The notes under the pieces: generated by a model
Databases searched by the model: none
What the model was told of the DNA's origin: nothing
What the model saw: the letters and a program-made list of their open reading frames with translations, nothing else
Made by a program: the position numbers and the translations under genes
In this document: piece by piece, positions 1 to 32,000 of the stretch
Layout of the letters: the number at the start of each line of letters is the position of its first letter
Position numbering within the stretch: position 1 is the stretch's first letter
Source: Bellilinea caldifistulae
Lineage (GTDB): Bacteria; Chloroflexota; Anaerolineae; Anaerolineales; Anaerolineaceae
Length of the DNA: 32,000 nt
Reading direction: 5' to 3'
Assembly (NCBI RefSeq): GCF_001306055.1
Contig: NZ_LGHJ01000009.1
Span: 30,001 to 62,000, forward strand

Positions 1-1130
1 CTCAAAGCCAGCATTTCATCAAACGCATTCTGGAAACCATCCCGCATATCATCTACATCATCCACTTGCGGGAAAATCAACTGCGCTACGTCAGTCCCAA
101 AGTCAAGGATCTGCTGGGGTACTCGATCGAAGAAGCCGAAGCCATCCCCTTCCATAAGATTCTCGACGGTGTACATATGGAAGACCGCGAACGCGTCCGG
201 CAGCATTACAAGAACTACCTCAAACAGCCGCCCCTGCAAGCTTTGACCATCGAATACCGTTTGAAGAATGCTGCCGGCCAGTGGCGCTGGCTGCGTAATG
301 TTGAAACCATCTTTTCGCTGGATGGGGTGGGTAACCCGGTCGAAATCATCGGCATCTGCGAGGACATCACCGCCCGCAAAGAGATGGAAGAAAAACTGAG
401 CGCTTCTCAGGTGTATGTTACCCAGACGGCGCGCATGGCGGCCATCGGTCAACTGGCGGCCAGCGTTGCCCATCAGATCAGCAATCCCCTGACCACCATC
501 ATCGCCGATTCCCAGCTGCTGCTGCGCAGTTTGCCGCAGGACGAGGAGCAAGCCGATTCCTTGAAAGCCATTCTTTCGGCCGGCTGGCGGATGCAGGAAG
601 TGATTGATCTCTTAATGAAATTTTCACAGCCGAGCAGCAGCACAAGACAGATATTATCAATTAATGATACAATTAGTAAAGCAATTTTACTGGCGGGATC
701 TCATTTACGTTCCGCACAAATTGATCTGCATCTCAACCTCAGCGAACCCTCCCCATTGATTTTGGGTTTTGAACAACGTCTGGTGGATTTGTGGGTTAAT
801 TTATTGCTTGCGGAACACCCTGCGGATCCCAATCAATCACCCCGCAACATCTGGATCGAATCGCGCAGCGTGGAGGGGGATATTCTTGTAACCATCAGCG
901 ATGATGGCCAACCCATCTCCGCCGAGGAAATGGAAACCCTCTTTGAACCCCAACTGATTCCGCGCGGTACCGGAAGGGGCAACGGCATTGAGCTGAGCCT
1001 GTGCCGGGAGATTGTCCGCCAGCACGAAGGCTCTATTCAAGTCAGCAGTCAAGAGGGAAGAACAGTTTTTACAATTTGCTTGCCTTCAGGAGTGGATGGA
1101 AATGGACGGGAAGAAGATCTTGATAATTGA
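1..1130 (+). CDS. PAS-domain sensor histidine kinase (5' end cut by window edge)
   Basis: The frame is open from the first bases of the window (..QSQHFIKRILETIPHIIYIIHLRENQLRYVSP..), so the listed TTG at 66 is internal. PAS-like N-terminal part. H-box AAIGQLAASVAHQISNPL. HATPase_c boxes DDGQPIS and GRGNGIELSLCREIV. Confidence 0.85.
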   Translation, partial: QSQHFIKRILETIPHIIYIIHLRENQLRYVSPKVKDLLGYSIEEAEAIPFHKILDGVHMEDRERVRQHYKNYLKQPPLQALTIEYRLKNAAGQWRWLRNVETIFSLDGVGNPVEIIGICEDITARKEMEEKLSASQVYVTQTARMAAIGQLAASVAHQISNPLTTIIADSQLLLRSLPQDEEQADSLKAILSAGWRMQEVIDLLMKFSQPSSSTRQILSINDTISKAILLAGSHLRSAQIDLHLNLSEPSPLILGFEQRLVDLWVNLLLAEHPADPNQSPRNIWIESRSVEGDILVTISDDGQPISAEEMETLFEPQLIPRGTGRGNGIELSLCREIVRQHEGSIQVSSQEGRTVFTICLPSGVDGNGREEDLDN

Positions 1131-1866
1131 AGATGATGACATTGTTGCCCGCACCATTGAACGCTGTCTGCGCGGTGGTGAATACCGCGTCACCATTGCC
1201 AGCAGCGGAGTTGAGGGGCTTCAGGCCGCCCGGCGTGACGTGCCCGATCTGGTCATTCTGGATGTAATCATGCCCGGCATGGACGGCTATACCGTCTGTA
1301 AAGAAATGCGGAAGGATACTCTGCTTGCCGAAGTGCCCATTCTCTTCCTGACCGCCAAGACCAAAGACGATGATAAGATCACCGGACTGGCAGCCGGTGC
1401 GGACGATTATCTTGGCAAACCTTTCAATGTGGATGAATTATTGCTGCGCATCAAAGCCATTTTGCGCCGCACCCAACGCATGAAACAGGAAAGCGCACAG
1501 CCAGCCGGGCCGGCCGCCGAAGCCAGCCCACGGAAAGAAGCGCCGGAGCGGATCGTCCGCATCGGCGAGTACACCCTCAACACCCGCACCTTCGAGTTTT
1601 ACAGCCCGCAAACCGGGAAATTCCGCCTGACGCCGGTGCAATACGACTTGCTCTATCACCTGATGACTCATCCCGGTGAAATTTTCTCACCCAACCGCCT
1701 GCTGGATGAGGTATGGGACTACCCCAGCGATGCCGGTAGTCCCGATCTGGTGCGGGTGCACATCAAAAACCTGCGCGAACGTATCGAACTCGATCCAAAA
1801 AATCCGGTCTTTATTCAAACCGTACCGGGCTACGGCTACACCATTCCACTTCCTGAGGAAGGATAG
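1096..1866 (+). CDS. OmpR/PhoB-family response regulator (REC + winged helix)
   Basis: REC motifs KILIIEDDD, DLVILDVIMPGMDG, LTAK. C-terminal winged helix LTPVQYDLLYHLM...VRVHIKNLRERIE...IQTVPGYGY. Start moved to in-frame ATG 1096 (MEMDGKK); the longer ORF from 1012 runs deep into the kinase gene. ATG 1102 is also possible. Confidence 0.9.
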   Translation: MEMDGKKILIIEDDDIVARTIERCLRGGEYRVTIASSGVEGLQAARRDVPDLVILDVIMPGMDGYTVCKEMRKDTLLAEVPILFLTAKTKDDDKITGLAAGADDYLGKPFNVDELLLRIKAILRRTQRMKQESAQPAGPAAEASPRKEAPERIVRIGEYTLNTRTFEFYSPQTGKFRLTPVQYDLLYHLMTHPGEIFSPNRLLDEVWDYPSDAGSPDLVRVHIKNLRERIELDPKNPVFIQTVPGYGYTIPLPEEG

Positions 1867-1883
1867 CGGGGAATTTAACCTTT

Positions 1884-3959
1884 ATGCAGCCAGAAAATTT
1901 ATCGGTCGAATTTGCCGTCTGGGAAAATATCGCAAAAATTTACGAAGCGTTAAGTACACCCGCACCTCTGGAAGACCGCCTGAGGAAGGGATTGAACCTG
2001 CTCATGCAAAATCAGCAGCGGGGTGCGGCAATCTGGCTGGAATCCCCCGAACCGCAATGGGTCAGCCTGAATTGTCCGCTTTCGTGGGATCAGCAGGTTC
2101 ATTTGCAAAGCGGCACACTGCCGGCTCTGATTCAGAAATCAATCCGCAGCGGCGAGGCAATTCTGCAGCCACCCAACAACGAAATCGGTGCCATTCTACC
2201 CATTCAACAGGAAGAAGAAGTTCTCGGTGCATTAATTCTCACCACACCGCCGTTGGCAGACGATGAAATTCCCCTTTGGAAGCAGCGAATTCAGCCCTTC
2301 GCCCGGATGCTGGCCAACGACCACCGCCCCAACTTTACGGAAGCCGACCGGCTCATCTTGCAGGTTCATCAATTCCTCAACGAAATTCATCTGAATTCCT
2401 CCGCGGGGGAAGTTTATCAAGTCACAGCCCAGTTTACGGCAGCTGCCCGTGATTTGATGAACGCCGACGACGCCGCTTTGCTTCTTACCGATAGCGCCAA
2501 TCCCCATCTGGCCATCAAGCGACGTTTGGGGGTTGGCAGGATGTGGAGCGGTCAAATCAGCCTGCGACTGGAAGACAGCCTCACCCGCCACGCCCTGGAA
2601 AGCCGCCAGATTGTGCAAGCCAAACACAACAGCCACCCGCTGTTTCACAGCGAGATTGACCGCTTTCCGGACCTGCCAATCGAAAACCTGATTTGTGCCC
2701 CATTAACCACCGGCGAGACGACTCTGGGCGTGCTGCAAATCATCAATCCGCAGCGCGACCTTAAGAACCCGCTGGTTCACTCAGCCTTTATCCTGCTGGT
2801 CAATTCGCTCACTAACTGGATAATCAAAGAACAGACGGCCACCCGCCTGAAAATTACCAGCGCTGAGATGGAAGCGCGTTTATGGGAGATTACCAAATCG
2901 CGCAATACCCTGCGCACCCTATTCGACAGTATTCCTTCATCTATATATATCATTGATCGTTCCTACCGCATCGTTGCCATCAATATGCCGCGCAGTCAGC
3001 GCGCCCACAGCGACCCGCGCCAGCTGGTTGGTAAAAAATGCTACGAAGTCCTGTACAACCGGGGTGAAATTTGCCCGGAATGCCGGGTCATGGAAACATT
3101 CACCCAGGCGGTCACCACTACCCGCTCAGTCCACGAGTGGCTGGAGGGTGATCGTTTTATTGATTGGGAAATTACCACCTACCCCATCCAGGAAAAAAAC
3201 AACCTTCCCCATCAGGTAATCATCTTTGAACAAGATGTTACCGAAAAACGCAGCCTGGAAGCCAACCTGATCCAATCCGAAAAGATGGCGGCTGTCGGGC
3301 AACTGGCCGCCGGCATCGCTCACGAGATCAACAATCCCCTGGCAGCGATTATTGCCAACACCCAGTTGTTGAAGCGGGAACTACTCAACGACTCGGCGGA
3401 TTTCATGGAAACGCTGCAACTGATCGAAACCGCCGGCCTGCGGGCAGCCAATGTGGTCAGCGGTTTGCTGGGCATTTCCCGTAAGGAAAACAAATACGAA
3501 TTTGAACCACTCTCGCTCAATGAAAGCATCCGTGCTGCATTGGCACTGGTACATCATGATTTAATTCGGCGTTCGATCGAAGTCGTTACCGACTTTCAAG
3601 AGGAAATGCCTTCGCTGATGGCCAGCAAAAATCACCTGCAAAGTATCTGGATTAACCTGCTGGTCAACAGCATGGACGCGATGGACAAAGACAATGGACG
3701 GATTGCGATCACGACCCGTTACGCCGAGCACAACTTCACCATCATCTTTGAAGACAACGGCAAGGGCATCCCGTCGGAATACCTCTCCCGCATTTTTGAG
3801 CCGTTCTTCACCACCAAAGCGGCTGGACGCGGCACGGGTTTAGGACTGGCAATCACCCAACGGGTGGTCAAGGAACATCAGGGGGACATCCGCATTGAAA
3901 GTCAGCCGGGGCAGGGCGTCAAAATCACCATCACCCTGCCGGATATTCCGCGCGGATGA
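1884..3959 (+). CDS. GAF/PAS sensor histidine kinase
   Basis: 691-aa ORF starting 18 nt after the regulator stop. H-box [19 protein letters not shown] and G boxes [30 protein letters not shown]-like N-terminal regions. PAS segment containing [15 protein letters not shown]. Confidence 0.85.
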
Positions 3960-3963
3960 GGCT

Positions 3964-4782
3964 TCACAGGCTACGCGCCAACCGAAAACCGATCATCGGC
4001 GAAAGATGGGTGGCCGCCATGCCTTCCCGCGCCGAACAGCGCGCCAGTTTACGCGTGTAATACCACGCCCCGCCGCGGATCACATAGCGCCCGTCCGGGC
4101 GTTGTTCCTCACGGCCATCGGCAGGGTCATACGGGTAAGGCATGTAAAGGGTGCTGGTCCACTCCCACACATTTCCCACCATGTCCGCCGCACCACAAGG
4201 GCTGTCCCCGCCCGGCGAGTAGGAACCCACCGGCGTGGTGCCTTTCTTGGCGCTTTCGGCCGTGTTACAGCGCCACGGGTCAAAGGTATTGCCCCACGGA
4301 TAAATCCGCCCGTCCTCTCCCCTGGCGGCGCGTTCCCACTCGGCTTCGGTCGGCAAACGGTAGTTTGAACCGGTCAACTTGTTCAACCACTCGATATACG
4401 CCATGGCATCCAGTTTGGACACCCCTACAATCGGGTGGAGCGCCTGTTCCAGCGGGTAACGAAAACCGTTCCAGCCCTTGGGTAAGCGATAGCCGGTATC
4501 CTGAATGAAAAGATGATACTCCATGTTCGTTACCGGATACTGGGCGATCTCGTACCCATCCAGCCAGACCACATGCTGGGGCTGTTCAGCGTCGAAAAGA
4601 TCATTGTCGTACCACTCATACGCCCAGTCCGATTCTTTGACCTGCAGGCGTTTGATATCTTCATCGCTGGTGCCCATCAAAAATTCGCCCGCCGGGATCG
4701 GAATCATGATCGGCAGCCGCACGCGGTTGGCAGCCGCCTTTGCCCAATTTTGATCTTTTGGAAGTGAATGCTGCGCTGCCAT
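3964..4782 (-). CDS. FGE-sulfatase (SUMF1/EgtB-like) domain protein, non-canonical
   Basis: Family motifs: IPAGEFLMGT, YRLPTEAEWERAARG, GNVWEWT, RGGAWYY, IGFRLARS. GAGGAGG lies upstream of the ATG. The ATG overlaps the upstream TAA by 1 nt (TAATG on the minus strand). Confidence 0.8.
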   Translation of the reverse strand: MAAQHSLPKDQNWAKAAANRVRLPIMIPIPAGEFLMGTSDEDIKRLQVKESDWAYEWYDNDLFDAEQPQHVVWLDGYEIAQYPVTNMEYHLFIQDTGYRLPKGWNGFRYPLEQALHPIVGVSKLDAMAYIEWLNKLTGSNYRLPTEAEWERAARGEDGRIYPWGNTFDPWRCNTAESAKKGTTPVGSYSPGGDSPCGAADMVGNVWEWTSTLYMPYPYDPADGREEQRPDGRYVIRGGAWYYTRKLARCSAREGMAATHLSPMIGFRLARSL

Positions 4783-5861
4783 TAACCTGCCTCCTCGAAC
4801 GCTCGAATGGTTCGCTCGATTTTCTCAATATTTTCTGCTGCATCTTGACTGAGCGCGTAAAGATATGCTGCACCGGCAGCCCGCTGTTGGGCTGATTCGA
4901 GATGCTCAGCCATACTTAAGATTGCCTTGGTCCACTCGGCTGCCGAATTTTCTATCAGGCAGCCGTATTCCGCCAGCCCCTGCAAGCCCGGTTGATTGCT
5001 GGCAATCCACGGGATTTTCATGGCCATATATTCCAATGCCGGCAGCGGACTCTGGTGAGCTTCAAACTCTCCCCACCCAGCCACCAGTCCAATGTCCACT
5101 CTGCTCAACACCGCCGGATAGTTTTCAACCGCTAATACCGGCACTGCCTCCACTCGTTCGGCTGGCAAGCGGTTCAACCAGTGCATAGCAGAAGAATCCC
5201 CCCCCGTTACCAGCACATTCAAACGGCTCGATCGAGAAAGAGCCTGCTCGATCCCTTCCAGAACGCCGCTACGATACAACGAACTGAACGCCTGCCCGCT
5301 CAGATTCAAGCCAAGCCACTGCCTGTCATCCGGTTTATGATGCGGCACAACCAGATATTCGTTGATGTTCAGATAATCCGCCAGCAATTGTACCCGTCCA
5401 AACGCAAAATAAACCCGCGCCAGCTGCGGGGTAGGCACAAGGATGCCGTCCACCATTTTGAATAACCACTTCAACTGCTCGGCAGGCGGAGGATAGACCG
5501 GGCGCGAGCCATTCAGGTACGGTTGCGGCAGGATACCTTTATGCCAGAAGGAATAACCCGGCCGGTCGGGTTCGAGATGCTCAACGCTCAGGTCAAGGTC
5601 CACCAGTACCCTTTTACCGCGCGCCCGCCAACGGGCAACCGCTGCAAGCGTGTTTTCAAACAGGTAACGGTGGATCACAATCACGTCGGCAGCTGCACAC
5701 ACCTCAACGGCGGGTGGGCGGTTATGAATGAAATCTTCCAGCGTCAGCAAATTAACCACATGACGCCCGCTGGCTTGCAAGGCTGCCGCCGGGTTTTGGC
5801 AGCGGATGTGAACGCGGTACTGATCCTCCGGCAGGGTAGAGTGGACAAAAGTGATCTTCAC
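4782..5861 (-). CDS. Hypothetical GT-B glycosyltransferase-like protein (paralog of the C-terminal half of the upstream gene)
   Basis: 359-aa ORF with GTG start overlapping the upstream stop (GTGA) and a GGGAGG RBS. By eye it aligns with residues about 290-560 of the 570-aa neighbour. Examples: VLVDLDLSVEHL vs LLVDLETDFEQL; ILVPTPQLA vs ITVPSPLQA; EYMAMKIPWIASNQP vs VEAGIKAIPWVGSPV. The family assignment is tentative. Confidence 0.5.
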   Translation of the reverse strand: MKITFVHSTLPEDQYRVHIRCQNPAAALQASGRHVVNLLTLEDFIHNRPPAVEVCAAADVIVIHRYLFENTLAAVARWRARGKRVLVDLDLSVEHLEPDRPGYSFWHKGILPQPYLNGSRPVYPPPAEQLKWLFKMVDGILVPTPQLARVYFAFGRVQLLADYLNINEYLVVPHHKPDDRQWLGLNLSGQAFSSLYRSGVLEGIEQALSRSSRLNVLVTGGDSSAMHWLNRLPAERVEAVPVLAVENYPAVLSRVDIGLVAGWGEFEAHQSPLPALEYMAMKIPWIASNQPGLQGLAEYGCLIENSAAEWTKAILSMAEHLESAQQRAAGAAYLYALSQDAAENIEKIERTIRAFEEAG

Positions 5862-7570
5862 GTGGTTAGCCTCCCTGCTTCAGCCGCTTTGGAGGTTTGA
5901 GCAGACCGGATGGCTTTCTCCAGCGTCCGTAGCCACAGCAGGGTTACCTCACTCGACTCGCGGCTGAGGGCCATCTTTTGTCCCATCAGCCCCATGCCCT
6001 TGCGGTGATCGCCGTCCATGACCAGCTCACGCAGGTGAAGATGCCATTCGTCAATCGAACCGGCCAGGCGGCCGCCGGCCATCCAACGGCTGAACGGCAC
6101 AACCGGACTGCCAACCCATGGGATGGCTTTAATACCGGCTTCCACCAGAATCTGATCCGAAATCGAATCGTTATAGGGGTGGTTGCGCAACGGAATCATC
6201 AGAATATCTACCTGCTCAAGCAGATAGGGAAATTCCTCCACGCCGGTCATCGGCAGGTACATCCGCCGGTTTTCGGCCAGAATATCGAAGAGATGGTAGG
6301 CCTGATAATCCCCAATCACCACCAGGCGGGTGTGGGGGAACTCACGCATCACCCGCACAACGGCGCGGCGGATCGAAGCCAGGTCTTCACTCTGGCTGGG
6401 ATTGGCAACCCAGCCGAGATGAATGGTCTGACGCGGTTCGCCTTCCTGCAGCCAGAGAAAATTGGTGCGCGTCCACCCATCCGGCACATACACGGCCGGC
6501 CTTCCGGCACTTCGCAGCGAGTCGGCTTGCAACGGGGAGGGAACGGTTATGCAGTCGGCCAGCAGCAACGCCGCAGCATAAGCTTTGCCGCGCGCAGGTG
6601 TTCCCAGACCGAACTGCGCATAAAGCGGATGATTAACCGGCAGTTGTTCAAAGTCGGTTTCCAGGTCAACCAGCAGGGGTACGCCCAAACCGGTCAGGCG
6701 AACAATGCCTTCCAGGTTTTCGGGCCTGAGGTGCGGGTTAGGAGCAACGATCAAATCCGGTTGTTGCCCCTCCTGCAAACACTGGCTCAGGCTGCGCTCC
6801 ACAACCGCCCCGGCCTGTTGAAGAGCGGCTTCCAGCAATCCCATGCGGTTTGCCCGCCCAAAGGCTTCACTTTCCAAAAGCAGGACTTTCCACTGGGTAA
6901 AAGAGAGTTTTTGGGCATCCTCTTCCGGGCAAGCGGCTGATTGATCCCGTTCTGCCATTTGGGTTTGAATGGCGGATTGCAAGGCGCGTAAAGCCTGTTC
7001 GATCTCGACATTCCCATCCACCTGCGCCTGCCGGATGTTGATTTCGAGCAGTGCCGGCAAAATTTCATCCATCTCATCCAGGCGTTCGGCGATTTCTCTG
7101 GCGGGATTTTCGGCATGCAGAATACGGTAGAGGATGCCGGCAGCGCGGTTCAGGTCATCCTCGTCAATCTCTTTCCGCCGGCCGGTCAACCGTTGCAGCA
7201 GCCGCCCCACCAAAACCGGATCGTTGGGCAAGGGCTGATTTTGCAGATTCCACGATTCGCTCCACGCTTTTTCGATCTGACGGCGGAGTTCCTCGTTGTG
7301 AGGGTCTAACCACAAGGCACGTTCGTAAAAGCGGCGGGCCTGTCCACCTTCGCCAGCTGCCAGATAGAGATTACCCATTGCCACCAGCGAATCGACATCG
7401 TCGGGGTAATCCTGCAAGATTGCGCTGAACAGTTGCGCAGCTTCTTCCACCCGATTCTCGTCTAAATAGGAACGCCCCAGTGTTTTGCGGATCTTCAAAT
7501 CCGGGGCGCTGACCACAGGCAGAGAATCCACCATCTCGTTTCCTGAACCTTTCCTCGAATCAATACCCAA
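5858..7570 (-). CDS. TPR-repeat protein with C-terminal GT-B glycosyltransferase-like domain
   Basis: The N-terminal ~100 aa show TPR-like repeats (AAQLFSAILQDYPDDVDSLVAMGNLYLAAGEGGQARRFYERALWLDPHN). The C-terminal half resembles GT1/GT4-type C-domains (RLVVIGD...VDILMIPL...ILVEAGIKAIPWVGS). Confidence 0.6.
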   Translation of the reverse strand: MGIDSRKGSGNEMVDSLPVVSAPDLKIRKTLGRSYLDENRVEEAAQLFSAILQDYPDDVDSLVAMGNLYLAAGEGGQARRFYERALWLDPHNEELRRQIEKAWSESWNLQNQPLPNDPVLVGRLLQRLTGRRKEIDEDDLNRAAGILYRILHAENPAREIAERLDEMDEILPALLEINIRQAQVDGNVEIEQALRALQSAIQTQMAERDQSAACPEEDAQKLSFTQWKVLLLESEAFGRANRMGLLEAALQQAGAVVERSLSQCLQEGQQPDLIVAPNPHLRPENLEGIVRLTGLGVPLLVDLETDFEQLPVNHPLYAQFGLGTPARGKAYAAALLLADCITVPSPLQADSLRSAGRPAVYVPDGWTRTNFLWLQEGEPRQTIHLGWVANPSQSEDLASIRRAVVRVMREFPHTRLVVIGDYQAYHLFDILAENRRMYLPMTGVEEFPYLLEQVDILMIPLRNHPYNDSISDQILVEAGIKAIPWVGSPVVPFSRWMAGGRLAGSIDEWHLHLRELVMDGDHRKGMGLMGQKMALSRESSEVTLLWLRTLEKAIRSAQTSKAAEAGRLTT

Positions 7571-7766
7571 TTATCCGGCACTCTAATCTGCACTCTCATC
7601 TTAATCTTCTGGGTACAAAATGCCAATAAAAGCTTGCTGAAAATCCCGTAAAGAACGGATAAAGAGCGGTAATCCTAACCAACGACGCTTTTTTATGCAA
7701 GGATGATCTGTTTTTAACGTCATATTTACAGACGAAAGCGCTTCAATTCGTTAAACTGAACGCGTC

Positions 7767-8459
7767 ATGAGTGATTCTCCGTTTTCACCACTCTTACCGG
7801 TGTATTCCTCCGGCAGGATGAACCCAAGTCCTGCGCTCACGCAGCCGGCTTCTTCATCTCAAAGCAGCGATTTCCAGAACCTGCTGGCTGCCATGATGTT
7901 TTCCGGTGGCGGGCTGGGCAGCAGCCCGGCAGCCGGCAGTGATTTGCTCACCCCGCTTTTGCTGGTGTTGCTGGAGCGGTTAATTGCTCTTCAAACCGAA
8001 CAGACCCCTTCAACCGGCACAATTGCGGGCAGTACGCCTTATGCAGGAGCGTTATTTACGCCGCTTGGTACGGGTGAACCCTCGCCCGTGCCATGGGGAC
8101 GACCGGTAGGCGGGCGGCTGACTCAGGCTTACCACGCCCATCACAACGGACTTGATTTCGGCGTGCCGGTGGGCACTCCCGTTCGCTCGACCATGGATGG
8201 GCGAGTGGTGTATGCCGGCTGGAACGATCAGGGCTATGGGAATCTGGTGATTGTGGAAAATGGCGCTTACCGTACCTATTACGCTCATCTATCCAGTATC
8301 CCGGTTGTTGTCGGTCAACAGGTCAGCGCCGGCACGGTCATTGGACTTTCGGGCAATACCGGCAACTCCACCGGCCCGCATCTTCACTACGAAATTCGGA
8401 TCAATCAAAAAGCCATTGATCCAACCGATGTGACTCTCAACCGTCCGCCGCGCTGGTAA
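7767..8459 (+). CDS. M23 family (LytM-type) metallopeptidase
   Basis: HxxxD motif (HHNGLDFGVPVGTPV) and HxH motif (GNSTGPHLHYEIR). The N-terminal region is low-complexity, Ser/Gly/Pro-rich. Confidence 0.85.
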   Translation: MSDSPFSPLLPVYSSGRMNPSPALTQPASSSQSSDFQNLLAAMMFSGGGLGSSPAAGSDLLTPLLLVLLERLIALQTEQTPSTGTIAGSTPYAGALFTPLGTGEPSPVPWGRPVGGRLTQAYHAHHNGLDFGVPVGTPVRSTMDGRVVYAGWNDQGYGNLVIVENGAYRTYYAHLSSIPVVVGQQVSAGTVIGLSGNTGNSTGPHLHYEIRINQKAIDPTDVTLNRPPRW

Positions 8460-8489
8460 GGAGAGTAACCGCTGGCAGAGGATGGCCGC

Positions 8490-9341
8490 ATGAATCCATA
8501 TCCCCAAAATCTGACCCCCATTTTTGGGGAGTACGCCAACCGCCAGATACCCATCCGGCTATTCAATCACTATCGCGGGATGCCGGTGATCAACGACGGC
8601 TGGATTGAACGCGTGGATGGAGATGGAGTTCTGATCAGCACTCACAAGAACCAGATTGCCTGCCTGTACCTGAGCCACAGTACAGTAGTCGAATTGGAAG
8701 CCTTGCAACTGACCATTTCAGCCCGCGTGATTGGGATTCAGCTGGCCAGCCGTAAAGCGCTGCTGGGCGATTTTCAAGCGATTCCACGGCCTTTCATCCA
8801 CCGCGCCCAAATCCGGGTTGAGCCGGAAGTAGCCGTACAGGTCTTCTTGCGCGCCAAATCCGGCTTTCAGGAAGTCTATGCTGCCATCAAAGACCTTTCC
8901 ACGCAGGGATTGGGCATTTATCTGGAACGAAGCCTGTATCACCCGCGCCTGTACCCGATTGGCGGTGAGATTCAACTCCGTTTCAGCCTGCCGGTAAAGA
9001 ACAAAGGGGGGTCGGGCCTCACCGCTCCGTTGACGTCCCCAAACCTGATCGAGGAACGATTCAGCCGTGAGAACATCCGCGGTTTGCCCCAAGGCGGACA
9101 GCCGCAGAAAATGACCGGTTCGTTAGCCCCCACCGCCGCTGCCGGTACTCTGAACCTGCGCGGGATTATCCGCAACGTCCGACCTGAATTGGGGGCAAAC
9201 CGTTACCGCCTGGGAGTGTTGATCAGCGCCGTGGATGAGAGCAGCCGGTTGACCCTCTATCAATATATGGCTCAGCGTCAGGCAGAATTGATTCGGGAAC
9301 TGAACACACTTTACGAAGGCATTGCCCGGTTGGGCAGTTGA
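8490..9341 (+). CDS. PilZ domain (c-di-GMP binding) protein
   Basis: RxxxR (RAQIR) followed about 35 aa later by DxSxxG (DLSTQG), the PilZ signature. GAGGATGG lies upstream of the ATG. Confidence 0.65.
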   Translation: MNPYPQNLTPIFGEYANRQIPIRLFNHYRGMPVINDGWIERVDGDGVLISTHKNQIACLYLSHSTVVELEALQLTISARVIGIQLASRKALLGDFQAIPRPFIHRAQIRVEPEVAVQVFLRAKSGFQEVYAAIKDLSTQGLGIYLERSLYHPRLYPIGGEIQLRFSLPVKNKGGSGLTAPLTSPNLIEERFSRENIRGLPQGGQPQKMTGSLAPTAAAGTLNLRGIIRNVRPELGANRYRLGVLISAVDESSRLTLYQYMAQRQAELIRELNTLYEGIARLGS

Positions 9342-9360
9342 TAACCCTGGCCCATGCAAA

Positions 9361-9392
9361 AAACCGGCGGAGTGAGGAAACTCCGCCGGTTT
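9361..9392. terminator. Bidirectional intrinsic terminator between convergent PilZ and MCP genes
   Basis: 13-bp stem AAACCGGCGGAGT / ACTCCGCCGGTTT with loop GAGGAA. It is flanked by an A-run upstream and TTTCGTT downstream. Confidence 0.75.
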
Positions 9393-9411
9393 CGTTCAGG
9401 GTGGTTGTGGT

Positions 9412-11733
9412 TTACAGCTTAAACTGCACCACTACTTTTTCCAGCACCTCTGCCATCTCGGAAAGGGAGTGCGCCGAAGCCGAGACTTCTTCAACCTGCG
9501 CGCTCATCTCTTCCGCCGAGGCAGATACTTCTTCGATGGCGGCGCTGTTCTGCTCGCTGACACTGGCAATCGTTTCAATGGACATGGTCACTTCCGAAGA
9601 ACTGGCCGACATTTGCTCGGTGGCCGCCGTGTTTTCCTCAATGACCGCCGAGACCGAATCGACAGCAGCAATCATTTCATTGGCGGCTTTTTCCATTTCT
9701 ACCGCAGCACGGGCAGCTTGTTGAGCCTGTTGATTGACCTGTTCAACGGTTTGCAGGATTTGTTGGAGCGAATTGCCGGCTTCTCCGGCTGACTCAACTC
9801 CCTTTTCAACTTCCTGCGCGCTTTCCAGCATGGCATTGACCGTCTCACTGACCGACGTCTGGATCGCCTTGATCAAGGTACCGATTTCGCGGGTGGCATT
9901 GGCGGAACGCTCGGCCAGTTTGCGCACCTCGTCAGCCACCACGGCGAATCCTTTGCCATGCTCACCGGCACGCGCGGCTTCGATGGCGGCATTTAGAGCC
10001 AGTAAATTGGTCTGTGAGGCAATGTCCTCAATGGTTTCGACAATCACCCCAATTTGATTGGAGCGATTGCTCATTTCGGCAATTTTTTCAGCGGAGAGGT
10101 CTACTTTTTCACGGATGGACTGCATGCCCTCCACCGTATGGCGTACGGTTTCCTGACCATGCGCAGCCACCTGAGAGGCAGCAGCTGCCCCCTCGGAAAC
10201 GGCTCTGGCAATCGCGGCTACCTGTTGAATGGCTTGATGCAGTTGGGCAGACAGTTGGGTTGCCCTGGCAGCCGCCTGAGCCTGTTCCTGCGCACCGCGG
10301 GCCACCCCATCAATCGTATGCGCCATTTGATCCATGACATTGGCAGTGCGGCTGACCGACTCGGTCTGCTGCCCAACTCCGGCAGCAACTTGCTGCACCG
10401 TTGCAGCAATCTGCGAGGTAGCCTGCCCGGCCTGGCTGGAGGCTGCAGCCAGTTGACTGGCGGCCGCTTTCAGGCTGAGCGCACTGGTCTGGAGTTGATC
10501 CACCTGCTGACGCAGTTTGGCAATCATTCTGGCAAACGAATGGCCCAGCACATCCTTTTCCGAAACCGGTTGAACCTCCACCGTCAAATCTCCCTGGGAG
10601 ATGTGTTCGGCTGCCAGAGCCATCTGACGCTGATAACCGATCAGGGCACGGAACGAATCGGCCAGAATACCGACCTCATCGCGGCTGGTGAAGGTGACTT
10701 CCTGCTCAATATCACCCACGGCCAGTTTACTGGCTATTTGAGCCATCGCCTTGATGGGGTTGGCCAGATTGCGTGCCAGCACCACGCCGATGCCCCCCGC
10801 CAGCGCCAGCACGCCGATCCCCGCCAGGAAGATGATGTTGCGAAGTTGATTGACCGGGGCGTTTGCCTCGGCAAGGTCCTGCTCAACAATCACTCCCCAG
10901 CCGTTTTCGAGCGGCATATACCCGCCAATGACCATCACACCCCGATAGTCTGGATAGCGGTCTACACCGTGTTCACCGCGCAGCAGCCGCTCAGCGGCAA
11001 CCGTTTGGACTTTCACCTCCAACTCGGGACGTTCTTTGAATGAACCGGCTTGCCTCAACTCCTCAGTGAAACGCGGCGGGGTGATCATGTAACCGGCTTT
11101 GTTGACAAGGTAGGCATCGCCGGTTTGGCCGAGCCATGAGTTTTCAAGGACAGATTGAAAAGCACTAGTGGGCAATGATCCGGCTACCATACCAATAACT
11201 TTGGTGGGATTCTGAGGATCATAAAGAGGGGCTGCCACAACCATAATTACATTTCCGGTTGTTCTGGAAACCATCGGCTCAGAAATCACGGTTTGCCCCT
11301 GCATGGCCGCCATGTAGTAGGAACGATCGCTGACATTCAAGGAGGAATTGCCGTTGGAATGGGCAATCGCAATCCCGTCCATACCGGTTACGAAGAGCGT
11401 TTCGTACCAGTTCCACTGTTTGGCATATTGGGTAATCGCTTCCTGTGCGGTTACCGGGTCTAAAGAACGTATCCGCGCAATTCCCGCCAGAGTCTCCAAT
11501 TCAACCTTACGTTGATGCATCCATTCATTTACATACAACTCGGTTGCCTCGGCACTCGATTCGATACGCTCGGTAATAGCTGCTTCCAGCGCTGTCCGGC
11601 TCTGGAAATAGGCAATCAGCCCGACCAGCAGCACCGTCCCTAGCGCCATCAACACAAATGCCCGCGCCAGACGAAAGAGAAGGCTGGATTGTTTATTACC
11701 CGTTTTCAGAATTGGCCATTTGATCTGTTTCAT
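9412..11733 (-). CDS. Methyl-accepting chemotaxis protein (TM - Cache-like sensor - TM - HAMP - MA domain)
   Basis: Conserved signalling hairpin [41 protein letters not shown]. Start set at MKQIKW (ATG 11733-11731), which is preceded by GGAGAGG. The longer ORF to 11967 would run into the tRNA gene. Confidence 0.9.
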
Positions 11734-11887
11734 ATTCCTCTCCATGAGACAACCCAAAATTGTTACCACCCCGATAAGGTATGTGGTACACCTAGCATAA
11801 AACAAGTTGAGCACCATTGGAATAAAAAACAGGTAAAGAGGATATAAACCACAGGTAAAAATTTTCAATTCGGCGTCAGCGCAGCAC

Positions 11888-11916
11888 TTGACGATTCGCG
11901 GCGGGCGCGGTATATT
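11888..11916 (+). promoter_or_regulatory. Sigma70-type promoter of the tRNA/repeat transcription unit
   Basis: TTGACG (11888-11893), 17-nt spacer, TATATT (11911-11916). The predicted start is about 11923-11925, at or within 2 nt of tRNA position +1. Confidence 0.6.
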
Positions 11917-11924
11917 AACAGCAC

Positions 11925-11998
11925 GCCCTCGTAGCTCAATTGGACAGAGCGTTTGCTTGCGGAGCAAAAGGTTGCAGATTCGAGTTCTGCCGGGGGCA
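11925..11998 (+). tRNA. tRNA-Arg, anticodon read as GCG; no encoded CCA
   Basis: Manual cloverleaf: acceptor GCCCTCG/CGGGGGC (one G-U pair), D arm GCTC-AATTGGACA-GAGC, anticodon arm TTTGC-TTGCGGA-GCAAA, variable AGGTT, T arm GCAGA-TTCGAGT-TCTGC, discriminator A. Total 74 nt. Confidence 0.85.
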
Positions 11999-12470
11999 CT
12001 CTGTATTTAAAGTCGCCGACCCCATCGAGGGGTGATATTCGAGCCCTGTCGGGGGCACTCTGTATTTAAGGTCGCCGACCCCATCGAGGGGCGATATTCG
12101 CATTCTGCCGGGGGCACTCTGTATTTAAGGTCGCCGACCCCATCGAGGGGTAATATTCGAGCCCTGTCGGGGCACTCTGTATTTAAGGTCGCCGACCCCA
12201 TCGAGGGGTAATATTTGAGCCCTGCCGGGGGCACTCTGTATTTAAGGTCGCCGACCCCATCGAGGGGTGATATTCGAGCCCTGTCGGGGGCACTCTGTAT
12301 TTAAGGTCGCTGACCCCATCGAGGGGTAATATTCGAGTTCTGCCGGGGGCACCCTGTATTTAAGGTCTCCGACCCCATCGAGGGGTAATATTCGAGTTCT
12401 GCCGGGGGCACCCTGTATTTAAGGTCTCCGACCCCATCGAGGGGTAATATTCGAGCCCTGCCGGGGGCAC
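11999..12470 (+). repeat. Eight tandem ~59-nt direct repeats: 36-nt module plus a copy of the tRNA 3'-terminal 23 nt
   Basis: Units start at 11999, 12058, 12117, 12175, 12234, 12293, 12352 and 12411. The period is 59, once 58. Consensus: CTCTGTATTTAAGGTCGCCGACCCCATCGAGGGGTRATATTCGAG(TT/CC)CTG(C/T)CGGGGGCA. ATTCGAGTTCTGCCGGGGGCAC is identical to tRNA positions 11978-11999. Each unit contains the hairpin ACCCC-ATCGA-GGGGT. Confidence 0.95.
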
Positions 12471-12500
12471 CTTCACAGGGATTCCATCCCTGTACCTCGC

Positions 12501-12538
12501 AACGCATCCAATGGATCCCTGGATGCGTTTTATGTTTT
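12501..12538 (+). terminator. Rho-independent terminator closing the tRNA/repeat unit
   Basis: 10-bp stem AACGCATCCA / TGGATGCGTT, 9-nt loop, then TTATGTTTT. A smaller hairpin, ACAGGGAT-TCC-ATCCCTGT, lies at 12475-12493. Confidence 0.8.
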
Positions 12539-12542
12539 CAGC

Positions 12543-13030
12543 ATGGAAGTTAAGATCCTCGAAGGGACGATTCCACATGGGGAGATGCGGGGCATGCATC
12601 CATTAGACATTTATGTTCCTCAACAAGGGCTAGTACTGGTGCAAGCCGAAGTGGACCTCAAGGAAAATGAGTTGTTGTCGCTCCCAACGAGCCAAACAAG
12701 TCACCTTGGGCGGGGCGATTGTCTTCGGAGATGCTTTGCACGCCCAGCGAGAGACTTCCGCTCAGGTTGTTGGAAAACAGCAGAGACAATCTGTATCAAG
12801 CACGGACAGAGTGGGCAATCCATAGGCTGTTTATGCGTGAAATAGGTAACCTCAAGCAGGGTACAGCCCTCTCCCAAAATTGCCGTTTGGTATCTGGGGT
12901 GCATAAAGAGCATGGATGCCTTGAAAAGAAGCCAATTCTGGTCAGCACCGATCTGAACGAGTATTTGGATTGGCCTGAAGTCGGTCAAGTATTTCGTCTG
13001 GAGTGTAAAGTTTGGCACGAGAAGGGCTGA
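12543..13030 (+). pseudogene. ISAs1-family transposase remnant (N-terminally truncated, at least two frameshifts, internal deletion)
   Basis: Family-typical motifs are split over three frames: GTIPHGEMRGMHPLDIYVPQQGLVLVQAEVDLKENE, then GAIVFGDALHAQRETSAQVV, then VHKEHGCLEKKPILVSTDLNEYLDWPEVGQVFRLECKV. No intact ORF spans them. Confidence 0.7.
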
Positions 13031-13191
13031 CGCTAATAATCTGCTGGTTTTACCTTGTCTTTGCAATGGGTTGGCAAGTTTCGCCTAAGCCCTCCGTGTG
13101 CTTTGTACTCAACCAAGGTATACTCTGCAGTAAATTTTTTCGCTTAAAAATCCTTTCTTGTGAAAGCTCTGGAATTTCAGGATAACGGATC

Positions 13192-13220
13192 TTGTAAATT
13201 GAATCCTAATTTGATATAAT
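13192..13220 (+). promoter_or_regulatory. Extended -10 promoter upstream of the SorC-family regulator
   Basis: TTGTAA (13192-13197), 17-nt spacer, TGaTATAAT (13212-13220). A 14-bp palindrome TGAGCATTTGCTCA follows at 13239-13252. Confidence 0.55.
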
Positions 13221-13237
13221 GTTCTTATGCACACTTA

Positions 13238-14233
13238 ATGAGCATTTGCTCACATAAAAAATTTTGGAATTTTCCCATGCTCACTCAAATTGATTACGAA
13301 GAATATCGTTTGTGTGTACGAGTTGCAAAACTGTACTATGAAAATGGTTTAACCCAAAATGAAATTGCTTGGAAACTGGGTGTTTCCCGTGTGACGGTTT
13401 ACCGATTGCTCAACAAAGCAGTGGAACTGGGAATTGTTGAAATTAAAGTACATGCTACTGTTGGGGAGAATTTCGACCTTGAACAAGAGTTGATTATTCG
13501 CCATAATCTACGAGATGCGGTAGTGGTTCCTGATCCTGAAGGGGAAGAAAGCATCTATCTGGCATTAGCGCGCGGTGCCGCTGATTGGTTAAAGCGAAAC
13601 CTAAAAAATGGTATGCGAGTTGGTTTAGGTTTGGGACGAACAATTTCCCATCTGCCTTTAGTTTTTTCTACAGACTCACCAATTAATTGCACATTTACTG
13701 AAGTGGTTGGTGGGGCTTCGGATCATTCCGGTGGTTTTGCAAAGTACAACGTTACCTCTAAGATGGCTGAACTAGCAGGGGGCAAAGCTGAAATTCTTTA
13801 TGCTCCAAATATGGTCTCAAGTCCTGAACTGCAAAAAAGCCTACTCAACGAACCTACAATTTCGCAAGCACTGGAGCGCGCTCGTCATTCTGATATTATC
13901 CTGCAAAGCGTGGGGACGGTTGATGAAACAGCGATTCTGTATGTAGAAAAGAAGATAACTCTTGACGAATTGCACGAAATCCAGAATTCTGGAGCAGTAG
14001 GAGATGCTTTGGGTCACTATTTTGACCAGAACGGCCAATTGGTTTCAACTTTTTTAGACAATCGTATTATTGGCATTAGTCTGGAAGATTTAAAAAAAGT
14101 ACCATGGAGCGTTTTGATTGCGGGCGGGGATGAAAAGAAACCGGTGATTAAGGCAGCTTTGAAAAGCACCTGTTTTAATGTTCTTGTTACTAATGTAGAT
14201 ACTGCTCGATACTTGCTTATCGAAAGGGATTGA
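13238..14233 (+). CDS. SorC/DeoR(Bsu)-family sugar-binding transcriptional regulator
   Basis: N-terminal HTH LTQNEIAWKLGVSRVTVYRLLNKAVELGIV followed by a SorC-type sugar-phosphate-binding domain. The true start may be ATG 13277 (MLTQIDYEEY). Confidence 0.8.
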   Translation: MSICSHKKFWNFPMLTQIDYEEYRLCVRVAKLYYENGLTQNEIAWKLGVSRVTVYRLLNKAVELGIVEIKVHATVGENFDLEQELIIRHNLRDAVVVPDPEGEESIYLALARGAADWLKRNLKNGMRVGLGLGRTISHLPLVFSTDSPINCTFTEVVGGASDHSGGFAKYNVTSKMAELAGGKAEILYAPNMVSSPELQKSLLNEPTISQALERARHSDIILQSVGTVDETAILYVEKKITLDELHEIQNSGAVGDALGHYFDQNGQLVSTFLDNRIIGISLEDLKKVPWSVLIAGGDEKKPVIKAALKSTCFNVLVTNVDTARYLLIERD

Positions 14234-14237
14234 AATA

Positions 14238-14675
14238 ATGCTTGCAGATTATTTAACTCCTGATGTCATTCGGTTAAGAATACGGGTTAGTAATTGGCAA
14301 GAAGCTGTACGTGCTGGAGGTCAATTGCTGATGCAGGCAGGTAAATGTGGGTTATCTTACGTTGAATCTATGGTGCGAGCCGTGCAGGAAATGGGACCTT
14401 ACATGGTTTTGGCTCCGGGTTTAGCTTTAGCGCATGCCCGACCAGAAGATGGTGCAGATGTGGTGGGACTTTCACTTGTGACTCTTGCTACACCAGTGGA
14501 ATTCGGCTCGGAAACTAATGATCCTGTAAGTGTGGTTATTTCCTTCTGTGCTCCAGATCGTGAAAGCCATATTGGAATGCTTCAGTCGCTTGCAGAATTT
14601 CTGATCAACGAAGACAATCAACGACTTTTGAAAACGGCTGAAACGGTTGATGAGATATTATCAGCTGTCATTTGA
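14238..14675 (+). CDS. ulaC: PTS EIIA component, L-ascorbate family (UlaC/SgaA-like)
   Basis: GPYMVLAPGLALAHARPEDG matches the UlaC phosphorylation-site region [20 protein letters not shown]. Size is 145 aa. The symbol is family-level only. Confidence 0.8.
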   Translation: MLADYLTPDVIRLRIRVSNWQEAVRAGGQLLMQAGKCGLSYVESMVRAVQEMGPYMVLAPGLALAHARPEDGADVVGLSLVTLATPVEFGSETNDPVSVVISFCAPDRESHIGMLQSLAEFLINEDNQRLLKTAETVDEILSAVI

Positions 14676-14705
14676 TTTTTTACCCATGAAAGAAAGGAGA
14701 GAGAA

Positions 14706-15005
14706 ATGAAAAAGCCACGCGTGATGATGGTATGCGGTTTTGGCCTTGGCTCTAGCATGATTTTAAAGATTACTGTTGATGGTGTTCTCAAGGAACATGG
14801 TTTGGGTGCAGAAACATTCTGTGCTGATGCTACTACGGCGAGCGGCGAGTCGTATGACATGATATTTACTTCCAAAGAAATGGCTAATTTATTTAAGAAC
14901 ACAACGAAACCAGTAGTTGTAATCGAAAATTTTCTTAGCAAACAAGAAGTGCTCGATAAGGGATTACCGGTTTTGCGGAAATTAATTGAGGAGTTGAATC
15001 CTTGA
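14706..15005 (+). CDS. ulaB: PTS EIIB component, L-ascorbate family (UlaB/SgaB-like)
   Basis: Active-site Cys context VMMVCGFGLGSSMILK (UlaB: ILAVCGNGQGSSMIMK). 99 aa. AAGGAGAG RBS. The symbol is family-level only. Confidence 0.8.
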   Translation: MKKPRVMMVCGFGLGSSMILKITVDGVLKEHGLGAETFCADATTASGESYDMIFTSKEMANLFKNTTKPVVVIENFLSKQEVLDKGLPVLRKLIEELNP

Positions 15006-17176
15006 AAGACTTTTCGGATACTTTCAAGTATGGGGCTTCATATTCCCCCTTGATATTCAGTGAAACCGAATGGGAGAGTGATTTGCGGCTGATGCAGGCA
15101 GCCGGGATGAACTTGATTCGCATTGGGGATGTACATGGTTCTTGGGACTTAATCGAACCGCGCGAGGGTGATTTTGAATTTGAAAAACTGGGGCGTTTTT
15201 ATCGGTTAGCTGCTCAATATGGGATCGAAATTCTGATAAGCACAGGGGCTGCTTCCCCACCGCTATGGCTAGCAAATCGTTACCCCGATGTAGTAATCCT
15301 TTCAAACCGTGGTGAACGTTATCCTCTAGGTGCCTCCTATCACTGGGCTTGTATTCACCATCCTGGCTACTTGGCAGCCCTGAAAAATTATCTACAGGCA
15401 TTGTTAGGTTTTACAGTCCAGCACCCAAACCATTTTGGATGGCAAATATCTAACGAAATTGGTTTCCCATTTCTTCCTGCCCGTGGAGAAAATGATCTAA
15501 GCCTTTATTGTTATTGTCCATATTGCGTCGAGAGATTTCGCGACTGGCTTAGAACCAAATACCCAAGCTTAGAACATCTCACAAAAGCTTGGGGATGGGG
15601 TACAACTTATCTGGTTTATAACGATTGGCAAGAGGTATTCGCACCTGAGGCTTTGCCCTCTGGCTGGGCAGGGGTTACCCGTTGGATAGACTGGCGCTTA
15701 TTTTGGCAGCAAGCCTTTGCGGATTTTGCGGGTTGGCAACATAGAATTATCAAACAACACGATCCATCCCACCCAACCTCAGTCAACACATTTAATTTCA
15801 AAAGCTATGATCGATTCGGTGTGATCACGGGTCTGGATCAATGGAAGATAGCCAGGGAGGTTGACCATATTGGTTATGATCTTTATCCAGGCAGCGGCAA
15901 CAAATTAGCAACTCGTCCGGAACATATTTCGATATTCCTCGATCACGGTCGAAGCGTAAGCCAGTCCGTAGAACGGGATTTCTGGCTACATGAGGTGGAA
16001 AGTGGGCCAATTGGCGGTTGGATAATGGGTCCGGACTACAACACCAAATCTGAAGATGTAAATAATTATCTAATAGAGTCGGTTGGGCATAATGCTAAAC
16101 TCGTTTTATTTATGCCTTGGCGAGAATGGGATTACCAACCTCTGCGCTGGGGAGCGATAGTTGACCTAGATGGTCATCCTAGTGAGCGATATACCACTGC
16201 TACCCAATGGGGAGAGTTCCTTTCAAGATATGGAAGAATATTGAAGAAAGCTCAATCACCGAGAGGTCAAGTTGCCATCTTTGAATCCAAGTCCAACGCA
16301 ATCTTCTTTCGTGGTATTGGAGAAGAGGAACCACTATTTGAGGCTCAACGTGGAGCTTATCGTGGCTTTTGGGAATTAGATTTTGGAGTGGACTTTATAA
16401 CGGCCGCTGAAATAACAAAGGGTCGTTGGCAGGAATATCAGGTCATTATTCTACCGATGATCGGTTTATTGGATATTGAGACGGCTAAAAATCTGGCTGA
16501 ATTTGGCAAACAGGGCGGTCTTTTGGTGGGATTTTCTCGTTTTGCCACGTTGAATGAACAAGGTTGGTATCATCACCAGATCCCAGTACCGCCATTGAAA
16601 AATGTCTTTGGTTTTGAAGATGTTCAGGCAGACTGTCTTAACCAACATCGAATTTTATACAGTGGTAAGTGGTACCCATCTTTTTGGAATCGAGATCTAT
16701 TAAAAATTGGTGCATCTGTCCAAGTTTTAGCTGAATTTGATGATCGGTTTCCTGCAGTGACCTTATCGCAATTTGGAAGAGGATATGGCCTCTACTTTGC
16801 TACACAGGCAGACTCAGGCTATCTTAAATCTGATCAACCACTACTTAAGGCAGTTCTCCAAAGGGTTTTGCCACAATTAAAAATTATGCCGCAAATTCAA
16901 ATTGATTATAAAGGAAAAAAATCTCGCCGAATTGATCATCATTATCTTGAACTGCCTAATAAAAAGTTAGTTCTGATTAGCAACTATCACGAACAGAGTG
17001 TTGATCTTAACCTTTATCTCAATACAACCAACTGGAAAAAGAAAATATTATCCATTCAACAAGTTTTTCCCGTGGTTAAACAAATTGAGTGGGAAATGGT
17101 CAACGACTCTTTACAAATTCATTTTCAGTTAAATACCAAGGAGGTGTCTGTCATTGAAATCGAATTAATCGAATAA
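15002..17176 (+). CDS. Glycoside hydrolase family 42 (beta-galactosidase-like)
   Basis: GH42 N-terminal TIM-barrel pattern (WESDLRLMQAAGMNLIRIG..WDLIEPREGDFEF, ISNEIG) and the Cys cluster CYCPYCVERFRDWL. The TTG start overlaps the EIIB stop (TTGA). Confidence 0.75.
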   Translation: MKDFSDTFKYGASYSPLIFSETEWESDLRLMQAAGMNLIRIGDVHGSWDLIEPREGDFEFEKLGRFYRLAAQYGIEILISTGAASPPLWLANRYPDVVILSNRGERYPLGASYHWACIHHPGYLAALKNYLQALLGFTVQHPNHFGWQISNEIGFPFLPARGENDLSLYCYCPYCVERFRDWLRTKYPSLEHLTKAWGWGTTYLVYNDWQEVFAPEALPSGWAGVTRWIDWRLFWQQAFADFAGWQHRIIKQHDPSHPTSVNTFNFKSYDRFGVITGLDQWKIAREVDHIGYDLYPGSGNKLATRPEHISIFLDHGRSVSQSVERDFWLHEVESGPIGGWIMGPDYNTKSEDVNNYLIESVGHNAKLVLFMPWREWDYQPLRWGAIVDLDGHPSERYTTATQWGEFLSRYGRILKKAQSPRGQVAIFESKSNAIFFRGIGEEEPLFEAQRGAYRGFWELDFGVDFITAAEITKGRWQEYQVIILPMIGLLDIETAKNLAEFGKQGGLLVGFSRFATLNEQGWYHHQIPVPPLKNVFGFEDVQADCLNQHRILYSGKWYPSFWNRDLLKIGASVQVLAEFDDRFPAVTLSQFGRGYGLYFATQADSGYLKSDQPLLKAVLQRVLPQLKIMPQIQIDYKGKKSRRIDHHYLELPNKKLVLISNYHEQSVDLNLYLNTTNWKKKILSIQQVFPVVKQIEWEMVNDSLQIHFQLNTKEVSVIEIELIE

Positions 17177-17240
17177 TAAACACAACCTGAATCTTCACAT
17201 TTCCATCCAAATTTCCAAAATCTAAATAAGGAGTATCAAA

Positions 17241-18521
17241 ATGGACGTCGGATTAATATTCAGTATCGTTCCTCGTTTACTACCTACATTTATGCTGGGG
17301 TTGGTTGCGCTCATAGGGTTATTATTGCAACGCAAAACCTTAAGCGAAGTCATTGCCGGCACGATTAAAACGATGGCGGGAGTTATCATCTTATTCTCCG
17401 CAGTGGATCTCCTGGTTGGGGTTATCTCACCTATCTCAACCATGTTTGGTAAGGTGTATGCTTTCCAGGGAGAGCCCATCAGCGTAGATTGGACAGCTTT
17501 TTTAAGCGAATACGGGATTCCCGTTGTGTTGGTGATGGTATTTGGTTTTTTTGTTAACATCGTGCTTGCGAGGCTAACCAAACTAAAATATGTCTTCCTG
17601 ACCGGACACATCATGTTTTGGAATGCCTTTATGGTAGTAGCCGCATTAGCCGATGCCGGGAAAATTAAGGGCGTAGCATTGATTGTTCTAGGAAGCTTGA
17701 TACAGGGGATCCTATCTACAATTTTGCCTGCCTTGATCGCTCCCTTTGTCTTCAAATTAACTGGAACAAAGGATTTCACAATTGGCCATACAACCACTAT
17801 TCTGGCCGTCATTGGAGCCTGGCTAGGAAAATTGGTTGGTGATCCATCCAAGTCCACCGAAGATTTGAAAATCTCCGATAATTGGAGTTTTCTCAAATCA
17901 ATGACAATTTCAACCTCGCTGATAATGTTTTTACTGTACCTCGTAATGGGCTTCATTGCTGGCCCAGCATGGGCAGCCGAAACTTTCTCGGGCGGTTCTC
18001 AACCAATCTGGTATCTTTGGATTATTTACCAGGGTATTCTTTTTGGTGCTTCCTTAACCATTTTGCTCACTGGTGTTCGTCTAATGTTAGCGGAGATTGT
18101 GCCAGCGTTCCATGGGATTGCCAAAAAGGTTGTCCCTGATGCCATACCAGCATTAGATTGCCCGATGGTATTTCCATACGCACAAAACGCCCTCGCAATT
18201 GGTTTCCCGATTGCGATGATTACCTCACTAATCACGCTGGTCATCTTTGGGGCAATTGGGTATCGTTATGTTTTGTTGCCATTGGTGGTTGCCGCTTTCT
18301 TCGATGTAGGACCGGCTGCCGTACTTGCAAATGCGACGGGTGGAAGGCGAGGAGCAATCGTTGCATCTGCTGTTGGAGGCGTGATGCTAATAGTCCTTCA
18401 AGCGCTTTCGTTGCCATTTGTAGCAAATACCGCTGCGGGTTTTATCAATGCGTTTGGAGGAAATGATTTCTCCGTTATTGCGATTGTTGTAGGTGGAATA
18501 GCCCGCTTACTTGGTTTTTAG
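17241..18521 (+). CDS. ulaA: PTS EIIC component, L-ascorbate family (UlaA/SgaT-like)
   Basis: Polytopic membrane protein collinear with UlaA: TIKTMAGVIIL, FLTGHIMFWNA, FTIGHTTT, STEDLKISDNWSFLKSMTIS, GVRLMLAEIVPAFHGIAKKVVPDAIPALDC. AAGGAG RBS. The symbol is family-level only. Confidence 0.9.
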   Translation: MDVGLIFSIVPRLLPTFMLGLVALIGLLLQRKTLSEVIAGTIKTMAGVIILFSAVDLLVGVISPISTMFGKVYAFQGEPISVDWTAFLSEYGIPVVLVMVFGFFVNIVLARLTKLKYVFLTGHIMFWNAFMVVAALADAGKIKGVALIVLGSLIQGILSTILPALIAPFVFKLTGTKDFTIGHTTTILAVIGAWLGKLVGDPSKSTEDLKISDNWSFLKSMTISTSLIMFLLYLVMGFIAGPAWAAETFSGGSQPIWYLWIIYQGILFGASLTILLTGVRLMLAEIVPAFHGIAKKVVPDAIPALDCPMVFPYAQNALAIGFPIAMITSLITLVIFGAIGYRYVLLPLVVAAFFDVGPAAVLANATGGRRGAIVASAVGGVMLIVLQALSLPFVANTAAGFINAFGGNDFSVIAIVVGGIARLLGF

Positions 18522-18537
18522 AGGGTTCCGAATTCTG

Positions 18538-18571
18538 GTCTCCTAATCGGTAATATTACCGATTAGGAGAC
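18538..18571. repeat. 34-nt perfect inverted repeat in the EIIC-epimerase intergenic spacer
   Basis: GTCTCCTAATCGGTAAT / ATTACCGATTAGGAGAC: 17-nt arms, no mismatches, no trailing T-tract. It lies 17 nt after the EIIC stop and 24 nt before the next ATG. Confidence 0.9.
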
Positions 18572-18594
18572 TACATAGGGATTAAGGAGAGAAG

Positions 18595-19440
18595 ATGTTG
18601 CCCGTTGGAATTCACCTTTCTTACTGGCAAGTTAACTGGCAAGACGATCTTCAACCGCTTATTGGTAAAGCCAAGTCGGCTGGCTTTGATGTTGCTGAGT
18701 TTCCTATATTAGAACCGCGTAAGTTGAACCTCAAAAATCTCCGCCGAACCCTTGATCATGAGGGAATGTTGGCATCCTGTGGGACTGGACTGGATACCAA
18801 GCGTGATATATCGAGTCCTGATCTCTCCATCCGGCAGGCGGGTGTTTCTCATTTGCGAGCCTGCATAGAATCTGCAGCCATATTAGGAAGCCCGGTTTTA
18901 GGCGGCGTGATTTATACTGCTTGGGGAGATATACCACCAAAAGATCGTAAACTGCGGCGCGCTTATGCAATTGAAAATCTTCAAATAGCAGCAATGATCG
19001 CAGAAGAGTACGGTGTGTATTTGTGCCTTGAAGTATTGAATCGATTTGAAGGGTGGTTGATTAACACTGTGGAAGAAGGGCTGGAATTGTTAGCAGAGGT
19101 AAACAGTCCATTTGTTAAGTTGCATTTAGATACTTTTCACCTAAATATTGAAGAAGACGATATTGCTTCATCCATTCGGCATGCCGGAGAGAATCTTGGT
19201 CATTTTCATTGCGTTGAGAACAATCGCAAAGTTCCCGGTCGTGGTCATATTCCTTGGGGACAGGTTAGAGATGCTTTAAGAGAAATCGGTTATTCCGGGT
19301 ATTTGGTGACGGAAGCATTTGTAAATCCATCTGGTGAAGTAGGTAATGCATTGTTCATATGGCGTTCACTGGCAGATGATCCTGATCTAGAAGCACGCTC
19401 GGCAGCTGAATTTCTCAAGCGCGAGGTTGCCAATGTATAG
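18595..19440 (+). CDS. Ketose 3-epimerase family protein (D-psicose/D-tagatose 3-epimerase-like, xylose-isomerase-like TIM barrel)
   Basis: Metal and catalytic motifs shared with DPEase/DTEase: LEVLNRFE, LDTFHLNIEE, GHFH, VTEAF. 281 aa. AAGGAG RBS. Confidence 0.7.
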   Translation: MLPVGIHLSYWQVNWQDDLQPLIGKAKSAGFDVAEFPILEPRKLNLKNLRRTLDHEGMLASCGTGLDTKRDISSPDLSIRQAGVSHLRACIESAAILGSPVLGGVIYTAWGDIPPKDRKLRRAYAIENLQIAAMIAEEYGVYLCLEVLNRFEGWLINTVEEGLELLAEVNSPFVKLHLDTFHLNIEEDDIASSIRHAGENLGHFHCVENNRKVPGRGHIPWGQVRDALREIGYSGYLVTEAFVNPSGEVGNALFIWRSLADDPDLEARSAAEFLKREVANV

Positions 19441-21121
19441 CCTCTATGAGTTACGTCTATGGTTCAAACTCCTGGCAGCAAAATTTCAACAACAACAAGA
19501 TTATCTGAACCAATTAGATCAGGCTATCGGGGATGGTGATCATGGCTTCACCCTTGCCAGAGCATTTGCCTCTGCCAACTACGAGATCGAAAAATCCGTA
19601 CCAACCGACCTCGGCATTTTTCTTGATGTGGTTGCCAGTGCAGTTGCTGAAAACGGTGGTGGTGCGATTGGGCCTTTATTAGCGGCTTTTTTTGCAGAAG
19701 GTGGCACGTTGTTTAGAAATCGCACATTTTGGGACATTGTTGATCTGCAAAACTTTTTTGAGCGGGGTGCAAATGCAATTAGCGAATTAGGGGGGGCTAA
19801 GGCTGGCCAGAAAACCTTATTGGATGCTTTGTTACCAGCGGTGCGGGCTTTGAAGGAAAGTCAATTCGACAAAGAGCCGGTTATGGTTGTAAAAAATGCT
19901 CTTGAGGCAGCTTACCGGGGTAGTGAAGCTACTCGCCAGATGGTGGCAACATTTGGTAGAGCTGCTTTCCTAGGAGAACGTTCTATCGGACATCCGGATC
20001 CAGGCGCGATGTCCTTTGTACTCATTATGCAATGTTTATTTGATGCTTTGAATGGCAAACAAGATGAAATTTTGATCACTGATGATACAACAGAGGAAGA
20101 TTTTATTCCACCGGGTAAATTTATCAATCGCCCTGAACATATGATCGCCGAGGATAATCAAGGATTAGCAATGGCCTACCCTGGAATTGTTGAATACCTT
20201 GAGGAAGGGATTTTGGTGAGAAAAAAACCCAAAGCTGAAGGGAAGGTAGGGTTGACAATTGGGCATGGTGGTGGTCATACCCCGTCAATGGGAGGTTTGG
20301 TAGGAGTTGGTCTTTTGGATACCGATGTGTATGGCCCCCTCTTTACCTGTGCTTCAGGAATTAAAATTGCCCGTGCTATTCAGCTGGCGGATCGCCATGC
20401 TGGAGTTGTTTTATTAGTTTCCAATCACAGCGGGGACGTATTAAATGCGCGTATGGCGTTAAGGCGGGCTGCTGAATGGGGAATTGATGTAAAACCAGTT
20501 TATTTAGGGGATGATGTCGCTACTGCTCCACGTTCCGAGATCCATAAGCGGCGTGGTTTAGGAGGATTGTTGTTTGCTCTCAAGATTGGTGGGGCAGCTG
20601 CAGAGATGGGACAGCCAATTAATGAAGTCGTTCGATTGATGGAAAAGGCCAACCTGCATACGGCAACATTGGCGATCGCGACCCGGCCACCAACTCATCC
20701 CGTCAGTGGAAAACCCTTATTCGAACTTCAAAAAGGACAAATGGAGATTGGAACCGGTGTCCATGGGGAAGTAGGCGTTTATCGAGGGCCTATCCTACCG
20801 GCTGAGCAGGTGGTTGAAGTTGTGATCAATCGCTTATTAGATGATTTAGCCGGCTTGCTTCAGAGAAAAGTTTTGGTTTTTTTGAATGGGGCCGGTGGGA
20901 CTTCACATATGGAGTTAAATATTCTCTACCGAAATACTTATTTATTCTTAAAGGATAAAGGTGTTCAGATTGCTGGGGCGGTGGTGGAATCGCTCTTTAC
21001 CACCCTAGAAATGGGGGGGGTCTCATTTTCCCTTTTGGCTATAGATGATGAAATGGAATATTGGTGGCAAAAACCAGCACTGTCAGCTCATTTCCGATGG
21101 CCTACGGATGTAATTTGCTAA
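19433..21121 (+). CDS. Dihydroxyacetone-kinase family protein, permuted fusion (N-terminal DhaL/Dak2, C-terminal DhaK/Dak1)
   Basis: The N-terminal ~200 aa carry DhaL motifs (LDQAIGDGDHG, GGGAIGPL, GQKTLLDALLPA, TFGRAAFLGERSIGHPDPGA). The C-terminal ~340 aa carry DhaK motifs (GLTIGHGGGHTP, SGDVLNA, YLGDDVA, RRGLGG, MEIGTGVHGE, LNGAGGTSHMEL). Start set at ATG 19433, after GAGG. Confidence 0.8.
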   Translation: MYSLYELRLWFKLLAAKFQQQQDYLNQLDQAIGDGDHGFTLARAFASANYEIEKSVPTDLGIFLDVVASAVAENGGGAIGPLLAAFFAEGGTLFRNRTFWDIVDLQNFFERGANAISELGGAKAGQKTLLDALLPAVRALKESQFDKEPVMVVKNALEAAYRGSEATRQMVATFGRAAFLGERSIGHPDPGAMSFVLIMQCLFDALNGKQDEILITDDTTEEDFIPPGKFINRPEHMIAEDNQGLAMAYPGIVEYLEEGILVRKKPKAEGKVGLTIGHGGGHTPSMGGLVGVGLLDTDVYGPLFTCASGIKIARAIQLADRHAGVVLLVSNHSGDVLNARMALRRAAEWGIDVKPVYLGDDVATAPRSEIHKRRGLGGLLFALKIGGAAAEMGQPINEVVRLMEKANLHTATLAIATRPPTHPVSGKPLFELQKGQMEIGTGVHGEVGVYRGPILPAEQVVEVVINRLLDDLAGLLQRKVLVFLNGAGGTSHMELNILYRNTYLFLKDKGVQIAGAVVESLFTTLEMGGVSFSLLAIDDEMEYWWQKPALSAHFRWPTDVIC

Positions 21122-21135
21122 TGATGGAGAACGAA

Positions 21136-22578
21136 ATGAAAACTATTCGAAATTTGAAGGTTGGATTGGTCGGAATGATGTGCACTCCATTTCGTGGAGA
21201 TAAAGAACATTATTTTTTGGAGGATTGGCAAACCCTTTTGGGATTACAGGAGGAATTGGGCTTTGAATTGAAAGTAATCGAAGAAGGTATCTACACAAAG
21301 GATGAGGCTCAACAATCTGCAACTAAGTTGGCTGAATGGGGTGCTGATTTCATCCTGGTACAATCCAGTTCTTTTGCTGCTGGTGAGTTTATTCAGCCAT
21401 TTGCTGCTACTAAAATTCGGTTGGGATTATGGGGTGTACCCGAAGGTGTACCTTCAAAAGAAGGTGGATTGCCATTAAATAGTTTTACAGGTGTTAATCT
21501 TTACAACAGTCTCTTGAGAACTAGATTGGGTTATCCTCATCCCATAAAGTGGTTCTTTGGTCGTGCTGAAAGCCCTACTTTCAGGGAACGGTTCAGTATC
21601 AGTATGCGTGCATTGCGAGCGCTTATCAATTTGCAGGGCAGCCGAATTGGCTTAGCCGGAGGTGTGGCACCCGGTTTTGATAACCTCATAATTAATCCCG
21701 AGGATTTAAAACGGAAACTTGGGGTAGAAATGGTCGAACTAAATTTTGAAAAAGTGCTGGAACGTGCCCAATTATTAAGAGATGATAAACGATTGGAGTC
21801 CGTAAAATCTTCCTTTCTAAAAGAAAACGTGCAATTTGATATCGGCTTGAATGAGCATTTGGAAAAATTATCTCGTTTGCAAATTGCATATTTGCAAATT
21901 GCCGAAGAGGAAGGAATTAATGCATTTGCAATTTCGTGCTGGCCGCGTTTTCAAGCCGATTATGGGGTGGCAGTGTGCAGCCTTCTCGGAGAATTGAATA
22001 CTCTTGGTGTTCCGGCGGCTTGTGAAGGCGATGTACCATCGGCAGTTTCGATGTTAGCGCTTTCGCTGATAAGTAGCGGTACCGTTAGAACCCTGATGGA
22101 TTTGGTCACCCTTGATCCGGCTGACGATAGTGTGCTTTTGTGGCATTGCGGCCCAACCTCGCCACTTCTGGCTGACCAACGAGGTGTAAGAATGGGTTCG
22201 TTATGGTTGTTTGATCAACAAGGAGGAACACCTATCGGATTGCATAATGATCTTACCTTGCAAGCAGGTAGGGTAACCGTAGGGGGTTTCACGGCTGATT
22301 TTGAAAAGGTATTGGTATTCCAAGGTGAAATTGATCCTCATAAGCCTTCCTATAGGGGTAGCAGAGGTTGGTTAAAGAACATTCAAATGCGAAAGAAGCC
22401 GCTCCGAGCGCTTGATCTTGCTGAGACGCTCCTTTCCAGTGGTTTTCAGCATCATTATCCAGTTATTTATGGAGAAGTAGAGGAGGCTTTTTTAGAAATG
22501 GCTGCATGGGCAAATATCCTTGAAATTAAACCTATTGAATACTCCACCCATCTCAAAGCACAGGGATTGCCATGTTAG
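21136..22578 (+). CDS. L-fucose/L-arabinose isomerase family protein (COG2407-like)
   Basis: About 480 aa with VGLVGMM..., ILVQSSSFAAGE, GVPAACEGDVPSAVSMLAL, LLWHCGP, typical of FucI/AraA-like sugar isomerases. Start chosen at ATG 21136, after GGAG. Confidence 0.55.
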   Translation: MKTIRNLKVGLVGMMCTPFRGDKEHYFLEDWQTLLGLQEELGFELKVIEEGIYTKDEAQQSATKLAEWGADFILVQSSSFAAGEFIQPFAATKIRLGLWGVPEGVPSKEGGLPLNSFTGVNLYNSLLRTRLGYPHPIKWFFGRAESPTFRERFSISMRALRALINLQGSRIGLAGGVAPGFDNLIINPEDLKRKLGVEMVELNFEKVLERAQLLRDDKRLESVKSSFLKENVQFDIGLNEHLEKLSRLQIAYLQIAEEEGINAFAISCWPRFQADYGVAVCSLLGELNTLGVPAACEGDVPSAVSMLALSLISSGTVRTLMDLVTLDPADDSVLLWHCGPTSPLLADQRGVRMGSLWLFDQQGGTPIGLHNDLTLQAGRVTVGGFTADFEKVLVFQGEIDPHKPSYRGSRGWLKNIQMRKKPLRALDLAETLLSSGFQHHYPVIYGEVEEAFLEMAAWANILEIKPIEYSTHLKAQGLPC

Positions 22579-23873
22579 TTTCCTTAAAGGAATTACTCGA
22601 AGACGCCGAAGTGGGTAATTATGCCGTTATTGCCCCGGATTTCCCCAATTTAGAAGTAGCGGATGCCTTGCTAAGTTGTGCTGAACAATATAACGCTCCT
22701 TTAGCATTAAGTTTCTCGCCATCGCTTAAGCCTTTTATCGGTTTATCAGATTTTAGTCATTTCATTCGGTTAGTCCGTGAAATGGCAGTGCAGGCGAACA
22801 TACCAGTAGCCTTACATCTTGATCATGCTCATACCATCAAAGAAATTGATGAGGCAATCCAATTGGGTTTTACTTCGGTAATGATTGATGCTAGTACTGA
22901 GCCTTGGGAGACCAATGTGGAACTCAGTAAAAAAGTGGTTGAAATGGCTCACCCATTGGGAATTTCCGTTGAAGCGGAATTGGGACATGTCGCCACAAGC
23001 GGACGTTACCTCAATGATGTTAGTCAGCATGGGTGGTTGACTGACCCTCAGGAAGCAGCGGCCTTTGTGCAATTAACTGGAATTGACGCCTTAGCGGTAG
23101 CGATTGGAACAGTTCATGGTTTATACGCGGGCGAGCCTAATCTGGAATTTGACCGATTACAAGCCATTCGAGAACGAGTTTTGATTCCACTTGTGTTGCA
23201 TGGTTCTTCTGGAACGGGTAAAGAAAAACTACACCGCTGCGTCGATCTAGGAATTCGAAAAATTAATGTTTATTCGGATTTGATCAAGACGATTGTTCAA
23301 AGTGCGCAAGAAGTACTTGCTCACCCAGAGGACGACCCTTTGAATTTTATGCAAGAACAGCGATACGCGATTTATCAGGTTTTAGGTGAGTATATAACAG
23401 TATCGGGCAGCGCTGCAAAGGCGGACAATTTCCGAAATTCTATTAAAAACCGCATTCGATCTCTTTTTTTACAAGGTTACACCTGCGCAGAGGCGATTTA
23501 TCTGGCTTTTGCCGAACGAGAAGGATTTTACTCGGATTATGCATTACAAATTCAAAGCTTGTTAGGTGGGGGTGTTTGCAATCAAGGAGGTATATGTGGT
23601 GCATTATTCGGTGGCCTAGCAGTAATTGCTGCGCGTCACTCCTCTATATTACCGACAGCACGTCTAAAGCGCAAAGAGGCAAATTTTTCCGGTGCCAAGT
23701 TGATCGAATCTTTTAAAGCCCGCCATTCTACGGTTCATTGCATTGACCTGACTGGTACTAACTTTTTGGATGCCGAACAAGTAAAGCAATTTGTGGAAAA
23801 TAAAGGGGTAGAAAGAACTTGCCTTCCTGTATTAATGTCTGTGGCGGATTCGTTATTGGAGAATTTGTCATGA
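22572..23873 (+). CDS. Class II fructose/tagatose-bisphosphate aldolase fused to a C_GCAxxG_C_C domain
   Basis: Residues about 1-285 carry aldolase motifs: VALHLDHAHT, SVMIDAS, VEAELGHV, AIGTVHGLY, LVLHGSSG. Residues about 300-433 carry the second domain: GYTCAEAIYLAFAE, GGGVCNQGGICGALFGG, HCIDL, CLPVL. It overlaps the upstream stop by 7 nt. Confidence 0.8.
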   Translation: MLVSLKELLEDAEVGNYAVIAPDFPNLEVADALLSCAEQYNAPLALSFSPSLKPFIGLSDFSHFIRLVREMAVQANIPVALHLDHAHTIKEIDEAIQLGFTSVMIDASTEPWETNVELSKKVVEMAHPLGISVEAELGHVATSGRYLNDVSQHGWLTDPQEAAAFVQLTGIDALAVAIGTVHGLYAGEPNLEFDRLQAIRERVLIPLVLHGSSGTGKEKLHRCVDLGIRKINVYSDLIKTIVQSAQEVLAHPEDDPLNFMQEQRYAIYQVLGEYITVSGSAAKADNFRNSIKNRIRSLFLQGYTCAEAIYLAFAEREGFYSDYALQIQSLLGGGVCNQGGICGALFGGLAVIAARHSSILPTARLKRKEANFSGAKLIESFKARHSTVHCIDLTGTNFLDAEQVKQFVENKGVERTCLPVLMSVADSLLENLS

Positions 23874-24718
23874 GGAAATATTTAGAATCTGATTTGAGAA
23901 AAATAAGACAAATTCGTTGTTTCTTATTGGACATGGATGGCACGGTCTTTCTAGGGAACCATTTATTGCCGGGTGCTGTGGAATTCATTGAATATTTAGA
24001 AAATGGGGGAATACCTTTTTACTTCCTAACCAATAATTCTTCGCGTTCCAAACGAGACTATGTTGATAAACTGAATAGAATGGGACTTTGCATCACTCAG
24101 GAACGGGTTTTTTCTTCTGGAGAAGCTACTGCGCTATATCTAAAAAAGACAATGCCATCAGCCAGATTGTTCATTGTAGGAACCGACTCTCTAATAGAGG
24201 AATTTAGACAATATGGCTTTGAGATTGATGAAAATCAACCCGAGGCGGTTGTTTTAGGTTTTGATACAACCCTGACCTATTCTAAGTTGTGGAAATTATG
24301 TAATTACGTTCGGCTTGGATTGCCGTATATTGCAACTCATCCCGATATCAATTGTCCAACAGAAAATGGTTCCATGCCGGACATTGGAGCGATGATCGCC
24401 TTTGTTCAGGCATCTACCACACGTTTGCCAGATGTGATCATTGGTAAGCCCAATCCTCCAATCGTTGAAATTGTTTCTGAAAAAAGTGGACTACCACTGG
24501 AAAATACTGCAATGATAGGAGATCGGTTGTATACGGATATCGCCTTAGGTAGGGCTGGGATCACCACTATTCTGGTGTTAACTGGAGAGACTAAATTAGA
24601 AGATGTAGAAGGATCACCATATAAACCGGATGTAATAGTCGAAAGTCTATTAGATTTATATAATTTTTTTGTACAAAACAATGGAGAAAAGAATGGTCTC
24701 AACCACCATCATGATTGA
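23870..24718 (+). CDS. HAD superfamily subfamily IIA sugar phosphatase (NagD-like)
   Basis: Motif I FLLDMDGTV, then LTNNSS, IGKPNP, GDRLYTDI. The ATG overlaps the aldolase stop (ATGA). Confidence 0.8.
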   Translation: MRKYLESDLRKIRQIRCFLLDMDGTVFLGNHLLPGAVEFIEYLENGGIPFYFLTNNSSRSKRDYVDKLNRMGLCITQERVFSSGEATALYLKKTMPSARLFIVGTDSLIEEFRQYGFEIDENQPEAVVLGFDTTLTYSKLWKLCNYVRLGLPYIATHPDINCPTENGSMPDIGAMIAFVQASTTRLPDVIIGKPNPPIVEIVSEKSGLPLENTAMIGDRLYTDIALGRAGITTILVLTGETKLEDVEGSPYKPDVIVESLLDLYNFFVQNNGEKNGLNHHHD

Positions 24719-24983
24719 TCACCCGGCCGGGTTGCATGCCCGCCCGGCGGCTCAGTTTGTCAAAACGGCGGCACGCTTTCCCTGCAAGATCAGTGTGCGT
24801 AAAATCAATTCCGAAAAACCGCCCGCCAACGCCAAAAGCCCCCTCAGCGTGCTGACGCTGGGGGTCAATCAGGGCGACAGTGTCGAAATCGTTGCTGAGG
24901 GCGAGCAGGCTCAGGAAGCAGTTGACGCGCTGGTTGAACTGGTGAAAAGCAATTTCGGCGAGCCGGCAGCCGCTCATTCCTGA
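24693..24983 (+). CDS. ptsH: Phosphocarrier protein HPr
   Basis: His-15 context HPAGLHARPAAQFV and a Ser-46-like region AKSPLSVLTLGV. GGAG lies 6 nt upstream of ATG 24693; ATG 24681 is an alternative start. It overlaps the HAD gene 3' end. Confidence 0.85.
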   Translation: MVSTTIMIDHPAGLHARPAAQFVKTAARFPCKISVRKINSEKPPANAKSPLSVLTLGVNQGDSVEIVAEGEQAQEAVDALVELVKSNFGEPAAAHS

Positions 24984-25004
24984 GGAAGAAAGGAAACTGC
25001 CCCC

Positions 25005-26747
25005 ATGCCTCGATATCAAGGACTACCCGCCTCTCCGGGGATTGCAATTGGCCCGGCGCTGATCTACCGCACCCAAAAAGTCACCTTCACCGAACAGCGG
25101 GTGACCGTCCCGCGCGCCGAGTGGCGGGAATTGCAGCAGGCCATCCAGAAAGCGCACACCCAGTTGACCGCGCTGGAGGAGCGTGCCCGCAAAATGGCTG
25201 GCGAGGAGGAAGCCGCCATCTTCGAGGCACACCGCCTGTTTCTGGATGACGAAGAACTGCTGGCGAAACTGCGCACGATGGTGCTGGAAGAACGGCTGAA
25301 CGCCAAAGCCGCCGTCCATCACGCCTTTGAGCAGTACGCCGAAGCGCTGCTGGGATTGGAGGAGGAGTATTTTCAGGCACGGGCGCAGGATTTGCGGGAT
25401 GTTGCCCAGCGGGTGATGAAGTGTCTGGAGGGGGAGGGTGACGATCCGTCGGTGGAAAGCGCGGCGGAGCCGGTCATTCTGGTGGCGGAAGACCTGACGC
25501 CGTCGGACACGATTCGCTTTGACCGCGAGCAGATTTTGGGGATCGTCACGGCCCGAGGTGGGCCGACCTCGCACTCGGCGATACTGGCGCGGGCGATGGG
25601 TGTGCCGGCGGTGGTCAGTGCGCCGTTCGATTTGAACGAAATCCGCAGTGGGACGCTGGCGATCTTGAACGGCAGCACGGGGCTGTTCAGCGTTGGGCCG
25701 ACCCTGCACGAGTTGGAAGTGGCGCGCAGGGAAAAAGAGGAATGGGAAGCCCGCCGGCGGGCGGAGTTGAGTCAGGCGGAGCTGCCCGCGGTGACCAAGG
25801 ACGGCGCATTTCGGGCGGAGGTGGTCGCCAACATCGGGAGTGTGGAGGATGCCGAGCTGGCGGTTCAGTTTGGAGCCGAGGGGGTAGGGCTGTTCCGCAC
25901 CGAGTTTTTGTACCTGCAGCGCAGCACCATGCCGACCATCACCGAACAGGTGCGCGCTTACCGGCGGGTGTTCGAGGTGATGGGCGAGCGGCCGGTGGTG
26001 GTGCGGACGCTGGACATTGGCGGAGACAAGGAAGTGCCCTACCTGGGGACGGAGAAGGAACCCAATCCGTTTCTGGGGTGGCGGGCGATCCGGATGATAC
26101 GCGAACGGCCGGACGTGCTGGAAAATCAGTTCATGGCGCTGTTGCAGGCTGCCGGGCAGGTGACGGCGGCGGGCATTCGCTGCGACCTGCGCATCATGCT
26201 GCCGATGGTTTCTTCGGTGGCGGAGGTGGAGCGGGCGCGCGAGATTTACGAAGAGGCCTGGAAGGCTCTGGAAGCGCAGGGGAAAGCGCTGCCGGAGAAA
26301 GTCCAGTTTGGGATCATGGTGGAGGTGCCGTCGGCGGCGCTGCTGGCGGATCACTTTGCGCCGCTGGTGGACTTTTTCAGCATTGGGACGAACGACCTGA
26401 CGCAGTACACGCTGGCAGTGGATCGGACGAACGAGCGGGTATCGGTGCTGGCCAGTCCGTATCACCCGGCGGTGCTGCGCTTGATTGAGATGACGATCCG
26501 GGCGGCGCACGCCCACGGCAAGTGGGTGGGTCTGTGCGGCGAGTTGGCGGGTGATCCGCTGGCAGTGCCGCTGCTGTTGGGGCTGCGGCTGGATGAGTTC
26601 AGCATGGTGCCGTCATCCATTCCGACGATCAAGGACTTGATTCGTCGGTGGAGTTTGAAAGGAGCGGAGGAAGTGGCGCAGGGGTGCCTGCGCTTTGGGC
26701 TGGCGGCGGATGTGATTGAGTATTTGAAGAGCCAGACACCACGTTGA
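25005..26747 (+). CDS. ptsI: Phosphoenolpyruvate-protein phosphotransferase (PTS Enzyme I)
   Basis: 580 aa. Active-site His context GGPTSHSAILARAMGVPAVV. PEP-utilising C-terminal domain motifs: GLFRTEFLY, RTLDIGGDK, NPFLGWRAIR, FFSIGTNDLTQY. Confidence 0.95.
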   Translation: MPRYQGLPASPGIAIGPALIYRTQKVTFTEQRVTVPRAEWRELQQAIQKAHTQLTALEERARKMAGEEEAAIFEAHRLFLDDEELLAKLRTMVLEERLNAKAAVHHAFEQYAEALLGLEEEYFQARAQDLRDVAQRVMKCLEGEGDDPSVESAAEPVILVAEDLTPSDTIRFDREQILGIVTARGGPTSHSAILARAMGVPAVVSAPFDLNEIRSGTLAILNGSTGLFSVGPTLHELEVARREKEEWEARRRAELSQAELPAVTKDGAFRAEVVANIGSVEDAELAVQFGAEGVGLFRTEFLYLQRSTMPTITEQVRAYRRVFEVMGERPVVVRTLDIGGDKEVPYLGTEKEPNPFLGWRAIRMIRERPDVLENQFMALLQAAGQVTAAGIRCDLRIMLPMVSSVAEVERAREIYEEAWKALEAQGKALPEKVQFGIMVEVPSAALLADHFAPLVDFFSIGTNDLTQYTLAVDRTNERVSVLASPYHPAVLRLIEMTIRAAHAHGKWVGLCGELAGDPLAVPLLLGLRLDEFSMVPSSIPTIKDLIRRWSLKGAEEVAQGCLRFGLAADVIEYLKSQTPR

Positions 26748-26798
26748 AAATTCGCCTCAGTTGCCATTGCTGGGGACAGACGATCTCTCCTTGCAAGA

Positions 26799-26830
26799 GG
26801 AAACGCCGGTGAGCGATGACCGGCGTTTCC
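26799..26830 (+). terminator. Terminator-like hairpin after ptsI
   Basis: 12-bp stem GGAAACGCCGGT / ACCGGCGTTTCC with an 8-nt loop. The trailing sequence TGTCTGA has no clear U-tract, so termination efficiency is uncertain. Confidence 0.45.
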
Positions 26831-27008
26831 TGTCTGAAGCGAACTCGAGAGAATGTTACGATTTTAATTTGTTTTTTGGTGAAAGAAGTCTACTATATTT
26901 TGGAGATCTTCCTTTTATTCCGAATTCGGGTTAGTTAAGCACTCTTTATTAACAGCCAACAAGATGGCGCAGCGTAATCTCATCCCTGAAAGAAGAATTC
27001 GGTGAATT

Positions 27009-27830
27009 TTAGAGATTCTTTCTAAACTCTCTCACCGTCTCCATAAACACTTTCACCCTCGTTGGATCAACGTGGTTCTCAAAACATCCATCAACTTTGA
27101 AAGTAGTGCCAACTACTGCACCATCAGCAATTCTTAATTGTTCACGCACATTTTCCAGACGAACACCTGTGTTGGCAAAAACAGGGGTGTCGCCAACGGC
27201 TTCTTTCACCTTTTGTAGAACACTGACATCCGTTTGAGTTCCCGCCGTCAAACCAGAGACGCATAATCCATCCGGCCGATGATTGAAAACTGTGGAACGG
27301 GCAATTTCCACCACATCCCGATCAGCAAGATATTTTGCAGCCTCAGGCACGATATTGAAAAGCAGTTTTACATTCCTTGCGCTTATCATTTGGCGGTGAC
27401 GGACAGCCTCACCCGCGTTCGGATTCCAAAGACCAAAATCACTCGCGTAAACACCAGAAAAGATTTCTCGAACGAATGCGGCTCCCGTTGCTGCGGCTAA
27501 ATCAAGTGATGCTTCAGGGTCCCAAAGGACATTAACCCCAAACGGCACTTTGATTTCATGCATAATTTCACCAATCACCCGGGCCATGCTGGCAACTGTT
27601 ATAGCATGGACCTTGGTCAGATAAGGCATACTGAATTCATTGGAAAACATGACAGCATCAACACCGCCCTCTTGTAAAGCGAGTAGATCTTTTCGCGCCC
27701 AAGCGATCACTTCTTTCATCCCTTTTTCTTCATCGTAATAGGGATCGCCCGGCAGGGGTAAAAGGTGACACATAGCAATAATCGGCTTTCTTACTCCAAA
27801 AGTTTCTTCAATCCAATTGTTCATAATCAT
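27009..27830 (-). CDS. BtpA/SgcQ family TIM-barrel protein
   Basis: KPIIAMCHLLPLPGDPYY, GGVDAVMFSNEF, FGVNVLWDP and GLCVSGLTAGT are characteristic of the BtpA/SgcQ family. Confidence 0.75.
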   Translation of the reverse strand: MIMNNWIEETFGVRKPIIAMCHLLPLPGDPYYDEEKGMKEVIAWARKDLLALQEGGVDAVMFSNEFSMPYLTKVHAITVASMARVIGEIMHEIKVPFGVNVLWDPEASLDLAAATGAAFVREIFSGVYASDFGLWNPNAGEAVRHRQMISARNVKLLFNIVPEAAKYLADRDVVEIARSTVFNHRPDGLCVSGLTAGTQTDVSVLQKVKEAVGDTPVFANTGVRLENVREQLRIADGAVVGTTFKVDGCFENHVDPTRVKVFMETVREFRKNL

Positions 27831-27864
27831 TATCCTTGTCGTTTTTCTGGTTTAATTTCTATTC

Positions 27865-29400
27865 TTAGTGTATTTCGATGTACCTTGCCAGCTGATGCAT
27901 TAAAGATTTTGTGCGAGGATAAATCTCTCTGAATATCCAATATGGTTCTTCGTATCTCTTGTGGTTATCGAAATCTGGCTCAATTACATCCTTTACCTTT
28001 ACCCACTGCTTAATTTCAGCCAGATTTTTGTAAAGACCTATTCCAACTGCTGCTAAGAAAGCATCTCCATAACTTGCCCCAATTTGTTGTTCAGGAATTG
28101 AAATCTGTAAGCCACAAATATCCGAGACAATTTGCATCCATAAAGGATTCTTACTTCCACCGCCAATAGCAAACAAATTTATCGGAGAAACCCCTTCATG
28201 GCTCATTTCTTCAAAATTGTGTCGAATTCCATAAGCCACCCCTTCTAAAATCGCTCGATACACATCAGCTTTGGTGTGTGCTAACCGCAGACCGAACAGA
28301 ACTCCGCGTGCGTTCGGGTCATGTATAGGAGTTCGTTCCCCTTCAAAATAAGGGAGACAAATTAAGCCATTAGCTCCAAGCGGTGAGTTTGCAGCCATAG
28401 CCGCCAGCAACGCATAAGCACCATCTGTCCCAGCATTTGCTACTTCCTGCTGAGCGAATTGATCTCGAAACCAGGTAGTCAGGCTTCCTGCAGTTGACAT
28501 TCCGCCCAGAAATGCAAAAGATCCGCTTTCCAAAAAATTGGCACTCCAAAAATGTTGAGTCCTTATCAATTGTTCCGTTTTCATTATAAAAAAGACACTG
28601 CTTCCGAACATCAACATCATGTCACCAAACGCCGCAACCCCTGCCGCAATCGCTTCCGCAGCTGCATCGGTAGTTCCACACACCACCGGAGTTCCTTCTG
28701 CCAGCCCCGTAATCTGAGCTGCTTCTCTGGTCACTTTGCCAACCACTTCATGGCTCCAATACAGGGGGGGAAGCCGGTCAAAGGAAGTTATCACATCACC
28801 GAGTTCTACTAACCAACGTTGTTCTTGAGTACCGAATAAGGGTGCATAACCACTGGCGGTATAAATATCAATCGAGGGTTGGCCGGTTAATTTATAAACA
28901 AGGTAAGCCTGACTGGTCAGAAACCAGCGCGCTCTTTGAAAAACACCCGGTTCATTATTCCGTATCCACAAAATCTTTGGACCAGAAGCTTGAGAGGTAA
29001 GATGAGCACCACTGGTTTGAAAAATAAAATCTTTGCGGAGTTTTCGTTCTAATTGCCGAATTTCCTTCGTCGCCCGGGTGTCAATCCCGTACAAAATAGC
29101 GGGACGCAACGGTTTGCCTTCTTCGTCAATAGGCAGCACACAGGAACCAATAGCACTGATGCCAATTCCCACAATTTCACCGGGTTTGATCCCGGATTTA
29201 TTCAGTAATTCCTTGACGATTTCTACAAAATCACGCCACCAGACTTGTTCAGCATCATGCTCAAAGTAGCCCGGTTTGGGATTTGCCATTCCATGGGGTA
29301 CCACATGGGTGGCTACTAGGCTGCCATCAGGCTTAACCAAGACTCCTTTTGAAGAGTATGTTCCAATATCCACGCCCAACAAGTAGAGATTGGTCATCAT
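27865..29400 (-). CDS. FGGY-family carbohydrate kinase
   Basis: N-terminal LGVDIGTYSSKG and C-terminal AIGGGSKNPLWMQIVSDI motifs. 511 aa. Confidence 0.85.
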   Translation of the reverse strand: MMTNLYLLGVDIGTYSSKGVLVKPDGSLVATHVVPHGMANPKPGYFEHDAEQVWWRDFVEIVKELLNKSGIKPGEIVGIGISAIGSCVLPIDEEGKPLRPAILYGIDTRATKEIRQLERKLRKDFIFQTSGAHLTSQASGPKILWIRNNEPGVFQRARWFLTSQAYLVYKLTGQPSIDIYTASGYAPLFGTQEQRWLVELGDVITSFDRLPPLYWSHEVVGKVTREAAQITGLAEGTPVVCGTTDAAAEAIAAGVAAFGDMMLMFGSSVFFIMKTEQLIRTQHFWSANFLESGSFAFLGGMSTAGSLTTWFRDQFAQQEVANAGTDGAYALLAAMAANSPLGANGLICLPYFEGERTPIHDPNARGVLFGLRLAHTKADVYRAILEGVAYGIRHNFEEMSHEGVSPINLFAIGGGSKNPLWMQIVSDICGLQISIPEQQIGASYGDAFLAAVGIGLYKNLAEIKQWVKVKDVIEPDFDNHKRYEEPYWIFREIYPRTKSLMHQLARYIEIH

Positions 29401-29418
29401 TCACCCCTTTTTGCGTCT

Positions 29419-30492
29419 TTAAAACAAGAACTGACCATTTTTGAATATCAATTGACCATCTAAATAAATTTCCCCAAATTGCCGGGTATCTTTCACAATA
29501 TCCCAGTGAATTGCAGATTGATTTGTCCCGCCTGTTTGGGGATAAGCTCGGCCTAACGCGATATGGATTGTTCCTCCAATTTTTTCGTCTAACAATATGT
29601 CCTTTGAAAAGTACTTTACTTCTGGGTTTGTTCCAATTGCAAATTCACCAATCTTACTAGCCCCCGCATCAGTGTTAATAATCGAATGAAGGAAATCCTG
29701 ATTACTGGATGAGGTTGCTTCTATTAAGTGGCCTTTTTCCCACCGGAGACGAATGTCGTTCATTAAGCGCCCCCCCAACACACCCGGAAATTCAAAATAA
29801 ATATATCCATCCACACTTGACTCTACTGGTGAAGTTGCAATTTCTCCATCGGGCATATTGCTCATGCCAAGCGCAGCTTCCCAGGTTCTGCCTTCAATCG
29901 AGAAGCTCAGGTCGGTTTCATTACCGACCAGTCGGACATGTTTACCCCGACTCAATTTCCCTGCCCACTGTCTCCACTGTTCTCCAACTTTCTCCCAATC
30001 CAGAAAACAAGCGTTGAAGAACATATCTGTAAGGGTTTCCTCATCCATTCCGGCTTGTTGAGCAAGAGAAGCGTTGGGCACTCTGACCAGACACCAGCGT
30101 GTCTTTTGCCATCGTAAGGTCGAAATTGCCCCCATTGATTTTCGCAGGAGAGCAAGTTTATCAGAAGGGATATCCCAGAACACCTCCAAATTATAGGCCC
30201 CCCTCAAACCAAAATATACATCAGCCCATTCCATTCCAAAAGATTCAATTTCCGGGACCCAGCCAATTTGTTCTACCGATCCGTATTTTAAAAGTTGGCG
30301 GTTCAACCCATCCGACAAGAATTGAACCTGCGGATAAGCCCCCGCCTTAATACAAGCCCGATACACCGCCTCGACTAAAGGATATGTCTCCAGCTCGATA
30401 AAGGCAATCATAACTCGTTCGCCGGTTTGAACGCGGGTAGAATAATTGACCAATAAATCCCCTAATTGTTGCCATCGTTTATCCATAATCAT
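29419..30492 (-). CDS. M29 family aminopeptidase (AmpS/PepS-like)
   Basis: 357 aa with M29-like organisation: LLVNYSTRVQTGERVMI, EFAIGTNP, GGTIHIALGRAY. Confidence 0.65.
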   Translation of the reverse strand: MIMDKRWQQLGDLLVNYSTRVQTGERVMIAFIELETYPLVEAVYRACIKAGAYPQVQFLSDGLNRQLLKYGSVEQIGWVPEIESFGMEWADVYFGLRGAYNLEVFWDIPSDKLALLRKSMGAISTLRWQKTRWCLVRVPNASLAQQAGMDEETLTDMFFNACFLDWEKVGEQWRQWAGKLSRGKHVRLVGNETDLSFSIEGRTWEAALGMSNMPDGEIATSPVESSVDGYIYFEFPGVLGGRLMNDIRLRWEKGHLIEATSSSNQDFLHSIINTDAGASKIGEFAIGTNPEVKYFSKDILLDEKIGGTIHIALGRAYPQTGGTNQSAIHWDIVKDTRQFGEIYLDGQLIFKNGQFLF

Positions 30493-30508
30493 GCTCCTTT
30501 AACTTAAC

Positions 30509-31549
30509 TCAGTCGTTTTGTGTTCGGCCCCGAACAAAGTAATTCACAATGAATATTATTATGAGGAGGATCCCCCACGCAAAATCCCTGAAAAATGAAC
30601 TCCCACGTACCCCCGTCAGCAACATATGAAAACCCGTTGAGAGAACCTGTAATATCAACACTGCGATAAAAATATCAATCACTTTACCAAAACCAGGAAT
30701 TACCCCCGCCAGCACAGAAATTAGGATAGTTAATAGTACATAAGTAGTGGTTCCATATTCATAAGCAGCAGACATTGTTCGGCTCATCACTAAAATACCA
30801 GTAACTGCAGAGAGAATCCCACTCAAAACATATACTCCAAGCAACACTTTCCGATTTTCTACAGCAGAAAATTCGGCAGCAGTGGGATTGGTACCGATCA
30901 TGCGGGTCTTGAATCCAAAGGGTGTGCCGTTGAGAATGATATAAGTCAGGAGGGTGAAAACAACAAAGATAATGAACGGAATAGGAATTCCAGCAATAGT
31001 TTTGCTTCCAATGATTGAAACGCTCTCAGGGAAACCGGTTACAGTAACTCCTTTGGTCAAGCCGGTAGAAATGCCCGTAAAAAATGTGAAGGTAGCCAGG
31101 GTTGCGAGAATGGGAGGAACACCGATATAGCCGATCATTACCCCATTCAGTACGCCGCATAAAAATCCAACTAAAATTGCAATGATAAAAGCCCCAATCA
31201 CGTACCATCCCAACAGATTCGGATCTACCTCAGTAGGAATCATGCGGGTCAAAAACAAACCAGCAACCACAGCAGCTAAATTTGAAGTAGCATTGACGGA
31301 TAAGTTAATACCACCACATAAAATGGTGATCATCATTGCCAGCGATAGTATGCCCAGCTCTGGCAATTGAAAAGCCATTGAAGTGATACTTCTTGGTGTA
31401 AAGAATTTTTGAACAGTAAAAGTAAAAAACAATGTCAAAGTGATGAAAACACCGGTAAGAAGAAGAGTCTGACCATCAATATGAAGATGTTTCAAAAAGA
31501 TGGTTACTTGTGAATTTTTTGTTACTTTGGGTGTCGATTCTTCTGTCAT
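30509..31549 (-). CDS. Sugar ABC transporter permease (RbsC/AraH-like)
   Basis: Polytopic protein with GGINLSVNAT (family motif GGIDLSVG) and a hydrophobic profile typical of the family. Confidence 0.75.
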   Translation of the reverse strand: MTEESTPKVTKNSQVTIFLKHLHIDGQTLLLTGVFITLTLFFTFTVQKFFTPRSITSMAFQLPELGILSLAMMITILCGGINLSVNATSNLAAVVAGLFLTRMIPTEVDPNLLGWYVIGAFIIAILVGFLCGVLNGVMIGYIGVPPILATLATFTFFTGISTGLTKGVTVTGFPESVSIIGSKTIAGIPIPFIIFVVFTLLTYIILNGTPFGFKTRMIGTNPTAAEFSAVENRKVLLGVYVLSGILSAVTGILVMSRTMSAAYEYGTTTYVLLTILISVLAGVIPGFGKVIDIFIAVLILQVLSTGFHMLLTGVRGSSFFRDFAWGILLIIIFIVNYFVRGRTQND

Positions 31550-31569
31550 TTTTTCTCTCGAATAAATAA

Positions 31570-32000
31570 TTAATCTGATTGAGTTAATTGACTGGTATGC
31601 CCCATACGTTTAGCCCTCAAATTCCTCAAAGCAGGAATAGAGGTGAATAAAATCAAGATTACACCAACAACGAATCTCTGCCACTCAACCGGAATACCGG
31701 TGAGAATCAACGCCCGGTTGATAACTTGAATAACCAGCACCCCCAGCGTGGTTCCAATAATAGAGCCGCTACCGCCGGTTATTGCTGCTCCTCCCAATAT
31801 GATCGCTGCTAAAACATCCAGTGGTTGGGTAATGAAAATCACCGGGTTAAAGTATCGGCTTAGAAATGCCTGTGTAACACCGGCAATTGCCGAGAACAAT
31901 CCCATGATGCCGAAAATTACGAAGAAAATTAAGCGCACATTGAAACCAGAGCGGACGGCTACTTCGCGATTCCCTCCAATTGCATAAACCCCTCTCCCTA
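31570..32000 (-). CDS. Sugar ABC transporter permease, C-terminal part (continues beyond window)
   Basis: The frame stays open to the window edge. C-terminal family pattern: ILGGAAITGGSGSIIGTTLGVLVIQVINRALILTGIPVEWQ. Confidence 0.7.
   Translation of the reverse strand, partial: GRGVYAIGGNREVAVRSGFNVRLIFFVIFGIMGLFSAIAGVTQAFLSRYFNPVIFITQPLDVLAAIILGGAAITGGSGSIIGTTLGVLVIQVINRALILTGIPVEWQRFVVGVILILFTSIPALRNLRAKRMGHTSQLTQSD

Follow-up and report, generated by a model that had tools for sequence, protein, structure and literature searches.

A tandem array of tRNA-derived 59-nt repeats behind a tRNA-Arg gene of Bellilinea caldifistulae, built on the plan of E. coli RtT

Introduction

RtT RNA has been known for about thirty years. 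In the E. coli tyrT-tyrV-rttR locus the repeat is annotated as a processed ncRNA, and the end of the unit is the last 19 nt of tRNA-Tyr, with an insert present in the T loop. Tandem partial copies of a tRNA gene are also found beside the functional gene in the chloroplasts of Brassicaceae, where the trnF copies vary in number among close relatives and the pseudogene arrays are regarded as neutral and fast-decaying. Recent work still regards RtT RNA of the E. coli tyrT operon as an RNA of unknown function (bioRxiv 10.1101/2024.07.17.603846). In type III toxin-antitoxin systems, the RNA antitoxins (such as ToxI) are encoded by short tandem RNA repeats placed between a promoter and a terminator (PMC5086642).

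Here we analyze a 32,000-nt stretch of Bellilinea caldifistulae DNA (the window), in which a tRNA-Arg(GCG) gene is followed by eight tandem units and then by a strong terminator. A search of the literature did not find a description of the array for Bellilinea caldifistulae. The original prediction for this locus had stated that no element with such an architecture was described; the E. coli tyrT-tyrV/RtT repeats are, in fact, built alike.

Results

Promoter, tRNA and terminator

A sigma-70-type promoter-like site (11888 to 11916, plus strand; TTGACG, 17 nt, TATATT; 10 of 12 matches) is situated 8 nt before the tRNA. The same TTGACG/TATATT hexamers precede the orthologous tRNA in lineages L002, L004, L015, L023, L025, L027, L029 and L032, and the 40 nt before the tRNA have an identity of 0.80-0.95 between lineages, with the exception of L029, which has a 21-nt insertion there. 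The tRNA-Arg with anticodon GCG (11925 to 11998, plus strand; CCA not encoded) was identified by ARAGORN and by Rfam (RF00005, 68.1 bits), with a single tRNA called and its end placed at 11998/9. It is 97-100% identical across relatives; in one of the two clades described below, clade B, its T-stem shows a compensatory change from GCAGA/TCTGC to CCAGA/TCTGG. The segment of the tRNA copied by each unit (11968 to 11998, plus strand) comprises the variable loop, the T arm and the 3' acceptor strand.

Past the array, a predicted trailer hairpin (12475 to 12493, plus strand; CACAGGGAT-TCC-ATCCCTGT) is followed by an intrinsic terminator (12501 to 12538, plus strand) made of a 10-bp stem and then TTTTATGTTTT. 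The fold of the terminator together with the preceding hairpin (12472-12545) had an energy of -26.6 kcal/mol (z = -4.76). All elements of the predicted promoter-to-terminator layout are present, with a conserved promoter and tRNA on one side of the array and a terminator on the other. The order of promoter, tRNA, array and terminator was found in both clades; in clade B (L029) a terminator-like hairpin is located about 60 nt past the end of the array. In L003 the trailer-hairpin sequence comes directly 3' of the tRNA, with zero units in between, and the stem of its terminator copy is kept via a compensatory change of T-A to C-G. The claim of a single strong terminator held for 12501-12538, to which the scan added weak terminator-like hairpins within units 1, 3, 4 and 5.

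The GC content decreases from 52-58% upstream of the array to 42-46% downstream. An "IS remnant" had been proposed at 12543-13237, 3' of the array; searches of Pfam, NCBIfam, PADLOC and plasmids gave zero matches for it, and the sole homolog was a 65-aa hypothetical protein of the same genome.

Structure of the repeat units

The eight units are arranged head to tail at positions 11999-12469, seven of them 59 nt and one 58 nt long, as had been predicted. TRF reported a period of 59 nt, 8.4 copies and 92% matches, with no indels, for 11978-12470; unit starts were also set at 12001, 12060, 12119 (the 58-nt unit), 12177, 12236, 12295, 12354 and 12413.

All units are on the plus strand. Unit 1 (11999 to 12057, 59 nt; hairpin core 12018-12032) has the AAAGTC variant and is of the CCCTGTC class. 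Unit 2 (12058 to 12116, 59 nt; core 12077-12091) has the GGGGCGAT and TTCGCATTC variants, while unit 3 (12117 to 12174, 58 nt; core 12136-12150) has a G run short by one G. Unit 4 (12175 to 12233, 59 nt; core 12194-12208) carries the TTTGAGCCC variant, and unit 5 (12234 to 12292, 59 nt; core 12253-12267) is different from unit 1 at one position. Unit 6 (12293 to 12351, 59 nt) can be divided into a spacer (12293-12302), a tRNA-like 5' piece AAGGTCGCTGA (12303-12313), an insert (12314-12330) and a tail (12331-12351) that is exactly the tRNA sequence. The tail of unit 7 (12352 to 12410, 59 nt; core 12371-12385) is also exactly the tRNA sequence. Unit 8 (12411 to 12469, 59 nt; core 12430-12444) has the trailer directly 3' of it.

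Each unit is composed of a T-rich spacer and a copy of the 3' third of the tRNA, which is interrupted directly ahead of the T loop by a GC hairpin of 18-19 nt. The tRNA parts present are the variable loop, the T-stem 5' strand, the T loop, the T-stem 3' strand, the 3' acceptor strand and the discriminator. The piece AAGGT(C/T)GC.GA matches the variable loop and the T-stem 5' strand of the tRNA, and the ACCCC-ATCGA-GGGGT hairpin is the insert between this piece and the T loop. The covariance model of the unit (R1) aligned its positions 12-62 with the tRNA at 11968-12000, treating the hairpin as deleted (31.8 bits, E = 2e-5), and pairwise alignments in both clades support the same composition. 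The unit is, therefore, homologous to the tRNA. The copying of a 23-nt tRNA segment had been predicted correctly except for its length: by the covariance-model match and the alignments, the homology extends over about 33 nt.

An ungapped search for the 22-nt tRNA tail found 8 occurrences at three or fewer mismatches, compared to 0 expected. It missed the copy in unit 3 (12155-12174), where one G is absent; with this copy the nine occurrences of the original prediction are recovered. The hairpin core GACCCCATCGAGGGG occurs 8 times, compared to 0.09 expected. Across the window array 47 of the 59 columns are invariant, the spacer and the hairpin among them, and 7 of the 12 variable columns fall in the T-loop/T-stem copy. 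Neighboring units were said to share variants; we observed this for units 6-8, while for the array as a whole a permutation test gave p = 0.27.

The array is non-coding, as had been claimed: its period is not a multiple of 3, no ORF of at least 80 aa crosses it, and no conserved start codon was seen by eye. A CRISPR array was rejected as well, with both halves of the 59-nt period repeated and the "spacers" identical. The promoter scan flagged no internal promoter within the units.

Distribution and copy number among relatives

Orthologous arrays were found in L002, L004, L006, L013-L016, L019-L021 and L023-L032. Units lie 3' of the orthologous tRNA-Arg in all the relatives examined with the exception of L003, and the array-bearing relatives span two diverged Anaerolineaceae clades (A and B), with MCP sequences 66-72% identical. 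The absence of the unit from all relatives, which would have reduced the array to a neutral duplication, was thus not observed.

The copy number ranges from 0 to 8 across lineages and differs among near-identical strains: L003 has 0 units vs 6 in L002, L029 has 3 vs 5 in L030, and the window differs from the near-identical L040. We see from L003 that the array can be lost; all other lineages retain at least one unit. Copy numbers from short reads are uncertain, with the contigs of L023, L024, L031 and L041 ending within the array and L028 having an N gap. An assembly artefact was rejected because the arrays recur in more than 10 independent assemblies. Nearly every lineage has its own right-hand flank, and the array often ends in a partial unit, cut off at varying points.

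The unit is confined to the tRNA-Arg locus. No units were found elsewhere in 340 kb of related DNA, where the covariance model matched only beside tRNA-Arg, and a search for the core pattern in 596 Gb of genomes and in metagenomes returned only the arrays and chance sites. With no copies at unrelated loci in either search, a dispersed repeat (REP/MITE-like) was rejected. Viral contigs contained neither the clade A core nor the tRNA 3' half, and an origin of the unit from a phage or another element was rejected too. A covariance-model match in L011 (22 identical nt, E = 0.1) was judged to be due to chance. In a search for distant synteny via the MCP homologs P0020 and P0026, neither adjoined tRNA-Arg.

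Conservation of the unit sequence

The identity of units is 0.80-0.93 within clade A and 0.67-0.80 between clades. For comparison, over the 150 nt that precede the promoter most clade A lineages have an identity of 0.56-0.77, with 0.90 for L002/L025, and between clades it is 0.51-0.58, a level equal to that of shuffled sequence, i.e. saturated. The units are conserved beyond the neutral level, better than the neighboring non-coding DNA. Horizontal exchange at a recombination hotspot could account for a part of this conservation.

The most conserved parts of the unit are those not derived from the tRNA, namely the hairpin stem, TTTAAGG and the spacer, while the tRNA-like parts follow each clade's own tRNA. 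The hairpin stem is kept while its loop varies (ATCGA, GCAA, GCAT, GTAT, CAGAA). The spacer is T-rich in every lineage while its sequence varies.

RNA folding and covariation

The fold of the whole array was no better than that of shuffled sequence (z = -0.27), and the folds of single units were mostly no better either, with L027 alone standing out (z = -3.6); an exceptional RNA stability of the array was rejected on these values. In the unit alignment, the inner hairpin is 98.8% paired and its stem pairs never vary. Two outer helices fit about equally and are mutually exclusive: a T-stem-like helix, 75% paired, with one clade-linked double change, and a pseudo-acceptor helix, 85% paired, in which all changes fall on the same side. 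Covariation, proposed originally as a check, gave no support for an RNA structure across the unit alignment, the single clade-linked double change included. No Rfam family matched the array even at E <= 10, and a K-turn or box C/D-like reading of CxGA...UGAU was discarded by eye, its geometry being unfit.

The units have no true 5' acceptor strand, so RNase Z cleavage is not assured. The weak terminator-like hairpins within the units could halt transcription early.

Discussion

Possible roles of the array

The explanation we favor, with belief and doubt about evenly balanced, is that the repeat is of the RtT kind: derived from the tRNA, placed in its 3' trailer, co-transcribed with it and varying in copy number via unequal recombination. 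The array would be transcribed together with tRNA-Arg(GCG). Unequal recombination or slippage between tails identical to the tRNA would add or remove 59 nt at a time, and would also hold the tails matched to the tRNA. Cleavage of the trailer, at the tRNA-like 3' ends and the AU-rich spacers or close to them, may release RNAs of about 59 nt that contain the hairpin; such products, and not the DNA, would carry the function that preserves the hairpin and the TTTAAGG block. Among the observations against this explanation are the lack of covariation, the loss of the array in L003 and the situation in L014-type strains, where an integrated element of more than 9 kb separates the tRNA promoter from an array that is still intact. 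With RtT as a precedent, processed small RNAs appear to be the best surviving idea of the original prediction.

A bolder version, possible though tentative, is that the transcript gives rise to a conserved family of "tRNA-tail" RNAs of about 59 nt, with 1-8 copies per transcript, that arose independently of RtT, has converged on its design (the 3' third of a tRNA, with an insert at the T loop) and acts in trans, the copy number serving as a fast-evolving dosage control. Such RNAs might, for example, sequester factors recognizing the T arm or the 3' acceptor end, as decoys or sponges, or buffer RNases encoded by the neighboring variable islands.

We consider it doubtful that the array is a functionless minisatellite. 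By this account, a duplication of the tRNA 3' end, e.g. the attL/attR scar left by an integrative element that targets the T loop, or the remains of a tandem tRNA copy, would have seeded a 59-nt repeat that changed by slippage or unequal crossing-over and stayed tRNA-like via conversion. Such an origin would fit a copy number of 0-8 differing among near-identical strains, the lack of the array in L003, the start of exact tRNA identity at the T loop, where it also starts in T-loop att sites, the variable flanks and last-unit truncation of an integration and recombination hotspot, and the lack of covariation. Still, the hairpin stem, TTTAAGG and the spacer are the best conserved parts and survive between clades whose neutral DNA is saturated; conversion by the tRNA would erase the hairpin insert rather than keep it; and L003 is the sole lineage without units. 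Among the features expected of a neutral minisatellite, the drift of copy number was borne out (L003/L002, L029/L030) and the lack of constraint was not, with units at 0.67-0.93 identity vs 0.51-0.77 for the flanks.

It is unlikely that the array functions at the DNA level, whether by offering integrases extra att cores (as a landing pad or a decoy) or by providing arm-type binding sites. It was suggested by the association with integrative elements: in L005, L014 and L019-L021, tyrosine integrases adjoin a partial tRNA-Arg that has units behind it, with L015 and L026 as matching empty sites; L002 and L003 are identical as far as the tRNA variable loop and unrelated beyond it; and both the window and L002 have low-GC/AT-rich cargo on the right-hand side of the array. 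The search for an integrase proposed originally was thus positive for relatives, with elements using this tRNA-Arg, and negative for the window. However, the landing-pad idea does not agree with how these elements recombine. The block of identity that bounds them begins within the anticodon stem (TTTGCTTGCGG...) and runs to the tRNA 3' end, and the anticodon-stem sequence is absent from the units. The elements insert in the tRNA and leave the units on the chromosomal side (L014 vs L015/L026). The element DNA contains zero units, as do the viral contigs. GTGATA takes the place of the T-stem 5' strand beside the T loop of the units, and therefore a symmetric core site is missing, while the hairpin loop length of 4 to 5 nt is unlike that of a dimer-binding palindrome. 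An isolated tail copy at the distal end of an island was seen in none of the loci; in the window none was found up to position 32000, and in relatives the integrase elements are bounded by the anticodon-stem-to-3'-end block and not by units.

We give equally little credence to the units being tandem weak terminators or insulators, which would damp read-through from the strong tRNA promoter into the variable cargo. Here, the T-stem 3' and acceptor 3' strands would form a GC hairpin followed by the T-rich spacer. Four of the eight units were flagged as terminator-like, compared to 2.6 sites per shuffled region, the spacer remains T-rich across lineages despite the sequence change, and TT to CC and A to C changes reinforce the hairpin in several lineages. 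Conversely, clade B units were not flagged, the sole terminator-like site there following the array; the window array already has a strong terminator 3' of it; and the conservation of the inner hairpin and TTTAAGG would be left unexplained.

Finally, a type III toxin-antitoxin-like RNA antitoxin, with promoter, RNA repeats and terminator preceding a toxin gene, is highly improbable: the layout is like that of ToxI/ToxN (PMC5086642), an ORF begins 5 nt past the terminator in the window, an AT-rich 261-aa ORF with an Rx4H motif seen by eye follows the array in L002, and a co-oriented RHH-PIN gene pair lies downstream in L015 and L026, but downstream genes differ per lineage with none conserved between lineages, the next gene is convergent in L004, L027 and L029, searches of Pfam, NCBIfam and PADLOC gave no match for the candidate ORFs, and no type III toxin (ToxN, CptN, TenpN, AbiF-like) was found directly downstream.

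The locus is amenable to comparative work, as Bellilinea caldifistulae is cultured and natural variants have 0 to 8 copies. The arrays also have practical consequences. They break short-read assemblies at tRNA genes (several contigs end in unit 1, and one has an N gap), and such tRNA-tail arrays could be mistaken for att scars or CRISPR-like repeats.

Comparison with known systems

Like the window, the E. coli tyrT-tyrV operon has a tRNA followed by tandem repeats, there in one transcription unit, and each RtT repeat, as each window unit, ends with a copy of the 3' acceptor strand of its own tRNA. The RtT unit reads as AAGGTTCG, a 68-nt insert and AATCCTTCCCCCACCACCA, i.e. the 3' portion of the tRNA with an insert in the T loop; in parallel, the window unit reads as AAGGTT.C.GA, an 18-19 nt insert and TTCGAGTTCTGCCGGGGGCA. 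The window locus has the features of the RtT-type architecture (tandem repeats in the trailer, tRNA 3' end, T-loop insert), a likeness of kind and not of homology. The E. coli repeats are 178 nt long in 3.1 copies, with a further one lying between the two tRNA genes, compared to 59 nt and 0-8 copies here; they encode CCA in the tail and contain the small tpr ORF, both of which are absent from the Bellilinea units. The array has no sequence or covariance-model similarity to E. coli RtT: RF00391 did not match the window at the gathering threshold (45 bits), nor 11990-12560 at E <= 10, while the positive control, E. coli L038, gave four matches of 133-137 bits. Hence it is not a member of the Rfam RtT family. 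Given the different phylum (Chloroflexota), an origin independent of E. coli RtT is most likely.

In the attL/attR duplications of tRNA-targeting elements, the exactly tRNA-identical block also begins at the T loop and extends as far as the 3' end. Unlike these, the window copies follow one another in tandem, separated by 36 nt and by no element, and the units have additional tRNA homology and a conserved hairpin. In contrast to ToxI arrays, the units are derived from a tRNA and stand behind a functional tRNA, with no conserved toxin gene. Compared with the chloroplast trnF arrays, the Bellilinea-type units have non-tRNA-derived parts that are conserved across genera. The locus thus provides a second example of the RtT plan, from a distant phylum, unrelated in sequence and conserved beyond the neutral level; therefore, it suggests that trailer repeats tagged with tRNA tails are a recurrent, selected design rather than an oddity of E. 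coli.

Organization of the array

The sole tRNA gene in the window is tRNA-Arg(GCG) (11925-11998; found by ARAGORN, 68 bits with Rfam). The anticodon GCG was present in all relatives as well; in bacteria CGU and CGC are usually decoded by tRNA-Arg(ACG), therefore the GCG isoacceptor is unusual. Tandem Repeats Finder placed 8.4 copies of a 59-nt period at 11978-12470, indel-free and with 92% matches, and cutting of the array sequence gave eight units, all of 59 nt except one of 58 nt. The hairpin core GACCCCATCGAGGGG occurred 8 times compared to 0.09 expected, while the 22-nt tRNA tail, with at most three mismatches, occurred 8 times compared to 0 expected. A promoter-like site TTGACG-17-TATATT was situated at 11888-11916, and the last unit was followed by a trailer hairpin (12475-12493) and then by a strong terminator (12501-12538) with a joint fold of -26.6 kcal/mol (z = -4.76). 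Therefore, the tRNA with its eight-unit array, laid out from promoter to terminator as in the original prediction, is real and far beyond chance. No ORF of at least 80 aa crossed the array in the window; the coding reading failed this defining test, and the CRISPR and dispersed-repeat readings each failed one as well.

A covariance model built from 20 units matched the tRNA's own last 33 nt (model positions 12-62, 31.8 bits), with the hairpin appearing as a deletion. A pairwise alignment placed tRNA AAGGTTGC-AGATTCGAG...GCAC against unit AAGGTCGC[TGACCCCATCGAGGGGTA]ATATTCGAG...GCAC, so that the tRNA homology extends over 33 nt rather than the 23 nt initially described. Together, the match and the alignment define a unit of four parts: a T-rich spacer of ~10 nt; the variable loop and T-stem 5' strand; a hairpin insert of 18-19 nt; and the T loop, T-stem 3' strand, 3' acceptor strand and discriminator. 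The array in the tRNA-Arg trailer is a real tandem repeat whose unit combines the 3' third of the tRNA itself with a hairpin insert.

Occurrence and copy number in relatives

We fetched orthologous loci (numbered L002 onward) via the adjacent gene of the chemotaxis receptor MCP, and scanned genomes and metagenomes with the hairpin core. A short ORF adjoining the array had 100% identity to a hypothetical protein of Bellilinea caldifistulae, a cultured organism of the Anaerolineaceae (Chloroflexota). The B. caldifistulae genome of GCA_001050215.2 was absent from the matches of the genome-collection scan; its scaffold DF967971.1 was identical to window positions 9833-16030 (6.2 kb), all eight units included. 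The original prediction had named absence from all relatives as a sign of neutral duplication. We observed instead that in all lineages listed below except L003 the orthologous tRNA-Arg was followed by the same kind of unit.

Copy numbers, of which the short-read values are minimum or uncertain because contigs end inside unit 1 (L023, L024, L031, L041) or have an N gap there (L028), were four units plus a truncated fifth in L019-L021, three plus a truncated fourth in L014, two plus a truncated third in L004, one plus a truncated second in L015 and L026, one plus a stub in L025, a single truncated unit in L006 and L032, two in L027, and at least two in L013 and L016. Copy number also drifted between near-identical strains, in the original prediction a sign of neutrality when combined with a lack of sequence constraint. 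For example, L002 and L003 had 100% identity over the stretch that starts with the MCP gene and reaches the variable loop of the tRNA, and beyond it had six units and none, respectively; L029 and L030, with the same MCP protein, had three and five; and L040 differed from the window by one unit. The array is, in sum, a real, lineage-conserved and copy-number-variable tandem repeat in the tRNA-Arg trailer.

Sequences of L003 (1-165) and L002 (7380-7820) were identical from upstream into the tRNA, as far as its variable loop, where T in one stands against C in the other; beyond the tRNA they were unrelated. The window-type trailer and terminator were present in L003, whose contig ended 20 nt after the terminator. 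The divergence suggests recombination within the tRNA, and the breakpoint may be an attL.

Evidence of sequence constraint on the units

Identity of the adjacent MCP to that of the window sorted the Anaerolineaceae loci into clade A (81-90%; insert CCCC-ATCGA-GGGG) and clade B (L027-L032; 66-72%). In clade B the tRNA T stem GCAGA/TCTGC was changed to CCAGA/TCTGG, and the unit read AAGGTT-TCAGA-CCCCC-GCAA/GCAT/GTAT-GGGGG-...-TTCG.GT-TCTGG-CGGGGGCA. Therefore, in each clade the tRNA-like parts of the unit track the tRNA of that clade, and the insert retains its hairpin stem while the loop differs. A 21-nt hairpin insertion, GTCCCGACCGGATCGGGATAC (4800-4825, minus strand), downstream of the -10 box and ahead of the 5' end of the tRNA was seen only in the Bellilinea sp. 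lineage of L029/L030.

The 150 nt upstream of the promoter served as a neutral yardstick. Within clade A most lineages had identities of 0.56-0.77 in this stretch, and the closely related L002 and L025 reached 0.90; between the clades identity was 0.51-0.58, the level of shuffled sequence (0.50). Unit identity was 0.80-0.93 within clade A and 0.67-0.80 between the clades, and the excess over the yardstick was also seen in the 5' part, most of which does not derive from the tRNA. Within the window array the spacer and hairpin were invariant, and 7 of the 12 variable columns fell in the T-loop/T-stem copy. The upkeep of the tail can be accounted for by conversion from the tRNA gene, but the preservation of the insert and of the conserved TTTAAGG block cannot. 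This argues against a neutral minisatellite that began with the duplication of an att site or of the tRNA, a reading which in spite of the drift in copy number we regard as doubtful. The comparison of loci gives evidence of constraint on the units, subject to the caveat of horizontal DNA exchange at the locus.

Integrative elements at the tRNA gene

In line with one hypothesis of the original prediction, integrases are found at this tRNA-Arg in relatives. In L005, L014 and L019-L021 the order was tyrosine integrase (PF00589), partial tRNA-Arg, units, with the integrase adjoining attR; in L014 (region 4736-13000) it was accompanied by a restriction-modification methylase and a Rad52-like gene. 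The cargo in these loci comprised a type I/IIG-like methylase, tRNA-Val(CAC) and a Rad52-like protein. The element arm adjoining the partial tRNA carried the 3' end of the tRNA again in inverted orientation (AAGTGCCCCCGGC), so a D-arm-less tRNA-like fold is possible for attP. L015 and L026, with the right flank in common, are the corresponding sites without an element. The right flank of the array was different in almost every lineage. Elements and empty sites mark tRNA-Arg(GCG) as an integration hotspot, which speaks for an att-related DNA function of the array.

On the other hand, the block common to element and tRNA begins in the anticodon stem, which the units lack, and the elements were inserted in the tRNA itself, the units remaining on the chromosomal side. 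The covariance model search found no units in element DNA, none were found in viral contigs, and no distal tail copy was found to bound any island. In the units the T-stem 5' strand does not adjoin the T loop, so that they lack the symmetric core that a T-loop att site has. These observations make the proposed landing-pad role unlikely, and we give little probability to any att-related DNA function; an att-type duplication may have been the historical seed of the repeat.

In Leptolinea sp. HRD-7 (L034, 6595-7809) a tyrosine integrase lay directly 3' of tRNA-Val(GAC), with no repeats present at this site; the related genome of L035 was without this integrase.

Flanking DNA

The low-GC island noticed after the array was confirmed as a sugar/PTS island of 42-46% GC (13238-24718 and 25005-26747) in flanking DNA of 52-58% GC. 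It encodes a SorC-type regulator, PTS IIA/IIB/IIC, GH42 beta-galactosidase, sugar-phosphate isomerase, dihydroxyacetone kinase, class II aldolase and HAD phosphatase, and is followed by a PtsI gene of 64% GC; no integrase or att copy bounding it was found within the window. The putative IS remnant did not hold up: the overlapping short ORFs on both strands at 12543-13237 had no family match, and the only homologs were one metagenomic protein with 71% identity and the annotated 65-aa hypothetical protein BECAL_00828 (12833-13030). By eye, there may be a faint DDE-transposase flavour (GDALHAQ..., WPEVGQVFRLE).

In L002 (6122-7262, minus strand) the array was directly followed by an AT-rich 261-aa ORF with a LRNDVMHAH motif (Rx4H, HEPN-like) seen by eye and no profile match. 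The 111-aa Cys-rich ORF 3' of it recurred directly after the array in L016 (~14600-14740), and L015 and L026 had an RHH-PIN pair in place of such ORFs. Unrelated intergenic DNA of L011 (5004-5032) shared 22 nt with the clade A insert without mismatch (CCGACCCCATCGAGGGGTGATA), with 19-nt direct repeats, AAGGCNGCTTACAGGCTGGC, on either side; with a model score of 17.7 bits (E = 0.1), this is probably a chance match.

RNA structure

RNAalifold predicted two hairpins in the unit, the inner one and another between the 3' strands of the T stem and the acceptor, and found no compensatory pairs. By pair counts, the inner hairpin was 98.8% paired, its pairs being without any variation. Two candidate outer helices are mutually exclusive: a T-stem-like helix (75% paired; a single double change, from G-C to U.G, is linked to clade) and a pseudo-acceptor helix in the tRNA register, in which GG(U/C)(U/C)GCCG would pair with CGGGGGC of the same unit (85% paired; only one of its strands shows changes). 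The whole array had no excess of folding stability over shuffled sequence (z = -0.27), and among single-unit folds only the L027 unit stood out (z = -3.6). That such hairpin-bearing units act as tandem weak terminators we consider improbable, while a type III-like antitoxin, a reading that failed a defining test, is very improbable indeed.

Comparison with the RtT repeats of E. coli

We infer the transcription, processing and function of the array. The most likely reading, held with about even confidence, is that it would be co-transcribed with tRNA-Arg, would expand and contract in 59-nt steps by unequal recombination between the tRNA-identical tails, and would give rise to RtT-like trailer RNAs carrying the constrained hairpin.

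The architecture had been thought to match no described element; the same plan is, however, found in the RtT repeats of the tyrT-tyrV operon. This region of E. coli K-12 contained a 178-nt repeat in 3.1 copies, with one unit annotated as the ncRNA rttR and the unit end, AATCCTTCCCCCACCACCA, being the last 19 nt of tRNA-Tyr. The E. coli alignment (...AAGGTTCG, a 68-nt insert, then the tRNA tail) follows the plan of the Bellilinea unit. The mode of action of RtT is still called unknown in a recent preprint. The Rfam family RF00391 had four matches at 133-137 bits in the E. coli region, whereas none was found in the window even at E <= 10; the array is therefore built like the RtT repeats and is not a member of the family. 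The Bellilinea array may work like the RtT repeats, or is at least built like them.

Follow-up and report, generated by a model that had tools for sequence, protein, structure and literature searches.

What compound is taken up and broken down by a run of genes that joins a phosphotransferase system (PTS) of the L-ascorbate family to a GH42 glycosidase and a series of ketose enzymes? The run spans positions 13238-24718 of the window (the whole stretch of Bellilinea caldifistulae DNA analysed, 32,000 nt) and was described in the first-pass annotation as ten genes, encoding SorC, EIIA, EIIB, GH42, EIIC, ketose 3-epimerase, DhaL-DhaK, AraA/FucI-fold isomerase, aldolase and HAD-IIA proteins, that fit no characterised pathway. 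Profile searches recover all ten in this order on the plus strand, and a search of open-access full text and of the NCBIfam equivalogs turned up no characterised operon of this gene content, the catabolic enzymes all falling below the equivalog cut-offs; both claims are thus upheld. The operon is real, tightly packed and present in many anaerobic Chloroflexi. Because its enzyme set matched no published pathway in these searches and the active site of its glycosidase is rebuilt, it probably handles a sugar compound with an undescribed breakdown route.

Layout and distribution of the operon

The features of the locus are listed below.

13192..13220, plus strand: promoter-like site (TTGTAA, 17 nt, TG-n-TATAAT) 5′ of the regulator gene; consensus match only
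13238..14233, plus strand: SorC/DeoR(Bsu)-type sugar-binding transcriptional regulator (PF04198, 222 bits; N-terminal HTH)
13239..13252, strandless: perfect palindrome TGAGCA-TT-TGCTCA, candidate SorC operator over the first ATG; sole exact copy in the window
14238..14675, plus strand: PTS EIIA, Mtl/Fru/Asc type (PF00359, 98 bits)
14706..15005, plus strand: PTS EIIB, UlaB-like (PF02302; ascorbate IIB models matched)
15002..17176, plus strand: divergent cytoplasmic GH42-family glycosidase (PF02449, 200 bits; PF08532, 65 bits)
17241..18521, plus strand: PTS EIIC, ascorbate/galactitol (EIIC-GAT) superfamily (PF03611, 343 bits)
18538..18571, plus strand: perfect 17-bp stem with 4-nt loop between the EIIC and epimerase genes; no U-tract
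18595..19440, plus strand: ketose 3-epimerase, D-tagatose/D-psicose 3-epimerase family (PF01261)
19433..21121, plus strand: dihydroxyacetone-kinase-family (DAK) kinase with permuted domains, DhaL then DhaK (Dak2 then Dak1)
21136..22578, plus strand: aldose-ketose isomerase, L-arabinose/L-fucose isomerase fold (AlphaFold model; no Pfam match)
22572..23873, plus strand: class II (Zn) ketose-phosphate aldolase fused to C_GCAxxG_C_C (PF01116, 278 bits; PF09719, 57 bits)
23870..24718, plus strand: HAD-IIA sugar-phosphate phosphatase (PF13344, PF13242)
24693..24983, plus strand: HPr, ptsH (PF00381, 103 bits; motif GLHARPA)
25005..26747, plus strand: Enzyme I, ptsI, GC 64% (PF05524, PF00391, PF02896)

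The EIIB stop codon and the TTG start of the GH42 gene indeed share the TTGA overlap reported earlier, with the Shine-Dalgarno sequence GAGGAG 8 nt upstream of that start, and the other junctions are overlapping or spaced by 4-73 nt. For the kinase, isomerase and HAD genes, ATG codons at 19433, 21136 and 23870 (the last in an ATGA overlap) are likelier starts, and those of the long TTG-initiated ORFs are probably not the true ones; an alternative start of the regulator, ATG 13277, gives 318 aa, matching its relatives. Since ptsH shares its first 26 nt with the end of the HAD gene and ptsI comes next, the operon continues past 24718, across a step in GC content from 39% (HAD) to 58% (ptsH). The ptsH-ptsI pair also adjoins the operon in loci L009, L010 and L041.

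The promoter-like site, with 10/12 consensus matches and an extended -10, is one of the two top plus-strand sites (10/12) within 12400-27100, a region in which the same consensus scan found no strong promoter-like site 5′ of the epimerase gene. Near-matches to the palindrome occur elsewhere in the window at chance frequency, and the palindrome itself may be the operator of the SorC regulator, whose gene leads 31 related loci and whose NCBIfam scores (B. subtilis DeoR, 200 bits; LsrR, 144 bits) are both below cut-off. Among the PTS components, EIIA (top NCBIfam match ascorbate IIA, 105 bits) has an intact active-site His motif, LAHARP, and EIIB an intact N-terminal Cys motif, MMVCGFGLGSS; the intact phosphorelay residues of EIIA, EIIB and HPr, together with the adjacent ptsHI, count in favour of the glycoside reading proposed below. 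EIIC, the most conserved protein of the operon (63-95% identity to relatives), scores 423 bits on the NCBIfam model 'PTS ascorbate IIC' NF006919 (cut-off 380). The genome holds two EIIC genes, both EIIC-GAT, and a profile search found no PF02378 EIIC in it.

The gene order recurs in about 30 Anaerolineae/Chloroflexota loci at 50-70% identity, and as it is shared by 13 of 17 genome loci and by further metagenome loci, the arrangement is not due to chance. Species representatives seldom carry the operon, which occurs in 3 of the 300 genomes sampled from the class. It was probably acquired in B. caldifistulae, given its GC content of 43.5% against 52.8% for the genome, and different loci have different flanks, which indicates that the block moves as a unit. 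Its final steps are not fixed, since about half of the loci that are complete in other respects have no aldolase and several (L012/L053, L040, L041) have no HAD protein. An FGGY sugar kinase replaces DAK in L045, and some loci add a RuBisCO-like protein.

The intergenic fold after EIIC reaches -33 kcal/mol, and strong hairpins of unrelated sequence occupy the equivalent position in L005-L007, L009, L011-L014 and L016, some with a T-run on their 3′ side. Such a stem-loop could act as a terminator; by its conserved position it splits the genes into a module for uptake and hydrolysis and a ketose module. The single operon described earlier stands insofar as the modules are co-conserved and tightly linked, but this hairpin, and the loci with only the first module, point to a two-module build.

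A divergent GH42 glycosidase

A GH42 gene within a PTS operon had been called unusual, and we agree; in all loci that include this stretch, it is flanked by EIIB and EIIC. The accompanying objection, that GH42 enzymes act on non-phosphorylated galactosides, may not apply, because this protein belongs to a distinct clade with a changed Arg and an added loop at each catalytic Glu. Like the canonical enzymes Gan42B (4oif), Thermus A4 (1kwg) and Bifidobacterium Bga42A, it has the catalytic and trimerisation Pfam domains and both catalytic Glu (acid/base motif ISNEIG, nucleophile motif WLHEVE), and it mostly retains the Cys cluster of their Zn site. Unlike them, it is PTS-linked, shares with them only about 25-30% identity (its top score against a solved GH42 is just 137 bits), and falls in a separate clade found so far only in Chloroflexota records.

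The main change is at the -1 subsite, where the family-wide Arg is replaced by Tyr (ASYHWAC). Across 301 GH42 enzymes, this Arg is reported to be as conserved as the catalytic Glu (PMC12887932). The replacement is shared by 104 or more of the 120 nearest homologues. After the acid/base Glu, a 13-aa insertion that the canonical enzymes lack forms an Arg-bearing loop (FPFLPARG...), which is present in 115 of these homologues with a near-invariant Arg (FPFxPxR); another 2 aa are inserted after the nucleophile, and the altered motif W-x-H-E-x-ESGP is found in 116 of them. Five canonical GH42 genes from other Anaerolineae genomes retain the Arg and are free of the insertions. Judged by its sequence, the protein is not a canonical beta-galactosidase but an enzyme with a rebuilt active site, and one might guess that the Tyr or the Arg-bearing loop contacts a phosphate.

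Ketose enzymes and the route they suggest

The catalytic residues of the other enzymes are all intact. The epimerase, a member of UlaE's Pfam family, scores 204-218 bits against solved DPEases/DTEases (218 bits for D-psicose 3-epimerase 7x7w) and conserves its metal ligands, in LEVLNRFE, LDTFH, GHFH and VTEAF, as well as the O1-O3-binding Glu/His/Arg residues, i.e., the full catalytic and ligand-binding set of free-ketose 3-epimerases. Because it scores as psicose-type (266 bits on PsicseEpim, cut-off 300) rather than UlaE-type (41 bits on L-ribulose-5-P 3-epimerase), the earlier statement that UlaD/E/F/G are missing holds for the operon. A Pfam search returned no domain for the isomerase, AraA/FucI included, and its closest named family model is sulfoquinovose isomerase SftI (NF048012; 173 bits, cut-off 700). 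Its AlphaFold model (pLDDT 95.7) has TM scores of 0.76-0.80 to AraA, on which it superposes full-length at just 14-16% identity, and of 0.71-0.75 to FucI; E297, D299, D322, H337, H439, H440 and E454 are invariant across 47 homologues. AraA and DTE/DPE relatives use unphosphorylated sugars, which fits the glycoside reading only if the divergent GH42 or the phosphatase frees the sugar.

The sole kinase of the operon comprises Dak2 (residues 33-204) and Dak1 (245-551, numbered on the ORF scanned from TTG 19427), with conserved motifs in its DhaL half (GDGDHG, GRAAFLGERS, DPGA) and its DhaK half (GGGH, SGD, GTGVHGE); both halves resemble PTS-dependent DhaK/DhaL more closely than they do the ATP-dependent DAK of C. 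freundii. DAK-family enzymes of known substrate act on C3-C4 ketoses or aldehydes, which counts against the glycoside reading in so far as its kinase would act on a larger ketose. The aldolase (PF01116 at residues 3-282, C-terminal PF09719 at 303-427) has the motifs LHLDH, GTVHG and LHGSSG, scores 174-183 bits against FBA, AgaY and the ketose-1-phosphate aldolase YdjI (6ofu, 174 bits), and recurs as the same fusion in L010, L038, L044, L054, L056, L045 and L012. The HAD-IIA protein (140 bits on TIGR01460, cut-off 100) carries DMDGT, LTNNS, GKPN and GDRLYTD.

These elements can be read together as a self-contained operon that catabolises a glycoside after its import, a mechanism that, taken as a whole, we regard as evenly balanced between right and wrong. 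The order of its steps is one that we infer, as are the phosphate-bearing half of the glycoside and the substrate. EI and HPr, encoded just downstream, would relay the phosphate of PEP via EIIA and EIIB to the substrate during translocation by EIIC, and the divergent GH42, as a cytoplasmic retaining glycosidase, would split the phosphorylated glycoside into a sugar phosphate and a free aldose. The AraA-fold isomerase would turn this aldose into a ketose, the DTE/DPE-type epimerase would invert C3, and the DAK-type kinase, whose phosphoryl donor and target position are presumptive, would form a ketose 1-phosphate, most plausibly at the hydroxymethyl beside the carbonyl. The product would enter central metabolism directly or, where a class II aldolase is encoded, as DHAP and an aldehyde. 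The phosphatase may act on the phosphorylated half or on surplus sugar phosphate, SorC may repress the operon until sugar phosphate builds up, and the stem-loop may set the expression of uptake and hydrolysis against that of the ketose module. Of the rare-ketose route suggested earlier, the processing of a free aldose/ketose pair is borne out by the epimerase and isomerase, the term 'rare ketose' still being conjecture; its ending in aldol cleavage suits this locus, which has the aldolase, but is not universal.

Alternatively, the glycoside could be dephosphorylated first, on the model of the MapP maltose pathway of Enterococcus: the HAD-IIA enzyme would remove the phosphate added by the PTS, and the divergent GH42 would release two free sugars, one or both going to the isomerase, epimerase and kinase. 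The known enzymes of family GH42 use glycosides that carry no phosphate, the three downstream enzymes all come from free-sugar families, and a HAD-IIA gene with intact motifs closes this operon as it does those of 13 related loci. This order of events is nevertheless unlikely: it wastes the PEP phosphate, meets several otherwise complete loci without HAD, and leaves the lost Arg and the loops at both catalytic residues unexplained.

It is also rather improbable that the two modules are separate, with the PTS and the divergent GH42 serving one substrate and the ketose enzymes a neighbouring salvage of a rare ketose or of tetrulose/triose, or with the PTS importing a monosaccharide while the glycosidase serves an internal glycoside. 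The positionally conserved stem-loop, the C3-C4 substrates typical of DAK enzymes and the loci L002 and L003, which comprise only SorC-IIA-IIB-GH42-IIC, would suit such a division. Against it, where a related locus continues beyond EIIC, the two modules are mostly adjacent and in the same order (11 of 17 genome loci plus 8 further metagenome loci) despite unrelated flanks, no strong promoter-like site precedes the epimerase gene, and the adjacency of the divergent GH42 and the isomerase persists in the distant L024 (36%/35% identical, with a Zn-dependent dehydrogenase), where the 5.4 kb available hold no PTS genes.

Import of a beta-galactoside, from which the GH42 protein would free galactose (or galactose 6-phosphate) for conversion to tagatose by the AraA-like isomerase, then phosphorylation and a GatY/KbaY-like aldolase, has a slim chance of being correct. 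AraA enzymes do convert D-galactose to D-tagatose, the glycosidase belongs to GH42 by Pfam, the aldolase scores equally on tagatose-bisphosphate aldolase and FBA models, and the genome has a galactokinase, with no class I GalT with PF01087 found in it. Yet a tagatose route needs no 3-epimerase, which is conserved here, the protein has lost the Arg with which GH42 enzymes bind galactose, the aldolase is optional and lacABCD-type enzymes are all absent. An ordinary L-ascorbate (ula/sga) utilisation operon can be virtually dismissed: although EIIC passes the ascorbate model and EIIA and EIIB best match UlaC and UlaB, no UlaG, UlaD, UlaF or UlaE-type enzyme is encoded, the regulator is SorC-type rather than UlaR, and the score of EIIC against UlaA of E. 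coli (4rp8) is just 118 bits.

Relation to known systems

The E. coli ula (sga) regulon for L-ascorbate (UlaABC with UlaG, D, E and F) resembles the locus in its separate EIIA, EIIB and EIIC of one PTS family, in UlaA, which the EIIC matches, and in UlaE, which shares a Pfam family with the TIM-barrel epimerase. The locus differs in having no lactonase, decarboxylase or 4-epimerase, in its SorC-type regulator, and in combining a free-ketose DTE/DPE epimerase with a glycosidase, an isomerase, a DAK and a class II FBA-type aldolase.

The lactose-PTS/tagatose-6-phosphate system (lacABCDFEG) of Staphylococcus and Lactococcus likewise unites PTS uptake, cytoplasmic hydrolysis, isomerase, kinase and aldolase in one operon, but from other families: GH1 instead of GH42, RpiB-type LacAB instead of the AraA fold, PfkB LacC instead of DAK, class I LacD instead of a class II aldolase and a Lac-family instead of an Asc-family EII. 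To our knowledge, this pathway includes no 3-epimerase. A precedent for an 'ordinary' beta-galactosidase family of clan GH-A serving a PTS-imported disaccharide is the gnb system of Lactobacillus casei, in which a mannose-class PTS and the GH35 beta-galactosidase GnbG handle lacto-N-biose/galacto-N-biose; its PTS class and GH family are different, amino-sugar enzymes lie downstream, and we know of no report of a rebuilt -1 subsite in GnbG.

The enzymes of the second module resemble ketose-1-P routes that couple a class II aldolase to a triose/DAK-type kinase, such as hepatic fructose-1-P/triokinase, E. coli YdjI and 5-deoxyribose DrdK/I/A, in which an isomerase, a 1-phosphate kinase and a metal-dependent aldolase lead to DHAP and an aldehyde. 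These routes involve, as far as we know, no PTS, glycosidase or 3-epimerase, and their kinases are of the PfkB, FGGY or MtnK types, whereas that of the operon is a domain-permuted DAK.

Organisation and extent of the operon

The ten plus-strand genes that the first-pass annotation had placed in 13238-24718 are all recovered by Pfam and NCBIfam models, beginning with a SorC-type regulator, and are separated by overlaps or by gaps of at most 73 nt. The described TTGA overlap between the EIIB and GH42 genes is real, with GAGGAG 8 nt upstream. The proposed span does enclose the ten genes but falls short of the end of the unit, which continues past 24718 into ptsH-ptsI.

Features of the window
11925-12470: tRNA-Arg (anticodon GCG) and about 8 tandem 59-bp units repeating the 3' end of the tRNA
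12543-13066: short ORFs without Pfam match, between the repeat array and the operon
13238-24718, plus strand: SorC, EIIA, EIIB, GH42 protein, EIIC, epimerase, DhaL-DhaK kinase, isomerase, aldolase, HAD-IIA phosphatase
15002-17176, plus strand: the divergent, cytoplasmic GH42-family protein, encoded between EIIB and EIIC
18538-18571: perfect 17-bp stem between EIIC and the epimerase
24693-26747, plus strand: ptsH, starting within the end of the HAD gene, then ptsI
27009-31549, minus strand: BtpA, FGGY kinase, M29-family protein and BPD_transp_2 ABC permease; GC about 0.44

The EIIC-GAT permease scores 423 bits on the NCBI 'ascorbate IIC' model NF006919 (cut-off 380) and 118 bits against UlaA (4rp8), while EIIA (PF00359) and EIIB (PF02302) both match ascorbate models best. 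The translations of EIIA, EIIB and HPr show their phosphorelay residues. At the stem that separates this first, uptake and hydrolysis module from the second, ketose module, at least nine relatives also carry strong hairpins, unrelated in sequence and in some cases followed by a T-run. A pattern scan of the operon returned no internal promoter or terminator above chance. One of the two best plus-strand promoter-like sites lies before SorC and adjoins a unique perfect palindrome; a repeated SorC operator was rejected, as this palindrome has a single exact copy in the window.

A second EIIC-GAT PTS cluster lies beyond the window, about 8-19 kb past the operon's ptsI (G000:C31:65392-75574 in the genome under study; 5392-15574 in the extracted locus L023), and encodes a DeoR regulator, EIIC, EIIB, a class I/II aminotransferase, EIIA, a PRD/EIIA regulator and its own HPr and EI. 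Two PTS of the ascorbate/galactitol type, both served by a ptsHI of their own, are thus encoded in this genome, which contains no PF02378-type EIIC.

Conservation, variant loci and origin

Patterns taken from the GH42 protein, run over species-representative genomes and metagenomes, retrieved 17 loci from the former, all labelled Chloroflexota or Anaerolineae, and 22 from the latter. Loci on sufficiently long contigs retain the order SorC-IIA-IIB-GH42-IIC-epimerase-kinase-isomerase-(aldolase)-HAD, their proteins being 50-70% identical, and the arrangement is more than chance. The flanks are unrelated among loci, and the block therefore moves as a unit. It is also rare: of 300 genomes sampled evenly across the class, three carry the GH42 subtype, none of them among the nine from the same order, and the closest match to the isomerase in 400 other genomes of the phylum has 34% identity.

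Variant loci indicate which parts of the operon are constant. The aldolase is missing from about half of the complete loci. Its C_GCAxxG_C_C domain recurs either fused to it or as a separate protein just upstream (L002, L003, L040, L048). Locus L012 (17568-21139), and likewise L053 and L025, ends with a weak aldolase-like domain fused to C_GCAxxG_C_C; two proteins then take the place of HAD, one RuBisCO-like (384 aa in L012) and the other URO-D/MtaA-like (368 aa). In L045 (13552-21172) the DAK kinase is absent, the aldolase-C_GCAxxG fusion is followed by a PHP-like protein, a GT4 glycosyltransferase and an FGGY kinase, and the HAD gene lies upstream on the other strand. A further block recurs directly upstream of SorC in L002 (1698-8057), L003 and L040, comprising a GDPD-family phosphodiesterase (about 600 aa), a ribokinase (TIGR02152, above cut-off), the stand-alone C_GCAxxG_C_C protein and two 500-aa proteins of membrane-like appearance that match no family and bear no relation to the isomerase. 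This GDPD-ribokinase block was not retained as part of the operon unit, since its recurrence in these three loci does not show membership.

The genome of 3.66 Mb has a GC content of 52.8%, compared with 43.5% in the operon, and in the relatives the GC content of the operon equals that of its flanks. The operon is preceded by the tRNA-Arg, the repeat array and an IS remnant, and the left edge of the island is marked by the short ORFs together with a fall in GC from about 0.55 to 0.42. At the other end the operon abuts ptsH-ptsI, with a GC of 58-64% and a GC3 of 66-79%; because about the first eight codons of ptsH still belong to the AT-rich tail of the HAD gene, the junction in composition falls inside the start of ptsH. 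The simplest reading is that the operon would have been acquired from a lower-GC relative. EIIC is 95% identical to its counterpart in the nearest relatives and the GH42 protein 71%; as the DNA of these relatives is collinear with the operon for 11.5 kb, with about 70% identity, a mosaic origin was rejected and the gap in identity is attributed to unequal constraint on the two proteins.

The GH42 protein and the enzymes of the ketose module

The GH42 protein lies well above the Pfam cut-offs for both the catalytic TIM barrel (PF02449, 199.8 bits, cut-off 21) and the trimerisation domain (PF08532, 65.1 bits, cut-off 25.8), and the best solved GH42 structure scores 137 bits against it. Both catalytic glutamates align, the acid/base in ISNEIG (E158 of Gan42B) and the nucleophile in WLHEVE (E323), the latter column being confirmed by the E323A mutant entry 5dfa. 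In 301 GH42 enzymes, an arginine of the -1 subsite (Arg121 in the B. breve enzyme) is conserved like the catalytic glutamates and bonds to the acid/base Glu, a water molecule and galactose (PMC12887932). The operon's protein lacks this arginine and has a tyrosine in its place (ASYHWAC), four residues before the Zn-site Cys. It also carries two insertions, one of 13 residues after the acid/base Glu, GFPFLPARGENDLSLY, and one of 2 residues after the nucleophile. Canonical GH42 proteins of other Anaerolineae keep the arginine in five of five cases and have neither insertion.

These features are shared by most of the 120 closest homologues: at least 104 have Y-x-W-[AS]-C, with the Arg-to-Tyr change, 115 have the 13-residue insertion with a near-invariant arginine (FPFxPxR), and 116 have W-x-H-E-x-ESGP. 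The shared tyrosine, insertion and nucleophile motif therefore set the protein in a GH42 clade of its own, whose active site is rebuilt; its gene lies between those of EIIB and EIIC in every locus where that stretch is present. One might guess that the arginine of the inserted loop binds a phosphate group. Activity on a glycoside that is phosphorylated or not built on galactose would extend the range known for GH42 and make the Arg-to-Tyr change a sequence marker of that subgroup.

The epimerase, a xylose-isomerase-like TIM barrel, reaches 265.6 bits on the D-psicose 3-epimerase model, below the equivalog cut-off of 300, and 41 bits on that of L-ribulose-5-P 3-epimerase. Aligned with the P. 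cichorii DTEase (4xsl), it has retained each metal ligand (Glu, Asp, His, Glu) as well as the O1-O3-binding Glu, His and Arg, which we take to be E152, D185, H211 and E246, and E158, H188 and R217, respectively, in that enzyme. It belongs, at the level of family, to the D-tagatose/D-psicose 3-epimerases, which act on free ketoses.

The kinase matches PF02733 (Dak1, 285 bits) and PF02734 (Dak2, 154 bits) in the order Dak2 (33-204) then Dak1 (245-551), and not in the DhaK-then-DhaL order of the single-chain ATP-dependent enzymes. Alignment with DhaK and DhaL of solved structure brings out the motifs GTGVHGE, SGD, GGGH and GDGDHG; the His that binds the substrate is kept, as are the Asp/His pair and the Mg-binding motif rich in Asp. 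The two halves score 164 and 108 bits against PTS-dependent DhaK and DhaL, compared with 102 and 48 against the ATP-dependent C. freundii enzyme. Elsewhere in the same genome, a single 844-aa DhaM-like ORF with EIIA-Man, HPr and EI domains is found at about 222.7-225.3 kb of contig C28 (G000:C28; loci L019 and L036), and separate DhaK and DhaL genes lie at the start of contig C6. The operon's kinase may thus take its phosphoryl group from ATP or from a PTS protein.

The isomerase, of 480 aa, has no Pfam match, and its sole family match is to sulfoquinovose isomerase SftI (NF048012) at 172.6 bits, below the cut-off of 700. In Foldseek searches, its structural model (pLDDT 95.7) aligns over its whole length with L-arabinose isomerases (TM 0.76-0.80, E 4e-28) and at TM 0.71-0.75 with FucI and D-arabinose isomerase, so that the protein is predicted to have the three-domain AraA/FucI fold. 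Across 47 homologues, seven acidic or His positions do not vary, among them E297, D322, H337 and H439; these four have a sequence spacing near that of E306, E333, H350 and H450 of E. coli AraA, presumably its Mn set. Distant isomerase homologues stand beside an FGGY kinase, a Zn-ADH and a GFO/MocA oxidoreductase (G442) or an ABC transporter and a Cgl0159-like protein (G351). These neighbours are too diverse for a substrate to be read from them, and the cluster names of the homologues gave no substrate hint.

The aldolase matches PF01116 (278 bits) and TIGR00167 (247 bits, cut-off 215.6), contains the Zn/catalytic motifs LHLDH, GTVHG and LHGSSG and ends in its C_GCAxxG_C_C domain. No FBA-specific or tagatose-specific NCBIfam equivalog reaches its cut-off, and the protein scores about as well on FBA and AgaY as on YdjI, a ketose-1-phosphate aldolase. 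The open-access papers retrieved on C_GCAxxG assign it no function. The HAD-IIA protein scores 139.9 bits on TIGR01460 (cut-off 100.15), with motifs DMDGT, LTNNS, GKPN and GDRLYTD. We know of no established native role for most ketose 3-epimerases, nor of a function for C_GCAxxG_C_C proteins; the operon puts the two in one genetic context, together with a permuted DAK and a branch of AraA-fold isomerases.

Proposed route and comparison with known systems

In the scheme that we favour, and to which we give roughly an even chance as a whole, PEP-driven uptake would phosphorylate a glycoside, from which the GH42 protein would release a free aldose, leaving a sugar phosphate. The aldose would be isomerised to a ketose, then epimerised at C3 and phosphorylated by the operon's only kinase, probably at C1, the position expected for a DAK-type enzyme. 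The product would enter central metabolism directly or after aldol cleavage, and the phosphatase may handle the phosphorylated half or relieve sugar-phosphate stress.

A more specific joint reading would make the GH42 protein the first enzyme of its type specialised for a PTS-phosphorylated or otherwise non-galactose glycoside, at the head of an undescribed route for a sugar that could not be phosphorylated at its far end (e.g., a deoxy-, sulfo- or thio-sugar). The DAK-type kinase would then form a ketose 1-phosphate, from which the aldolase-C_GCAxxG_C_C protein would release DHAP and a reactive or sulfur-bearing aldehyde, a fragment that sister operons would process with their RuBisCO-like and URO-D/MtaA-like proteins. 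Taken together, these steps form a tentative proposal that is unlikely to hold in full.

Alternatives to the cleavage, isomerisation, epimerisation and phosphorylation scheme were weighed. A route in which dephosphorylation comes first would have a phosphatase at hand in the HAD-IIA protein, which is replaced by RuBisCO-like and URO-D-like proteins in L012, L053 and L025; it is, in our judgement, a distinctly unlikely explanation. The two modules could also be functionally separate, or the PTS could import a monosaccharide. In favour of this, the first module stands alone in L002 and L003; against it, L024 has genes for a Zn-dehydrogenase, the GH42 protein (36% identity) and the isomerase (35%) next to one another. 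This reading appears quite improbable. A galactoside/tagatose variant we hold to be very unlikely. The operon itself resembles the lactose-PTS/tagatose-6-phosphate operon in overall logic; however, every enzyme family differs, a 3-epimerase is added here, and no GH1 phospho-beta-galactosidase, LacAB, LacC PfkB or LacD class I aldolase occurs among the operon proteins. An ordinary ascorbate operon is hardly credible and was rejected, for the catabolic ula genes are absent from the operon.

Little is known of the carbon sources of Anaerolineae, which abound in anaerobic digesters and sediments. That an uptake system dedicated to one task is conserved among them suggests that such habitats offer a specific substrate. 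If the genome is indeed that of Bellilinea caldifistulae, a cultivable thermophile, the enzymes of the operon should be stable and easily assayed.

Among known systems, the ula system resembles the operon in its UlaA-type EIIC with separate UlaB-type EIIB and UlaC-type EIIA. As the first-pass annotation had stated for the UlaD/E/F/G set, none of the ten operon proteins matches, in Pfam and NCBIfam, the lactonase UlaG, the decarboxylase UlaD, the L-xylulose-5-P 3-epimerase UlaE or the 4-epimerase UlaF. The transporter thus belongs to the ascorbate PTS family, but the operon as a whole is no ula system. A D-apiose pathway was rejected on gene content, as the E. coli SE15 cluster lacks DAK, GH42 and PTS genes and instead encodes two SDRs, an FGGY kinase, a transketolase in split form and an ABC transporter. 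Searches of open-access full text yielded no characterised equivalent of this gene set, in agreement with the initial view that it fits no characterised pathway. The operon is classed as a PTS-linked glycoside utilisation system, a known kind, with a distinct GH42 clade.
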